IMG/VR virus record: IMGVR_UViG_2609459850_000001
Reading direction: 5' to 3' (one strand)
Origin: a virus
Lineage: Duplodnaviria > Heunggongvirae > Uroviricota > Caudoviricetes
DNA length: 19,489 nucleotides
Shown here: piece by piece, positions 1 through 19,489 of the stretch
Numbering within the stretch: the first letter of the stretch is position 1
Layout of the letters: each line of letters begins with the position of its first letter
Translations under genes and position numbers: made by a program
Notes under the pieces: model-generated
The model's database searches: none
Seen by the model: the letters and a program-made list of their open reading frames with translations, nothing else
Told to the model about the DNA's origin: nothing

Positions 1-372
<372 letters not shown>

Positions 373-669
373 CTAGTCTGTTTAGTATTAGCATCAATTT
401 CTCATCAGATGCTATTCAACAATACAAATTACCCATAAACCTCGTTTTTACGGGGTTTTGTTATATTTAAACATTACCGAATAGGTATAAATCTCGATTG
501 TCGATGGTATTGGTTGTGTGACAATACCTAGTCTTTCCGGTATGCCTGAAGAGAATACAAACGACAGATTATGTAAGGGAAACGCGCTGAATCTTTAACT
601 CTTTCATGCTGAGTGATTTGACGTTATATTTTTAGCCGTAAGTGAAGAGCAAACGCATGGAGCGACAAA

Positions 670-876
670 ATGCATAAAGATCAATACACTGATGCCCCCT
701 CCCAGGAGCAGGTTCGTGTAAAAACTATGCTTAATAGCACCATTTCGATGGGTTACCCGGATGTTGTAATTGCATGTATAGAACATCAAGTGTCTCTGGA
801 AGCATTCAGGGCAATTGAGGCCGCGTTAGTAAAGCACGATAAGAATACGAAGGATTATTCCCTGGTGGTTGACTGA
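670..876 (+). CDS. small prophage protein, YbcW-like (68 aa), function unknown
   Basis: ATG at 670 with GGAG 10-13 nt upstream. The 68-aa product (…[41 protein letters not shown]…) resembles, from memory, the small DLP12-type protein YbcW that sits upstream of noh/terS in E. coli prophages. Confidence 0.5.
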
Positions 877-912
877 TCACCATAACTGCTAACCATTCTG
901 ACCATTTCACAA

Positions 913-941
913 GTGACAGAGTCAATATCGTATTCTGTCAC
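913..941. repeat. perfect 8-bp inverted repeat GTGACAGA-N13-TCTGTCAC downstream of the YbcW-like ORF
   Basis: Read directly from the sequence. No T-run follows, so it is not a classic intrinsic terminator; it could be an operator or RNA hairpin. Confidence 0.4.
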
Positions 942-1237
942 TGTCAGGCTAATACAGCAATGCAATTCAACTACAGCAATGCCTCGTATTTAGGTGAATT
1001 TACAATATCGTCCAGTTCGGATGCCGGCTGCATTTCTGAAGATAAGGCATTTCGGTTCTCGTATTTTCCCCTCATGCTCGTCAGTCCTGCGCGTAGTAAG
1101 AAACAGGACACTCACACTAATTTGTGTGGGCATGCTGTGATGTCCTTCTGAATTATCCCCATGCCATTATGTAAAGCTCTGTTACAGATGCTCGTCACGG
1201 TTGTCAGGCTGTCGGGTCCTCCCAGTGGGGGGCCCTG

Positions 1238-1260
1238 CCACGGGGCGGGAGCGTCGCGGA
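1238..1260 (+). other. candidate cos site (cosN-like), CACG-GGGCGGGAGCGT-CGCGG
   Basis: Lies about 185 bp upstream of the terS start, the same spacing as lambda cosN to Nu1. The flanks resemble lambda cosN (GGGCGGCGACCT followed by CGCGGG) as I recall it, with a different central core. Confidence 0.35.
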
Positions 1261-1298
1261 AAAAGGCTAGTTTTTGAAATTTCATCCGTCATCACCAC

Positions 1299-1324
1299 TA
1301 CTGTAATAGATTGATATTACAGTA
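1299..1324. promoter_or_regulatory. perfect 10-bp inverted repeat TACTGTAATA-N6-TATTACAGTA in the cosB-equivalent region; candidate TerS or host-factor binding site
   Basis: Read directly from the sequence. Sits between the candidate cosN and terS, where lambda carries its R sites and IHF site. Confidence 0.3.
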
Positions 1325-1428
1325 TTTTTATTTTTGTGGTGTCGATTTTGATTGTTTTTTGTTCATCACTAACACCGTTTGCCTAAAGTCGTTCGCAAGA
1401 TGCATGTTTAAAACATTCTGGAGCGGGT

Positions 1429-1923
1429 ATGGATCGAGAGTTAAAAAATCTGACGCTGAATATCAGTCAATTGGCGGCACTGTCAGGTGTACATCGCCAG
1501 ACTGCTGCGGCAAGGCTGCAAAATCTACCCGTTGCAGGGGGGCATGAAAGCAACCTCAAGCTTTATCGGGTGGTTGATATTGTGTCGGCATTTCTGGCAT
1601 TACCACCGCCGGTTGCAGAAGGCGAAATGGACGCACATGAGCGCAAAGCCTGGTATCAGTCTGAACGTGAGCGTCTTAAGTTCGAACAGGAAACGGCACA
1701 ACTCATTCCGGCCAGTGATGTCAGACGGGAGTTTGCCATCTGGGCAAAAGCGGTCGTGCAGGTGCTGGAGACATTACCGGATATTCTTGAACGTGACTGC
1801 GGTCTGCAGCCTGCCGCTGTGAGCCGTGTTCAGTCCATTATTGATGATCTGCGCGATCAGATAGCCCTGCGGGTGACTGAAGCAGGTGCGGATGATGAGG
1901 AGGAATTACAGCAGGAGGAGTAA
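1429..1923 (+). CDS. terminase small subunit (Nu1/NohA family)
   Basis: 164-aa ORF with GGAG upstream; its stop overlaps the terL start (TAATG). N-terminal HTH-like segment followed by a G..G..LY motif, resembling lambda Nu1 architecture and E. coli NohA-type proteins. Position immediately 5' of terL. Confidence 0.8.
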   Translation: MDRELKNLTLNISQLAALSGVHRQTAAARLQNLPVAGGHESNLKLYRVVDIVSAFLALPPPVAEGEMDAHERKAWYQSERERLKFEQETAQLIPASDVRREFAIWAKAVVQVLETLPDILERDCGLQPAAVSRVQSIIDDLRDQIALRVTEAGADDEEELQQEE

Positions 1924-4025
1924 TGCTGAATCAGGAAACCGCAAAGGCAGCACGAACCGATTCAGGTTATATCCTTCGCGCACCGAGACGAATGCGGGTT
2001 GCTGATGCCGTTGCTCAGTATATGCGGGTGCCCATGGGGGCAGGGAACTCAGTCCCGTGGGATCCGCTGGTGGCACCGTATGTTATTGAGCCTATGAACT
2101 GCCTGGCCTCGCGTGAATACGACGCAGTGATATTTGTTGGCCCGGCACGAACCGGCAAGACTATCGGCCTGATTGACGGCTGGGTGATTTACAACGTGAT
2201 TTGCGATCCTGCTGATATGCTGATCATTCAGATGACGGAGGAAAAAGCCCGCGAACACTCCAAAAAACGACTCGCCAGAACGTTTCGCGTCAGCCCGGAA
2301 GTGGTCAGTCGCCTGAGTCCGAACAAAAATGACAACAACGTTTATGACAGAACATTCCTTGCTGGCAACTACCTGAAAATCGGCTGGCCGTCAGTCAATA
2401 TCATGTCTTCATCAGATTATAAATGCGTGGCGCTGACGGATTATGACCGTTTTCCGGAAGATATTGATGGTGAGGGGGATGCCTTCTCTCTTGCCTCAAA
2501 ACGTACCACCACATTTATGTCCAGTGGTATGACGCTGGTGGAGAGTTCCCCCGGCAGGGATGTGAAGGATGTGAAATGGCGACGGACTTCACCGCATGAG
2601 GCTCCACCAACCACGGGGATCCTGTCGCTCTATAACCGTGGCGATCGCCGTCGCTGGTACTGGCCCTGTCCACACTGTGGTGAGTATTTTCAGCCCTGCG
2701 GCGATGTGGTTGCTGGTTTCCGTGATATTGCCGATCCTGTGCTGGCAAGTGAGGCGGCTTATATTCAGTGTCCTTCCTGTTCAGGACGGATTTTGCCTGA
2801 ACAAAAACGCGAGCTGAACGGACGTGGGGTCTGGTTACGGGATGGTGAATCCATCAATGCAGATGGCAGTCGTTATGGTGATCCCCGGCGTTCACGTATT
2901 GCGTCATTCTGGATGGAGGGTCCGGCAGCTGCTTATCAGACACTCTCGCAACTCGTTTACAAACTGCTTACTGCAGAACAGGAATACGAGACAACCGGAA
3001 GTGAAGAGACACTCAAGACGGTTATCAATACCGACTGGGGATTACCTTATCTTCCCCGCGCCAGCATGGAGCAACGAAAAAGTGAATTGCTTGAGCAGCG
3101 GGCAGAGCCAGTTCCTTCCCGCAGTGTGCCGGATGGCGTTAATTTCCTTGTGGCGACAGTGGATGTGCAGGCGGGACGTCATCGCCGTTTTGTGGTTCAG
3201 GTAACGGGCTATGGCAGCCGTGGCGAACGCTGGATTATTGATCGTTACAACATCACGCAGTCATTGCGCGGTGACAGCGACGGGGAGAGCCAGCGAATTG
3301 ATCCGGCCAGCTATCCGGAAGACTGGGATGTCCTGCTGACGGATGTTTTTCATAAAAGCTGGCCGCTGGCCTCCGACCCTTCTCAACAAATGCGACTGAT
3401 GGCAATGGCGGTGGACTCCGGCGGTGAAGACGGGGTCACTGATAATGCCTATAAATTCTGGCGTCGTTGCCGTCGTGATGGCCTTGGTAAACGTATTTAC
3501 CTGTTTAAGGGCGACAGCATCCGGCGAGCAAAACTGATCACCCGTACATTCCCTGATAACACCGGACGAACGGGCCGACGGGCGCAGGCCGCAGGTGATG
3601 TGCCGCTCTGGCTTCTTCAGACGGATGCCCTGAAAGACCGGGTGAATAACGCGTTATGGCGTGACTCGCCAGGTCCCGGCTATGTGCATTTCCCTGACTG
3701 GCTGGGGAGCTGGTTTTACGACGAACTGACGTATGAAGAGCGGAGCAGTGACGGGAAATGGAGTAAGCCGGGTCGCGGTGCCAACGAAGCTTTTGACCTG
3801 ATGGTGTATGCCGAGGCTCTGGTCATTCTGCATGGATACGAAAAGATCCGCTGGCCGGATGCACCGGAGTGGGCGAGCCGGGAAACCTGGCTGGAGTGTG
3901 TCCCGGACAGTACCGAACCGTCACCCTCACCGGAACCGGTACCCACGCCTGTTAAAAAACAAAAACGGAAGAAAACATTAACTGACGATGTTAACCCCTG
4001 GCTGACTTCCGGAGGATGGTTATGA
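1923..4025 (+). CDS. terminase large subunit (gpA family)
   Basis: 700-aa ORF with a Walker A-like GPARTGKT near the N-terminus and a CPHCG...CPSC zinc-ribbon-like segment, as in lambda gpA. Position between terS and portal. Confidence 0.9.
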   Translation: MLNQETAKAARTDSGYILRAPRRMRVADAVAQYMRVPMGAGNSVPWDPLVAPYVIEPMNCLASREYDAVIFVGPARTGKTIGLIDGWVIYNVICDPADMLIIQMTEEKAREHSKKRLARTFRVSPEVVSRLSPNKNDNNVYDRTFLAGNYLKIGWPSVNIMSSSDYKCVALTDYDRFPEDIDGEGDAFSLASKRTTTFMSSGMTLVESSPGRDVKDVKWRRTSPHEAPPTTGILSLYNRGDRRRWYWPCPHCGEYFQPCGDVVAGFRDIADPVLASEAAYIQCPSCSGRILPEQKRELNGRGVWLRDGESINADGSRYGDPRRSRIASFWMEGPAAAYQTLSQLVYKLLTAEQEYETTGSEETLKTVINTDWGLPYLPRASMEQRKSELLEQRAEPVPSRSVPDGVNFLVATVDVQAGRHRRFVVQVTGYGSRGERWIIDRYNITQSLRGDSDGESQRIDPASYPEDWDVLLTDVFHKSWPLASDPSQQMRLMAMAVDSGGEDGVTDNAYKFWRRCRRDGLGKRIYLFKGDSIRRAKLITRTFPDNTGRTGRRAQAAGDVPLWLLQTDALKDRVNNALWRDSPGPGYVHFPDWLGSWFYDELTYEERSSDGKWSKPGRGANEAFDLMVYAEALVILHGYEKIRWPDAPEWASRETWLECVPDSTEPSPSPEPVPTPVKKQKRKKTLTDDVNPWLTSGGWL

Positions 4026-4234
4026 ATCAGAATGATATTGAAGCCATGATTCAGCGTTATACGGAAGCTGAAATGGCGGTGCTGGACGGAAAATCCGTCA
4101 CTTTTAATGGTCAGCAGATGACCATGGAAAACTTATCTGAGATCCGGCAGGGGCGGCAGGAGTGGGAGCGCCGCCTTGCGGCTCTGATTACACGACGACG
4201 GGGGCATCCCGGGTACCGGCTGGCGAGGTTCTGA
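4022..4234 (+). CDS. head-tail connector / head completion protein (gpW-like)
   Basis: About 70 aa. The ATG at 4022 overlaps the terL stop (ATGA) and has GGAGG 6 nt upstream; the ATG at 4016 is too close to the RBS. The C-terminal RRRG motif recalls lambda gpW, and the position (terL-W-portal) matches lambda. Confidence 0.6.
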   Translation: MNQNDIEAMIQRYTEAEMAVLDGKSVTFNGQQMTMENLSEIRQGRQEWERRLAALITRRRGHPGYRLARF

Positions 4235-5742
4235 TGGCAATTCTTGATGATGTGATTGGCGTTTTTTCACCAGGATGGAAAGCGGCAAGGCTGCGTTCCC
4301 GTGCGGTGATCCAGGCTTATGAGGCCGTAAAAACGACGCGGACACACAAAGCCCGACGGGAGAACCGAACTGCCGACCAGTTAAGCCAGTACGGGGCCGT
4401 GTCGTTACGTGAGCAGGCTCGTTACCTTGATAACAACCACGATCTGGTCATTGGTGTATTTGACAAGCTGGAAGAACGGGTGGTGGGGAAAAACGGGATT
4501 ATTGTCGAGCCACATCCGGTATTACGCAATGGGGCCATTGCCCGTGATCTGGCAGCGGAGATACGTACCCGATGGAGTGAATGGTCTGTCAGTCCGGAGG
4601 TCACCGGGCAGTTTACCCGTCCGATGCTGGAACGTCTGATGCTGCGTACCTGGCTGCGCGATGGTGAGGTGTTTGCCCAGATGGTTTCCGGGCGCATAAA
4701 CAGCCTGACGCCTTCTGCCGGTGTTCATTTCTGGCTGGAGGCGCTCGAGCCGGACTTTATTCCCATGACCAGTGATGAGAGCAACAGGCTGAATCAGGGC
4801 GTGTTTGTTGATGACTGGGGGCGTCCCGAAAAATATCTGGTGTATAAAAGCCGTCCCGTATCCGGGCGGCAGATGGAAACCAAAGAAGTGGATGCAGAGC
4901 GAATGCTGCATCTTAAATTTGTTCGCCGTCTGCACCAGATGCGCGGGACGTCTTTGTTGTCCGGTGTGCTGATCCGCCTCAGTGCTCTGAAAGAGTATGA
5001 AGATTCTGAGCTGACTGCAGCAAGGATCGCCGCTGCTCTGGGGATGTACATCCGGAAAGGCGACGGACAGAGCTATGAAACGGATGGTAATGACAGCAAG
5101 GAGAATGAACGCGAGCTTACCATTCAGCCAGGCATTATTTACGACGATCTGAAACCCGGCGAAGAAATCGGAATGGTGAAGTCGGATCGCCCCAATCCTA
5201 ACCTTGAAACTTTTCGTAATGGTCAGTTGCGTGCCGTGGCTGCGGGCAGTCGTCTGAGTTTTTCCAGTACAGCGCGCAACTATAACGGCACTTACAGCGC
5301 CCAGCGTCAGGAGCTGGTTGAATCTACTGATGGCTACCTGATCCTGCAGGACTGGTTTATTGGTGCCGTCACCCGCCCGATGTACCGTGCCTGGCTGAAA
5401 CAGGCTGTGGTATCCGGTGTTATCAGGCTACCCCGCGATCTGGACCGATCTTCACTGTATACCGCGGTGTATTCCGGACCGGTGATGCCGTGGATTGACC
5501 CTGTTAAGGAGGCTGAGGCCTGGAAAATTCAGATTCGTGGTGGAGCGGCGACAGAATCAGACTGGGTACGTGCAGGTGGTCGTAATCCTGATGATGTCAA
5601 ACGTCGGCGCAAGGCCGAAATTGATGAAAACCGCAAGCTGGATCTGGTATTTGATACCGATCCGGCCAGTGATAAAGGAGGCAGCAGTGCCGCAACGAAA
5701 CGACAGGAGCCGCAGCACACCGACGACCAGTCCGAAGAATAA
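4234..5742 (+). CDS. portal protein (gpB-like)
   Basis: 502 aa from the ATG at 4234, which overlaps the W stop (TGATG). The track's 4162 start is a GTG inside W. Size and position are typical for a lambdoid portal. Confidence 0.85.
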   Translation: MAILDDVIGVFSPGWKAARLRSRAVIQAYEAVKTTRTHKARRENRTADQLSQYGAVSLREQARYLDNNHDLVIGVFDKLEERVVGKNGIIVEPHPVLRNGAIARDLAAEIRTRWSEWSVSPEVTGQFTRPMLERLMLRTWLRDGEVFAQMVSGRINSLTPSAGVHFWLEALEPDFIPMTSDESNRLNQGVFVDDWGRPEKYLVYKSRPVSGRQMETKEVDAERMLHLKFVRRLHQMRGTSLLSGVLIRLSALKEYEDSELTAARIAAALGMYIRKGDGQSYETDGNDSKENERELTIQPGIIYDDLKPGEEIGMVKSDRPNPNLETFRNGQLRAVAAGSRLSFSSTARNYNGTYSAQRQELVESTDGYLILQDWFIGAVTRPMYRAWLKQAVVSGVIRLPRDLDRSSLYTAVYSGPVMPWIDPVKEAEAWKIQIRGGAATESDWVRAGGRNPDDVKRRRKAEIDENRKLDLVFDTDPASDKGGSSAATKRQEPQHTDDQSEE

Positions 5743-5755
5743 TTCCTGGTTCAGG

Positions 5756-7714
5756 ATGCAGGCAGGTCACCAGAGTGACGCGGATATTTATATTTATGAC
5801 GAGATTGGTTTCTGGGGTGTTACGGCGAAGCAGTTTATCAGTGATCTGAATGCACTGGGCGATATCACCCACATTAATCTCCATATTAATTCACCGGGTG
5901 GCGATGTCTTTGAAGGCATCGCCATTTTTAATGCACTGAAAACACATGGTGCGTCCATTACCGTTTATGTCGACGGTGTGGCGGCGTCAATGGCGTCGGT
6001 CATTGCGATGGTGGGAAACCCGGTCATTATGCCGGAAAACTCCTTCATGATGATTCATAAACCATTTGGCTTTACGGGCGGTGATGCGGAGGACATGCGC
6101 ACCTATGCCGACCTGCTCGATAAAGTTGAGGCGGTTCTGTTACCCGCTTATGCACAGAAAACCGGGAAAACCACCGATGAAATTGCTGCCATGCTGGCGG
6201 ATGAGACCTGGATGTCCGGTGCCGAATGTCTGGCACAGGGATTTGCTGATCAGGTGACACCAGCCGTTAAGGCAATGGCATGTATTCAGTCAAAACGTAC
6301 AGAGGAATTTAAAAAGATGCCGGAATCCATTCGAAATATGATTACTCCGCCACGCAACAGTGCTCCACGCGTACAGGATGATGGACCTGCAGCCTCCCGG
6401 ACGCCAGTGCAGGCAGCAGCACCCGTGGTGGATGAAAACAGCATCCGTGCGCAGGTCCTGGCAGAGCAAAAAGCGCGTGTAAACGGTATTAATGCTCTGT
6501 TTGCCATGTTTGGCGGGCGTTATCAGTCGTTGCAGGCTCAGTGTCTTGCCGATCCTGAATGTTCGCTGGAGCAGGCCCGCGAAAAGCTGTTGAACGAGAT
6601 GGGGCGCGAGTCCACGCCATCCAATAAAAATACCCCGGCTCATATTTATGCCGGTAACGGTAATTTTGTGGGGGACGGGATCCGCCAGGCGCTGATGGCG
6701 CGCGCCGGGTTTGAAAAAACTGAACGTGATAATGTCTACAACGGGATGACCCTGCGTGAATATGCCCGTATGTCACTGACTGAACGTGGTATTGGTGTTT
6801 CCAGTTATAACCCGATGCAGATGGTCGGTGCGGCGTTCACACACAGTACGTCTGACTTCGGTAATATTCTGCTGGATGTTGCGAACAAAGCCATTCTGCA
6901 GGGCTGGGAAGATGCCCCTGAAACCTATGAACAGTGGACGCGGAAAGGTCAGTTGTCTGATTTTAAAATTGCCCATCGTGTGGGTATGGGGGGCTTCAGT
7001 GCTCTGCGTCAGGTGCGTGAAGGGGCAGAATATAAATACGTCACCACCGGAGATAAACAGGCCACTATTGCACTGGCGACCTATGGCGAGCTGTTCAGTA
7101 TCACCCGTCAGGCCATTATCAATGATGATCTGAATATGCTGACCGATGTCCCGATGAAGCTGGGCCGTGCGGCGAAATCCACTATTGCCGATCTGGTTTA
7201 TGCCATTCTGACGTCTAACCCGAAAATCTCCACAGATAATGTAAGTCTGTTCGATAAAGCGAAACATGCAAACGTACTGGAGAGCGCGGCAATGGACGTG
7301 GCATCGCTGGATAAAGCCCGCCAGTTGATGCGCGTTCAGAAAGAGGGTGAGCGTCATCTGAATATTCGTCCTGCGTTCGTACTGGTACCGACGGCGATGG
7401 AGTCTGTTGCTAACCAGGTCATTCGCTCCTCAAGTGTCAAGGGGGCTGACATTAACGCCGGTATTATTAACCCGGTGAAAGATTTTGCGACCGTTATTGC
7501 AGAGCCTCGTCTTGATGATAACAGCCAGACCACCTTCTACCTGGCTGCGTCCAAAGGCTCCGATACGATTGAAGTGGCTTATCTCAACGGTGTGGATACG
7601 CCATATATTGATCAGATGGAGGGCTTCAGTGTGGATGGCGTGACAACGAAAGTGCGTATTGACGCTGGTGTTGCGCCAGTTGATCACCGCGGCCTGGTGA
7701 AATGTACGGCGTAA
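5756..7714 (+). CDS. fused prohead protease (ClpP/S49-like) - scaffold - major capsid protein (tripartite capsid gene)
   Basis: N-terminal segment IYIYDEIGFWG...INSPGGDVFEGIAIFNALK...VDGVAASMASVIAM...MMIHKPF is protease-like. The middle is Ala/Gln/Glu-rich, and the C-terminal roughly 250 aa is capsid-like. The start is taken as the first ATG after the portal stop; the track's 5495 is a TTG inside portal. The start is uncertain (weak RBS). Confidence 0.75.
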   Translation: MQAGHQSDADIYIYDEIGFWGVTAKQFISDLNALGDITHINLHINSPGGDVFEGIAIFNALKTHGASITVYVDGVAASMASVIAMVGNPVIMPENSFMMIHKPFGFTGGDAEDMRTYADLLDKVEAVLLPAYAQKTGKTTDEIAAMLADETWMSGAECLAQGFADQVTPAVKAMACIQSKRTEEFKKMPESIRNMITPPRNSAPRVQDDGPAASRTPVQAAAPVVDENSIRAQVLAEQKARVNGINALFAMFGGRYQSLQAQCLADPECSLEQAREKLLNEMGRESTPSNKNTPAHIYAGNGNFVGDGIRQALMARAGFEKTERDNVYNGMTLREYARMSLTERGIGVSSYNPMQMVGAAFTHSTSDFGNILLDVANKAILQGWEDAPETYEQWTRKGQLSDFKIAHRVGMGGFSALRQVREGAEYKYVTTGDKQATIALATYGELFSITRQAIINDDLNMLTDVPMKLGRAAKSTIADLVYAILTSNPKISTDNVSLFDKAKHANVLESAAMDVASLDKARQLMRVQKEGERHLNIRPAFVLVPTAMESVANQVIRSSSVKGADINAGIINPVKDFATVIAEPRLDDNSQTTFYLAASKGSDTIEVAYLNGVDTPYIDQMEGFSVDGVTTKVRIDAGVAPVDHRGLVKCTA

Positions 7715-7737
7715 ACGTCGCAGACAACAACTCTGAT

Positions 7738-7757
7738 GGCCCGTAAGGGCTTTTTTT
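7738..7757 (+). terminator. intrinsic terminator-like hairpin after the capsid gene (GGCCC-GTAA-GGGC + T7)
   Basis: GC stem with a GNRA-type GTAA loop followed by seven T residues, 24 nt after the capsid stop. A second 7-bp hairpin (CAGCCCC-TGAAC-GGGGCTG, 7769-7787) follows without a T-run. Confidence 0.45.
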
Positions 7758-7800
7758 GTACCTGAAATCAGCCCCTGAACGGGGCTGTGCGGAGACAGTT

Positions 7801-8124
7801 ATGGCAAAGAATTTTGTAGAAGAAGGAAAAACGGTGGCGATTGTTGCCAGTGCAGCCATCAGCAGCGGAGATCTGGTGCAGGTGGGTGATGTTTTTGCGG
7901 TGGCGCTGACCGATATTCCACAGGGAGAAACAGGCGACGGCATAACCGAAGGTGTGTTTATGCTGCCTAAGCTGAAAACGGATGACATGAAAACGGGTAA
8001 GAAGGTTTATCTGAAGTCAGGAAAAGTTCAGCTGACTAACAGCGGCTCTGATCCGCTGGTCGGGGTTGTATGGGCAGATGCCGGAACCAGTGCAGAAGAA
8101 GTGCCGGTAAAACTCAATGTCTGA
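7801..8124 (+). CDS. small head protein, putative decoration/cement protein (DUF2190-like)
   Basis: 107 aa from the ATG at 7801 with GGAGA 5 nt upstream; the track's 7756 is a TTG inside the terminator hairpin. Sits directly after the capsid gene, where lambda has D. The family assignment is from memory and weak. Confidence 0.45.
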   Translation: MAKNFVEEGKTVAIVASAAISSGDLVQVGDVFAVALTDIPQGETGDGITEGVFMLPKLKTDDMKTGKKVYLKSGKVQLTNSGSDPLVGVVWADAGTSAEEVPVKLNV

Positions 8125-8392
8125 TCCCTTTTCCCGGCTGGCAGCGCGTATGGATGCGATCACGGTCAGAAAGATGGGAAAGACAGCCTCGATTAATGAT
8201 GTCGATATGACTGTGATCCCGGGAGAAACACTGGCAGAGCTGAATGCTCTGTCCGGACCTGCGGTCTCTCTGGTGGTGTTTTCTTCGGGATACCGCCCAC
8301 GGCGCGGGGATCGCGTTGTTTATGACGGACAACAATGGACGGTCACACGGCATGAACGTTTTAACGGTAAGCCAATGATCTTTATTGAGTAA
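8117..8392 (+). CDS. head-tail joining / head completion protein (FII-like position)
   Basis: 91-aa ORF whose start overlaps the previous stop (ATGTCTGA). Position between the head proteins and Z. Confidence 0.5.
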   Translation: MSDPFSRLAARMDAITVRKMGKTASINDVDMTVIPGETLAELNALSGPAVSLVVFSSGYRPRRGDRVVYDGQQWTVTRHERFNGKPMIFIE

Positions 8393-8403
8393 AGAGGTGT
8401 GGG

Positions 8404-8982
8404 ATGAAGGGGCTTGAGAATGCCATCCGCAATCTGAACAGCCTTGATACCCGTATGGTGCCACAGGCCAGCGCATGGGCGATAAACCGTGTGGCACAGA
8501 AAGCGGTCTCGGTTGCCACCCGGCAGGTTGCCGGGAATACCGTTGCGGGAGATAACCAGGTGAAAGGGATCCCCCTGAAACTGGTACGTCAGCGTGTCCG
8601 GGTGTTTAAAGCCAGTCCGTCAGGAAAAATGACGGCCAGGATCCGCGTTAACCGGGGCAATCTGCCCGCCATTAAGCTGGGGACAGCCCGGGTCAGACTG
8701 GCCCGGCGTGGTGGAAAACTGCAGTACCGTGGCAGTGTGCTGAAGGTGGGTAAATATCTTTTCCGGGATGCGTTTATTCAGCAACTGGCGAATGGTCGCT
8801 GGCATGTGATGCGACGTATTGATGGCAAAAATCGTTACCCCATTGATGTGGTGAAAATCCCGCTGTCCGGACCGCTGACACAGGCATTTGAAGATGCCCG
8901 CGACCACATCATTGCTGCGGAAATGCCGAAACAGCTGGGGTATGCACTGAAACAACAACTGAGGTTATGGCTGACCCGATGA
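8404..8982 (+). CDS. Z: tail completion protein Z
   Basis: 192 aa, the same length as lambda gpZ. RBS AGAGGTG upstream; lies immediately 5' of U with ATGA overlap. Confidence 0.8.
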   Translation: MKGLENAIRNLNSLDTRMVPQASAWAINRVAQKAVSVATRQVAGNTVAGDNQVKGIPLKLVRQRVRVFKASPSGKMTARIRVNRGNLPAIKLGTARVRLARRGGKLQYRGSVLKVGKYLFRDAFIQQLANGRWHVMRRIDGKNRYPIDVVKIPLSGPLTQAFEDARDHIIAAEMPKQLGYALKQQLRLWLTR

Positions 8983-9380
8983 ACCGACATACACAAATCC
9001 GCCAGGCCGTACTGGCACGCCTTCGGGAACAGTGTGGAGACAGCGCCACGTTTTTTGACGGGCTTCCGGCATTTATTGATGCGCAGGAACTGCCTGCCGT
9101 GGCGGTGTGGCTGAGTGATGCTCAGTACACCGGAAAAATGACGGATGAAGATGACTGGCAGGCTGTTCTGCATATTGCCGTCTTCATCCGGGCACAGGCA
9201 CCGGATTCAGAGCTGGATATGTGGATGGAGAGCACCATTTTCCCTGCCCTGAATGATATACCGGCACTTTCCGGACTCATCGACACCCTGATCCCACTCG
9301 GTTTTAACTATCAACGTGATAATGAGATGGCCACCTGGGCGATGGCGGAAATCACGTACCAGATCACGTACACGAATTAA
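8979..9380 (+). CDS. U: tail terminator protein U
   Basis: The product (…ATFFDGLPAFIDAQELPAVAVWLSDAQYTG…PDSELDMWMESTIFPALNDIPALS…) aligns with lambda gpU as I recall it. The start is chosen at the ATG overlapping the Z stop; an alternative ATG lies at 8967. Confidence 0.85.
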   Translation: MNRHTQIRQAVLARLREQCGDSATFFDGLPAFIDAQELPAVAVWLSDAQYTGKMTDEDDWQAVLHIAVFIRAQAPDSELDMWMESTIFPALNDIPALSGLIDTLIPLGFNYQRDNEMATWAMAEITYQITYTN

Positions 9381-9390
9381 GGAGGTGGTA

Positions 9391-10134
9391 ATGACCACAC
9401 CAAATCCACTGGCAAAGACGAAAGGTGCGGGGACGACGTTCTGGATGTATACCGGCAACGGCGATGCGTTTGCGAACCCTTTGTCGGACACTGACTGGCT
9501 GCGTCTTGCGATGGTGAAGGATCTGCAACCTGGCGAAATGACCGCTGATGCAGAAGATGACACTTATCTCGATGATGAAGATGCAGACTGGAAAACGACA
9601 ACCCAGGGGCAGAAATCCGTTGGTGATACTTCGGCGACGCTGGCCTGGCGTCCGGGTGACAGCGGGCAGAAAAAACTGGTTCAGTTGTTCGACTCCGGTG
9701 AAGTCTGCGCGTTTCGTATCAAATATCCCAACGGCACTGTTGATGTTTTCCGTGGCTGGCTGAGCTCACTGGGTAAAACCATTGCCTCAAAAGACGTGAT
9801 GACCCGCACTGTGAAAATCAGCGGTGTGGGGCGTCCGTATCTGGCAGAGGAAGGCACTGAAACCGTGAGCGTTACCGGGCTGACAGTATCACCGGCGTCT
9901 GCCAGTGTAAAAGTGGGAGCAACCACCACGCTGACCTTTACAGTAAAACCTGACGGAGCCAGTGACAAAGCGATCAGTGTGCATTCGTCAGATCCACAGA
10001 CTGCCACGGTTACCCTGAACGGACTTGTGGCCACGGTAAAAGGCGTGAAGCAGGGCAGTGTCAGCATTGTGGGCATGACCGCTGACGGGAATTTTGTGGC
10101 TGTGACTGCGGTGACTGTCAGCGCAGCAGGTTAA
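9391..10134 (+). CDS. V: major tail protein V with C-terminal Ig-like (Big_2) domain
   Basis: 247 aa with AAGGAGGT RBS. N-terminus MTTPNPLAKTKGAGTTFWMY and ...YPNGTVDVFRGW... match lambda gpV. The C-terminal roughly 90 aa are Thr/Val/Ser-rich, typical of an Ig-like domain. Confidence 0.9.
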   Translation: MTTPNPLAKTKGAGTTFWMYTGNGDAFANPLSDTDWLRLAMVKDLQPGEMTADAEDDTYLDDEDADWKTTTQGQKSVGDTSATLAWRPGDSGQKKLVQLFDSGEVCAFRIKYPNGTVDVFRGWLSSLGKTIASKDVMTRTVKISGVGRPYLAEEGTETVSVTGLTVSPASASVKVGATTTLTFTVKPDGASDKAISVHSSDPQTATVTLNGLVATVKGVKQGSVSIVGMTADGNFVAVTAVTVSAAG

Positions 10135-10154
10135 CAGGACGATACTCATCATTT

Positions 10155-10178
10155 GCCCCGGTTATGCGGGGCTTTTTT
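10155..10178 (+). terminator. intrinsic terminator-like hairpin after V (GCCCCG-GTTATG-CGGGGC + T6)
   Basis: 6-bp GC stem followed by TTTTTT, 21 nt after the V stop and immediately before the G RBS. Confidence 0.5.
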
Positions 10179-10194
10179 GCAGGTGGAGAACATG

Positions 10195-10581
10195 ATGTTT
10201 CTGAAACAGGACACGTTTAATTATGAAAAACAGTCCGTGGTGCTCAGTGAGCTGTCCGGGCTGCAGAGAATTGAATATCTGACGTTTGTTCAGCAGCGAA
10301 CGGCAAAGTTTGATGCCGGGGAGGGAGAACTGCCGGAGGCTGAACGACAGATTGCTTTTCTGCGGATGGGGATGGATATCAATGCCTGGCTGGTTTCCCG
10401 CTCACTGTGGAATGCGGATCAGTCTAAGGATGTAGAGACGCTTTGCGCATCCGTTATTACAACATGGTCGTATGATGCCCTGGGTGCGGGGGCGGAGATG
10501 GTTCTGTCGCTGAGCGGTATGGGGGCCATTGATAATGCCGTGGATGATGAGCATGAGGCGCTGACGCCGGAAAAGTCCTGA
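10195..10581 (+). CDS. G: tail assembly chaperone G
   Basis: The N-terminus MFLKQDTFNYEKQSVVLSELSGLQRIEYL matches lambda gpG (MFLKTESFEH…LSELSALQRIEHL). GGAGA lies 5 nt upstream of the ATG at 10195. The track's 10153 start falls inside the terminator. Confidence 0.85.
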   Translation: MFLKQDTFNYEKQSVVLSELSGLQRIEYLTFVQQRTAKFDAGEGELPEAERQIAFLRMGMDINAWLVSRSLWNADQSKDVETLCASVITTWSYDALGAGAEMVLSLSGMGAIDNAVDDEHEALTPEKS

Positions 10582-10919
10582 CGCGGGAAATGCAGTTTGT
10601 CATGCGGCTTGCCCGGGAGTTCCGGCGGGCAGACTGGCGGCGGATGCTGTCGGAAATGTCGGCCACTGAGCTTGGTGAGTGGGGCGATTATTTCCGGATG
10701 CAGAGCTTCAGTGATGTGTGGATGGATGCGCAGTTTGCCTCGCTGAAGGCATTGATCGTGAGAATGGTGTCCGGCAGCAGTGATGCTGCGGTGGCTGATT
10801 TCAGCCTTTTACCGGAAGAGAACGGGATACCGGAGCGAACGGACGAAGAACTGATGCATCTTGGGGAAGGTATTTCCGGAGGTGTGCGTTATGGACCAGA
10901 TAGCCAACCTGGTCATTGA
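10195..10919 (+). CDS. GT: tail assembly chaperone G-T, predicted -1 programmed frameshift product (shift around 10569-10575)
   Basis: The -1 frame is open from 10557 to the stop at 10917-10919 and overlaps the last 8 codons of G. The heptamer G GAA AAG (10569-10575) is one nucleotide different from the lambda site G GGA AAG. Gene order G-T-H as in lambda. Confidence 0.65.
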
Positions 10920-13900
10920 TTTGGGGATTGATGCGGCAGAGTTTAAAAATGAAATTCCCCGTATCAAAAACCTTCTGAATGGTGCAGCCAGCGATGCAGA
11001 ACGGTCTTCTGCCCGTATGCAGCGTTTTATGGAGCGTCAGACTCAGGCCGCCCGGCAGACAACGCAGGCAGCTTCTTCGGCTGCAACAGCCGCATCCGTC
11101 CATGCGCAGACGGTGGAGAAGAACGCACAGGCTCATGAACGCATGGCCCGCGAGGTGGAGAAAACCCGCCAGCGCATGGAGGCACTGAGCCAGAAAATGC
11201 GCGAGGAACAGGCGCAGGCCATGGCTCTGGCGGAGGCTCAGGATAAAGCGGCTGCTGCGTTTTATCGTCAGATTGACAGTGTGAAACAGGCCAGTGCGGG
11301 GCTGCAGGAATTACAGCGTATTCAGCAGCAGATCCGACAGGCCAGAAACAGTGGCGGGATTGGTCAGCAGGATTATCTGGCGCTGATTTCTGAGGTTACT
11401 GCGAAAACCCGTGTTCTTACACAGGCTGAGGAAGAGGCTACCCGACAGAAAGTGGCGTTTATCCGTCAGCTTAAAGAGCAGGCAACCCGCCTGAATCTTT
11501 CATCTTCTGAGTTGCTTCGTGCTAAGGCAGCCCAGCTGGGGGTAAGCAGTGCTGCAGAAGTGTATATCCGCAAAATGGAGCAGGCAGGAAAAGCCACGCA
11601 TTCGCTGGGTCTGAAAAGTGCAGCAGCCCGCCAGGAGATAGGCGTTCTGATAGGTGAACTGGCCCGCGGCAATTTAGGAGCGCAGAGGGGATCCGGGATA
11701 ACGCTGGCTAACCGTGCCGGATGGATAGACACACTGATGTCACCGAAAGGCATGATGCTTGGCGGGGTTATTGGCGGTATTGCCGCGGCCGTCTATGGTC
11801 TGGGTAAAGCCTGGTATGACGGTCAGAAGGAGGGGGAAGAATTTAACCGCCAGTTGTCGCTGACGGGGCATTATGCCGGAGTCACTGCCGGGCAGCTGTG
11901 GACGCTCAGTCGTGCTATTTCCGGGAATGGTATCACGCAACATGCTGCAGCCGGTGCGCTGGCTCAGGTGGTGGGGAGTGGTGCATTTCGTGGAAACGAT
12001 ATCGGTATGGTGGCGAGAGCTGCCGCACAGATGGAGCGATCGGTTGGCCAGTCGGTCAGCGATACCATAAATCAGTTTAAGCGGCTGAAGGATGATCCTG
12101 TAAATGCCGCGAAGGCTCTGGACAATGAGCTGCATTTTCTTACTGCCACTCAGCTTGAGCAGATACGCGTCCTTGGGGAGCAGGGGCGGTCCAGTGATGC
12201 TGCACGGATAGCCATGTCTGCACTGGCAGAGGAAACCGGTCGGCGTACTGCGGATATTGATAATAACCTCAATGCGCTTGGCAGTACGCTGAAGTATCTG
12301 TCTGATTTGTGGAGTCGTTTCTGGGATGCGGCCATGAATATTGGTCGTGAAGACTCGCTGGATGAACAGATTGCCGCTTTACAGGAGAAAGTGTCGCGGG
12401 CGAAAAGACTCCCCTGGACGGCATCATCTTCTCAGGTTGAATACGATCAGCAGCGTCTTAACGATCTTCAGGAGAAAAAACGCCAGAAGGATTTGCAGGA
12501 TGCAAAAGAGCAGGCAGAGCGGAATTATCAGGAGCAACAGAAACGCCGTAATGCTGAAAATGCTGCACTGAACCGGATGAATGAAACGGAAGCAGCACGA
12601 CATCAGCGTGAAATTGCGCGTATTAATGCCATGCAGTACGCCGATCAGGCTGTCAGGGATGCGGCGATACAACGTGAAAATGAACGTTACGAGAAAGCCC
12701 TGGCATCCGGTAAGAAAAAAACACGCGAAACCCGTAATGATGAGGCCACCCGGTTATTGCTGCAGTACAGTCAGCAACAGGCACAGGTGGAAGGACAGAT
12801 TGCTGCTGCCAGACAGTCAGCAGGCATTGCCACGGAAAGGATGACAGAAGCGCATAAACAGCTTCTGGCTCTGCAGCAGCGCATCAGCGACCTGGACGGG
12901 AAAAAACTGACGGCAGATGAAAAGAGTGTGCTGGCCCGTAAAGATGAACTGATTCAGGCACTGACGCTGCTGGATGTAAAACAGCAGGAGCTACAGAAAC
13001 AGACGGCACTCAACGAGCTGAAGAAAAAAACAATTCAGCTGACCAGTCAACTGGCTGAAGAAGAGCGCGCTCAGCGTCAGCAACATGACCTGGATATCGC
13101 CACGGTGGGTATGGGTGATCAGCAGCGACAGCGATATCAGGTACAACTGAGTCTTCGCCAGAAATACCAGCAACAGCTGGAGCAGTTGAGGCGAGATAGT
13201 GAGCAGAAAGGGACATATAACACGGATGACTACAGAAAGGCCGAGCAGGCGCTGACGGAGAGCCTGAACCGACAACTGAATGAGAATCGCCGTTACTGGC
13301 AACAGCTTGAAGTTGTGCAGGGTAACTGGAAAAACGGAGTCCTGCGTGCATTTCAGGATTTTACCGTGGATGCAGATAATACGGCAGAAACAGCAGAACA
13401 GGTGTTCTCGTCAGCCTTCAGCAACATGGGAAATGGCCTGGCAACTTTTGTCACTACCGGCAAACTCAATTTCAAATCCTTCACCTCTTCTGTGCTGTCA
13501 GATATGGCGAAAATCCTGGCGCAGGCAACCATGATGAAATCGATAAAAGGGATTGGCAGTGTACTGGGATTTGATCTCAGCAGCCTTTCCCTGAATGCCA
13601 ATGGGGGGATTTATCAGTCTGCTGATTTGAGTCGTTACAGTGGCACGGTGGTTAACCGTCCGACGTTTTTTGCTTTTGCAAAAGGCGCGGGTGTGATGGG
13701 GGAAGCGGGACCTGAAGCCATTCTGCCATTGCGTCGTGGTGCTGACGGTAAGCTGGGGGTTGTGGCGGATATTGGGGGTTCAGGTATGGCGATGTTTTCC
13801 CCGCAGTACAACATCGAGATCAATAACGATGGCACGAACGGGCAGATAGGTCCGGCTGCCCTGAAGGCGGTTTATGACCTCGGGAAAAAAGCGGCAGCGG

Positions 13901-13956
13901 ACTTTATGCAACAGCAGGCCCGTGATGGTGGTCGGTTAAGTGGAGCATATCGGTAA
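10891..13956 (+). CDS. H: tail tape measure protein H
   Basis: 1021 aa from the ATG at 10891 with GGAGG 8 nt upstream. N-terminus MDQIANLVIDLGIDAAEF resembles lambda H (MAEPVGDLVVDLSLDAARF), and the C-terminus NNDGTNGQIGPAALKAVYD...DGG matches the lambda H C-terminus. Long central coiled-coil-like Q/E/R/K-rich region. Confidence 0.9.
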   Translation: MDQIANLVIDLGIDAAEFKNEIPRIKNLLNGAASDAERSSARMQRFMERQTQAARQTTQAASSAATAASVHAQTVEKNAQAHERMAREVEKTRQRMEALSQKMREEQAQAMALAEAQDKAAAAFYRQIDSVKQASAGLQELQRIQQQIRQARNSGGIGQQDYLALISEVTAKTRVLTQAEEEATRQKVAFIRQLKEQATRLNLSSSELLRAKAAQLGVSSAAEVYIRKMEQAGKATHSLGLKSAAARQEIGVLIGELARGNLGAQRGSGITLANRAGWIDTLMSPKGMMLGGVIGGIAAAVYGLGKAWYDGQKEGEEFNRQLSLTGHYAGVTAGQLWTLSRAISGNGITQHAAAGALAQVVGSGAFRGNDIGMVARAAAQMERSVGQSVSDTINQFKRLKDDPVNAAKALDNELHFLTATQLEQIRVLGEQGRSSDAARIAMSALAEETGRRTADIDNNLNALGSTLKYLSDLWSRFWDAAMNIGREDSLDEQIAALQEKVSRAKRLPWTASSSQVEYDQQRLNDLQEKKRQKDLQDAKEQAERNYQEQQKRRNAENAALNRMNETEAARHQREIARINAMQYADQAVRDAAIQRENERYEKALASGKKKTRETRNDEATRLLLQYSQQQAQVEGQIAAARQSAGIATERMTEAHKQLLALQQRISDLDGKKLTADEKSVLARKDELIQALTLLDVKQQELQKQTALNELKKKTIQLTSQLAEEERAQRQQHDLDIATVGMGDQQRQRYQVQLSLRQKYQQQLEQLRRDSEQKGTYNTDDYRKAEQALTESLNRQLNENRRYWQQLEVVQGNWKNGVLRAFQDFTVDADNTAETAEQVFSSAFSNMGNGLATFVTTGKLNFKSFTSSVLSDMAKILAQATMMKSIKGIGSVLGFDLSSLSLNANGGIYQSADLSRYSGTVVNRPTFFAFAKGAGVMGEAGPEAILPLRRGADGKLGVVADIGGSGMAMFSPQYNIEINNDGTNGQIGPAALKAVYDLGKKAAADFMQQQARDGGRLSGAYR

Positions 13957-14285
13957 TGGAGACGTTTCACTGGAAAGTGCGCCCGGATATGAATGTGGTA
14001 TCAGAGCCGAAAGTGGTGACAGTGAAGCTGGGCGATGGTTATGAACAGCGTCGTGCGGCGGGACTGAATAACCAGTTGTCGACTTACAGCGTGACGATAC
14101 GTGTTCGTAAATGTGAACACCCATCTTTAAAAGCCTTTCTGGAACGGCACGGTGGCGTCCGTGCATTTCAGTGGACGCCACCTTATGACTGGAAACCGAT
14201 CAGGGTGGTTTGTCGTAAATGGTCGGCAAGCGTGGGGGCGCTGTGGGTAACCATAACGGCAGATTTTGAACAGGTCGTGGCATAG
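13956..14285 (+). CDS. M: minor tail protein M
   Basis: 109 aa, the same length as lambda gpM, with near-identical motifs (METF.WKV.P, GDGY.QR, KWS). The start overlaps the H stop (TAATG). Confidence 0.95.
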   Translation: METFHWKVRPDMNVVSEPKVVTVKLGDGYEQRRAAGLNNQLSTYSVTIRVRKCEHPSLKAFLERHGGVRAFQWTPPYDWKPIRVVCRKWSASVGALWVTITADFEQVVA

Positions 14286-14294
14286 GAGGCTCTG

Positions 14295-14993
14295 ATGCAG
14301 GATATTCCACAGGAAACACATCATGAGACGACACGCCTCACTCAGTCAGCCCAGGTGGTGCTCTGGGAAATCGATCTGACAGAGGTCGGTGGTGAACGTT
14401 ATTTTTTCTGTAATGAGCAGAACGAAAAAGGTGAGCCGGTTATCTGGCAGGGGCGGCAGTATCAGGTATACCCCATTCAGGGGACGGGATTTGAACTGAA
14501 CGGCAAGGGCAGTGCTGCCCGTCCGACACTGACGGTTTCTAACCTGCACGGCATGGTCACCGGGATGGCGGAAGACCTGCAGAGTCTGGTCGGAGGAATG
14601 GTGGTCCGGCGTAAGGTTTACGCCCGTTTTCTGGATGCGGTGAACTTCGTCAACGGAAACAGTGACGCCGATCCGGAGCAGGAGGTGATCAGCCGCTGGC
14701 GCATCGAGCAGTGCAGCGAACTGAGCGCGGTGAGTGCCTCTTTTGTACTGTCCACGCCGACGGAAACGGACGGTGCCGTTTTTCCGGGACGTATCATGCT
14801 GGCCAACACCTGCACCTGGACCTATCGCGGTGATGAGTGCGGTTATCACGGTCCGGCGGTCGCGGATGAATATGATCAGCCGACGTCCGATATCACGAAG
14901 GATAAATGCAGCAAATGCCTGAGCGGCTGTAAGTTTCGCAATAACGTCGGCAACTTTGGCGGCTTCCTTTCCATTAACAAACTTTCGCAGTGA
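14295..14993 (+). CDS. L: minor tail protein L
   Basis: 232 aa, the same length as lambda gpL, and near-identical over long stretches (SVVLWEIDLTEVGGERYFFCNEQNEKGEP, CTWTYRGDECGY, KCSKCLSGCKFRNNVGNFGGF). AGGAGG RBS. Confidence 0.95.
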   Translation: MQDIPQETHHETTRLTQSAQVVLWEIDLTEVGGERYFFCNEQNEKGEPVIWQGRQYQVYPIQGTGFELNGKGSAARPTLTVSNLHGMVTGMAEDLQSLVGGMVVRRKVYARFLDAVNFVNGNSDADPEQEVISRWRIEQCSELSAVSASFVLSTPTETDGAVFPGRIMLANTCTWTYRGDECGYHGPAVADEYDQPTSDITKDKCSKCLSGCKFRNNVGNFGGFLSINKLSQ

Positions 14994-14998
14994 ATCCC

Positions 14999-15742
14999 AT
15001 GACAGAGACAGAATCAGCGATTCTGGCGCACGCCCGGCGATGTGCGCCAGCGGAGTCGTGCGGCTTCGTGGTGAGAACACCGGAGGGGGAAAGATATTTT
15101 CCCTGCGTGAATATCTCCGGTGAGCCGGAGGAGTATTTCCGGATGTCGCCGGAGGACTGGCTGCGGGCAGAGATGCAGGGTGAGATTGTGGCGCTGGTCC
15201 ACAGCCACCCCGGTGGTCTGCCCTGGCTGAGTGAGACCGACCGGCGGCTGCAGGTGCAGAGTGATTTGCCGTGGTGGCTGGTTTGCCGGGGGGCGATTCA
15301 CAAGTTCCGCTGTGTGCCACATCTTTCCGGGCGGCGCTTTGAGCACGGGGTGACGGACTGTTACACGCTGTTCCGGGATGCTTACCATCTGGCGGGGATT
15401 GAGATGCCGGATTTTCATCGCGAGGATGACTGGTGGCGTAACGGTCAGAATCTCTATCTGGATAATCTGGAGGCCACAGGGCTGTATCAGGTGCCGTTGT
15501 CAGCGGCGCAGCCGGGCGATGTGCTGCTGTGCTGTTTTGGTTCATCGGTGCCGAATCATGCCGCCATTTACTGTGGTGACGGCGAGCTGCTGCACCATAT
15601 TCCTGAACAACTGAGCAAACGAGAGAGGTATACCGACAAATGGCAGCGACGCACACACTCCCTCTGGCGTCACCGGGCATGGCACGCATCTGCCTTTACG
15701 GGGATTTACAACGATTTGGCCGCCGCATCGACCTTCGAGTGA
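14999..15742 (+). CDS. K: tail assembly protein K (JAMM/MPN metalloprotease-like + NlpC/P60-like domains)
   Basis: The JAMM signature H-S-H-x7-S-x2-D (HSHPGGLPWLSETD) is present in the sequence, and a Cys (VTDCYTLF) / His pair sits in the C-terminal half. Start set at the first ATG (14999); a GTG at 14990 overlaps the L stop. The 3' end overlaps I by 103 nt in another frame. Confidence 0.85.
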   Translation: MTETESAILAHARRCAPAESCGFVVRTPEGERYFPCVNISGEPEEYFRMSPEDWLRAEMQGEIVALVHSHPGGLPWLSETDRRLQVQSDLPWWLVCRGAIHKFRCVPHLSGRRFEHGVTDCYTLFRDAYHLAGIEMPDFHREDDWWRNGQNLYLDNLEATGLYQVPLSAAQPGDVLLCCFGSSVPNHAAIYCGDGELLHHIPEQLSKRERYTDKWQRRTHSLWRHRAWHASAFTGIYNDLAAASTFE

Positions 15743-16287
15743 AAACGGGGTCCGAAGCCATCCGGGCGCTGGCCATGCAGATCCCGGCGTTTCGTCAGAA
15801 ACTGAGCGACGGCTGGTACCAGGTACGCATTGCCGGGCGTGATGCAGGTGAAACCGAATTGTCTGCCCGTCTTAATGAGCCGCTGGCAAATGGTGCCGTG
15901 ATCCACATCGTGCCGCGTCTGGCGGGAGCTAAAAGTGGCGGTGTGTTTCAGGTGGTGCTGGGGGCGGCGCTGATTGCGGTGGCATGGTGGAACCCTGTGG
16001 GCTGGCTGGGTGCCGCGGCTGTATCGGGCATGTATGCGGCAGGGGCCAGTATGATCCTGGGCGGAGTGGCGCAGATGCTGGCACCGAAAGCCAGGACGCC
16101 CACGGCAGCAAGTACAGATAACGGCAAACAGAACACCTATTTCTCCTCACTGGATAACATGGTTGCCCAGGGCAATGTTCTGCCCGTTCTGTACGGTGAA
16201 ATGCGCGTGGGGTCGCGGGTGGTCTCTCAGGAGATCAGCACGGCAGACGAAGGGGATGGTGGTCAGGTTGTGGTGATTGGTCGCTGA
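15640..16287 (+). CDS. I: tail assembly protein I
   Basis: The N-terminus MAATHTLPLASPGMARICLYGDLQRFGRRIDLRVKTG and the C-terminus TDNGKQNTYFSSLDNMVAQGNVLPVLYGEMRVGSRVVSQEISTADEGDGGQVVVIGR match lambda gpI as I recall it. Confidence 0.9.
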   Translation: MAATHTLPLASPGMARICLYGDLQRFGRRIDLRVKTGSEAIRALAMQIPAFRQKLSDGWYQVRIAGRDAGETELSARLNEPLANGAVIHIVPRLAGAKSGGVFQVVLGAALIAVAWWNPVGWLGAAAVSGMYAAGASMILGGVAQMLAPKARTPTAASTDNGKQNTYFSSLDNMVAQGNVLPVLYGEMRVGSRVVSQEISTADEGDGGQVVVIGR

Positions 16288-16347
16288 TGAAAAACGTTTT
16301 ATGTGAAACCACCTCCGGGCGGTTTTGTCGTTTATGGAGCGTTAGGA

Positions 16348-19300
16348 ATGGGTAAAGGCAGCAGTAAGGGGCATACCCCGCGCGAAGCGAAGGACAACCT
16401 GAAATCATCCCAGATACTGAGCGTGATAGACGCCATCAGTGAAGGGCCGGTTGAAGGTCCGGTGGACGGATTAAAAAGTGTGCTGCTGAACAGTACGCCA
16501 GTGCTGGACAGTGAGGGGAATACCAATATCTCCGGTGTCACGGTGGTGTTCCGGGCAGGTGAGCAGGAGCAGTCACCGCCGGAGGGATTTGAATCCTCCG
16601 GCTCCGAGACGGTGCTGGGTACGGAAGTGAAATACGACACGCCGATCACCCGCGCCATCACGTCGGCAAACATCGACCGACTGCGCTTTACCTTCGGTGT
16701 GCAGGCACTGGTGGAAACCACCTCAAAGGGGGACCGGAATCCGTCGGAAGTTCGCCTGCTGGTTCAGATACAGCGTAATGGTGGCTGGGTGACGGAAAAA
16801 GACATTACCATTAAGGGCAAAACCACCTCGCAGTATCTGGCCTCGGTGGTGGTGGATAACCTGCCGCCGCGCCCGTTTAATATCCGGATGCGCAGAATGA
16901 CGCCGGACAGCACCACAGACCAGCTGCAGAACAAAACGCTCTGGTCGTCATACACCGAAATCATCGATGTGAAACAGTGCTACCCGAACACGGCACTGGT
17001 CGGCGTGCAGGTGGATTCGGAGCAGTTCGGCAGCCAGCAGGTGAGCCGTAATTATCATCTGCGCGGGCGTATTCTGCAGGTGCCGTCGAATTATAACCCG
17101 CAGACGCGGCAATACAGCGGTATCTGGGACGGAACGTTTAAACCGGCATACAGCAACAACATGGCCTGGTGTCTGTGGGATATGCTGACCCATCCGCGCT
17201 ACGGCATGGGGAAACGTCTTGGTGCGGCGGATGTGGATAAATGGGCGCTGTATGTCATCGGCCAGAATTGCGACCAGTCGGTGCCGGATGGCTTTGGCGG
17301 CACGGAGCCGCGTATTACCTGTAATGCGTACCTGACCACGCAGCGCAAGGCGTGGGATGTGCTCAGTGATTTCTGCTCGGCGATGCGCTGTATGCCGGTA
17401 TGGAACGGGCAGACGCTGACGTTTGTGCAGGACCGGCCATCGGATAAGGTGTGGACCTATAACCGCAGTAATGTGGTGATGCCGGATGATGGCGCGCCGT
17501 TCCGCTACAGCTTCAGCGCCCTGAAAGACCGCCATAATGCCGTTGAGGTGAACTGGATTGACCCGAACAACGGCTGGGAGACGGCGACAGAGCTTGTGGA
17601 GGATACGCAGGCCATTGCCCGTTACGGTCGTAACGTCACGAAGATGGATGCTTTTGGCTGTACCAGCCGGGGGCAGGCACACCGCGCCGGGCTGTGGCTG
17701 ATTAAAACAGAACTGCTGGAAACGCAGACCGTGGACTTCAGCGTGGGCGCAGAAGGGCTTCGCCATGTGCCGGGCGATGTCATTGAAATCTGTGATGATG
17801 ACTATGCCGGTATCAGCACCGGCGGGCGCGTGCTGGCGGTAAACAGCCAGACCCGGACGCTGACGCTCGACCGTGAAATCACGCTGCCATCCTCCGGCAC
17901 CACGCTGATAAGCCTGGTTGACGGTGAGGGTAATCCGGTCAGCGTGGAGGTCCAGTCCGTCACCGACGGCGTGAAGGTGAAAGTGAGCCGTGTTCCTGAC
18001 GGCGTTGCTGAATACAGCGTGTGGGGGCTGAAGTTGCCGACGTTGCGCCAGCGCCTGTTCCGCTGCGTGAGTATCCGTGAGAACGACGACGGCACGTATG
18101 CCATCACTGCCGTGCAGCATGTACCGGAGAAAGAGGCCATCGTGGATAACGGGGCGCACTTTGACGGCGACCAGAGCGGCACGGTGAATGGTGTCACTCC
18201 GCCAGCAGTGCAACACCTGACCGCAGAAGTCACCGCAGACAGCGGGGAATACCAGGTGCTGGCGCGCTGGGATACGCCGAAGGTGGTGAAGGGCGTGAGC
18301 TTCCTGCTTCGCCTGACCGTGGCAGCGGATGACGGCAGTGAGCGGCTGGTCAGCACGGCCCGGACGACGGAAACCACATACCGCTTCACGCAACTGGCGC
18401 TGGGGCGTTACATGCTGACGGTCCGGGCGGTAAATGCGTGGGGGCTGCAGGGCGATCCGGCATCGGTATCGTTCCGGATTGCCGCACCGGCAGCGCCGTC
18501 TCGGATTGAGCTGACACCGGGCTATTTTCAGATAACCGCCACGTCACATCTTGCGGTTTATGACCCGACGGTACAGTTTGAGTTCTGGTTCTCGGAAAAA
18601 CGGATTACCGATATCAGGCAGGTTGAAACCACAGCCCGCTATCTTGGCACGGCGCTGTACTGGATAGCTGCCAGTATCAATATCAGGCCGGGCCATGATT
18701 ATTATTTTTACGTTCGCAGTGTGAACACCGTTGGCAAATCGGCATTCGTGGAGGCTGTTGGTCGGGCGAGCGATGATGCGGAAGGTTACCTGGATTTTTT
18801 CAAAGGCCAGATAACCGAATTCCATCTCGGCAAGGAGCTGCTGGAAAAAGTCGAGCTGACGGAGGATAACGCCAGCAAACTGGAGGAGTTTTCGAAAGAG
18901 TGGAAGGACGCCAGTGATAAGTGGAATGCCATGTGGGGCGTCAAAATTGAGCAGACCAAAGACGGCAAACATTATGTCGCGGGTATTGGCCTCAGCATGG
19001 AGGACACGGAGGAAGGCAAACTGAGCCAGTTCCTGGTTGCCGCTAACCGTATCGCGTTTATTGATCCGTCTAATGGCAACACAAGACCAATGTTTGTTGG
19101 TCAGGGCGATCAGATATTCATGAACGACGTGTTCCTGAAACGCCTGACGGCTCCGACCATTACCAGCGGCGGTAATCCTCCGGCATTTTCCCTGACACCG
19201 GATGGGCGGCTGACGGCGAAAAATGCCGATATCAGCGGTAACGTGAATGCGAACTCCGGGACGCTCAACAACGTCACGATTAACGAGAACTGTCGGGTTC

Positions 19301-19489
19301 TGGGAAAACTGTCCGCGAACCAGATTGAAGGCGATCTCGTTAAAACAGTGGGCAAAGCTTTCCCCCAGGACTCCCGTGCACCGGAACGGTGGCCATCAGG
19401 GACCATTACCGTCAGGGTTTATGACGATCAGCCGTTTGACCGGCAGATTGTTATTCCGGCGGTGGCATTCAGCGGCGCTAAACATGAGA
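16348..19489 (+). CDS. J: tail tip / central tail fibre protein J, 5' partial (about 1047 codons; continues beyond window end)
   Basis: ATG at 16348 with GGAG 8 nt upstream. The N-terminus [20 protein letters not shown]... and long internal stretches match lambda gpJ. There is no stop before the window end, so it is missing from the ORF track. Confidence 0.95.

What the first reader, a model, noticed from the sequence alone, without database searches (positions are those of the whole stretch)
1238..1260. Candidate cos site with lambda-like flanks but a divergent cohesive-end core
CACG-GGGCGGGAGCGT-CGCGG sits about 185 bp upstream of terS, the same spacing as lambda cosN to Nu1. As I recall lambda (GGGCGGCGACCT then CGCGGG), the outer bases match but the central 6 bases differ. 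If this is cosN, the cohesive ends would differ from the lambda/21/phi80 type, which bears on packaging specificity of this Nu1/NohA-type terminase.
Basis: partly seen in the sequence, partly recalled or inferred. Interest (0 to 1): 0.5.

Follow-up and report, generated by a model that had tools for sequence, protein, structure and literature searches.

The report
Lambda-type cos site, known variant ends
This is very probably the real DNA-packaging cut site (cos) of an E. coli lambdoid prophage, with sticky ends that differ from lambda's at four bases, but this version is common, already marks the ends of deposited phage genomes, and is unlikely to set packaging specificity.

Summary
The motif is real: CACGGGGCGGGAGCGTCGCGG lies at 1239-1259, and bp 1 of the predicted end (1243) is 186 bp before the terS ATG at 1429 (lambda: 190).

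It sits in a complete lambda-style cos. There is an exact cosQ heptamer GGGTCCT (1214-1220) 22 nt before the predicted nick. The CG dinucleotides flanking both nicks are kept, and end bases 1-6 are identical to lambda. Downstream lie the window's only IHF consensus site (1304-1316), candidate TerS-binding repeats, and a gpA-family large terminase.

The 12-nt end GGGCGGGAGCGT differs from lambda at bp 7, 8, 9 and 11. Published work describes this right half as naturally variable and without measurable effect on cos cleavage.

Phage cdtI and phage Tritos records start with this 12-mer and end at ...CCACG. Of 80 viral contigs chosen only by TerS identity, 79 have cosQ and 64 have this allele.

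TerS is DUF1441, not Nu1/NohA. The allele does not look like a specificity determinant: one TerS occurs with five alleles, and one allele with two different cosB/TerS types.

Physical ends were not measured here. Verdict: correct call, ordinary and already known.

The parts
1214..1220 (+). cosQ heptamer GGGTCCT, the packaging-termination signal. It lies 22 nt upstream of the predicted top-strand nick (23 nt in lambda).
   Evidence: It is identical to lambda bp 48473-48479, as read from the lambda right end. It is present in 79 of 80 loci chosen only by TerS identity, while the sequence on both sides of it is highly polymorphic. The role of cosQ is taken from PMC4669245.
1221..1240 (+). Spacer between cosQ and cosN. 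Its length is kept but its sequence is variable.
   Evidence: In the stretch from -22 to -4, 15 of 19 columns vary among 63 haplotypes, while the length stays 22 +/- 1.
1241..1256 (.). cosN in the 16-bp sense: CG | GGGCGGGAGCGT | CG. The predicted nicks are between 1242 and 1243 on the top strand and between 1254 and 1255 on the bottom strand.
   Evidence: Alignment to the lambda cos junction. The flanking CG dinucleotides and bp 1-6 are identical to lambda. The phage cdtI and Tritos records start at the equivalent of 1243 and end at the equivalent of 1242. The nick positions are inferred, not measured.
1243..1254 (+). Predicted 12-nt 5' cohesive end GGGCGGGAGCGT. It differs from lambda's GGGCGGCGACCT at bp 7, 8, 9 and 11.
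   Evidence: It is the second commonest of 22 alleles among 131 cosQ-cosN sites from IMG/VR (14 sites, against 66 for the lambda allele). It is present in 64 of 80 loci with the same TerS.
1255..1286 (+). I2-like conserved segment between cosN and cosB (CGCGGAAAAAGGCTAGTTTTTGAAATTTCATC).
   Evidence: It is nearly invariant among 63 haplotypes. Its first ~22 bases (through end bp ~34) are identical in cdtI and Tritos, which diverge after that point. It partly resembles lambda bp 13-40. The requirement for I2 in termination is from PMC4669245.
1289..1295 (+). Candidate R3 (TerS-binding repeat), core TCATCAC, at end bp 47-53 (lambda R3 is at bp 50-65).
   Evidence: A TCATCA(Y)CA(Y) run lies at the same distance from cosN in window-type, Sakai, mEp213, Kp4865-4 and Fels-1 cos regions, and is replaced by GGCGGCGGC in cdtI/Tritos, whose TerS DNA-binding end differs. 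This assignment is inferred and tentative.
1304..1316 (-). IHF consensus site (TATCAATCTATTA = WATCAANNNNTTR). It is the candidate I1 and is bracketed by a perfect 10-nt inverted repeat, 1299-1308 / 1315-1324.
   Evidence: It is the only consensus match in the 19.5-kb window (0.44 expected in the whole window) and it falls inside cosB. A consensus match lies at the same place in cdtI, CP-1639 and L074. Population variation is concentrated on two of the four unspecified N positions.
1339..1345 (-). Candidate R2, in inverted orientation (GTGTCGA = reverse complement of TCGACAC).
   Evidence: The GTGTCGA core is invariant among haplotypes while the 3 bases before it vary. The same core occurs at the same place in mEp213-type, CP-1639, L087 and Gifsy-2. 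Tentative.
1363..1369 (+). Candidate R1, core TCATCAC, a direct copy of R3.
   Evidence: Sequence read. Equivalent GTTCATCA/GTTCGACA boxes occur in relatives. Tentative.
1429..1923 (+). terS, the small terminase subunit (164 aa, DUF1441 family).
   Evidence: Pfam PF07278, E 2.7e-41, with no Phage_Nu1 hit. It is annotated as terminase small subunit in mEp460, Ayreon and others, but only as 'DUF1441 family protein' in RefSeq E. coli. hhalign against a Nu1 profile gives probability 69% over the whole length, with the N-terminal helix-turn-helix regions aligned.
1923..4025 (+). terL, the large terminase subunit (700 aa, gpA family). This is the enzyme expected to nick cosN.
   Evidence: Pfam GpA_ATPase (E 1.7e-71) and GpA_nuclease (E 1.1e-85). 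It is 25% identical to lambda gpA over 623 aa, E 6e-19, and 79% identical to cdtI TerL over the first 248 aa.

Best explanation
Window 1214-1428 is the cos site of an E. coli lambdoid prophage of the mEp460/Ayreon type, and it works like lambda cos.

Initiation: the DUF1441 small terminase binds short repeats in cosB (candidates at 1289-1295, 1339-1345 inverted and 1363-1369). IHF is expected to bend the DNA at 1304-1316. This anchors the gpA-type large terminase on cosN.

Cutting: the large terminase nicks the top strand between 1242 and 1243 and the bottom strand between 1254 and 1255. That leaves 12-nt 5' overhangs, GGGCGGGAGCGT at the left end and its complement at the right end.

Packaging and termination: packaging proceeds rightward through terS and terL. 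It ends at the next cos, where cosQ (GGGTCCT, 1214-1220), cosN and the I2-like segment are needed.

[quoted passage not shown] That half is anchored through cosB and tolerates sequence drift. The allele is therefore a lineage marker of DUF1441-terminase phages, not a specificity determinant.

Shown here: sequence anatomy, conservation pattern, protein families and agreement with database record termini. Inferred: nick positions, overhang length and polarity, IHF and TerS binding, and the function of the R boxes.
For: - Anatomy. There is an exact cosQ heptamer 22 nt before the predicted nick (23 in lambda). CG flanks both nicks, bp 1-6 are identical to lambda, and terS starts at end bp 187 against 191 in lambda.
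- Record termini. Phage cdtI (AB285204) and phage Tritos (OV696610, linear) both start GGGCGGGAGCGTCGCGG... and end ...CCACG.
- Proteins. TerL has the gpA ATPase and nuclease domains. Relatives of TerS are annotated as small terminases. The Ayreon authors, whose phage has an identical TerS, inferred cos packaging from TerL phylogeny.
- Selection footprint. In 80 IMG/VR loci picked only by TerS identity, cosQ is present in 79 and GGGCGG plus its flanks in essentially all. The sequence upstream of cosQ and the cosQ-cosN spacer are highly polymorphic. Variation inside the end is confined to bp 7, 11 and 12.
- IHF site. The only consensus match in the window lies in cosB, and population variation is concentrated on two of its four N positions.
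- Literature. Feiss et al. 2015 describe exactly this pattern for lambda-like phages: cosQ and flanking CG conserved, bp 7-12 commonly different, no cosN specificity (PMC4669245). PMC9026076 gives the R3-I1-R2-R1 layout.
- Precedent. A related DUF1441-type phage, mEp213, has a published putative cos GGGCGGCGCGCT (PMC12315714).
Against: - No physical end mapping exists for this prophage, and none was found for its close relatives. The Tritos paper does not say how the record ends were set. The cdtI paper and Vahanian et al. 2017 are not held. The record termini may therefore have been placed by analogy with lambda.
- None of more than 120 IMG/VR contigs carrying the motif ends at it.
- Relatives (VT1-Sakai, Stx2 phages, Gifsy-2) have 10, 11 or 14 nt between the conserved flanks. 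Overhang length in this terminase lineage is thus not guaranteed to be 12.
- The R-box assignments rest on short degenerate cores. The repeat finder reported no direct repeat family in cosB.
- Whether the particular prophage in this window is inducible is unknown.
Confidence: 0.88

Rival explanations
1. The site is cosN, and its divergent right half is a packaging-specificity or compatibility determinant. On this view the DUF1441/gpA terminase requires GAGCGT and would not cut lambda-type cosN, and the reverse, so that cohesive-end alleles define incompatibility groups.
For: In 125 IMG/VR sites with readable downstream sequence, the lambda allele was found only with Nu1-type TerS (51 of 51 assignable), and GGGCGGGAGCGT only with DUF1441-type TerS (12 of 12 assignable). 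TerL here is only 25% identical to gpA, so its cosN contacts could differ.
Against: Loci with 100% identical TerS carry five right-half alleles: GAGCGT 64, GAGCGG 13, and GAGCAT, GAGCAG and CAGCGG 1 each. The same allele is used with two cosB/TerS types that are 42% identical. Published swaps of lambda and N15 cosN show no specificity, and right-half changes have no measurable cleavage effect (PMC4669245). The allele-family association is what shared descent of tightly linked cos and terminase genes would produce anyway.
Confidence: 0.07
2. The site is a cos, but the cuts or the overhang differ from the lambda model (for example 10-11 nt, or shifted nicks), as the shorter G-rich cores of the Sakai/Stx relatives might suggest.
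For: VT1-Sakai has 11 nt and Stx2_14040 and CP-1639 have 10 nt between ACG and CGCGG. Gifsy-2 has 14. No end mapping is available.
Against: In this window the distance between the conserved CG flanks is exactly 12, as in lambda, and two phage records are opened on that model. The cosQ-to-nick and nick-to-terS distances match lambda within 1 and 4 bp.
Confidence: 0.04
3. The motif is a chance GC-rich stretch, or another signal such as a transcription terminator or RNA structure, and the phage packages by a headful (pac) mechanism.
For: The bare 19-mer recurs by chance in GC-rich genomes.
Against: The composite cosQ-cosN pattern occurs in 0 of 200 shuffles. It is conserved at a fixed distance from terS in 79 of 80 loci. 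No terminator-like site was found, and the RNA fold z-score is -0.32. TerL belongs to the gpA family, not to a headful-type terminase family.
Confidence: 0.01

Closest known systems
Bacteriophage lambda cos (cosQ-cosN-cosB; terminase gpNu1/gpA)
   Same: The cosQ heptamer GGGTCCT is identical, and its distance to the nick is nearly identical (22 against 23 nt). CG flanks both nicks and end bp 1-6 are identical. The cosN-to-terS distance is 186 bp against 190. An IHF site lies between the first two candidate TerS-binding repeats, and the second repeat is inverted. TerL is of the gpA family.
   Different: End bp 7, 8, 9 and 11 differ. The cosB repeat sequence is unrelated (TCATCAC-type against lambda's R sequence). 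TerS is DUF1441 with no BLAST similarity to Nu1. TerL is only 25% identical. The Fur-box-like palindrome that precedes cosQ in lambda is absent here.
Phage cdtI (AB285204) and LF82 prophage Tritos (OV696610)
   Same: The cosQ heptamer, the 12-mer and the next ~22 bases are identical. Both records are opened exactly at the predicted nick. TerL is 79% identical over its N-terminal part. TerS is also DUF1441.
   Different: cosB diverges after about end bp 34 (GGCGGCGGC where the window has TCATCACCAC). TerS is only 42% identical, mostly in the N-terminal DNA-binding part. This suggests a different packaging specificity on the same cosQ-cosN module, as for lambda against phage 21.
mEp460 / Ayreon / mEp460_ev081 / vB_EcoS-569R4 (same terminase type)
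   Same: TerS is 99-100% identical, and the cos region is 92-99% identical.
   Different: These records are opened at terS or arbitrarily, and none annotates cos. The Ayreon paper states only that cos is expected within about 1 kb upstream of terS. ev081 has a ~98-bp tandem duplication inside cosB, and 4F5 lacks 3 nt of cosN.
mEp213 / LLS putative cos (GGGCGGCGCGCT), and the natural cosN variation described by the Feiss laboratory (N15, Gifsy-1, phiD326)
   Same: The architecture is the same, with a DUF1441-type TerS for the mEp213 type. Differences from lambda are restricted to bp 7-12, while cosQ and the CG flanks are conserved.
   Different: The right-half allele is different. This allele adds a change at bp 7, next to the symmetry centre, which is not among the examples quoted in the papers I could read (N15: 9 and 12; Gifsy-1: 8, 9 and 11).

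Membership tests
[quoted passage not shown] | [quoted passage not shown] | tested here: met
   8 of 12 bases are identical. bp 1-6 are identical and the differences are at 7, 8, 9 and 11.
[quoted passage not shown] | Virion DNA physically ends in 12-nt 5' overhangs at this site | not testable with these tools
   There is only indirect support. The cdtI and Tritos records start and end at the predicted nick, but how those ends were set is not documented in the papers I could read.
[quoted passage not shown] | Conserved 7-bp cosQ about 20-25 bp upstream of cosN | tested here: met
   GGGTCCT at 1214-1220, 22 nt before the nick. It is identical to lambda 48473-48479 and present in 79 of 80 same-TerS loci.
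[quoted passage not shown] | Conserved CG dinucleotides flanking both nick positions | tested here: met
   CG at 1241-1242 and CG at 1255-1256. They are near-invariant in relatives. The feature is as stated in PMC4669245.
[quoted passage not shown] | cosB between cosN and terS with an IHF site and TerS-binding R repeats (R3-I1-R2-R1, with R2 inverted) | tested here: inconclusive
   An IHF consensus is present and is the only one in the window. Candidate 7-bp R cores lie in the expected order and orientation and are conserved by position across relatives. They are short, however, and were not detected as a repeat family by the repeat finder. Binding was not tested.
[quoted passage not shown] | gpA-family large terminase encoded just downstream | tested here: met
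   GpA_ATPase and GpA_nuclease, E 1.7e-71 and 1.1e-85. 25% identity to gpA, E 6e-19.
Phage_Nu1 / NohA small terminase family (Pfam PF07471) | Significant match to the Phage_Nu1 profile, or sequence similarity to gpNu1 | tested here: not met
   There is no PF07471 hit, whereas lambda Nu1 scores E 2.5e-100 in the same run. BLASTP against Nu1 gives E=20. hhalign of the family profiles gives only 69% probability. This is compatible with distant common ancestry and the same domain order, but it is not membership.
DUF1441 small terminase family (Pfam PF07278) | Match above the Pfam gathering score | tested here: met
   141.4 bits against a cut-off of 35.1, E 2.7e-41, covering profile positions 1-146 of 147.
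Headful (pac) packaging system | Large terminase of a headful-type family, and no cos-like site | tested here: not met
   Only gpA-family domains were found in TerL, and a complete cosQ-cosN-cosB arrangement is present.

The most novel reading that the evidence does not exclude
Right-half cosN alleles are not neutral drift. They act as cohesive-end compatibility groups that track terminase lineage (lambda allele with Nu1, GAGCGT-type alleles with DUF1441). Four mismatches in 12 would prevent annealing between ends made at different cos types. That would limit productive cos-to-cos packaging, chromosome cyclization of hybrids, and satellite hijacking among the several lambdoid prophages that share one E. 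coli cell.
Probability: 0.08. Interest if true: 0.45.

Novelty: already known. Interest (0 to 1): 0.15.

Why it matters
It has practical value only. It fixes the likely genome ends and packaging origin for a very common E. coli prophage type. A homolog of this cos-terS segment is present in 2140 of 5426 complete E. coli genomes, and covers at least 80% of the segment in 1181 of them. In RefSeq the site is unannotated and TerS is labelled only 'DUF1441 family protein'. [quoted passage not shown] It does not reveal a new packaging mechanism or a new specificity rule.

Tried and rejected
- Full-text search for the 12-mer, its reverse complement and shorter forms found no phage paper that spells out this allele. 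It did lead to PMC12315714, which covers the related mEp213 allele.
- The two most relevant papers are not held: Vahanian et al. 2017 (Virology 509:140) and Asakura et al. 2007 (PNAS, the cdtI phage). I could not check whether this allele is listed there, or whether the cdtI ends were measured.
- The Tritos paper says nothing on cos or termini. The Ayreon note only predicts cos packaging.
- I looked for IMG/VR contigs that end exactly at the site, as a proxy for physical ends. None of 120 listed contigs does; most are prophages in isolate genomes.
- A scan of one genome per species for the 19-mer mostly returned chance hits in GC-rich taxa. Only Escherichia, plus two probably mis-binned MAG contigs, have the true context.
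- The terminator or RNA-structure alternative was rejected: no terminator-like site, and a fold z-score of -0.32.
- A sequence search of TerS against solved structures found nothing useful.
- The repeat finder did not recover R boxes as a repeat family. The R assignment comes from cross-phage comparison and stays tentative.

Full report
**Observation.** The 21-mer CACGGGGCGGGAGCGTCGCGG lies at window 1239-1259. Lambda's left end reads GGGCGGCGACCT CGCGGG and its right end finishes ...GGTTACG, so the recalled reference was right. When the two are aligned, ACG precedes and CGCGG follows a 12-mer in both. The 12-mers differ at bp 7, 8, 9 and 11 (four of twelve), while bp 10 and 12 match. The first base of the predicted end (1243) is 186 bp before the terS ATG at 1429; in lambda Nu1 starts at bp 191.

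Twenty-two nucleotides upstream of the predicted nick is GGGTCCT (1214-1220). This is identical to the lambda heptamer at 48473-48479, which lies 23 nt before lambda's nick. That heptamer is cosQ, the termination subsite. The composite pattern (cosQ, a 20-25 nt gap, CG, GGGCGG, N6, CG) occurs once in the window and in none of 200 shuffles. The bare 19-mer is not diagnostic: in one genome per species it recurs mostly in GC-rich actinomycetes by chance. Only Escherichia coli, E. ruysiae and two probably mis-binned MAG contigs show the true cosQ and downstream context.

**Genes.**
- The ORF at 1429-1923 matches Pfam DUF1441 (E 2.7e-41) and not Phage_Nu1. Lambda Nu1 scored E 2.5e-100 for Phage_Nu1 in the same run.
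- BLASTP of this protein against Nu1 finds nothing (E=20).
- I built profiles from 32 DUF1441-type and 40 Nu1-type small terminases found next to cos sites. These align over the whole length with 69% probability (E 4e-5), with the N-terminal helix-turn-helix segments superposed. This suggests a distant relationship and the same domain order, but it is not family membership.
- The next ORF (1923-4025) has the gpA ATPase and gpA nuclease domains. It is 25% identical to lambda gpA.
- The rest of the window is a Gifsy-2-like head and lambda-like tail module.
- RefSeq annotates TerS only as 'DUF1441 family protein' and annotates no cos.

**Related sequences.**
- The 1-kb cos-terS segment has matches in 2140 of 5426 complete E. 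coli genomes, and these cover at least 80% of it in 1181.
- Among deposited phages, mEp460, Ayreon, mEp460_ev081, 4F5, phi458 and vB_EcoS-569R4 share the terminase and the cos region.
- Two records matter most. Phage cdtI (AB285204) begins GGGCGGGAGCGTCGCGGAAAAAGGCTAGTTTTT and ends ...GGCCTGCCACG. Phage Tritos (OV696610, a linear record, prophage 3 of strain LF82) has the same termini. Both were therefore opened exactly at the predicted top-strand nick.
- I could not establish that these ends were measured. The Tritos paper does not mention cos or termini, and the cdtI paper is not held.
- The Ayreon note only predicts cos packaging from TerL phylogeny and places cos 'within ~1 kbp upstream' of terS.

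I fetched 80 IMG/VR loci chosen only because they encode the same TerS (100% identity in the best segment), and read the sequence at the fixed distance upstream.
- cosQ is present in 79 of 80.
- The 12-mer is GGGCGGGAGCGT in 64, GGGCGGGAGCGG in 13, and GAGCAT, GAGCAG or CAGCGG in one each.
- Across 63 distinct haplotypes, the 11 bases before cosQ all vary, and 15 of 19 spacer columns vary. Within the end, only bp 7, 11 and 12 vary. The segment from bp 18 to 40 is invariant.
- That haplotype table was filtered on cosQ and GGGCGG being in register, so their invariance there is by construction. The unfiltered counts are the evidence for their conservation.

This is the footprint expected of functional cosQ, cosN-left and I2 elements separated by unconstrained DNA.

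**Allele spectrum.** A pattern scan of IMG/VR that left bp 7-12 free returned 131 sites with 22 right-half alleles. Lambda's allele was found 66 times and the window's 14 times, making it the second commonest. Where the downstream gene could be read, the lambda allele always preceded a Nu1-type TerS (51 of 51 assignable). The window's allele always preceded a DUF1441-type TerS (12 of 12 assignable).

**cosB.**
- The only match to the IHF consensus WATCAANNNNTTR in the whole 19.5-kb window is at 1304-1316, at end bp 62-74. It is bracketed by a perfect 10-nt inverted repeat.
- cdtI has a consensus match at bp 64-76, and CP-1639 and L074 at bp 61-62.
- Population variation in the site is concentrated on two of its four unspecified positions.
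- On either side are short boxes: TCATCAC at 1289-1295, GTGTCGA (inverted) at 1339-1345 and TCATCAC at 1363-1369.
- Relatives carry TCATCATCATCAT-like runs, GTGTCGA/GATGATGA and GTTCGACA/GTTCATCA boxes at the same positions.
- This reproduces the R3-I1-R2(inverted)-R1 order described for lambda, 21, phi80 and Gifsy-1 (PMC9026076). The boxes are short, however, and binding is untested, so I mark them tentative.
- cdtI and Tritos share cosQ, cosN and the next ~22 bases with the window, then diverge (GGCGGCGGC in place of TCATCACCAC). Their TerS is 42% identical, and TerL 79% identical. This is one cosQ-cosN module serving two probable packaging specificities, as with lambda and 21.

**What is already known.** Feiss et al. 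2015 (PMC4669245) define lambda-like phages by 12-base 5' ends similar to lambda's. They make the following points.
- Differences at bp 7-12 are common (N15: 9 and 12; Gifsy-1: 8, 9 and 11).
- cosQ and the CG pairs flanking the nicks are highly conserved.
- Right-half changes have no measurable effect on cos cleavage.
- Lambda and N15 terminases show no cosN specificity.

They cite Vahanian et al. 2017, a survey of natural cosN variation, which I could not read. A 2025 paper gives the putative cos of the DUF1441-type phage mEp213 as GGGCGGCGCGCT (PMC12315714). The window's site fits this description point by point. I found no paper that spells out GGGCGGGAGCGT, but the sequence forms the termini of two public phage records.

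**Mechanism.** The best explanation is a lambda-style cos.
1. TerS binds cosB, with an IHF-induced bend, and positions TerL.
2. TerL nicks at 1242/1243 (top strand) and 1254/1255 (bottom strand).
3. Packaging runs rightward and terminates at the next cosQ-cosN.

The anatomy, conservation and protein families are shown here. The nick positions, overhang length, and IHF and TerS binding are inferred.

The main rival is that the right half is a specificity determinant. The allele/terminase-family association favours it. Against it stand the five alleles found with one TerS, the one allele shared by two TerS types, and the published swap experiments. Linkage by descent explains the association.

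A minor rival is a different overhang length. It is suggested by relatives with 10, 11 or 14 nt between the flanks. It cannot be excluded without end mapping.

A terminator or RNA-structure reading is rejected.

**Verdict.** The terminase is mis-typed (DUF1441, not Nu1/NohA), and the suggested link to packaging specificity is not supported. The feature is an ordinary, widespread and already recorded allele of a well-understood system, so interest is low.

Noticed in passing
L135 (LR597641.1, mEp460_ev081) about 311-505: This record carries a tandem duplication of about 98 bp inside cosB, from GCTAGTTTTTGAAA to GATTGTTTTTTGT. That covers the I2-like segment, candidate R3, the IHF site and candidate R2. 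It is either a real cosB duplication or an assembly artefact near the genome ends.
   Followed up: no
L003 1-30 and L134 end (LR595868.1, mEp460_4F5): The record is opened 5 nt upstream of the predicted nick and reads GGGCGGGAGCG-CGG, 3 nt shorter than the window and other relatives. This looks like an assembly problem at the physical ends of virion DNA.
   Followed up: partly
L008 (VT1-Sakai), L012 (Stx2_14040), L013 (CP-1639), around locus position 930-950: These Shiga-toxin-phage relatives have only 11 nt (GGGCGGGCGGG) or 10 nt (GGGCGGGCGG) between the conserved ACG and CGCGG flanks. Either the cohesive ends are shorter in this sublineage or there are homopolymer sequencing differences.
   Followed up: no
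L216 (Gifsy-2) 205-250; L010 (Fels-1) 880-925: The Salmonella relatives read GGTACTCC where cosQ GGGTCCT is expected. Gifsy-2 has a 14-nt, more divergent core (GGTGGCTTCGGGCT) between the flanks. So cosQ is not universally invariant in DUF1441-terminase phages.
   Followed up: no
window 1195-1213, compared with L007 (lambda right end), L005 (cdtI), L008, L009 and L011: A Fur-box-like palindrome, GATAATCATTATC, lies immediately upstream of cosQ in lambda, cdtI, VT1-Sakai, mEp213 and Kp4865-4. The window and Tritos lack it and instead have GTCAGGCTGTC-type repeats. The mosaic junction sits right at the left edge of cosQ.
   Followed up: no
window 1299-1324: A perfect 10-nt inverted repeat, TACTGTAATA / TATTACAGTA, brackets the IHF core and forms a 26-bp palindrome. 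It is conserved in mEp460-type phages. Its role beyond the IHF site is unknown.
   Followed up: partly
window 1429-1923: RefSeq names the small terminase only 'DUF1441 family protein'. Profile-profile comparison suggests it is a distant relative of lambda Nu1 with the same domain order: probability 69%, with the helix-turn-helix regions aligned.
   Followed up: partly
L040, L065, L074 (IMG/VR contigs): Single viral contigs carry two or three cosQ-cosN sites, some in opposite orientation and less than 1 kb apart. These could be adjacent prophages, satellites with their own cos, or mis-assemblies.
   Followed up: no
window 5687-7714: The head module encodes a ClpP-like prohead protease fused to the major capsid protein, the Gifsy-2 arrangement, according to the RefSeq annotation of a near-identical E. 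coli locus.
   Followed up: no
L135 223-348 and several phage records: Several deposited phage genomes annotate a short 'hypothetical protein' ORF lying directly across the cosQ-cosN sequence. This is probably a spurious gene call.
   Followed up: no

Follow-up and report, generated by a model that had tools for sequence, protein, structure and literature searches.

In lambda-like phages the cosQ element is highly conserved (PMC4669245), and a cosB segment with the order R3-I1-R2-R1 has been described for lambda, 21, phi80, Gifsy-1 and Monarch (PMC4669245, PMC9026076). In lambda itself, R3 occupies bp 50–65 (PMC9026076), a static-bend segment named I2 covers bp 18–50, and I1 covers bp 65–90 (PMC4856287). 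I1 is the IHF site of lambda cosB, an assignment for which PMC4669245, PMC4856287 and PMC9026076 cite Xin and Feiss 1993. According to the lambda model, the bend made by IHF juxtaposes R3 and R2 and thereby governs the placement of terminase (PMC4669245, PMC4856287, PMC9026076). Both the IHF consensus and the part that the A-tract plays in clamping the bend into a U-turn have been described (bioRxiv 10.1101/382655). Gifsy-1, Fels-1, phages of the VT1-Sakai type and cdtI belong to a group with lambda-like cohesive ends, following the grouping of Casjens 2008 in the form in which PMC4669245 cites it.

The DNA examined here, a stretch of 19,489 nucleotides referred to below as the window, represents the late region of a lambdoid prophage of E. 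coli. An earlier note on this DNA had drawn attention to a perfect 10-bp inverted repeat between the candidate cos and terS, in the place where lambda has its R sites and IHF site. This placement is correct: cosN lies at 1243–1254, the terS ATG at 1429, and the repeat between them is part of the cosB of a lambda-like cos. Sequence comparison makes it very probable that the inverted repeat sits within an I1-type IHF site of cosB, in a lambda-like E. coli prophage of the mEp460/phi458/cdtI/Gifsy-Fels cos group. The dyad symmetry itself is most likely incidental and not a functional feature. The elements of the region, in window coordinates, are the following.

1213–1220, plus strand: cosQ-like sequence CGGGTCCT, identical to the sequence near the lambda right end and 22 nt upstream of the cohesive end (23 nt in lambda).
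1243–1254, plus strand: cosN cohesive-end sequence GGGCGGGAGCGT, with an inferred 12-nt 5' overhang; 8 of the 12 bases are those of lambda GGGCGGCGACCT.
1260–1285, plus strand: A5/T5 tracts between cosN and R3, resembling I2; AAAAAGGCTAGTTTTTG is invariant across the cosB types with this cosN.
1287–1298, plus strand: candidate TerS site R3, CGTCATCACCAC, with the TCATCAC repeat, at +45 to +56.
1299–1324, without strand: the inverted repeat itself, with perfect 10-bp arms and a 6-nt spacer, which falls within the stretch corresponding to the 35-bp H' IHF footprint.
1304–1316, minus strand: core of the predicted IHF site, TATCAATCTATTA, with 0 mismatches to the consensus WATCAANNNNTTR.
1325–1335, minus strand: A-tract half of the predicted IHF site, reading TTTTTATTTTT on the plus strand and AAAAATAAAAA on the consensus strand; nearly invariant.
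1337–1347, minus strand: candidate TerS site R2, inverted, GTGGTGTCGAT (reverse complement ATCGACACCAC).
1361–1376, plus strand: candidate TerS site R1, GTTCATCACTAACACC, a TCATCAC direct repeat of R3 in the same orientation as R3, as in lambda.
1429–1923, plus strand: terS, small terminase subunit (DUF1441, phrog_141), whose first 45 residues vary strictly with the cosB type.
1923–4025, plus strand: terL, gpA-type large terminase subunit (Pfam GpA_ATPase, 1.7e-71; GpA_nuclease, 1.1e-85).

Downstream of terL come a fusion of ClpP protease and capsid, then tail genes of the lambda kind and the start of J. In the 739-aa ORF at 5495–7714 a ClpP-type protease domain is fused to a phage capsid domain. 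Lambda, in contrast, has separate C, Nu3 and E genes, the protease/capsid fusion being typical of this prophage group. The stretch from 1200 to 1450 is widespread, being present in 2109 of 5426 complete E. coli genomes (~39%), and 12 of the matches listed are 100% identical to it. Its nearest isolated phages are vB_EcoS-569R4, mEp460 and phi458.

Reading from left to right, the order of the elements is cosQ, cosN, R3, IHF core, inverted R2, R1 and terS, and the terS ATG stands at +187 from the first cohesive-end base (+191 for lambda Nu1). The record of phage cdtI (AB285204) begins exactly at the first base of GGGCGGGAGCGT, which is position 1243, and this cohesive-end sequence recurs without change in more than 120 IMG/VR prophage contigs. 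The deposited ends of related phages lie off the inferred cohesive end. The mEp460 record (JQ182728) ends at the equivalent of window 1403 and that of mEp460_4F5 (LR595868) starts at the equivalent of window 1238, so that among these records cdtI alone starts at 1243. A 57-aa ORF on the minus strand (1112–1285; phrog_35283, designated "hypothetical protein" in several phage records) spans both cosQ and cosN. It is probably a spurious call, because cos cleavage would cut the ORF in virion DNA. Just to the right of cosN, the segment AAAAAGGCTAGTTTTTG at 1260–1276 is the same in all cosB types that share the cosN, and by analogy it may be the equivalent of lambda I2.

The candidate R sites of the window were not reported by an automatic repeat search of the window (seed 6), and they were recovered solely by k-mer listing and comparison with relatives. 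TCATCAC occurs as a direct repeat at 1289 (R3) and 1363 (R1). The reverse complement of the putative R2, ATCGACACCAC, matches R3 (TCATCACCAC) at 8 of 10 bases, and R2 is the weakest of the three R-site assignments. The same R3/R2/R1 pattern is unambiguous in Fels-1 (ATCATCATC, GATGATGAT and TCATCATCTT), and in the lambda control the same tools recovered R3 at 53–65, inverted R2 at 108–120 and R1 at 155–166. The inverted repeat lies 57–82 bp to the right of the cohesive-end sequence, between the candidate R3 and the inverted candidate R2. Taken as a whole, the region has the composition of a complex cosB of the lambda type, namely cosN and cosQ, three related repeats of which R2 is inverted (with modest support for R2), an IHF core between R3 and R2, and a TerL of the gpA type.

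The two arms of the repeat, TACTGTAATA at 1299–1308 and TATTACAGTA at 1315–1324, enclose the spacer GATTGA and are 100% complementary, as had been described, and on the minus strand the whole repeat reads TACTGTAATATCAATCTATTACAGTA. The earlier note also held the repeat to be improbable by chance, and our shuffles agree. Among 2000 dinucleotide-preserving shuffles of the 174-bp cosN–terS interval (1255–1428), 0.7% contained a perfect inverted repeat whose arms measured 10 bp or more and whose loop did not exceed 40 nt (P ~0.007). No more than three perfect 10-bp inverted repeats with this spacing occur in the whole window.

The sequence TATCAATCTATTA is the sole perfect match to WATCAANNNNTTR on either strand of the whole 19.5-kb window, for which 0.44 matches are expected; the expectation for the cosN–terS interval is ~0.004. 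On the consensus strand the order is AAAAATAAAAA, 9 nt and ATCAA, with the offset seen in H' of lambda attP, and when lambda attP was scanned with the same script H' was recovered in the same register as AAAAAA-GCATTGCTT-ATCAA-TTTG-TTG. Alignment in register with the 35-bp H' oligonucleotide puts the expected IHF contacts at 1300–1334, and the inverted repeat as a whole falls in this region. The predicted site has the marks of the H' class, that is, the consensus, an A-tract about one turn 5' of the consensus, and constraint on the consensus but not on its N positions. As in H' (co-crystal 1IHF), the match to WATCAANNNNTTR is perfect and the A-tract is exactly 9 nt from ATCAA. The two differ in that H' is a recombination site whereas the present site belongs to a packaging signal, and in the A-tract, which is A6 in H' and an interrupted A5-T-A5 here. 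T-tracts at 1325–1329, 1331–1335, 1346–1349 and 1355–1360 are phased at ~10 bp, and this phasing suggests an intrinsic bend beside the IHF core, such as PMC4856287 reports for lambda I1.

The likeness to lambda I1 extends to the surroundings. Both sites lie between a direct R3 and an inverted R2, to the right of a 12-nt cohesive end of the lambda kind; in both, the minus strand carries the consensus, the A/T-tract faces terS and a gpA-type TerL is encoded downstream. The distances are similar, with the core at +62 to +74 here and at ~+74 to +91 in lambda. In lambda cosB, too, the best IHF matches fall between R3 and R2 on the minus strand; they have 1–2 mismatches, whereas the match here, with 0 mismatches, is much better. 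Other differences concern the R sites, which are unrelated (TCATCAC-type here and CGTTTCC-type in lambda), TerS, which is a DUF1441 protein here, without detectable sequence similarity to Nu1, and the perfect 10-bp dyad, which is present in the lineage of the window and absent from lambda.

Scanning IMG/VR for the cosN sequence and adding the phage matches yielded 123 loci with this cosN. Rightward of +33 these loci split into at least four mutually unalignable cosB types, which were designated A (the window, mEp460 and phi458), B (PhiR47_1), C (cdtI) and D (locus L038). In all 123 loci, across types A to D, the cos–terS interval has its best IHF match at +62 or +64, on the minus strand, with 0–1 mismatch. 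By eye, the IHF core is likewise placed in Fels-1 (AAACAATGAGTTA), VT1-Sakai and 1720a-02, whose cosN is slightly different. The dyad at the IHF core occurs in type A only; the other types reach no more than 4–8 bp of perfect local inverted repeat, and this at other places. Gifsy-1, Fels-1, VT1-Sakai and cdtI thus resemble the window in having the same or a near-identical cosN, a homologous DUF1441 TerS (41–88% identity), the order R3-IHF-R2-R1 and an IHF core at the same offset, and differ from it in their R-site sequences, in their TerS N-termini and in having no dyad around the IHF core. Fels-1 (locus L007, 1086–1105) has an 8-bp A/T-rich inverted repeat, ATCTTTTA/TAAAAGAT, between the IHF core and R2, and VT1-Sakai (locus L009) has one of the same length and kind, TTTTTAAT/ATTAAAAA, in the same interval at cos +73. 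Short A/T palindromes seem to be frequent in this part of cosB.

Each cosB type is strictly tied to its own TerS N-terminus (~120 loci), while cosN is identical, as expected for a TerS-cosB specificity module. Within type A the N-terminal 45 residues of TerS are essentially invariant, with one L8M substitution (locus L084). Between the TerS of the window and that of PhiR47_1 (locus L002, 1831–2322), the C-terminal two-thirds are identical and the N-terminal ~60 residues differ. This pattern, read from the sequences, indicates that cosB and the TerS N-terminus have been exchanged as a unit, in a modular exchange of packaging specificity.

A second scan of viral contigs enlarged type A to 121 loci with 67 unique sequences, among which the variation is unevenly distributed. 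Mean entropy is 0.02 for the WATCAA bases and 0.04 for the TTR bases, and the central N positions 1308 and 1309 have entropies of 1.6 and 1.4. The outer halves of the left and right arms have mean entropies of 0.39 and 0.47. For the T-run the mean is 0.18, or 0.06 after its first base, and for the candidate sites R3 and R2 it is 0.07 and 0.12. Constraint therefore tracks the asymmetric IHF consensus and not the dyad. The dyad of the type-A consensus is just 8 bp long (ACTGTAAT-N8-ATTACAGT). The earlier note had named the absence of the element from otherwise identical cos regions as a ground for refutation, and in near-identical cos regions the variants go partly in that direction: the perfect 10-bp form is kept in 8 of the 67 unique variants and missing from most, the outermost and innermost pairs being broken in the majority. 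The perfect dyad is specific to one lineage and subject to drift, and its bases belong to those portions of the IHF footprint that are non-specific.

Several other explanations of the repeat have to be weighed against an I1-type IHF site. The earlier note had regarded it as a candidate recognition element, for the HTH of TerS or for a regulator. A recognition element is still what we favour, in the form of an IHF site, while the conservation pattern disfavours a TerS HTH site or the operator of a regulator. That the dyad serves as operator for a dimeric protein with sequence specificity, whether the TerS HTH or a phage or host regulator, is accordingly very unlikely in our estimate, even though a perfect 10-bp dyad is improbable by chance and type A has an 8-bp core of the dyad as its consensus. 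Pairing that slightly exceeds the shuffles (91.2% observed and 90.1% in shuffles, an excess reached by 2 of 500) also speaks for an operator, but conservation is asymmetric and runs along the IHF consensus, and the perfect dyad, with its outermost and innermost pairs mostly broken, is confined to the few variants counted above. Dyad pairs changed on both sides number only 2, which 108 of 500 shuffles equalled, and the covariation score, reached by 1 of 500 shuffles, is marginal and, like the pairing excess, within the false-positive range of the test for related sequences. The symmetric arm conservation or compensatory change by which a symmetric operator would be recognized was not found among the 67 unique type-A variants. 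Moreover, the arms drift while the type-A TerS N-termini stay identical, they are unrelated to the repeated TCATCAC motifs that flank them, and other cosB types with related TerS proteins have no dyad at this place. The arms do look like LexA half-sites: their outer 7 nt (TACTGTA and TACAGTA) equal the consensus half-sites of the LexA box TACTGTATATATATACAGTA. However, CTGT at 1301–1304 and ACAG at 1319–1322 are 14 nt apart, and CTGT-N14-ACAG is incompatible with the CTGT-N8-ACAG of LexA, since a LexA dimer would not span half-sites set 6 bp further apart. A LexA box was ruled out on this spacing, as the earlier note had already judged. The IHF model leaves the improbability of the dyad (P = 0.007) and its 8-bp type-A core unexplained beyond the consensus bases. 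On account of that improbability and of the slight pairing excess, we grant a very small probability to a dyad of 8–10 bp that is itself functional on the IHF site in the mEp460/phi458-type lineage. It would then act either as a second, symmetric site for a dimeric factor that competes or cooperates with IHF, or as a cruciform or hairpin which, once extruded, would tune the initiation of packaging or the expression of terS.

It is very unlikely that the repeat acts in the late transcript across cos as an RNA hairpin followed by U5AU5, whether as a weak intrinsic terminator or as a stability element, and so restrains unmodified polymerase from reading through into terS. The hairpin alone folds at -10.4 kcal/mol and is followed directly by UUUUUAUUUUU, and the stretch 1285–1345 folds at -18.8 kcal/mol (z = -5.5). 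The strong fold is, however, explained by the nested R3/R2 inverted repeat, in which CACCAC of R3 pairs with GTGGTG at 1337–1342, a feature at the DNA level that lambda has as well. Only 2 of the 10 stem pairs are G-C, the terminator scan gave no flag, and most type-A variants have GG or GA between the stem and the U-run. The T-run is conserved also in the cosB types that lack the hairpin, which fits the A-tract of an IHF site. In the first data set, G.U-type variants prevailed over A.C-type variants (41 cells vs 3), in favour of a transcribed hairpin. The larger set is balanced, its distinct substitutions comprising 4 to G.U on the plus strand, 5 to A.C and 10 pair-breaking transversions. A plus-strand RNA hairpin argued from variant bias was thus rejected when the 41 vs 3 asymmetry vanished in the enlarged set (4 vs 5). 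An intrinsic terminator was also ruled out, given the weak stem, the scan without a flag and the lack of a hairpin in other cosB types, and promoter prediction found no promoter within the repeat. It is also highly improbable that dyad and IHF match are both functionless, an AT-rich spacer between TerS sites with coincidental features such as a quasi-palindrome sharpened by template switching. IHF is merely accessory for lambda packaging (PMC4669245), AT-rich DNA fits WATCAANNNNTTR more readily than average DNA, and the dyad drifts freely, all of which would suit a mere spacer. Against this, every cosB type examined has a core with 0–1 mismatch in the same place and on the same strand despite unalignable surroundings, and the consensus bases are nearly invariant beside hypervariable N positions.

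An I1-type IHF site at this place would work as in lambda. IHF would recognise TATCAA-TCTA-TTA on the minus strand (1304–1316), clamp the A-tract at 1325–1335 and, occupying 1300–1334, bend the DNA sharply. The bend would set the oppositely oriented R3 (1287–1298) and R2 (1337–1347) face to face, so that a TerS dimer could dock, and the docked TerS would anchor the gpA-type TerL to nick cosN (1243–1254), ~45–55 bp to the left. Whereas the sequence match, placement, orientation, conservation between cosB types and substitution pattern of the IHF site are observed, the binding of IHF, the bending and the docking of TerS at this cosB are taken over from the lambda literature. The docking of TerS across the bend is the weakest step, an analogy.

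Similarity between TerS and lambda Nu1 was not found by BLASTP, nor was a relevant match found among PDB sequences. With hhalign, TerS residues 9–59 were aligned to Nu1 residues 2–54 at a weak probability of only 9–10%. In an alignment-based AlphaFold model the N-terminus of TerS is arranged as strand-helix-helix-wing-helix (pLDDT 77–85), and the best Foldseek matches of the model are sub-threshold, to winged-HTH proteins of the MerR type and to 6hn7, a structure from a study of how PICIs redirect the packaging of helper phages. The weak profile alignment and these weak fold hints would be compatible with a Nu1-like winged HTH in the TerS N-terminus.

The element is very probably of an ordinary and already understood kind, an uncharacterised example of the well-known I1-type IHF site. 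Its importance hardly goes beyond annotation, in that coordinates for cosQ, cosN, R3, I1, R2 and R1 become available for a widespread E. coli cos region which is usually unannotated or overlaid by a spurious ORF. The family-wide variants amount to a natural mutagenesis of an IHF site, in which the consensus is fixed and the N positions are free. The linkage of cosB to the TerS N-terminus may help to predict packaging specificity among lambdoid prophages, as well as possible cross-packaging or satellite hijacking among them.

Two further inverted repeats were observed upstream of the cos region. After the lysis genes, a perfect 9-bp inverted repeat, AGTGACAGA-N13-TCTGTCACT, lies at window 912–942. 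At 432–458 there is a hairpin resembling a bidirectional terminator, AAACCTCG...CGGGGTTT, which is followed by a T-run.

Follow-up and report, generated by a model that had tools for sequence, protein, structure and literature searches.

The window analyzed here is a 19,489-nucleotide stretch of DNA from a phage of the class Caudoviricetes (IMG/VR record IMGVR_UViG_2609459850_000001). On its plus strand, a single open reading frame encodes a protease, a scaffold-like segment, and a major capsid protein (Table 1). This fusion gene lies in a head module, with the portal gene upstream and the decoration and head-tail joining genes downstream. The last 56 nt of the portal gene are also read, in another frame, as the beginning of the fusion gene. 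Between its portal and tail genes, the window has no other capsid-like gene. The decoration gene matches Pfam Phage_cement_2 (2.8e-20) and phrog_122 'head decoration' (5.5e-47), and the hairpin in front of it is annotated as a rho-independent terminator in phage mEp460. No promoter-like site was found within 5400-8200, and there is therefore no sign that the capsid part has a transcript of its own. Farther downstream, the minus-strand ORFs at 14346-15689 and 16332-19406 have no family matches and were read as antisense ORFs. The 16332-19406 group is taken to lie within a plus-strand lambda-J-like tail-fibre gene truncated by the end of the window.

Table 1. Features of the fusion gene and its surroundings (positions in the window)
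Feature	Position	Strand	Remarks
Portal protein gene (lambda family)	4234..5742	+	Pfam Phage_portal_2, E 5e-82; mEp460 annotation
Shine-Dalgarno AAGGAGG	5675..5681	+	read from sequence; inside 3' end of portal gene
Fusion gene, probable full CDS	5687..7714	+	675 aa, 73.4 kDa; stop codon 7712-7714
ClpP-like (S14) serine protease domain	5747..6262	+	residues 21-192 (675-aa numbering)
ORF of the earlier note and GenBank JQ182728	5756..7714	+	652 aa plus stop
Predicted catalytic Ser101	5987-5989	+	
Predicted catalytic His124	6056-6058	+	
Glu173	6203-6205	+	position of ClpP Asp
Candidate internal ribosome-binding site GAGGA and in-frame ATG	6302..6319	+	GAGGA 6302-6306; ATG 6317-6319 (Met211)
Variable Pro/Ala-rich linker, predicted disordered	6347..6427	+	residues 221-247
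Conserved three-helix scaffold-like (delta-domain-like) segment	6434..6610	+	residues 250-308
Second predicted-disordered segment	6614..6664	+	residues 310-326
HK97-fold major capsid protein region	6665..7711	+	residues 327-675, about 38 kDa
Intrinsic-terminator-like hairpin GGCCCGTAAGGGC, then T7	7738..7757	+	between capsid and decoration genes
Head decoration (cement) protein gene	7801..8124	+	107 aa

The frame is free of stop codons from 5486 to 7711, and the longest ORF listed for the window in this frame is 5495..7714. Translation most likely starts at GTG 5687, 69 bases earlier than ATG 5756, giving a protein of 675 aa. The AAGGAGG element is spaced 5 nt from this GTG and has a duplex energy of -11.6 kcal/mol with the 16S 3' end. 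The AAAGGAGG element and the GTG are kept in Stx2 phage, LLS, and many IMG/VR relatives. A RefSeq copy with 100% identity is annotated from exactly GTG 5687, and the clusters of the 675-aa protein have thousands of members in total. The earlier note placed the start of a 652-codon gene at ATG 5756, as do JQ182728 and related records (including GenBank mEp460 and cdtI), and ATG is the commoner type of start codon. While this ORF exists, a start at its ATG is improbable. AGG abuts the ATG, which has no properly spaced Shine-Dalgarno sequence, and RefSeq uses the conserved AAGGAGG-N5-GTG at 5687 instead. The corresponding Met24 is Ile or Leu in most relatives (Ile in those of Pseudomonas and Citrobacter). 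Furthermore, a Trp-Phe/Tyr motif at 5747-5752 (Trp at 5747-5749), located 3' of the portal stop codon and 5' of ATG 5756, is kept in the Pseudomonas and Citrobacter relatives. The true start had been considered not determinable from sequence alone, but comparison narrows it to GTG 5687.

The N-terminal module matches Pfam CLP_protease at residues 23-168 (E = 4.4e-36) and scores 217 bits against the curated 'head maturation protease, ClpP-related' model (cutoff 120). The domain had been described as ClpP/S49-like. Only the ClpP half of this description holds: the Pfam search of the fusion protein gave no Peptidase_S49 match at E ≤ 0.1, and the score against TIGR00706 (SppA_dom) is 21.7 bits, below its cutoff of 155. 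From these matches the protease is assigned to the ClpP (S14) family and not to S49. As third catalytic residue it has Glu in place of the Asp of cellular ClpP, and it scores only 59.9 bits against the cellular ClpP equivalog TIGR00493 (cutoff 308.6). The Asp-to-Glu replacement and the scores far under the cutoffs of the cellular equivalog models could suggest an inactive protease domain that does no more than add scaffold mass inside the head, the cutting being left to a protease of the host or to another one of the phage. This is very improbable, since none of the 113 diverse representatives lacks Ser101 or His124, the third position is Glu or Asp in 108 of them, the head maturation protease model is passed, and the head module has no other protease gene.

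In the AlphaFold2 model, the protein consists of three ordered modules with disordered segments between them. The linker after the protease (residues 221-247) has a pLDDT below 50, is 22% Pro and 22% Ala, and is hypervariable in length and sequence among relatives. The middle of the protein had been described as a low-complexity, Ala/Gln-rich linker. Low complexity is indeed found over about 27 residues, but their composition is Pro/Ala-rich rather than Ala/Gln-rich, and the next 60 residues form a conserved, confidently predicted helical domain. This domain has predicted helices at residues 250-273, 280-288, and 294-308 (pLDDT 82-91), and R264, F272, C286, L301, and L302 are invariant in 80 sequences. 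Because segment 250-308 matches no Pfam family, including no known scaffold family, its 'scaffold' label rests on position, helicity, and conservation. In the second disordered segment, residues 310-324 again have a pLDDT below 50 and are variable among relatives except for a near-invariant Pro311. From the model, the maturation cleavage that frees the capsid protein would most likely fall within residues 310-326.

The remaining C-terminal part is capsid-like, as the earlier note had proposed. It matches Pfam Phage_capsid_4 at residues 352-649 (E = 5.3e-55), with a secondary match to Mu-like_gpT, and is predicted to have the HK97 fold. A single-sequence PDB search of the capsid part gave weak matches only, at 3e-4 to Mu GpT-domain capsids.

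The whole protein belongs to a recognized family. NCBIfam NF045540 (ClpP-like prohead protease/major capsid protein fusion, Gifsy-2 type) is matched with 984.3 bits against a cutoff of 475, aligning residues 32-674 to positions 2-651 of the 652-position profile. Features of this type that are present here are a single ORF, a ClpP fold with the catalytic Ser-His pair, an HK97-fold C-terminus, and the head-module gene order. PHROG 133 matches the full length with 1185 bits. It could be argued that the fusion is an artefact, with distinct protease and capsid genes run together by a sequencing error or a frameshift, since separate genes do exist in some relatives (e.g., phage Epona) and chimaeric portal-protease-capsid calls of 1080-1135 aa are found in databases. 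Against this, the uninterrupted ORF recurs with 99.9% identity in phage mEp460_ev081 and with 100% identity in several E. coli strains, S88 and APEC O1 among them. Among the 5426 complete genomes of E. coli, 1988 have a place covering at least 80% of the ORF. More than 100 representatives at 35-60% identity share the single-ORF architecture, and NCBI curates a family model for the fusion. With the ORF intact in thousands of independent assemblies, the gene is almost certainly not such an artefact, in agreement with the single gene of the earlier note. The arrangement is an ordinary one, that of an already known Gifsy-2-type head gene with its own NCBI family model. It is found in over a third of complete E. 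coli genomes, and the fusion as first stated adds nothing new.

[quoted passage not shown] Its gene, STM1034.3n, has the same three modules in the same order and is 70% identical over 669 residues. The flanks match also: both genes follow a portal gene and precede the gene of a 107-aa decoration protein (62% identical) and the head-tail joining genes. This gene order, the identity, and the NF045540 score bear out the likeness to Gifsy-2 that had been noted earlier. The Gifsy-2 protein differs in being 696 aa instead of 675 aa, in having a variable linker of other length and sequence, and in an N-terminal extension before the Trp motif that is unrelated to the one here. The host is Salmonella for Gifsy-2 and E. 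coli here. The Gifsy-2 protease and coat genes are described in the literature as fused (PMC12315714). A much closer match is found in the mEp460/cdtI/Ayreon group and E. coli prophages (RefSeq WP_001136588.1), with 99-100% nucleotide identity for the gene and its surroundings. By sequence it is effectively the same gene. These records differ only in the start (652 aa from ATG in GenBank phages, 675 aa from GTG in RefSeq) and in the product name ('protease/scaffold', 'major head protein', or 'Nu3'). The practical value of the analysis is in annotation: the names for this gene (protease, Nu3, scaffold, major head protein) are inconsistent, and many phage records start it at the wrong codon.

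In lambda, as here, a serine protease of the ClpP/crotonase fold adjoins the portal gene, the scaffold function shares the reading frame of the protease, and a decoration protein is part of the mature head. While the earlier note listed lambda C and Nu3 as separate genes, Nu3 is in fact nested in frame within C. An in-frame internal start like that of C/Nu3 may exist here too. The two systems differ in that the lambda gpC protease is of the S49 (SppA) type and the one here is of the S14 (ClpP) type, and in that lambda E is a separate gene while the capsid domain here shares an ORF with the protease. The decoration protein belongs to Phage_cement_2, and no match to the lambda gpD family is reported for it. 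In HK97 (gp4/gp5), a scaffold-like N-terminal segment, the delta domain, is likewise fused to an HK97-fold capsid protein, and it is removed by the phage protease after assembly. The delta domain and residues 250-308 are alike in position, with no detectable sequence similarity between them. The HK97 protease is encoded by a separate gene and is of a different family, whereas the protease here is fused, and the HK97 head is stabilized by covalent cross-links instead of a decoration protein. The same protease-scaffold-capsid logic in a single ORF is found in the 'major capsid and protease fusion' genes of actinobacteriophages (clusters EE, AN, AX, CW, and others) and in NF045541 fusions, and it is recognized as a common feature of small siphoviruses (PMC7302621). 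NF045541 matches only residues 220-672 (scaffold and capsid) of the protein here, with 400 bits overall, below its cutoff of 525; its N-terminal protease part has no match. Arthrobacter phage genes are about 23% identical to the gene here.

Taken with its likely mode of processing and assembly, this is very probably the tripartite head gene, of Gifsy-2 type, of a lambdoid E. coli phage resembling mEp460. The computation itself shows the ORF, its three modules, the catalytic residues, the folds, the homology to Gifsy-2, and the gene order. By analogy with Gifsy-2, HK97, and lambda, the head could be built as follows. Translation, most likely from GTG 5687 within the 3' end of the portal gene, would give a polyprotein with, in order, the ClpP-fold protease (Ser101/His124/Glu173), the Pro/Ala linker, the three-helix scaffold-like domain, the second flexible segment, and the HK97-fold capsid domain. 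The capsid domains would come together on the portal as a procapsid, its scaffold and protease parts pointing inward. The crowded proteases would then cut the flexible segments, removing roughly the first 310-326 residues and leaving a capsid protein of about 38-40 kDa. Upon DNA packaging the shell would expand and be cemented by the 107-residue decoration protein, which probably associates with the capsid protein in mature heads. Self-processing to the mature capsid protein and a T=7 decorated capsid would be expected from the likeness to Gifsy-2.

The gene may also contain a second gene. Ribosomes could start at ATG 6317 as well and would then make a candidate scaffold-capsid protein of 465 aa and 50.6 kDa that lacks the protease and ends at 7714. 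The full-length chain, itself a capsid subunit, would carry the protease into the procapsid, and the dose of protease would depend on the relative use of the two starts, as in lambda C/Nu3, herpesvirus UL26/UL26.5, and HFTV1 gp17/gp17.5. If true, this would explain how a phage with a protease-fused capsid avoids about 415 proteases per head. It would also be a third layout for coupling protease, scaffold, and shell, extending the scheme of those nested pairs to genes that also contain the capsid protein. We consider such an internal start plausible, at somewhat under an even chance. Nested protease/scaffold genes are established elsewhere (bioRxiv 10.64898/2026.09.13.751334). In the literature searched, outside of which the primary Gifsy-2 paper lies, there is no statement of a nested start in capsid-containing fusion genes.

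Evidence for the internal start comes from comparison of fused genes in the zone of 45 codons between protease and scaffold, a Shine-Dalgarno match being defined as dG ≤ -5.4. Each of the 45 non-redundant fused genes examined carries a Shine-Dalgarno match with an ATG or GTG in this zone, compared with about 18% predicted by the rate outside the zone in these genes. The site in the zone ranks first or second of about 23 internal ATGs in 37 of the 45. Two mutually exclusive solutions are seen. In 28 genes (the window, Gifsy-2-like, and LESphi2-like), Met211 is present with nAGGAn 10 nt upstream. The 17 genes without Met211 have AAGGAG, AGGAG, or GAGG 5-9 nt before an ATG in the linker (GTG in one). 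In the Met211 class, the codon before GAN is NAG in 28/28 genes while neighbouring synonymous sites vary, and NAG makes up only 49% of the Glu/Lys/Gln codons in these genes. In Gifsy-2, GAGGAG-N9-ATG occupies the position of the GAGGA-ATG here.

Some observations weigh against this start or against the counts. The site in the window is weak (GAGGA, -6.0 kcal/mol, compared with -11.6 at 5687) and has a long spacing of 10 nt. The 45-codon zone was defined only after the pattern had been seen, and the counts overstate independence because the 45 fused genes are phylogenetically related. The internal signals could also be relics of an ancestral gene boundary. The apparently 'split' gene of Vibrio astriarenae is a frameshift only and gives no evidence for nesting. 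Two stand-alone proteins of 443-445 aa beginning at the Met211 equivalent (P0166 and P0385) were set aside: one comes from a prophage copy with a frameshift, and the other is truncated where its contig ends.

Met211 itself was rejected as a family-wide conserved start: in 113 diverse representatives (of clusters at 50% identity) the residue is mostly Ala, Val, Thr, Ile, or Pro. The idea of an internal start survived without a universal Met211 only because those sequences have a Shine-Dalgarno sequence and ATG a few codons downstream. A Met at 211 or in the linker is found in 108 of the 113, often preceded by Lys, Glu, or Gly codons at a distance of 3-5 residues. More distant fusions (Paracoccus Psul1, Stenotrophomonas S1, Rhodobacter RcKai, and Shewanella 1/44) have one of their top three internal combinations of Shine-Dalgarno sequence and ATG at residues 205-223, which ranks first in three of the four and third in RcKai. 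In Faecalibacterium phage Epona, a separate protease gene is followed by a 530-aa scaffold-capsid gene, which has a GGAGG site and starts close to the same protease/scaffold boundary.

The window carries a lambda-type head and tail module in which one gene encodes a protease, a scaffold-like segment, and the major capsid protein. Across positions 5500-7800, nucleotide identity is 99.9% with Escherichia phage mEp460_ev081 and 98-99% with lambdoid E. coli phages that include mEp460, cdtI, Ayreon, and phi458. Copies of the fusion gene (5687-7714) that are 100% identical exist in E. coli S88, APEC O1, and further strains, and the gene is present (coverage of at least 80%) in 1988 of the 5426 complete E. 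coli genomes.

Annotated and predicted features of the window and of the fusion protein (residues numbered from GTG 5687)
Feature	Position	Remark
Small terminase	1429-1923	
Large terminase	1923-4025	
Small head-tail adaptor	between large terminase and portal	
Portal	4234-5742	
Fusion gene	between portal and decoration genes in gene order	
Decoration protein	7801-8124	107 aa
Head-tail joining protein	8117-8392	
Lambda Z, U, V homologues, then tape measure	downstream of 8117-8392 gene	
ClpP-like domain	residues 21-192	pLDDT about 90
Two short helices	residues 203-219	predicted structure
Disordered segment	residues 221-247	pLDDT below 50
Three-helix domain	residues 250-308	pLDDT 82-91
Second disordered segment	residues 310-324	pLDDT below 50
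Large alpha/beta domain	residues 327-675	predicted structure
Candidate internal start site	window 6302-6319; relatives' loci L002-L005, L043-L166, L007 23116-23133, L169, L172-L175	

The open reading frame at 5756-7714 is real and encodes 652 amino acids, as the earlier note had it, and its comparison of the three-part arrangement with Gifsy-2 is supported. The Gifsy-2 gene product is 70% identical to the fusion protein over 669 residues, the neighboring Gifsy-2 protein is 62% identical to the decoration protein of the window, and the two loci share the order of their flanking genes. NF045540, an NCBIfam model curated for exactly such a fusion, scores 984 bits (cutoff 475), and PHROG 133 matches over the full length (1185 bits). 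The HMM search that had been proposed as a check places a Pfam Clp protease domain at the N-terminus (residues 23-168 of the 652-aa ORF, E 4.4e-36) and Phage_capsid_4 at the C-terminus (352-649, E 5.3e-55), with Mu-like gpT as a secondary match in the capsid part. In an exhaustive profile-free search, over 7000 clusters (50% identity level) were found with E below 1e-30. Among the best 150 of those clusters, 112 have lengths of 620-720 aa, and the majority of these 112 align with nearly the full query at 35-60% identity. Protease-scaffold-capsid fusions are also common in small actinobacteriophages (PMC7302621). This spread, the curated model, and the Gifsy-2 papers indicate that the arrangement is widespread, curated, and already known; the fusion gene itself is already annotated. 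Useful additions are a corrected start codon, a sharper domain map, and a testable hypothesis of a nested start.

According to the earlier note, the true start codon could not be determined from sequence. Comparison narrows it to GTG 5687, where the gene very probably starts, upstream of the ATG at 5756. The reading frame is open from 5486, and AAGGAGG precedes GTG 5687 with a spacer of 5 nt (window 5675-5689). Both AAGGAGG and GTG are also kept in Stx2 phages, in LLS, and in numerous relatives from IMG/VR, and more distant relatives have a comparable start site, likewise within the portal gene's 3' end. No Shine-Dalgarno sequence stands at a suitable spacing from ATG 5756, and most relatives have Ile or Leu at this position. 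Between the portal stop codon and ATG 5756 lies a conserved Trp-Phe/Tyr motif (5747-5752), for which an overlap with the portal gene cannot account. In RefSeq, the annotation of the identical gene begins at GTG 5687, and the resulting 675 aa is the length of the most populous protein clusters. With this start, the first 56 nt of the gene probably lie inside the portal gene, and translation of the two could then be coupled.

The domain map is based on a structure predicted (mean pLDDT 79.6) from an alignment of 80 homologues with 42-95% identity. In the model, a long spine helix (residues 483-510) and a hairpin whose tip is flexible (429-461) belong to the large C-terminal domain. The protease had been described as ClpP/S49-like. 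The ClpP (S14) part of this description stands and the S49 part does not: Peptidase_S49 is not reported in the Pfam search of the fusion protein, and the score with the SppA domain model falls far short of the cutoff. The protein is not a cellular ClpP either (ClpP equivalog 59.9 bits, cutoff 308.6). Ser and His of the catalytic triad do not vary among 113 diverse cluster representatives; the third triad position (6203-6205 in the window), Asp in cellular ClpP, is Glu in 99 of them and Asp in 9. The middle segment had been called low-complexity, which is true only of residues 221-247. This stretch is rich in Pro and Ala (22% each), disordered, and of hypervariable length. Conservation and confidently predicted helices mark residues 250-308, where R264, F272, C286, L301, and L302 are invariant in the 80 sequences. 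In this clade, Cys286 and Cys291 (6542-6559) form a Cys-x4-Cys motif in the scaffold-like helical domain.

Based on homology to Gifsy-2 and analogy with HK97 and lambda, head assembly would most likely proceed as follows. The capsid domains would assemble together on the portal, enclosing the scaffold-like helices and the protease domains. The proteases would next cut the flexible segments. A cut in the disordered stretch 310-326, just past a conserved Leu-Leu-x-x-x-Gly-x-x-x-x-Pro motif, would most likely free the shell protein, and the remaining capsid protein would measure about 38-40 kDa. Upon DNA packaging, the shell would expand and be cemented by the Phage_cement_2 protein. Papers citing the Gifsy-2 study describe its protease and coat genes as fused (PMC12315714), a trimeric protein at every three-fold axis of its capsid (PMC8538268), and a T=7 capsid (PMC8814770).

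In lambda, Nu3 sits nested inside C and is not a separate gene. C and Nu3 had been taken as separate in the earlier note, but nested in-frame protease/scaffold genes are established in lambda and HSV-1, and one has just been demonstrated by ribosome profiling in the archaeal virus HFTV1 (bioRxiv 10.64898/2026.09.13.751334). The fusion genes may likewise encode a nested product. In all 45 non-redundant fused genes analyzed at the DNA level, the zone of 45 codons that separates protease and scaffold contains a start codon preceded by a Shine-Dalgarno match, where the remainder of these genes would predict about 18%; the zone was set after the pattern was seen, and the genes are mutually related, so that the counts overstate independence. 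There are two types of site, never found together. In the first (the window, Gifsy-2, and the Pseudomonas LESphi2 group), an invariant Met211 (ATG 6317 in the window) has nAGGAn 10 nt upstream, made of a NAG codon and GAN. All 28 genes of this type have G as the third base of NAG, and adjacent synonymous sites vary. In the second, 17 genes without Met211 have AAGGAG, AGGAG, or GAGG 5-9 nt ahead of an ATG in the linker. One of them has GTG instead, indicating that the position keeps start-codon potential, not amino-acid identity. The linker alignment of distant relatives shows this Met with Lys/Glu/Gly codons before it. At the protein level, either Met is present in 108 of the 113 representatives. 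Four more distant fusions have one of their top three internal sites at residues 205-223, the strongest in three and the third in RcKai. In Faecalibacterium phage Epona (L173 1119-3255) the genes are unfused: a separate protease gene is followed by GGAGG and a 530-aa scaffold-capsid gene, whose product aligns to residues 207-672. Between the annotated prohead protease of Epona (176 aa) and the ClpP-like domain of the window, no similarity is detectable, and by this comparison Epona shows the scaffold-capsid module combined with a different protease. The window's own site is weak (-6.0 kcal/mol, against -11.6 at GTG 5687) and has a long spacing of 10 nt. We tentatively suggest, at nearly even chances, that in this phage ATG 6317 also serves as the start of a scaffold-capsid protein of 465 residues. 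If so, the protease dose per head would be set by it.

Several neighboring elements deserve comment. The long minus-strand ORFs at 14346-15689 and 16332-19406, the largest of 481 aa, match no family and are read as antisense over tail genes; those at 16332-19406 are taken to overlie a putative lambda-J-like gene, unlisted because it runs past the window end. In the gap between the capsid and decoration genes, which would be expected to share one late operon, a hairpin followed by T7 (7738-7757) resembles an intrinsic terminator and is annotated as a terminator in mEp460. The 107-aa product is, judging from its Phage_cement_2 match (E 2.8e-20), a head decoration (cement) protein; its gene is recorded as 'hypothetical', 'membrane protein', or 'DUF2190'. 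The next gene (91 aa) is named 'DNA breaking-rejoining protein' in RefSeq and in an Stx2 phage record, and its product matches 'Gifsy-2', a family for which Pfam gives the description of a sugar transporter, with a weak match to Phage_attach. By position it is the head-tail joining protein, and these database names therefore look misleading.

Follow-up and report, generated by a model that had tools for sequence, protein, structure and literature searches.

Post-capsid terminators are a known kind of element and have been annotated in lambdoid phages for more than 20 years. In phage lambda, the stem-loop AUGGCCC-UUCG-GGGCCAU lies between genes E and Fi, just 5' of the Fi Shine-Dalgarno (SD) sequence; the RefSeq record of HK97 lists a 'terminator, putative' at 5192..5213 immediately 3' of major head gene 5, and a second one 3' of the major tail gene; and P22 carries a stem_loop at 6102..6119 after coat gene 5, which its record describes as 'similar in location to stem-loops in phage HK97 and phage lambda'. 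In each of these phages the element is a single strong hairpin (−13 to −21 kcal/mol), and its T-run is mediocre or short.

Leaky intra-operon terminators tune structural-gene mRNA in T7 (T-phi, after gene 10) and phiX174 (TJ, TF, TG and TH), where a hairpin and U-tract stand right after the major capsid gene, within a longer unit of transcription, and the measured partial termination enriches the capsid message. Intercistronic hairpins can also act as stabilisers, as in pap and the malE-malF REP, where they flank AU-rich segments that are sensitive to RNase E. Efficient intrinsic terminators have stems of about 5–14 bp and energies of about −10 to −20 kcal/mol, and polymerase modified by Q of lambda or phage 21 should pass weak terminators.

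Concerning terminators inside late operons, the phage L genome paper (2020 preprint) states that 'their roles are not known' and names partial termination or the stopping of non-antiterminated transcripts as possible roles. A first-pass annotation of the phage DNA studied here had read two hairpins behind its capsid gene as partial attenuators or 3' stabilisers, which is a speculation already in the literature for terminators of this class. Here, we compare this locus, contained in a stretch of 19,489 nt that we call the window, with its relatives in phages and bacterial genomes.

Results

The window is DNA of an mEp460-type phage

Sequence comparison identifies the window as DNA of an mEp460-type lambdoid phage, bases 7000-8400 matching Escherichia phage mEp460_ev081 at 100% identity and both mEp460 and Ayreon at 99%. 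Positions 1404-19364 align with mEp460 1-17960 at 97.5% identity and positions 1054-1403 match the right end of the mEp460 genome, so that the window crosses the joined cos site; its collinearity with mEp460 runs from the right end across cos as far as J, all genes lying on one strand. The window includes neither the Q gene nor the late promoter; the Q-like antiterminator encoded by mEp460 (gp50), together with the collinearity, makes the Q-type late operon that had been assumed for the locus probable. The features that concern us are listed in Table 1. The start of the capsid fusion gene is that of the mEp460 annotation mapped onto the window, the TTG at 5495 being only a mechanical open-reading-frame start. 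The mEp460 record has further terminators annotated after V, inside T, after J and after lom.

Table 1. Late-operon features of the window, in gene order, with the basis of each assignment
Feature	Position	Strand	Basis or remark
DUF1441 protein, first in gene order			Pfam; annotated as small terminase subunit in mEp460
gpA-type large terminase, then lambda-family portal			Pfam
ClpP-protease/scaffold/major-capsid fusion gene (mEp460 gp05)	5756..7714	+	Pfam CLP_protease and Phage_capsid_4; stop codon TAA at 7712-7714
Variable spacer, from capsid stop to hairpin 1	7715..7737	+	
Hairpin 1 and T7, minimal intrinsic terminator	7738..7757	+	GGCCC-GUAA-GGGCU, U7; sequence, terminator scan, RNAfold, annotation
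AU-rich single-stranded linker	7758..7768	+	consensus ATRYCTRAAAYY; here GTACCTGAAAT, the next C opening hairpin 2
Hairpin 2, 7-bp G+C-rich stem-loop without U-tract	7769..7787	+	CAGCCCC-UGAAC-GGGGCUG; RNAfold and covariation
SD (GGAG, 7791-7794) and ATG (7801-7803) of next gene	7791..7803	+	SD 3 nt past hairpin 2
Head decoration/cement gene (mEp460 gp06), 107 aa	7801..8124	+	PF09956 Phage_cement_2, E 2.8e-20; PHROG 122 'head decoration', E 5.5e-47
Genes 3' of cement gene, in order: Gifsy-2-family protein, Z, U, major tail protein V			Pfam
Companion element directly 3' of major tail gene V	10155..10178	+	single hairpin and T6, SD 10 nt on; equals mEp460 terminator 8751..8774

The gap that separates the next head gene from the capsid gene is 86 nt long and folds, as a whole, with a z of −1.9. 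Consensus scanning gives no promoter match in the gap, where TATACC-like hexamers are without the conserved final T, and no promoter-like site on the minus strand near the hairpins. Rfam yields no match in the window at gathering thresholds and, within 7600-7900, only a chance-level match to CC0196 (15.5 bits against a threshold of 35). We also considered the sRNA-17 of mEp460-like prophages (PMC7719688), which has 193 nt and belongs to a region of more than 1 kb, and is therefore not the 86-nt gap.

A weak hairpin with a perfect U-tract precedes a strong hairpin without one

The first-pass annotation had both hairpins, the T7 run and the ribosome-binding site at their correct coordinates. In hairpin 1, bases 7738-7742 (GGCCC) pair with 7747-7751 (GGGCU) across a GUAA loop of the GNRA type, forming four G-C pairs and one G-U pair, and T7 occupies 7751-7757, its first T residing in the closing G-U pair. 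RNAfold gives −8.8 kcal/mol with a z of −2.1, and six of 200 shuffles fold equally well; a scan for the terminator consensus returns 36 sites against 17.4 ± 4.9 by chance in shuffles, and hairpin 1 ranks low among them. Hairpin 1 is thus unremarkable in a single sequence, and its reality is to be judged by comparison. Members of the family in the Enterobacterales have a minimal 4-bp stem, with a median of −8.1 kcal/mol (range −6.3 to −9.0), a stability at the weak end that predicts leaky termination; such a stem is a poor barrier to exonucleases and probably a weak terminator. Furthermore, a Q-modified polymerase should ignore so weak a hairpin, and attenuation during lytic growth may therefore be negligible. 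The hairpin begins 18–31 nt past the stop codon across the family and, considering the size of the ribosome footprint, a terminating ribosome would probably not mask it at a distance of at least 18 nt.

The same element is already annotated in related phages. The 'rho-independent terminator' at 6334..6353 of the mEp460 RefSeq record (NC_019716) maps exactly onto window positions 7738-7757, the element is annotated as a terminator in Ayreon (MF807953, 6325..6359), and the equivalent site is annotated as a terminator (6294..6312) in mEp043 (NC_019706), which is about 69% identical in the region. Both hairpins had been called terminator-like on first reading; the term fits hairpin 1, by its anatomy and by these three annotations, and does not fit hairpin 2.

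Hairpin 2 pairs 7769-7775 (CAGCCCC) with 7781-7787 (GGGGCUG) around the loop UGAAC and folds at −13.9 kcal/mol (z −3.6; one of 200 shuffles as good), the family median being −14.4 kcal/mol. The folding energies, whose calculation had been suggested as a check, place both hairpins beyond most shuffles. The hairpin-2 stem is followed by GUGCGGAG and by no U-tract, and the terminator scan does not include it; with no T-run on its 3' side, it is not terminator-like on the plus strand. The two hairpins thus show a division of labour, hairpin 1 being weak with a perfect U7 and hairpin 2 strong with no U-tract. Where relatives have a single hairpin (Pseudomonas, Pasteurella, Shewanella and Psychromonas), that hairpin is strong, at −13 to −21 kcal/mol.

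The evidence that hairpin 2 matters as RNA comes from covariation. In a gapless alignment of 26 sequences, double-sided changes occur at seven of eight pairs, and in the covariance-model alignment (52 sequences) they occur at all eight, with 93% of cells paired; the latter alignment is fitted to the model, and the gapless seed alignment gives the same answer. The covariation score of 0.433 compares with 0.162 ± 0.015 for shuffled alignments, none of 500 reaching it, and falls to 0.077 or less when the partners are slid. RNAalifold, run on a MAFFT alignment of 46 intergenic regions in which hairpin 2 was misaligned, detected hairpin 1 only. Unlike in hairpin 1, the stem sequence of hairpin 2 varies freely and pairing is retained; by this comparative measure, hairpin 2 is an RNA stem-loop under selection. 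Stable tetraloops are enriched in both hairpins, with UUCG in 10 and GNRA in 5 of 49 sequences for hairpin 2, and GNRA in 21 of 52 for hairpin 1, and this enrichment argues for a role at the RNA level. An anti-terminator-like pairing between the arms of the two hairpins, both of which contain GCCC/GGGC, can be drawn in the window and was rejected as not conserved, since hairpin 2 elsewhere has stems such as CCGGCAC/GUGCCGG.

The module is conserved 3' of related capsid genes

The sample of regions downstream of the capsid gene comprised 12 phage records together with 80 genomes of bacteria belonging to different species; these genomes were retrieved by the capsid C-terminal domain and hence selected independently of the intergenic sequence. 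A viral-contig search with an alignment of the cement protein returned only near-identical loci, and an alignment of the capsid C-terminal domain gave the diverse set. Of 83 distinct regions, spanning Enterobacterales, Vibrionales, Alteromonadales, Pasteurellales and Pseudomonas, 75 carry a hairpin with a T-run 3' of the capsid gene, compared with 9 of 1660 control windows of the same length from capsid coding sequence. By inspection, the eight regions scored negative consist of two with no downstream cement gene, one without the 5' arm of hairpin 1, one with a T-run and a loop too long for the scan, and four whose hairpins are followed by no T-run. Another stem sequence is found in the Chris1, Pseudomonas, Shewanella and Pasteurella groups, which retain the hairpin and T-run. 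Most Enterobacterales share a module that reads, from the stop codon, a spacer of 18–31 nt, GCCC-N4-GGGC, T7, the linker ATRYCTRAAAYY, the second hairpin, 0–3 nt, GGAG, 5–7 nt and the start codon.

Across 51 distinct sequences, mean pairwise identity is 100% for T7, 99.5% for the hairpin-1 stem, 72% for the linker, 55% for the hairpin-1 loop, 46% at third codon positions of the capsid gene and 31% in the 12 nt upstream of hairpin 1. These alignments show what is evidently strong purifying selection on the stem, T7 and linker, and by the same measure the spacer upstream of hairpin 1 is unconstrained. Within the Enterobacterales, the GCCC/GGGC stem never has a covarying alternative. In agreement with its anatomy, this pattern makes hairpin 1 very probably a genuine, selected and deliberately weak intrinsic terminator.

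The linker has 12 nt in the family, and its positions 2, 5, 6, 9 and 10 are each at least 92% conserved. The invariant sequence of the hairpin-1 stem and the conserved linker are unexplained by structure alone and hint at a sequence-specific partner. An IHF site (AATCAG after the T-run) was rejected by inspection, as it relies on variable bases of hairpin 2 and is unconserved. By eye, a similar linker is present in distant members that have another hairpin-1 stem (Chris1 group) or no hairpin 2 (Psychromonas, L200). Inspection also finds the RNase E consensus RN/WUU (the slash marking the point of cleavage) 1–4 nt before hairpin 2 in many members; this kind of motif is not in all of them, the mEp043 group, for example, reading ...GAAACC.

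The module is tied to its location. The covariance model has a single match in the window, at 7739-7789 on the plus strand (56.8 bits), and among 120 viral contigs that carry the hairpin-1-T7-linker motif, 118 were scored as having it between capsid and cement genes and a 119th has it there by inspection; the remaining contig (L200) has the motif in another context, without hairpin 2. Variants of the 86 nt at 95% identity or more are present in 1817 of 5426 complete E. coli genomes. Among the E. coli records listed, no annotated feature lies under the match, and RefSeq E. coli genomes leave the element unannotated.

The gene that follows encodes a decoration protein

The SD of the next gene adjoins hairpin 2 throughout the family, with a gap of 0–3 nt in 46 of 49 relatives and an SD-to-start distance of 5–7 nt in 43 of 49. 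Decoration or cement proteins are usually high-copy, in amounts similar to those of the capsid protein, as with gpD and gpE of lambda. The notion that the hairpins set a high ratio of capsid to minor protein does not agree with the identity of the next gene, whose product is of this usually high-copy class (PF09956, PHROG 122; Table 1) and would probably be needed in capsid-like amounts, a poor fit with attenuation at this point. Against the PDB, the cement protein has a sole match, a weak one by profile (E 0.003) to the 'gp48 minor capsid protein' of 9gay.

Two Buttiauxella prophages (L107 and L117) lack the cement gene and have the two-hairpin module complete, in front of a homologue of the following gene that is 45% identical to window 8117-8389. 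Since the module is kept without the cement gene, it presumably belongs to the 3' end of the capsid gene or has a generic intercistronic role, and these loci make it unlikely to be a cement-specific operator.

Discussion

Proposed mechanism and alternatives

We propose that a weak, leaky terminator and a stable RNA structure together shape the abundance and stability of mRNA by segment, in favour of the capsid message, a reading from comparative data to which we give roughly even chances. Polymerase without the Q modification would terminate inefficiently at hairpin 1, and Q-modified polymerase would read through it almost completely, leaving a late transcript in which an exposed AU-rich segment is framed by the two hairpins. 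A capsid-gene mRNA with a protected 3' end would result from termination at hairpin 1; alternatively, such an end would arise if the RNA were cut in the linker or further downstream and then trimmed from its 3' side as far as a hairpin. The downstream message would then begin with hairpin 2, or be insulated by it, and the net effect would be a tuning of mRNA abundance and stability by segment, with the capsid message favoured. Termination efficiency, Q read-through, processing and the effect on expression are all quantities that we infer here; the recurrence of a similar design after the major tail gene supports the mechanism. A more specific version, which we put forward tentatively and think rather less probable, is that the invariant GCCC-N4-GGGC-U7, the linker consensus AURYCURAAAYY and the covarying hairpin 2 constitute a dedicated post-transcriptional control cassette of head modules with a ClpP-capsid fusion, acting either as a site of programmed RNase E processing with protective hairpins on its two sides or as the binding site of a host or phage RNA-binding factor. 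If true, this would explain a conservation at the sequence level beyond the needs of a plain terminator, and the cassette would set the output of capsid against that of downstream head-completion genes independently of Q read-through.

Two other readings assign the elements a different task. Hairpin 1 could be only a safeguard that stops polymerases which initiated away from the late promoter and lack Q, for instance spurious or lysogenic transcription running into the head-tail genes, with no part in lytic ratios and with hairpin 2 unrelated, which we regard as unlikely although it deserves more weight than the readings that follow. It is well established that Q-modified polymerase is expected to pass so weak a terminator, genuine termination would require just such an invariant T7, and mEp460 also has terminators after V, J and lom. 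However, a strong hairpin would serve this purpose better, and what the Enterobacterales retain is a minimal stem of 4 bp (−6.3 to −9.0 kcal/mol); also left unexplained by a safeguard, one of the two possibilities that the phage L genome paper names, are linker conservation, the covariation of hairpin 2 and the siting after the major capsid and tail genes. We find it less probable still that the linker and hairpin 2 regulate initiation at the adjacent SD, be it as an AU-rich platform for standby or S1 binding, through pairing of the linker YCU with the SD, or as an operator for an RNA-binding protein. In addition to the constant proximity of hairpin 2 to the SD, the minimum-free-energy fold of many members adds an outer helix of 3–4 bp between the linker YCU and the SD (A)GG(A), the linker adjoins the SD directly in members without hairpin 2 (L136, L200), and the ratios of lambda late genes have reportedly been attributed to translation initiation and not to mRNA level. 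In equilibrium partition-function folding, however, disruption or deletion of hairpin 2 has no significant effect on SD exposure, the median probability of an unpaired SD being 0.037 for native sequences, 0.023 when disrupted and 0.033 when deleted (p = 0.98 and 0.06 for the comparison). Pairing between linker and SD is of low probability (mean 0.14), and members of the mEp043 group have no outer helix. Furthermore, the module stands before a different gene where the cement gene is absent, making a cement-specific autoregulatory operator unlikely. The suggestion that hairpin 2 could modulate translation of the next gene is hence upheld as to its position beside the SD and its nature as a selected RNA structure, and not as to an effect on SD accessibility in such folding.

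The three remaining readings are all highly improbable. The 3' UTR of the capsid gene, ending at hairpin 1, might be released as an Hfq-type sRNA or sponge that mimics a GcvB target in the manner of AgvB: a CA-rich spacer (CAGACAACAAC) is followed by a hairpin and U7, and Hfq-bound sRNAs are encoded in late regions of prophages (PMC4104026, PMC8550237). Yet the spacer is unconserved at 31% identity, AgvB and AsxR are located 3' of PR', PasB lies in antisense orientation between tail genes I and J, the window does not contain the PasB probe, and Rfam gives no match, so that we assign this idea a very small probability. An equally slight one attaches to hairpin 2 as a terminator of antisense transcription, its T-tract then being supplied by the linker's complement (ATTTCAG...). 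Folded as minus-strand RNA, hairpin 2 reaches −15.2 kcal/mol, and the conserved AAA of the linker becomes a TTT just past the stem, but only 15 of 49 relatives reach five T in 8 nt, the window not among them, no promoter-like site is found nearby on that strand, and the best-conserved bases of the linker (CT) lie outside any T-tract. Finally, neutral hairpins arising by chance would be compatible with the low rank of hairpin 1 among many consensus matches in a single sequence, and conservation could in principle stem from recent recombination at a mosaic joint; both are refuted by a stem at 99.5% next to a loop at 55% and upstream sequence at 31%, with hairpin-2 stems that covary, and by positional conservation across orders of Gammaproteobacteria. 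Indeed, conserved and free positions interleave at a scale of 4–12 nt, which rules out recent transfer as the cause.

With segmental tuning of the late mRNA as our preferred reading, the locus offers an unusually clean system for the old question of what intra-operon terminators do after capsid and tail genes. Annotation of prophages could improve, and the region is a compact natural part for tuning polycistronic expression, with practical gains that would be modest.

Comparison with known systems

The nearest counterparts are the stem-loops of lambda, HK97 and P22/L, which likewise follow the major capsid gene immediately, share its strand and stand just 5' of the next SD. They do so inside a Q-dependent late operon, a setting that is probable for the window's element given the collinearity of its operon with mEp460. 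The capsid genes of lambda, HK97 and P22 have no homology in sequence family with that of the window, and the decoration gene is 3' of the capsid gene in the window, whereas lambda gene D is upstream of E. In contrast to lambda, HK97 and P22, the window divides the task: its minimal hairpin carries the perfect U7, and its strong hairpin, set apart by the conserved linker, has no U-tract. The records of mEp460, Ayreon and mEp043 contain the same element, with hairpin 1 annotated and hairpin 2 and the linker not.

T7 uses its own polymerase and phiX174 the unmodified host polymerase, whereas the polymerase on the window is expected to be Q-modified and terminator-resistant, and the logic of T7 and phiX174 may therefore not apply. 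The likeness to pap and malE-malF lies in two hairpins around an exposed AU-rich linker between cistrons of different required output; the window differs in that cleavage is putative and the RN/WUU-like motif is not universal in its family. Against this background, what is new here is the comparative evidence for selection and the bipartite architecture of terminator, linker and hairpin to which it points, a modest novelty within a class of element long annotated in lambdoid phages.

Natural variants of the two-hairpin module

Several loci from the comparison sets carry, in altered form or in another setting, the module that in the window lies between the ClpP-protease/capsid fusion gene and the head decoration/cement gene. 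In two Buttiauxella prophages (L107 and L117), the decoration/cement gene is absent, and the full two-hairpin module lies immediately before a homologue (45% identical) of the window gene at 8117-8392. The motif consisting of hairpin 1, its T7 tract and the linker, GGCCCATTTGGGCTTTTTTTATACCTAAATTC, was also found at 10909-10936 of a viral contig (L200, IMGVR_UViG_3300003857_000007), where the second hairpin is absent and the linker leads directly into GGAG and then ATG; no ClpP-capsid or cement homologue was detectable near this motif. In Trabulsiella guamensis (L173), the region downstream of the capsid gene retains the T7 tract, a linker-like segment and the second hairpin, and hairpin 1 lacks its 5′ arm (TGACAGGGCATTTTTTTATACTGAC...), making this locus a possible natural "mutant" of hairpin 1 for comparing expression.

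The two ends of the window

The joined cos site falls within the window, and base 1404 corresponds to position 1 of mEp460. Window 1054-1403 matches the mEp460 right end (85%), and because 1-1053 has no match in mEp460, the right-end region differs between the two. A Pfam search with three ORFs of this region (101-376, 670-876 and 960-1151) gave no match. The unmatched segment upstream of cos also contains an A/T-flanked hairpin, terminator-like on either strand, which could act as a bidirectional terminator (table). At the far end, long minus-strand ORFs were listed in 16300-19489 (for example 16948-18393, 481 aa), within a stretch collinear with the mEp460 tail-fibre gene, a homologue of lambda J. 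Since they lie inside this J-like gene region and have no Pfam matches, these ORFs are probably spurious; the J-like gene itself is missing from the ORF list because it runs past the window end. Outside the window, sRNA-17, an ArcA-regulated sRNA of 193 nt, has been reported from an mEp460-type prophage carried by E. coli K1 strain RS218 (PMC7719688).

Terminator-like sites outside the capsid module
Feature	Window	mEp460	Strand	Sequence or basis
A/T-flanked, terminator-like hairpin	432-458		both	+ strand AAACCTCG-TTTT-TACGGGGTTT then TGTTATATTT; − strand counterpart
Hairpin + T6 directly 3′ of major tail gene V	10155-10178	8751..8774		GCCCCG-GUUAUG-CGGGGC, −13.7 kcal/mol
Rho-independent terminator inside T (tail assembly) gene, near G/T region	about 10792-10809 (placed by offset)	9389..9406		mEp460 record annotation

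The terminator-like site after the major tail gene

The site following V is a single hairpin, the second one being absent; 10 nt 3′ of the hairpin and its T6 tract lies the G-like gene's SD. The site corresponds to an annotated terminator in the mEp460 record, and HK97, another lambdoid phage with a putative post-capsid terminator, likewise has an equivalent site after its major tail gene.

What the first reader, a model, noticed from the sequence alone, without database searches (positions are those of the whole stretch)
10155..10178. Second terminator-like hairpin directly after major tail gene V
The same logic as after the capsid gene: a 6-bp GC stem plus T6 follows V, the most abundant tail protein, and precedes G. 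This pattern after both high-copy structural genes suggests a shared stoichiometry-control mechanism. It also argues that the true G start is the downstream ATG (10195), not the track's 10153.
Basis: partly seen in the sequence, partly recalled or inferred. Interest (0 to 1): 0.45.

Follow-up and report, generated by a model that had tools for sequence, protein, structure and literature searches.

The report
Known terminator hairpin after tail-tube gene
The hairpin is real and is a textbook-looking transcription terminator between the tail-tube gene V and the chaperone gene G of a common E. coli lambdoid prophage, but public phage records already annotate it and its role in setting protein ratios is still untested.

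Summary
GCCCCG-GTTATG-CGGGGC (10155-10172) plus T6 (10173-10178) lies 20 nt after the V stop, in the 60-nt V-G spacer. A site this strict is expected 0.01 times per strand by chance. The window is an mEp460/cdtI-type lambdoid prophage module found in 1843 of 5426 complete E. coli genomes. GenBank records of phages mEp460 and Ayreon already annotate a rho-independent terminator at exactly this place and another after the protease/capsid gene. N15 and HK225 annotate a stem-loop between their V and G homologues. All 87 close relatives examined keep the stem and a T5-T7 run. A further 142 loci (Gifsy-1/Fels-1-like, N15-like) all keep a 6-bp GC hairpin, some with every pair flipped, but mostly without a good U tract. 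Lambda, phi80 and Stx phages have a 10-15 nt gap and no hairpin. The G start claim holds: TTG 10153 is not a start, because indels break that frame in relatives. RefSeq uses ATG 10195 and GenBank uses ATG 10192. The stoichiometry-control idea is plausible, by analogy with T7 Tphi, but it is unproven and is weakened by Q antitermination and by lambda lacking the site. Verdict: already known and of low interest.

The parts
9391..10134 (+). Major tail tube gene V (247 aa; stop TAA 10132-10134)
   Evidence: 55% identity over the full length to lambda gpV. Pfam Phage_TTP_12 plus Big_2. RefSeq CDS in an identical copy.
10135..10154 (+). 20-nt spacer between the V stop and the hairpin, long enough for the hairpin to fold clear of a ribosome terminating at the V stop (inference)
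   Evidence: Sequence. 3 of 20 positions vary among 40 distinct close relatives.
10155..10172 (+). Terminator hairpin: arms GCCCCG (10155-10160) and CGGGGC (10167-10172), loop GTTATG (10161-10166)
   Evidence: The arms carry no substitutions in 40 distinct close relatives, and variation falls on 10161, 10163 and 10166. The commonest allele has C at 10166, giving a 7-bp stem with a TTAT loop at -15.0 kcal/mol.
10173..10178 (+). U tract (T6)
   Evidence: The run length is T5-T7 in all 87 close relatives and is never interrupted.
10185..10188 (+). Shine-Dalgarno GGAG of G (within GGTGGAGA 10182-10189)
   Evidence: Sequence. It lies 6 nt before ATG 10195 and 3 nt before ATG 10192.
10195..10581 (+). 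Tail assembly chaperone gene G (128 aa). An in-frame ATG at 10192 is an alternative start. TTG 10153 is rejected as a start.
   Evidence: RefSeq start equals 10195. Pfam Phage_TAC_2 aligns profile position 1 to residue 1. Homologues start M-F-L. GenBank mEp460 and Ayreon start at 10192.
10590..10919 (+). T reading frame (-1 relative to G), the downstream half of the G-T frameshift product
   Evidence: Pfam Phage_tail_T. Annotations.
7738..7757 (+). Companion terminator-like hairpin GGCCC-GTAA-GGGCT plus T7, 23 nt after the stop of the ClpP-protease/major-capsid fusion gene (5687-7714)
   Evidence: Annotated as a rho-independent terminator in mEp460 and Ayreon. Kept in 79 loci, one of which has a stem substitution.
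7769..7787 (+). Second GC hairpin in the capsid gap, CAGCCCC-TGAAC-GGGGCTG, with no U tract, 3 nt before the SD of the cement-protein gene. It shares the GCCCC...GGGGC core with the V-G hairpin.

Best explanation
The element is a Rho-independent (intrinsic) terminator-type hairpin in the V-G spacer of the late operon of an mEp460/cdtI-type lambdoid prophage. On the RNA, GCCCCG pairs with CGGGGC directly ahead of a run of six U. RNA polymerase without the phage antiterminator should release there. Polymerase carrying the Q-type antiterminator should mostly read through, and it must do so, because the essential tail genes G, T, H, M, L, K, I and J lie downstream with no convincing promoter of their own. 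A fraction of transcripts therefore ends right after V. Read-through transcripts that are cut further downstream would be trimmed back by 3'-exonucleases to the same hairpin. Both routes would leave V-containing message more abundant and longer-lived than message for the low-copy tail genes. The same arrangement follows the protease/capsid gene. What is shown: the motif, its position, its orientation, its conservation and the absence of a downstream promoter-like site. What is inferred: that termination is partial, that the hairpin protects 3' ends, and that this sets the V excess.
For: All sequence features of an intrinsic terminator are present and are far above chance. A classical terminator discriminant, using a formula recalled from memory, is clearly positive here (+27.5) and in the commoner 7-bp allele (+40.9). 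The stem and a T5-T7 run are kept in all 87 close relatives, while the loop and the flanks vary. A hairpin sits at the same place in 142 of 142 further loci and in Citrobacter, Symbiopectobacterium and Serratia. It shows compensatory changes: all six pairs are flipped in the N15 type, pairs 5 and 6 in Serratia, and pair 7 in Symbiopectobacterium. Symbiopectobacterium carries an unrelated canonical terminator (AGCAGCG...CGCTGCT plus T7) in the same gap, which looks like convergence. Independent annotators called it a terminator in mEp460, Ayreon and N15. The two largest gaps between the head and tail genes both carry such sites, while most other gaps are 5-11 nt. There is no + strand promoter-like site between 10179 and 14376, and promoter-like sites are depleted overall, 5 found against 14.3 expected. 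A precedent exists: T7 Tphi lies directly after major capsid gene 10 and transcript abundance drops downstream of it (PMC6938266). Leaky phage terminators are widely used to balance expression (PMC9163698).
Against: No transcript data exist for this element. Q-loaded polymerase suppresses hairpin formation (10.1101/651190), so termination during lytic growth may be negligible. Lambda, phi80, mEp043, Stx/VT1-Sakai and Kp4865-4 have no V-G hairpin yet need the same V excess, so the site is dispensable for stoichiometry in principle, and translation efficiency can do that job. Most hairpin-bearing relatives lack a proper U tract, which suggests that the hairpin rather than termination is the conserved feature. 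[quoted passage not shown]
Confidence: 0.5

Rival explanations
1. Guard terminator. The site exists to stop polymerases that did not load the antiterminator, such as those from moron promoters between the lysis and terminase genes or from spurious promoters, so that tail genes stay silent in the lysogen. In lytic growth it is fully read through and has no effect on stoichiometry.
For: The late operon has a Q-type antiterminator upstream (ydfT). Q-loaded polymerase ignores terminator hairpins. Several independently expressed morons (cspI, ymcF, ynfN, gnsB) sit upstream of the terminase in the identical prophage. This role is one of the two proposed for phage L intra-operon terminators (PMC8022706).
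Against: It does not explain why the sites fall precisely after the two highest-copy structural genes rather than at the operon entrance. It does not explain hairpins without U tracts in N15, Gifsy-1 and Fels-1. Lambda manages without one here.
Confidence: 0.22
2. The conserved functional unit is the GC hairpin itself, acting after transcription. It could serve as a processing or stability determinant, either a 3' cap for V message or a 5' cap for processed G-T-H message. It could also tune ribosome access to the G start 13-22 nt downstream. On this view the U tract of the mEp460/cdtI clade is a secondary addition.
For: A hairpin is present in 142 of 142 Gifsy/Fels/N15-type loci with free loop variation, but U tracts are poor (TTCTATGG, TTTGCGGG, TTCCCCC, CTTTCTGG) and discriminant scores are negative or borderline. 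In the capsid gap of this window a second GCCCC...GGGGC hairpin without a U tract sits 3 nt before the next gene's SD, downstream of the real terminator. The same two-hairpin layout occurs in the Symbiopectobacterium V-G gap. In the N15 type the hairpin begins only 4-5 nt after the V stop and abuts the SD.
Against: In this window's clade the T5-T7 run is strictly kept, which points to termination or to U-tract-dependent function. Hairpins with short U tracts can still terminate weakly. No processing-site data exist. Compact gaps force any hairpin to lie near the SD.
Confidence: 0.23
3. There is no regulatory element. The region is the 5' end of G, translated from TTG 10153 as in the annotation track, or the hairpin is a chance palindrome.
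For: An open frame runs from TTG 10153 into G.
Against: Frame-breaking indels occur and the TTG is lost in relatives. No SD lies at a workable distance from 10153. Homologues and the Pfam profile start at M-F-L. RefSeq and GenBank start at 10195 and 10192. The chance expectation for the motif is 0.01.
Confidence: 0.03

Closest known systems
Annotated 'rho-independent terminator' between the major tail protein and minor tail protein genes of phage mEp460 (JQ182728, 8751-8774) and of phage Ayreon (MF807953)
   Same: It is the same element at the same position. The mEp460 sequence is GCCCCGGTTATTCGGGGCTTTTTT, differing only at the base corresponding to 10166. The same records also annotate the terminator after the protease/capsid gene.
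   Different: Nothing of substance differs. The window carries the G allele at 10166, giving 6 bp and a 6-nt loop rather than 7 bp and a 4-nt loop. These annotations are predictions and have not been tested.
Phage N15 stem-loop 'putative rho-indep. transcription terminator' between gene 13 (V homologue) and gene 14 (G homologue), and the HK225 stem_loop
   Same: It occupies the same intergenic position, with a 6-bp all-G:C stem of about -12.4 kcal/mol that precedes the SD of the G homologue.
   Different: The arms are swapped (CGGGGC...GCCCCG) and the loop is a GNRA-type tetraloop. The hairpin starts only 4-5 nt after the stop codon. There is no U tract (TTCCCCCC), and the discriminant is negative.
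T7 terminator Tphi, directly after major capsid gene 10
   Same: It is a hairpin terminator placed right after the most abundant structural gene. It is leaky, essential genes lie downstream, and transcript abundance drops measurably after it (PMC6938266).
   Different: It acts on T7 RNA polymerase, involves no antiterminator, and has been demonstrated experimentally. The site in this window has not been tested.
Intra-late-operon terminator after the procapsid gene module of P22-like phage L
   Same: It is a predicted intrinsic terminator inside a single-promoter, antiterminated lambdoid late operon. The same two candidate roles were proposed for it (PMC8022706).
   Different: It has a different gene context (a podovirus with no tail tube gene), and its authors state that the role is unknown.
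Phage lambda late operon
   Same: The gene order is homologous (Z-U-V-G-T-H). Lambda has a GC hairpin, ATGGCCC-TTCG-GGGCCAT, after major capsid gene E.
   Different: Lambda's V-G gap is 15 nt and has no hairpin. Its E-FI hairpin has only a weak U tract.
Hairpins that give differential mRNA stability or attenuation within operons, such as the stem-loop after the major pilin gene papA in the pap operon and REP hairpins in malEFG (from my own knowledge, not checked here)
   Same: In these cases a major-subunit gene is followed by a stable hairpin, and the upstream message outlasts or outnumbers the downstream message.
   Different: These are bacterial operons without processive antitermination. 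The resemblance is recalled from memory, not tested.

Membership tests
Rho-independent (intrinsic) terminator | G+C-rich stem of about 5-14 bp with a short loop (3-8 nt) | tested here: met
   There are 6 G:C pairs and a 6-nt loop at -12.5 kcal/mol. The commonest allele has 7 bp and a 4-nt loop at -15.0 kcal/mol.
Rho-independent (intrinsic) terminator | Uninterrupted U-rich tract immediately 3' of the stem | tested here: met
   T6 lies at 10173-10178 directly after the stem. The run is T5-T7 in all close relatives.
Rho-independent (intrinsic) terminator | Lies in non-coding sequence downstream of a stop codon and is oriented with transcription | tested here: met
   It starts 20 nt after the V stop, within a 60-nt gap. 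The reverse strand has no T run. Frame-breaking indels in relatives show the gap is non-coding.
Rho-independent (intrinsic) terminator | Structure maintained in relatives, with stem conservation or compensatory change | tested here: met
   The arms carry no substitutions in 40 distinct close sequences. Flipped or compensated pairs occur in N15-type, Serratia and Symbiopectobacterium loci. Homology between the two arm orientations is not certain.
Rho-independent (intrinsic) terminator | RNA 3' ends or polymerase release at the U tract, in vivo or in vitro | not testable with these tools
   No transcript data were available, and literature searches found none for this phage group.
Leaky stoichiometry-setting terminator (T7 Tphi type) | Essential downstream genes depend on read-through because they have no promoter of their own | tested here: met
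   No + strand promoter-like site lies between 10179 and 14376. Tail genes G through J follow with small gaps. This is a consensus scan only.
Leaky stoichiometry-setting terminator (T7 Tphi type) | Measured drop in transcript abundance across the site during late expression | not testable with these tools
   This needs RNA-seq or Term-seq of an induced lysogen.
Leaky stoichiometry-setting terminator (T7 Tphi type) | Present wherever the same stoichiometric demand exists | tested here: not met
   It is absent from lambda, phi80, mEp043, VT1-Sakai/Stx2a and Kp4865-4, whose gaps are 10-15 nt.
Curated RNA families (Rfam 15) | A match at the gathering score | tested here: not met
   There were no matches in the whole window.
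Coding sequence (N-terminal extension of G from TTG 10153) | Reading frame and start codon preserved in relatives, and homologues share the extension | tested here: not met
   Indels of +1, -1 and -2 nt occur and the TTG is lost in relatives. Homologues and the Pfam profile start at M-F-L.

The most novel reading that the evidence does not exclude
The element under selection is not the terminator but a small GC hairpin (GCCCC...GGGGC or its flipped form). Lambdoid late operons place it just 5' of the ribosome-binding site of the gene that follows a high-copy structural gene. It occurs with or without a U tract and sometimes sits behind a separate canonical terminator. This would make it a distinct post-transcriptional module for mRNA processing, stability or translation insulation, and in this clade it has merely fused with a terminator.
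Probability: 0.2. Interest if true: 0.4.

Novelty: already known. Interest (0 to 1): 0.15.

Why it matters
If the site does attenuate or stabilise message, it helps explain how a single-promoter late operon makes roughly two hundred tail-tube subunits per virion (a lambda figure from my own knowledge) but few copies of the downstream tail proteins. It would also show how much of that ratio is set at the RNA level rather than by translation. That question is open for intra-operon terminators in antiterminated phage operons; PMC8022706 says their roles 'are not known'. The element itself is already annotated and its kind is familiar. The practical value here is a corrected G start (10195 or 10192, not 10153) and a clear comparative picture: hairpin widespread, U tract clade-specific, both absent in lambda.

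Tried and rejected
1. Larger structure around the hairpin. A 71-nt fold is not unusual (z = -0.7). The CAUCAU/AUGAUG closing helix is weak and clade-specific, so I did not pursue it.

2. Rfam. There is no match anywhere in the window.

3. Bidirectional terminator. Rejected, because the minus strand has no T run.

4. TTG 10153 as the G start. Rejected.

5. Literature search for transcript mapping in mEp460, cdtI, N15 or lambda late operons. Nothing usable was found. The lambda ribosome-profiling paper I recalled (PNAS 2013) is not held in the library.

6. Symbiopectobacterium G as a query in viral contigs. It returned no relatives.

7. MAFFT alignment of both hairpin orientations. It aligned the 3' arm of the N15 type with the 5' arm of the mEp460 type, so I did not run formal pair counting on it. 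The compensatory changes were read directly from the sequences.

8. Local conservation statistics. The stem varies at 1 of 12 positions, against about 27% of neighbouring third-codon and spacer positions. This is suggestive but too small a sample to be significant on its own.

Full report
**1. What is there**

The window carries the head and tail genes of a lambdoid prophage. The order is terminase small and large subunits, portal, a ClpP-protease/major-capsid fusion (5687-7714), a cement protein, two small head-tail proteins, Z, U, V (9391-10134), G (10195-10581), T, H, M, L, K, I and the start of J.

The region around the finding is 100% identical to phages mEp460_ev081 and PhiR55_1, and 96-98% identical to mEp460, cdtI, Ayreon and others. 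It occurs in 1843 of 5426 complete E. coli genomes.

- It is the best terminator-like site in the window.
- It folds at -12.5 kcal/mol with 97% ensemble occupancy.
- It is the only site in the window that passes a strict criterion, for which 500 dinucleotide shuffles give 0.01 sites per strand.
- It lies 20 nt after the V stop, and its T run ends 6 nt before the GGAG of G.

Three gaps in the head-tail gene chain reach 60 nt or more: capsid to cement protein (86 nt), V to G (60 nt) and I to J (60 nt). The first two carry clear hairpin-plus-T-run sites. The third has only an imperfect hairpin.

**2. It is already annotated**

- The GenBank record of mEp460 (JQ182728) carries a 'rho-independent terminator' feature at 8751-8774. 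This maps base for base onto window 10155-10178 and reads GCCCCGGTTATTCGGGGCTTTTTT.
- The same record carries another terminator feature after the protease/capsid gene, which maps to window 7738-7757.
- Phage Ayreon (MF807953) annotates both as well.
- Phage N15 (NC_001901) annotates a 'putative rho-indep. transcription terminator' stem-loop between gene 13 (major tail protein) and gene 14 (G homologue). HK225 annotates a stem_loop at the same place.

All of these are predictions. I found no transcript mapping for any of them.

**3. Conservation**

Close relatives. I examined 87 close relatives (G 92-100% identical; 80 viral contigs and 7 genomes), which give 40 distinct sequences when the window itself is included.

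- The two 6-nt arms show no substitutions. One sequence has a 1-nt deletion.
- The T run is always T5-T7.
- Variation concentrates on 10161, 10163 and 10166, which are the loop and the potential seventh pair, and on the flanks.
- The commonest allele has C at 10166, giving a 7-bp stem with a TTAT loop at -15.0 kcal/mol. The window's G allele is a slightly weaker minority form.

More distant relatives.

- All 142 loci retrieved with Fels-1 G and N15 G have a 6-bp all-G:C hairpin in the V-G gap. So do Citrobacter, Symbiopectobacterium and Serratia prophages.
- Two arm orientations occur. GCCCCG...CGGGGC is found in mEp460/cdtI, Gifsy-1, Fels-1 and Citrobacter. CGGGGC...GCCCCG is found in N15, HK225 and relatives with 56-66% identical G proteins. 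In the second form all six pairs are flipped.
- Serratia has GCCTGC...GCGGGC, with two pairs swapped and one wobble. Symbiopectobacterium has GCCCCGC...GCGGGGC, with the seventh pair swapped.
- Loops vary freely (GCGA, GTGA, GAAA, GTCA, TGTG, TTCG, TCCG, GTTC, GCTC and others).
- Pairing, rather than a fixed sequence, is therefore what is kept. The two orientations may, however, have arisen independently.

The U tract is not widely kept. The tails are TTCTATGG (Gifsy-1), TTTGCGGG (Fels-1), TTCCCCCC (N15) and CTTTCTGG. A classical terminator discriminant, using a formula recalled from memory with ViennaRNA energies so that it serves only as a relative guide, gave the following:

| Site | Score |
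|---|---|
| This window, V-G hairpin | +27.5 |
| 7-bp allele of the same hairpin | +40.9 |
| Capsid-gap terminator | +23.2 |
| Symbiopectobacterium upstream terminator | +14.7 |
| Symbiopectobacterium second (GC) hairpin | +11.3 |
| One N15-type variant (L223) | +2.8 |
| Gifsy-1 | -3.4 |
| Fels-1 | -2.5 |
| N15 and HK225 | -10.9 |
| L245 | -18.5 |
| Serratia | -11.9 |

Lambda itself has a 15-nt V-G gap with no hairpin. Phi80, mEp043, Eeyore, VT1-Sakai, an Stx2a phage and Klebsiella phage Kp4865-4 also lack one. The hairpin is conserved across several lambdoid lineages. A true terminator exists mainly in the mEp460/cdtI clade. Neither exists in lambda.

**4. The G start**

- TTG 10153 would encode the hairpin and T run as protein.
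- Relatives carry a +1 T insertion (L048), a -1 C deletion (L035), or lose two bases and the TTG itself (L087-L091). Each of these breaks that frame.
- Lambda, Gifsy-1, Fels-1, N15, phi80 and the others all start G at a single ATG reading M-F-L.
- Pfam Phage_TAC_2 aligns its position 1 to residue 1 of the 10195 start.
- RefSeq PGAP uses 10195 in an identical copy. GenBank mEp460 and Ayreon use the adjacent in-frame ATG at 10192.
- SD spacing favours 10195 (6 nt against 3 nt). However, one relative (L092) has ATGATT and so can use only the first ATG.
The exact codon is not settled.

**5. How it probably works**

An identical prophage carries a Q-type antitermination gene (ydfT) followed by lysis genes, several morons and then the terminase. 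The structural genes are therefore almost certainly part of an antiterminated late operon.

Q-loaded RNA polymerase narrows the RNA exit channel and prevents terminator hairpins from forming (10.1101/651190). Essential tail genes follow the site, and the next + strand promoter-like match is at 14376. Promoter-like sites are depleted in the window overall, 5 found against 14.3 expected. The site must therefore be read through during lytic growth.

My best reading (confidence about 0.5) has three steps.

- It is a genuine intrinsic terminator that stops unmodified polymerase.
- It lets most Q-modified polymerase pass.
- Through residual termination, and as a 3'-exonuclease barrier after downstream cleavage, it leaves V-containing message in excess over G-T-H-...-J message.

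T7 Tphi after capsid gene 10 is the demonstrated precedent for terminator-based dosing (PMC6938266). Leaky terminators are common in phage transcriptomes (PMC9163698).

There are two serious rivals.

- It is only a guard against non-antiterminated transcription in the lysogen. This is one of the two roles suggested for the phage L intra-operon terminator, whose authors say the roles 'are not known' (PMC8022706).
- The GC hairpin is the functional unit, acting after transcription on RNA stability, processing or access to the G ribosome-binding site, and the U tract is a clade-specific addition.

The second rival draws support from the hairpins without U tracts. It also draws support from a second GCCCC...GGGGC hairpin in this window's capsid gap (7769-7787). 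That hairpin has no U tract, sits 3 nt before the next SD and lies downstream of the real terminator. It is kept in 79 loci, though a few of them carry single changes within it. The pattern GCCCC-N3-9-GGGGC occurs only twice in the window, once in each large gap, against 0.26 expected. Symbiopectobacterium has the same layout of terminator followed by GC hairpin in its V-G gap.

**6. Verdict**

The element and its kind are already known and annotated in public records, so novelty is 'already known' and interest is low (0.15). The most novel reading that remains open is that a small GC hairpin module, distinct from termination, is what lambdoid late operons conserve at these junctions (probability about 0.2).

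Noticed in passing
window 7769-7787: There is a second stable GC hairpin, CAGCCCC-TGAAC-GGGGCTG (-13.2 kcal/mol, no U tract), in the capsid gap. It lies 12 nt after the terminator's T7 run and 3 nt before the SD (GGAG 7791-7794) of the cement-protein gene. It shares the GCCCC...GGGGC core with the V-G hairpin. That pattern occurs only twice in the window, once in each large gap, against 0.26 expected.
   Followed up: partly
window 16307-16324: The 60-nt I-J gap holds an imperfect hairpin, AACCACC-TCCG-GGCGGTT (one A/C mismatch), followed by a U-rich tail TTGTCGTTTAT. The local fold has z = -1.9 and the terminator discriminant is negative.
   Followed up: partly
window 10147-10152 and 10192-10197: CAUCAU just upstream of the hairpin is complementary to the tandem start codons AUGAUG of G, so the minimum-energy fold closes a long-range helix around the terminator that would cover the start codons. 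The helix is weak, is not significant (z = -0.7), and is absent outside this clade. Relative L092 has ATGATT instead of ATGATG.
   Followed up: partly
L122 (N15) 368-400; L188-L267: In N15-type V-G gaps the 5' arm CCGGGG can pair either with GCCCCG (the annotated stem-loop) or with CCCCGG immediately next to the SD of the G homologue. RNAfold picks the second option for several variants. The hairpin starts only 4-5 nt after the V stop, so a terminating ribosome would melt it.
   Followed up: no
window 10793-10810: The mEp460 record annotates a third 'rho-independent terminator' inside the T reading frame. Here it reads GGCTG-ATTT-CAGCC plus TTTT (-8.0 kcal/mol). It has only four U and a negative discriminant, so it is a doubtful call.
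   Followed up: partly
window 10569-10575: The likely G-T -1 frameshift site reads G GAA AAG, just before the G stop at 10579-10581, rather than lambda's G GGA AAG. The -1 frame from there runs into the T ORF (10590-10919). This comes from reading the sequence only, and the lambda heptamer is recalled from memory.
   Followed up: no
L099-L111 (genome-contig hits): Assemblies labelled Pseudomonas, Shewanella, Kitasatospora, Neobacillus, Oceanobacillus, Chromatium, Leeuwenhoekiella and others contain identical lambda V-G sequence on short or roughly 48-kb low-coverage contigs. This is almost certainly lambda control-DNA contamination, not prophages.
   Followed up: no
L094 1330-1510 (Candidatus Symbiopectobacterium): The V homologue lacks the C-terminal Ig-like domain. 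Its V-G gap carries a canonical terminator with an unrelated stem (AGCAGCG-CGCGT-CGCTGCT plus T7), followed immediately by GCCCCGC-GTAC-GCGGGGC.
   Followed up: partly
L003 (lambda) 2160-2200: Lambda has a GC hairpin ATGGCCC-TTCG-GGGCCAT (-12.3 kcal/mol) right after major capsid gene E, with only a weak U tract (TGTTTCTCT). Lambda therefore shares the capsid-side hairpin but not the V-side one.
   Followed up: partly
window, whole: Sigma-70 promoter-like sites are depleted (5 found, 14.3 +/- 3.6 in shuffles), while loose terminator-like sites are enriched (36 found, 17.4 +/- 4.9). A 447-aa antisense ORF at 14346-15689 overlaps L, K and I, and is probably spurious.
   Followed up: no

What the first reader, a model, noticed from the sequence alone, without database searches (positions are those of the whole stretch)
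10557..10590. G-T programmed -1 frameshift with a variant slippery heptamer (G GAA AAG) two codons before the G stop
The -1 frame opens at 10557 and runs into T (to 10919), overlapping only the last 8 codons of G. The only slippery candidate is G GAA AAG at 10569-10575, one nucleotide different from the lambda G GGA AAG site as I recall it. P-site re-pairing of the Glu tRNA on GGA would need a non-standard middle-position pair, so efficiency may differ from lambda's roughly 4 percent. No obvious strong downstream stimulatory structure was identified by eye.
Basis: partly seen in the sequence, partly recalled or inferred. Interest (0 to 1): 0.5.

Follow-up and report, generated by a model that had tools for sequence, protein, structure and literature searches.

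The report
Phage tail chaperone G-T frameshift site
This is the usual programmed -1 ribosomal frameshift that fuses the two tail-assembly chaperone genes (G and T) of a lambda-like E. coli phage; its GGAAAAG slip site is real and well conserved, but it is already annotated in phage N15 and common in relatives, so it is ordinary.

Summary
G (PF06894) ends at TGA 10579-10581. The -1 frame opens at 10557 and runs to 10919 as T (PF06223). The only in-phase -1 slip candidate in the 25-nt overlap is G GAA AAG at 10569-10575.

The window matches phage PhiR55_1 at 100% and mEp460 at 99.3%. The G-T stretch occurs in 1846 of 5426 complete E. coli genomes.

The heptamer sits at the position homologous to lambda's proven G GGA AAG site. 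A modelled 241-aa fusion aligns end to end with lambda gpGT and the N15 gp14-15 fusion.

GGAAAAG is not rare. In my biased sample of 271 related loci it is used by 12 of 17 lineages. It is also present in N15, HK225, phi80, mEp043 and Fels-1. The N15 GenBank record already labels GGAAAAG as "slippery sequence for -1 translational frameshift".

Heptamer position 1 is G in all 15 lineages where the preceding codon could end otherwise. This favours slippage of both tRNAs, with tRNA-Glu re-pairing on GGA through a middle G:U pair.

ATG 10590 is not conserved. I found no conserved downstream structure and no significant upstream SD-like element.

One point of interest remains. A reconstituted-system study used G GAA AAG as its "unfavourable" control. 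No efficiency was measured here, and I found no in vivo measurement of this heptamer in the papers I could search.

The parts
10195..10581 (+). Gene G, tail assembly chaperone (128 aa; an alternative ATG lies at 10192). The 0-frame product ends ...ALTPEKS*.
   Evidence: Translation. Pfam PF06894 Phage_TAC_2, E 3.7e-40. Annotated as G or minor tail protein in PhiR55_1 and mEp460.
10554..10556 (+). TGA in the -1 (T) frame. It closes that frame upstream, so any shift must occur between 10557 and 10581.
10569..10575 (+). Slippery heptamer G GAA AAG. In the 0 frame Glu (GAA) is in the P site and Lys (AAG) in the A site. After a -1 slip they pair with GGA and AAA.
   Evidence: It is the only in-phase candidate in the overlap. 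GGNAAAR is the most conserved nucleotide block of the junction in 16 lineages. GGAAAAG is annotated as the slippery sequence in N15.
10579..10581 (+). G stop codon TGA, one codon after the heptamer.
10575..10919 (+). T segment read in the -1 frame after the slip. The first codon is GTC at 10575-10577 and the stop is TGA 10917-10919. The modelled fusion join(10195..10575,10575..10919) is 241 aa.
   Evidence: Pfam PF06223 Phage_tail_T, E 5.1e-15. The fusion aligns over residues 1-236 with lambda gpGT (34%, E 1.8e-42) and the N15 gp14-15 fusion (36%, E 2.6e-39).
10590..10592 (+). ATG used as the T start in database annotations. It is probably an internal Met of the fusion, not a start codon.
   Evidence: Annotated as the start in mEp460, PhiR55_1 and Tritos. 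The ATG is not conserved in relatives, which have CTG, CGC, CAT and other codons there. There is no ATG, GTG or TTG in the -1 frame between 10557 and 10589.
10555..10558 (+). SD-like GAGG, 10 nt upstream of the heptamer. It is a possible weak stimulator but is not supported statistically.
   Evidence: Sequence and duplex scan. A synonymous-codon shuffle control across lineages was not significant, Fisher p = 0.72.
10155..10178 (+). Context: a terminator-like hairpin plus T run between V and G.
   Evidence: It is annotated as a rho-independent terminator in mEp460 and as a putative terminator stem-loop in N15.
10891..13956 (+). Context: tape measure gene H. Its start overlaps the last 29 nt of T.
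   Evidence: Pfam TMP_2, Tape_meas_lam_C and TMP_4. The start was mapped from the mEp460 and PhiR55_1 annotation.

Best explanation
Most ribosomes translating G read CCG GAA AAG TCC and terminate at TGA 10579, which gives gpG (128 aa). A small fraction slips back one nucleotide while tRNA-Glu and tRNA-Lys occupy GAA and AAG.

After the slip, tRNA-Lys (mnm5s2UUU) re-pairs perfectly on AAA. tRNA-Glu (mnm5s2UUC) re-pairs on GGA, keeping pairs at positions 1 and 3 with a G:U pair in the middle. Translation then continues with GTC CTG ACG... to 10919.

The product is a 241-aa gpG-T fusion (...ALTPEK-VLTREMQFVMRLAREF...). By analogy with lambda, gpG and the G part of gpGT coat the tape measure protein H, the T part recruits the major tail protein V, and a low GT:G ratio is needed.

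What is shown here: the frame geometry, the homology, and the conservation of the heptamer including its first G. What is inferred: that the fusion is made, that both tRNAs slip, and that the efficiency is low.
For: - Gene order is V-G-T-H with PF16461, PF06894, PF06223 and TMP families.
- T lies in the -1 frame and has no start codon between the frame opening and 10589.
- In the 25-nt overlap only G GAA AAG allows A-site re-pairing.
- Among 271 related loci grouped into 17 lineages at 80% identity, the aligned position always carries GGNAAAR or A AAA AAC. GGAAAAG is in 12, GGGAAAG (lambda) in 1, GGCAAAA+TAG in 2 and GGGAAAA+TAG in 1. This is the most conserved nucleotide block while the G tail upstream varies freely.
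- The codon before the heptamer encodes A, L or P but ends in G in 15 of 15 lineages with a free choice. The product of the codon-usage probabilities is 2e-7 if the lineages were independent.
- AAG, the minor Lys codon, is used in 13 of 16 lineages.
- T-frame residues are conserved from the Lys onward ([VAI]xxxExxF..LARE).
- The modelled fusion is collinear with lambda gpGT and the N15 gp14-15 fusion.
- The N15 record annotates GGAAAAG as the -1 slippery sequence. HK225 annotates T as the downstream half of the frameshift product.
- Literature: A_AAG is the most shift-prone tetramer in E. coli (Sharma 2014, PMC4066793). The lambda G/GT mechanism and its 30:1 ratio are in Atkins 2016, PMC5009743. 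About 96% of lambda ribosomes stay in the 0 frame (Maynard 2012, PMC3296357).
Against: - There is no experimental evidence for this locus. No database record of this phage group annotates a joined CDS.
- In a reconstituted E. coli system, AUG GAA AAG gave mainly the 0-frame product and was described as unfavourable for slippage (Peng 2019, PMC6924986).
- Tetramers without a stimulator are near background in vivo.
- I found no significant stimulator. The downstream fold has z = -1.09, the consensus fold gives -1.5 kcal/mol with no covarying pairs, and the upstream SD-like test gives p = 0.72.
- Two lineages use G GCA AAA, where the P-site tRNA cannot re-pair beyond position 1. Two-tRNA re-pairing is therefore not universal in the family.
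- The lineages are not phylogenetically independent, and my choice of query proteins biased the sample.
Confidence: 0.85

Rival explanations
1. The shift happens at the same place but only tRNA-Lys slips. It moves from AAG to AAA on the A_AAG tetramer, in the A site or in the P site before the next tRNA arrives. tRNA-Glu does not contribute any re-pairing.
For: A_AAG is the best -1 tetramer in E. coli, and CGA_AAG-type sites are used naturally (Atkins 2016). Some T-family lineages have G GCA AAA or G GGA AAA directly followed by TAG, which looks like P-site slippage at a stop codon. [quoted passage not shown]
Against: Heptamer positions 1 and 2 (GG) are invariant in all 16 lineages, and position 1 is a synonymous site of a variable amino acid. 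That is unexpected if only A_AAG mattered. Tetramers alone are close to background in vivo.
Confidence: 0.15
2. T is made as a separate protein from ATG 10590, by independent initiation or by re-initiation after the G stop 8 nt upstream, as the database records annotate it. No frameshift is needed.
For: In this sequence an ATG lies 8 nt after the TGA, and GGGA precedes it. All records of this phage group and PGAP annotate T as its own CDS.
Against: - The ATG is absent at that position in most lineages, and a second Met (FVM) is also not conserved.
- The T frame always opens upstream of the G stop and overlaps G in the -1 frame.
- T-frame residues before the ATG are conserved.
- GGGA lies only 1 nt from the ATG, which is a poor SD spacing.
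- In lambda, T is made only as the G-T fusion (Atkins 2016).
Confidence: 0.06
3. The -1 shift is produced by RNA polymerase slippage on the A run (deletion of one A in the mRNA), not by the ribosome.
For: The site contains an A run (AAAA).
Against: The run is only four A's. Relatives conserve G GNA AAR, not a longer homopolymer.
Confidence: 0.01

Closest known systems
Phage lambda G / G-T programmed -1 frameshift (G GGA AAG; Levin, Hendrix and Casjens 1993, cited via PMC5009743 and PMC3296357)
   Same: - Same gene order, V-G-T-H.
- Same Pfam families.
- T lies in the -1 frame and overlaps the 3' end of G.
- The heptamer sits at the homologous aligned position.
- The Lys AAG to AAA slip is the same.
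- No downstream structure was found here either.
- The modelled fusion aligns end to end with lambda gpGT.
   Different: - The P-site codon is GAA (Glu) rather than GGA (Gly). Re-pairing therefore has a middle-position G:U pair instead of a third-position wobble.
- The G stop lies 1 codon after the heptamer, against 5 in lambda.
- Overall protein identity is only 34%.
Phage N15 genes 14/15 (GenBank NC_001901, misc_feature 'slippery sequence for -1 translational frameshift' = GGAAAAG); also HK225, phi80, mEp043 and Fels-1
   Same: The heptamer G GAA AAG is identical and sits at the same aligned position of homologous G and T genes.
   Different: - The codon before the heptamer is GCG in N15, HK225, phi80 and mEp043, and CCG here and in Fels-1.
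- The G stop lies 5 codons after the heptamer in N15, HK225, phi80 and mEp043, and 1 codon after it here and in Fels-1.
- The fusion is 36% identical to the N15 fusion.
E. coli dnaX A AAA AAG, and the A_AAG tetramer or CGA_AAG sites of IS1222 and Bacillus cdd
   Same: They rely on the shift-prone single tRNA-Lys (mnm5s2UUU) moving from AAG to AAA. The CGA_AAG sites also have imperfect or no P-site re-pairing.
   Different: dnaX and the IS elements use strong stimulators (an upstream SD plus a hairpin or pseudoknot) and reach high efficiency. No stimulator was detected here.
PRFect 'twofour' slippery motif class (McNair et al. 2024, PMC10885494)
   Same: The paper names a non-canonical 'twofour' backward motif found in annotated tail-chaperone frameshifts. 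It also discusses tRNA-Glu re-pairing on GGA through G:U. By its name, GGAAAA would fit this class.
   Different: I did not see the motif definition, which is in a supplementary figure. The class is purely computational and was derived mainly from actinobacteriophages.

Membership tests
Lambda-type G/G-T tail assembly chaperone with programmed -1 frameshift | Two short ORFs lie between the major tail protein gene and the tape measure gene. | tested here: met
   V ends at 10134 (Phage_TTP_12). G is 10195-10581, T runs to 10919, and H starts at 10891 (TMP_2, Tape_meas_lam_C).
Lambda-type G/G-T tail assembly chaperone with programmed -1 frameshift | The upstream ORF is homologous to gpG and the downstream ORF to gpT. 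| tested here: met
   PF06894 at E 3.7e-40 and PF06223 at E 5.1e-15. BLASTP of the modelled fusion against lambda gpGT gives E 1.8e-42.
Lambda-type G/G-T tail assembly chaperone with programmed -1 frameshift | The second ORF is in the -1 frame relative to the first and is open across the end of the first. | tested here: met
   The -1 frame opens at 10557 and the G stop is at 10579-10581, a 25-nt overlap. The same geometry is seen in all relatives checked.
Lambda-type G/G-T tail assembly chaperone with programmed -1 frameshift | A slippery sequence lies in the overlap at the position homologous to the proven lambda site. | tested here: met
   G GAA AAG at 10569-10575 aligns with lambda G GGA AAG and is identical to the annotated N15 slip site.
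Lambda-type G/G-T tail assembly chaperone with programmed -1 frameshift | The second ORF has no conserved start codon of its own. | tested here: met
   There is no ATG, GTG or TTG in the -1 frame from 10557 to 10589. ATG 10590 and the next Met are not conserved across 16 lineages.
Lambda-type G/G-T tail assembly chaperone with programmed -1 frameshift | A G-T fusion protein is made at a few percent of G and is required for tail assembly. | not testable with these tools
   This needs a reporter assay, a western blot or mass spectrometry, plus genetics.
Canonical X_XXY_YYZ tandem-slippage heptamer | Both the P-site and the A-site tRNA keep standard pairing at codon positions 1 and 2 in the -1 frame. 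| tested here: not met
   The P-site codon GAA becomes GGA, so codon position 2 (G) faces U35 of tRNA-Glu, a G:U pair in the middle position. This follows directly from the sequence, and Peng 2019 state the same for this sequence. The A-site AAG to AAA move is fully cognate.
Stimulated -1 PRF signals (dnaX or IS3 type) | A downstream hairpin or pseudokonot, or an upstream SD-like element, at the proper spacing. | tested here: inconclusive
   - The downstream fold has z = -1.09 and the flanked fold z = +0.68.
- The consensus fold of 16 lineages gives -1.5 kcal/mol with no covarying pairs.
- GAGG lies 10 nt upstream, but the excess over synonymous shuffles is not significant, p = 0.34 for this lineage and 0.72 combined.

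The most novel reading that the evidence does not exclude
GGAAAAG has been used in biochemistry as a nearly non-slippery control. In my sample it is nevertheless the commonest natural G-T shift site, and its first G is under nucleotide-level selection.

This would mean that in vivo a P-site tRNA-Glu with a middle-position G:U pair supports a biologically tuned level of -1 frameshifting, or that an unrecognised stimulator compensates. Candidates are the nascent G tail motif E-x-x-[ST]-x-E-K, the stop codon one codon downstream, or the GAGG 10 nt upstream.

Both slipping tRNAs (Glu and Lys) carry mnm5s2U34. This class of site could therefore be more sensitive than lambda's to the host's tRNA thiolation state.
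Probability: 0.2. Interest if true: 0.4.

Novelty: already known. Interest (0 to 1): 0.2.

Why it matters
There is little new biology here. The G-T frameshift is a textbook case, and the GGAAAAG form is already marked in the N15 record.

The practical value is for annotation:
- The phage records I inspected (mEp460, PhiR55_1, Tritos, Ayreon) and the 8 listed PGAP E. coli rows annotate T as a free-standing CDS. Most start it at an internal Met, which is ATG 10590 here.
- The stretch occurs in 1846 of 5426 complete E. coli genomes.
- A joined CDS, join(10195..10575,10575..10919), would be more accurate.

A modest open question remains. How efficient is G GAA AAG in vivo, and why does this heptamer predominate when in vitro work treats it as unfavourable?

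Tried and rejected
1. **Upstream SD-like stimulator.** GAGG, GGAG or AGGA lies 8-12 nt upstream in many GGAAAAG lineages. Resampling synonymous codons while keeping the amino acids shows no excess (Fisher p = 0.72). The signal comes from a conserved Glu in the G tail.
2. **Downstream stimulatory structure.**
   - The MFE z-scores are -1.09 and +0.68.
   - The consensus fold of 16 lineages has 4 invariant pairs and no covariation.
   - The only hairpin starts directly after the heptamer, which is too close.
3. **Chance occurrence.** The motif count in the window is not significant, so I relied on placement and conservation instead.
4. **Independent T start.** Rejected on comparative grounds.
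5. **Collision-stimulated frameshifting from a ribosome stalled at the G stop (Smith 2019).** That mechanism needs a spacing of 8-9 codons. Here the spacing is 2 codons, or 0 to 1 in some relatives.
6. **Literature search.** Searching for 'G GAA AAG' or GGAAAAG in a tail-chaperone context found only Peng 2019. Xu et al. 2004 is not held, so I could not check their table of slippery sequences.
7. **Scans that returned only near-identical loci.**
   - The first viral scan with the window's T and the scan with alignment A1 returned only near-identical loci.
   - Diversity came from distant T queries and the genome collection.
8. **Minus-strand ORFs at 16335-19406.** They have no Pfam hits and are probably antisense to a J-like gene that runs off the window.

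Full report
**What the window is.** The G-T stretch (10153-10919) is 100% identical to Escherichia phage PhiR55_1. It is 99.3% identical to mEp460 and 98.8% to cdtI. At 95% identity or more it is present in 1846 of 5426 complete E. coli genomes.

Pfam places the genes in the classical lambda tail order:
- V, ending at 10134 (Phage_TTP_12 plus Big_2).
- G, 10195-10581 (Phage_TAC_2, E 3.7e-40).
- T, up to 10919 (Phage_tail_T, E 5.1e-15).
- H, from 10891 (TMP_2, TMP_4, Tape_meas_lam_C).

**Checking the observation.**
- G ends ...EHEALTPEKS with TGA at 10579-10581.
- The -1 frame is closed by TGA 10554-10556, opens at 10557 and runs to TGA 10917-10919.
- The overlap is 25 nt. In the 0 frame it reads GCG CTG ACG CCG GAA AAG TCC TGA.
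- The only in-phase site where the A-site tRNA could re-pair in the -1 frame is G GAA AAG at 10569-10575.
- Lambda has GCG GGA AAG at its site, a one-base difference.

GGAAAAG as a bare motif is not unusual, with 5 copies against 2.6 expected. By my arithmetic on the coordinates, only the 10569 copy is in phase within its gene.

**Comparative evidence.** I collected 271 loci encoding T relatives. They came from viral contigs, one genome per species, and named phages. For each locus I computed the T-frame opening, the G stop and the in-phase slip candidates.

At 80% identity of the G tail plus T there are 17 lineages:

| Heptamer at the homologous position | Lineages |
|---|---|
| GGAAAAG | 12 |
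| GGGAAAG (lambda group) | 1 |
| GGCAAAA directly followed by TAG | 2 |
| GGGAAAA followed by TAG | 1 |
| A AAA AAC (a distant metagenome bin) | 1 |

The GGAAAAG lineages include loci from Escherichia, Citrobacter, Klebsiella, Proteus and Providencia genomes. My choice of query proteins biases this sample.

Named phages add to the picture:
- N15, HK225, phi80, mEp043 and Fels-1 have GGAAAAG.
- Two Stx phages have A AAA AAG, and one Stx2a phage has GGGAAAG.
- Vibrio phages have C CCA AAA.

Anchored on the heptamer, GGNAAAR is the most conserved nucleotide block of the junction. The G tail upstream varies freely. The T-frame peptide is conserved from the Lys onward ([VAI]xxxExxF[VA]x[RKQ]LARE).

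The ATG at 10590, and the next Met, are not conserved. There is no ATG, GTG or TTG in the -1 frame between 10557 and 10589. A modelled fusion, join(10195..10575,10575..10919), is 241 aa. It aligns in a single segment over residues 1-236 with lambda gpGT (34%, E 1.8e-42) and with the N15 gp14-15 fusion (36%, E 2.6e-39).

**Mechanism.** The codon that supplies heptamer position 1 encodes Ala, Leu or Pro (GCG, CTG, TTG, CCG). It ends in G in all 15 lineages where another ending was possible. Each locus's own codon usage puts the chance of a G ending at 0.19-0.64 per lineage. The product is 2e-7 if the lineages were independent, which they are not fully. AAG, the minor Lys codon, is used in 13 of 16 lineages.

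This is nucleotide-level selection on the whole heptamer, not only on A_AAG. It favours tandem slippage:
- tRNA-Lys moves from AAG to AAA, which is fully cognate.
- tRNA-Glu moves from GAA to GGA. It keeps the position-1 G:C pair and the position-3 pair, with G:U in the middle.

The GGCAAAA lineages keep only the position-1 pair and always abut a stop codon. Within the family there is therefore a range between two-tRNA slippage and Lys-only slippage at a stop.

**Stimulators.** None could be demonstrated.
- The downstream region does not fold better than shuffles (z = -1.09 and +0.68).
- A consensus fold of 16 lineages gives -1.5 kcal/mol with no covarying pair.
- A GAGG lies 10 nt upstream, a position where SD-like elements can stimulate -1 shifts. 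Similar elements occur in many lineages. A control that resamples synonymous codons shows no excess (combined p = 0.72). They derive from a conserved Glu in the G tail motif E-x-x-[ST]-x-[EGA]-K.

**What is known.** The lambda G/G-T frameshift and its roughly 30:1 product ratio are textbook (PMC5009743). About 96% of lambda ribosomes stay in the 0 frame (PMC3296357).

The N15 GenBank record carries a misc_feature, 'slippery sequence for -1 translational frameshift', at 10027-10033. That sequence reads GGAAAAG. HK225 annotates its T as the downstream half of the frameshift product. PRFect lists a non-canonical 'twofour' motif and discusses G:U re-pairing of tRNA-Glu on GGA. The variant is therefore already recognised.

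By contrast, mEp460, PhiR55_1, Tritos, Ayreon and the 8 listed PGAP E. coli rows annotate T as a separate CDS.

**The remaining point of interest.** Peng et al. 2019 (PMC6924986) used AUG GAA AAG as the 'unfavourable', one-tRNA control and saw mainly the 0-frame product. Sharma et al. 2014 found tetramers near background without a stimulator, and A_AAG at 5.6% with a pseudoknot. Yet this heptamer is the commonest natural G-T site in my sample.

I found no in vivo efficiency measurement for this heptamer in the papers I could search. Maynard et al. 2012 showed that loss of tRNA 2-thiolation raises lambda G-T frameshifting, and they name Lys, Glu and Gln as the tRNAs modified. Here both slipping tRNAs belong to that set. 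It is my inference that this class of site could be more sensitive to that host pathway.

**Verdict.** The feature is an ordinary and already known kind, the N15-type form of the lambda G-T frameshift. Its main practical consequence is for annotation.

Noticed in passing
L087, L088, L186-L190 (CTG GCA AAA TAG); L091 (ATG GGA AAA TAG); L089, L092 (GGAAAAG followed by TAA or TAG): In several T-family lineages the shift heptamer directly abuts the G stop codon. In the GGCAAAA group the P-site tRNA-Ala cannot re-pair beyond position 1. All three AAA-ending lineages have TAG as the next codon. This suggests stop-codon-assisted slippage of tRNA-Lys as an alternative way of making G-T.
   Followed up: partly
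L277, L281 (Stx phages); L279, L282 (Vibrio phages): At the homologous junction, Stx-converting phages use the dnaX-type A AAA AAG and Vibrio phages use C CCA AAA. Together with the types seen in the lineage survey (GGAAAAG, GGGAAAG, GGCAAAA, GGGAAAA), the family shows at least six heptamer types that all share A_AAR.
   Followed up: partly
window 10537-10575 and the aligned G tails of 16 lineages: The otherwise variable, acidic C-terminal tail of G ends in a conserved peptide motif E-x-x-[ST]-x-[EGA]-K. It reads EALTPEK here and EPVSAGK in lambda. It may be a linker or nascent-peptide feature at the shift site, and it explains the SD-like GAGG or GGAG strings upstream.
   Followed up: partly
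window 10155-10178: A GC-rich hairpin followed by a T run lies between V and G. It is annotated as a rho-independent terminator in mEp460 and as a putative terminator stem-loop in N15. It could lower expression of G, T and H relative to the major tail protein.
   Followed up: no
window 10891-10919: The tape measure gene H starts inside the last 29 nt of T, so three reading frames are used within about 350 nt.
   Followed up: no
window 14346-15689 (-) and 16948-18393 (-): There are very long antisense ORFs of 447 and 481 aa. Pfam was run on the 481-aa ORF and three smaller minus-strand ORFs at 16335-19406 and found no hit; the 447-aa ORF was not tested. They lie opposite the M/L/K-like genes and a J-like gene that runs off the window, and are probably spurious.
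   Followed up: partly
L084 (JAEWTL010000010.1, 'Bacillota bacterium' MAG) and L085 ('Proteobacteria bacterium' MAG): Two metagenome bins with these labels carry a T protein that is 98-100% identical to this E. coli prophage module. The Bacillota case in particular is likely mis-binning or contamination of the bin.
   Followed up: no
E. coli complete genomes: This G-T module occurs in 1846 of 5426 complete E. coli genomes, with up to 6 copies per genome. In the 8 rows listed it is annotated as two separate CDS with no ribosomal-slippage join.
   Followed up: partly

Follow-up and report, generated by a model that had tools for sequence, protein, structure and literature searches.

A predicted 247-residue tail assembly protein K in a lambda-like phage, and a single-base discrepancy in the lambda reference sequence

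Is gene K longer at this locus than in phage lambda, or is the lambda entry too short? The window, by which we mean the whole stretch of viral DNA that was analyzed (19,489 nucleotides, IMG/VR record IMGVR_UViG_2609459850_000001), contains a frame on the + strand that stays open from 14990 to 15742. A sequence-only reading had described it as an ORF of 250 codons that begins at a GTG overlapping the stop codon of gene L and has its first ATG at 14999, and all of this is confirmed on the sequence; the next in-frame stop on the 5’ side is at 14975. The same reading had compared the ORF with a lambda K of 199 amino acids, which is indeed what NC_001416 annotates (14276..14875), and had concluded that the ORF is extended at its 5’ end. 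The explanation that best accounts for all of the observations, and one that we consider very probable, is that the K gene in the window is intact, belongs to a lambda-like (mEp460-type) phage or prophage, and encodes an assembly protein with a JAB and an NlpC/P60 domain. The features on which this is based are given in Table 1.

Table 1. Features in and around gene K, with positions in the window and the evidence for each.
Feature	Position	Strand	Evidence or remark
Gene L, upstream of K	14295..14993	+	Pfam Phage_tail_L, 327 bits
GTG, start put forward in the sequence-only reading	14990..14992	+	Overlaps L stop TGA 14991-14993; non-conserved
Gene K, tail tip assembly protein K	14999..15742	+	247 aa, then TGA stop
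Predicted JAB/MPN+ (JAMM) metalloprotease domain	15008..15292	+	Pfam PF14464, Foldseek, 2kks alignment
Predicted catalytic Glu codon, E22 (250-aa form) = E19 (247-aa form), in P-A-E-S-C-G	15053..15055	+	Conservation and structural equivalence
GGAGG (15127-15131) followed 11 nt on by internal ATG 15143 (M52 of 250-aa form)	15127..15145	+	
JAMM signature HSHPGGLPWLSETD (H-S-H-x7-S-x2-D)	15200..15241	+	Regex; residues 71-84 of 250-aa form
Predicted NlpC/P60 (C40) papain-like peptidase domain	15329..15670	+	Pfam PF00877, Foldseek
NlpC/P60 catalytic candidates (250-aa numbering)	C124 15359-15361; H190 15557-15559; H202 15593-15595	+	
Gene I, tail assembly protein with N-terminal ubiquitin-like domain; presumed substrate or partner of K	15640..16287	+	Pfam Lambda_tail_I
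Stretch shared by K C-terminus and I N-terminus, in different frames	15640..15742	+	

The gene itself is an ordinary and already known lambda-type tail assembly gene. In the M-L-K-I-J tail tip cluster K is flanked by L and I, the identical order is seen in annotated relatives, and its neighbors are recognized by Pfam as M (Phage_min_tail), L (Phage_tail_L) and I (Lambda_tail_I, 83.5 bits over residues 14-97 of the product). In the contigs that encode three distant K homologues (35-48% identity), the order M-L-K-I is conserved, with an overlap of 1-4 nt between the L stop and the K start. The protein matches the PHROG family phrog_30 with E = 2e-163, and an E. coli prophage protein (P0006) is 100% identical to it over 247 aa and occurs on at least 1000 contigs. 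The databases list this identical protein as "C40 family peptidase" or "phage tail protein". At the DNA level, mEp460 isolates share 96.8-98.7% identity with the region. The 247-aa K of lambda also occurs on at least 1000 contigs, where the cluster representative (P0011) is 96% identical to the K studied here. Given that RefSeq already has the 247-aa form and that the identical protein is on so many contigs, the novelty that had been attached to a long K does not survive. The combination of JAB and NlpC/P60 domains in K and its link to the ubiquitin-like (Ubl) domain of I had already been described by 2006, and the assignment of the I N-terminus as Ubl is from the same work (PMC1779556).

The out-of-frame overlap of 103 nt between K and I that had been reported earlier is borne out by the ORF coordinates when I starts at ATG 15640, and would be 64 nt with ATG 15679. 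Variable sites are spread evenly over the K codon positions in the overlap (8/10/14), versus 40/23/99 in the non-overlapping part of K. A 447-aa antisense ORF on the minus strand (14346-15689) has no Pfam match, and we read it as spurious, lying opposite GC-rich coding sequence.

The N-terminal half of K is predicted, from profile matches and a structure model, to be a JAB/MPN+ zinc metalloprotease. Profile searches for MPN/JAB and NlpC_P60 had been proposed in the sequence-only reading, and both domains score above their Pfam cut-offs: Prok-JAB (PF14464) at 53.8 bits against 25, over residues 7-101 and profile positions 4-103 of 114, and NLPC_P60 (PF00877) at 49.1 bits against 23, over residues 114-227 and profile positions 1-105 of 105. 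These scores are far beyond chance. The exact JAMM signature was rightly recognized in that reading, and the catalytic Glu that it had suspected further upstream exists and is absent from the short form. In 247-aa numbering the JAMM set is complete, with E19, H68, S69, H70, S78 and D81. In an alignment of 81 homologues of 33-58% identity, the motif P-x-E-x-C-G is at least 90% conserved; G22, N38, H68, H70, D81, D120, H199 and S206 are invariant, and P17, E19, C21, S69, S78, C121, H187 and H200 are conserved in at least 90% of the sequences.

The region that the short form lacks also fits the fold. The P-A-E-S-C-G of K aligns with P-N-E-A-C-G of PDB entry 2kks, in an alignment that begins at residue 7. 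With the 81-sequence alignment as input, AlphaFold2 gave a model of K with a pLDDT of 97 and a pTM of 0.91, in which the N-terminus consists of a helix (3-15) and two strands (21-27 and 30-36). Foldseek matched the JAB part of this model to PfJAMM1 (5ld9/5lda, TM 0.65, rmsd 2.6-2.7 Å) and to 2kks (TM 0.56). As modeled, residues 1-48 supply the JAB fold with its first helix, two strands and the catalytic Glu. This stretch is integral to K and does not represent an optional extension.

For lambda, K is known from genetics and mass spectrometry to be required for tail assembly but absent from the virion; mass spectrometry of virions did not detect gpK. Structures of the lambda tail tip show only residues 134/135-223 of gpI, with no Ubl part visible. 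Iyer et al. (2006, PMC1779556) predicted that the JAB domain removes the Ubl domain of I, and there are PHROG families with fusions of JAB or K to I. Drawing on that prediction and on the cryo-EM papers, we believe that K is probably a non-virion assembly peptidase whose JAB domain removes the Ubl domain of I. In such a scheme, K would act as a non-structural assembly enzyme, its JAB domain would cut gpI at the conserved Gly with which the beta-grasp ends (…IVPRLAG…) and so release the N-terminal Ubl domain, and the C-terminal part of I would stay as a plug in the tail tip. In the literature that we searched, there is no report of zinc binding, of (iso)peptidase activity or of cleavage of I by any K protein. 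It is also conceivable, but unlikely, that the JAB domain is mainly a counter-defense deubiquitinase, one that strips Bil-added bacterial Ubl tags from the central tail fiber instead of processing gpI. Hör et al. speculate along these lines for DUB domains in siphophage tail assembly proteins, and Bil targets the J-containing tail tip initiator, where K acts. However, a JAB-bearing K nearly always adjoins a gene whose product has its own Ubl ending in a conserved Gly, which argues against this reading, as do the fused JAB-I families and the fact that no Ubl part of I has been seen in lambda virions. The two roles are not mutually exclusive.

K in the window looks extended because the lambda reference is without one G. 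At this site J02459/NC_001416 reads GGAGGC-TATTTCC, while GGAGGCGTATTTCC, with one extra G, is found in five other lambda or lambda-derived records; the base missing from the reference lies after lambda position 14266, which corresponds to 15132-15133 of the window. Read with the extra G, lambda K is 247 aa (PV340536, DE3 and LC730321 are among these records). Because the G is absent after 14266, the first 45 codons fall in another frame and lambda K is annotated at 199 aa. By comparison of these records, then, the textbook 199-aa lambda K is the product of one missing G in J02459, the 1982 reference. The earlier view that the short lambda K is a choice of start or annotation that the ORF in the window overturns is to be replaced by this single-base difference. 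We also weighed a programmed frameshift in lambda K and rejected it, since GGAGGCTATTTCC offers no slippery sequence and the G is simply present in the other lambda records.

We looked for the reference version of the site elsewhere. It has no match in IMG/VR, versus at least 120 for the version with the G, no match in JGI metagenomes and GTDB genomes, and no 100% match among complete E. coli genomes. The 76-aa frameshifted peptide that the reference reading would encode is absent from a collection of 15 billion proteins, which is weak evidence because a gene caller might skip such an ORF. All ten of the contigs with a 199-aa K call that we inspected carry the G or have other assembly indels; these ten were the longest ones, and lambda-sized contigs were not among them. 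Two records, OR974322 and the unverified OR474059, share the reference reading at 14266, and OR974322 matches the reference at position 138 as well. The missing G in J02459 may be a sequencing error or may be a lesion of the stock that was sequenced. A supplier's sequence note for lambda DNA, which we take to list '138 delG, 14266 insG', would fit the differences that we see between records. The literature searched yielded no passage saying outright that the start of lambda K is wrong or that a base is missing from J02459 in K.

The classical lambda K start has a counterpart in the window, ATG 15143 (M52), and initiation there, whether additional or sole, would give a 199-aa K with an intact NlpC/P60 domain and a broken JAB domain, so that the phage would have either two isoforms or a short working form. 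We regard this as quite unlikely. The GGAGG at 15127-15131 is the sole good Shine-Dalgarno sequence in the 5’ part of K, but it is constrained by the codons for G-E-P-E-E; and although GGAGG and ATG 15143 are present in 87 of 87 close relatives, M52 is not conserved in the homologues of 33-58% identity, where this column is mostly Ile. Gene callers often choose ATG 15143 (the 199-aa call P0049 has 4936 members), yet the resulting form has lost the catalytic Glu, helix 1 and strands 1-2 of a domain that otherwise keeps an invariant motif. Against Prok-JAB it scores 24.2 bits (cut-off 25), and the match is limited to profile positions 63-103 of 114. Should the lambda reference reading be real, the stock would have had to make do with the 199-aa product, but the reading was found nowhere else in the genome and metagenome collections searched. 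In the N-terminal 48 codons, variable sites number 7/3/16 by codon position, which is weak support for these codons as part of K and comes from a biased sample, because a fixed 34-mer from within the same region served to retrieve the loci. An extra short K product is possible because there is no ribosome binding site before 14999 but there is a GGAGG before 15143. That GGAGG-N11-ATG is a working second start, with the phages making full-length K at a low level by coupling to L together with a JAB-less 199-aa K, strikes us as having only a slim chance of being right.

The C-terminal half of K is predicted, again by profile and model, to be an NlpC/P60 cysteine peptidase. The Cys/His pair that had been noted there is present and conserved, and the full candidate triad of Cys-His-His is C121, H187 and H199 in 247-aa numbering, with C121 preceded by the invariant D120. 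Foldseek with the AlphaFold2 model returned MepS, LytE, Acd33800 and 7v6s at TM 0.6-0.68 and rmsd 2.6-3.1 Å. Since MepS and LytE, the best fold matches, are cell-wall endopeptidases, and K has a weak match to the NCBIfam model 'putative phage cell wall peptidase', one could imagine a virion-borne peptidoglycan hydrolase that is used to cross the cell wall at infection. We find this very improbable, given that the NCBIfam score is 23.7 bits, well under the cut-off of 81.9, and that gpK is undetected by mass spectrometry in lambda virions and does not appear in any tail tip structure. A K that works during assembly, outside the virion, is the reading we retain.

Conservation places the start of K at ATG 14999, giving 247 aa, and the 250 codons are the maximal ORF only. 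This ATG is retained in 127 of 129 related loci, and the same start is annotated in RefSeq mEp460, in phage 434 and in Lambda PV340536. There is no Shine-Dalgarno sequence before it. K translation is probably coupled to that of L, because of this absence and because the L stop lies 5 nt before the ATG. The GTG favored in the sequence-only reading is not conserved and is created by the TGA stop of L in the window: the matching triplet is GTA in most relatives, among them lambda, 434 and mEp460, in which L ends with TAA. Although GTG 14990 is in frame, is the earliest possible start past the stop at 14975 and makes a GTGA overlap with the L stop that would fit translational coupling, a 250-aa product begun there is hardly credible, as the triplet is GTG in only 5 of the 129 loci that so consistently keep the ATG 9 nt 3’ of it, and no database annotation of K uses it (all use ATG). 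What does stand from that reading is the long form as a real gene, in view of the kept ATG and of a 199-aa form that falls under the Prok-JAB cut-off.

The domain make-up of K has been in the literature since 2003-2006, and the gene is routine and can be called correctly. The value of the locus is therefore a point of curation: a single-base discrepancy in J02459 shortens NP_040598/TIPK_LAMBD to 199 aa, and the reference lambda K is without the catalytic Glu and roughly half of its JAB domain. K constructs, structure predictions and JAB mutants that are built on the reference entry would start from a broken domain. If it is true that the reference stock was without the G, then its plaques would have formed with short K only, and for that reason JAB would be dispensable for tail assembly in the laboratory; in that case JAB may serve another role, e.g. 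the removal of host Ubl tags. Whether JAB cuts the Ubl domain off gpI is a question on which the finding gives no new handle.

Among the closest known proteins, mEp460 gp16 (YP_007112090, 'C40 family peptidase', 247 aa) has the same start and stop as K in the window and no difference of substance. Lambda gpK (UniProt TIPK_LAMBD, NP_040598) has the M-L-K-I-J position in common with it; the reference entry is 199 aa, whereas the K described here is 247 aa, like that of resequenced lambda. Read from PV340536, DE3 or LC730321, lambda K differs from it at ~10 of 247 residues (~96% identity), and the L stop is TGA in the window versus TAA in lambda. The JAB domain of K has its fold and its E…HxH…S..D motif in common with AfJAMM, PfJAMM1, the HvJAMM1 desampylase and DSY2949 (2kks), and the spacing of the motif is near-identical to that of AfJAMM (E22/H67/H69/S77/D80 versus E19/H68/H70/S78/D81 in K). 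Stand-alone JAMM enzymes cut Ubl from fusions or conjugates after a C-terminal Gly. Unlike these archaeal and bacterial enzymes, the JAB domain of K is fused to NlpC/P60 and encoded in a phage tail operon, and K falls outside the desampylase equivalog because it scores 30 bits on the NCBIfam desampylase model, against a cut-off of 130. The C-terminal half has its papain-like fold and its Cys-His-His in common with E. coli MepS/Spr, B. subtilis LytE and C. difficile Acd33800. In contrast to these cell-wall endopeptidases, K lacks both a signal peptide and a cell-wall-binding domain and is non-virion, and the substrate of its NlpC/P60 domain may be a protein rather than peptidoglycan.

The window is a late-gene region of a lambda-like phage or prophage that extends from terminase as far as the beginning of J. 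Its segment 14200-16400 shares 98.7% identity with Escherichia phage mEp460_ev081 and 96-97% with mEp460, Ayreon and cdtI. Based on Pfam matches, the ORF discussed here is flanked by M (Phage_min_tail), L (Phage_tail_L) and I (Lambda_tail_I), and is therefore at the position of tail gene K. What the sequence-only reading had stated about the ORF, the overlap of its GTG with the L stop, the first ATG, the place of the JAMM motif and the overlap with I was correct throughout. A 447-codon ORF on the minus strand (14346-15689), antisense to L and K, had no Pfam match and is most likely spurious, lying opposite GC-rich coding sequence. Upstream of the tape measure gene there is an ORF pair (142 aa and 109 aa; window 10153-10919, 10861-13956) with the layout of lambda G/GT, a chaperone pair made with a programmed -1 frameshift.

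Features of K and its surroundings in the window
Feature	Strand	Position	Detail
K ORF	+	14975 to 15740-15742	open from in-frame stop 14975 to TGA 15740-15742
GTG		14990	earliest possible K start; overlaps L stop TGA 14991-14993
First ATG of K ORF		14999	
Prok-JAB (PF14464)		K residues 7-101	profile positions 4-103/114; 53.8 bits, cut-off 25
NLPC_P60 (PF00877)		K residues 114-227	entire profile; 49.1 bits, cut-off 23
GTG start of I		15739	overlaps K stop

The profile search that had been proposed as a check placed both the MPN/JAB-type and the NlpC/P60 domain above the Pfam cut-offs, and the JAMM signature HSHPGGLPWLSETD is present as claimed, at residues 71-84 of the 250-codon ORF counted from the GTG. 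Counting from the ATG instead gives 247 aa and residue numbers lower by three. Of 1.84 billion cluster representatives searched, 2800 matched at E ≤ 0.001, 285 of them at E ≤ 1e-30, and 81 homologues of 33-58% identity from this search were aligned. Among these 81, G22, N38, H68, H70, D81, D120, H199 and S206 (247-aa numbering) are invariant, and P17, E19, C21, F47, S69, S78, C121, H187 and H200 are at least 90% conserved. From these columns, the JAMM set is thus E19/H68/S69/H70/S78/D81. The upstream Glu that had been sought between residues 22 and 34 is E22 in the 250-aa numbering, inside a P-x-E-x-C-G motif, and the Cys/His pair of the NlpC/P60 half belongs to a triad C121/H187/H199 (C124/H190/H202 in the 250-aa numbering). 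We regard these domain assignments as solid. Neither the protein nor its architecture is new, and both are annotated as a matter of routine: a database protein identical to the 247-aa K, named "phage tail protein", has 2460 members and occurs on at least 1000 contigs, lambda K was listed with its JAMM motif as early as 2003, and Iyer et al. (PMC1779556) described K as combining JAB and NlpC/P60.

The proposal that K starts at GTG 14990 did not hold up, as only 5 of 129 related loci have this GTG while the ATG is kept in 127. The GTG exists only because the L stop is TGA here; in lambda, 434 and mEp460 the stop is TAA and the corresponding triplet is GTA. The L-stop/K-start junction reads …GCAGTAAATCCCATG in 109 of the 129 loci, and ATG with 247 aa is annotated in RefSeq mEp460, phage 434 (OL657226) and Lambda PV340536. 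The K start should be ATG 14999, giving 247 aa. In alignments, the N-termini of distant homologues fall at most a few residues away from Met1. There is no Shine-Dalgarno sequence upstream of either GTG 14990 or ATG 14999. Three homologues with 35-48% identity retain the order M-L-K-I, and their K begins 1-4 nt within the L stop, so translational coupling to L appears to be how K initiation is conserved. A GGAGG lies 11 nt ahead of the internal Met (M49, or M52 when counted from the GTG; nt 15143), and both are retained in 87/87 close relatives. Since this column is mostly Ile in distant homologues, a short isoform is not a family feature; for this phage, sequence alone leaves room for one from ATG 15143.

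The apparent 5' extension of K relative to lambda does not come from this window, whose gene is normal, but from a one-base discrepancy in the lambda reference. In NC_001416/J02459, a TGA at 14255 closes the K frame 21 nt upstream of the annotated ATG 14276, and the JAB codons upstream of that ATG are present in another frame; ATG 14133 opens a 76-codon ORF starting MTQTESAILAHARRCAPAESCGFVV…. The aligned site reads GGAGGC-TATTTCC in the reference, GGAGGCGTATTTCC in mEp460 and GGAGGAGTATTTCC in the window and 434. The reference thus lacks one G near position 14266 (window 15132-15133), with the first 45 K codons out of frame, so that the 199-aa K of RefSeq and UniProt represents a JAB-NlpC/P60 protein in truncated form. 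The extra G is present, with a 247-aa K whose ATG follows the L stop by 6 nt, in five further records of lambda or its derivatives (Lambda PV340536 from an MG1655 lysogen, DE3 of BL21(DE3), Lambda_AGU LC730321, Lambda imm21 and KT232076), although several of their annotators still copied the 199-aa call.

The most economical reading is that the base was missed in a GC-rich run of the 1982 sequence. In IMG/VR the G version of the site had at least 120 exact matches and the reference version none; the reference version also had no match in JGI metagenomes or GTDB representative genomes. Among 4350 matching records from complete E. coli genomes, the best matches listed were 99.5% identical over 202 nt, not 201, i.e. 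with the extra base. At least 1000 contigs carry the 247-aa lambda K, and the frameshifted 76-aa peptide is absent from a collection of 15 billion proteins. The reference reading is repeated only by OR974322 and the unverified OR474059. Near position 138 the reference has GCGAGGCTT where LC730321 has GCGA-GCTT, lacking one G, so J02459 differs from resequenced lambda by two single-base indels; OR974322 follows the reference at both sites and may be a reference-guided consensus. Both indels fit a supplier's lambda note that presumably lists 138 delG and 14266 insG. A real lesion private to the sequenced lambda stock is formally conceivable; in that case too, the reference would be the exception and the window gene the normal one. 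The sole by-product worth passing on is that the lambda K given by the reference entry (NP_040598 / TIPK_LAMBD) is truncated.

Exact 199-aa lambda K is also listed under names like 'C40 family peptidase [Staphylococcus aureus]', with a fragment from Bacillus paralicheniformis, which looks like lambda DNA contamination of unrelated assemblies. Several E. coli chromosome assemblies have other single-base frameshifts in K codons 1-41 and a split L or I, and these look like long-read homopolymer errors rather than biology.

The I ORF (15640-16287) does share 103 nt with K in a different frame. In the 87 close relatives, variable sites in the overlap are spread evenly over K codon positions (8/10/14), as dual coding would predict; in non-overlapping K the third position dominates (40/23/99). 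ATG 15640 is retained in 87/87 relatives. Distant I homologues have N-termini aligning with M14 (nt 15679), a start that would shorten the overlap to 64 nt, its length in one relative of 48% identity. Annotation of the I start is inconsistent: lambda has the ATG overlapping K by 103 nt, while GTG 15739 is the choice of RefSeq for mEp460 and of many gene callers. This GTG is probably wrong, with I scoring 52.5 bits (profile positions 26-83) against 83.5 bits (positions 2-83) and losing the first 25 positions of the ubiquitin-like (Ubl) domain. The Pfam domain covers I residues 14-97, and five aligned sequences, with identities down to 28%, all keep I90, P92 and G96 of …IVPRLAG…, after which comes a hydrophobic Gly-rich stretch. 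Iyer et al. (PMC1779556) described the I N-terminus as a ThiS/MoaD-like ubiquitin fold with a conserved Gly at its end, fused to a JAB domain in some prophages (E. coli example). PHROG families joining K or JAB to I also match the window proteins. The profiles matched by K and I (phrog_30, phrog_28576, phrog_35166) span L+K (544 positions), K+I (399) or JAB+I (322), and could be true fusions or merged gene calls from frameshifted assemblies.

Lambda K is needed for tail assembly, and gpI is seen in the lambda tip only as residues 134/135-223, a plug under the tape measure C-terminus. Given the prediction of Iyer et al. (PMC1779556) that JAB releases the Ubl domain, the conserved …IVPRLAG… and the PHROG families, we rank first the possibility that K is an assembly-time peptidase whose JAB domain would remove the Ubl of I. 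A second idea, speculative and compatible with the first, is that DUB domains of this kind act against Bil-type Ubl tagging of the central tail fibre. NlpC/P60 is unlikely to serve as a peptidoglycan hydrolase of the virion because K is absent from the particle, being neither detected in lambda virions by mass spectrometry nor resolved in any tail tip structure.

AlphaFold2, using the 81-sequence alignment, modelled all 247 residues of K with pLDDT 97 and pTM 0.91. Residues 1-48 form a helix (3-15) and two strands (21-27 and 30-36), and Foldseek against the PDB returned both expected folds; together these make the first 48 residues, as modelled, an integral part of the JAB fold. The 199-aa form of the window K reaches only 24.2 bits against Prok-JAB, under the cut-off, and matches profile positions 63-103 only. 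The modelled NlpC/P60 domain resembles MepS, LytE and Acd33800 (TM 0.6-0.68), and the JAB domain resembles PfJAMM1 (5ld9, and 5lda with the Ubl SAMP2; TM 0.65, rmsd 2.6-2.7 A). In 2kks, a JAB protein of solved structure, PNEACG lines up with the P-x-E-x-C-G motif (E = 1e-5; alignment from residue 7), and the JAMM spacing is almost that of AfJAMM (E22/H67/H69/S77/D80), in which E22 holds the catalytic water.
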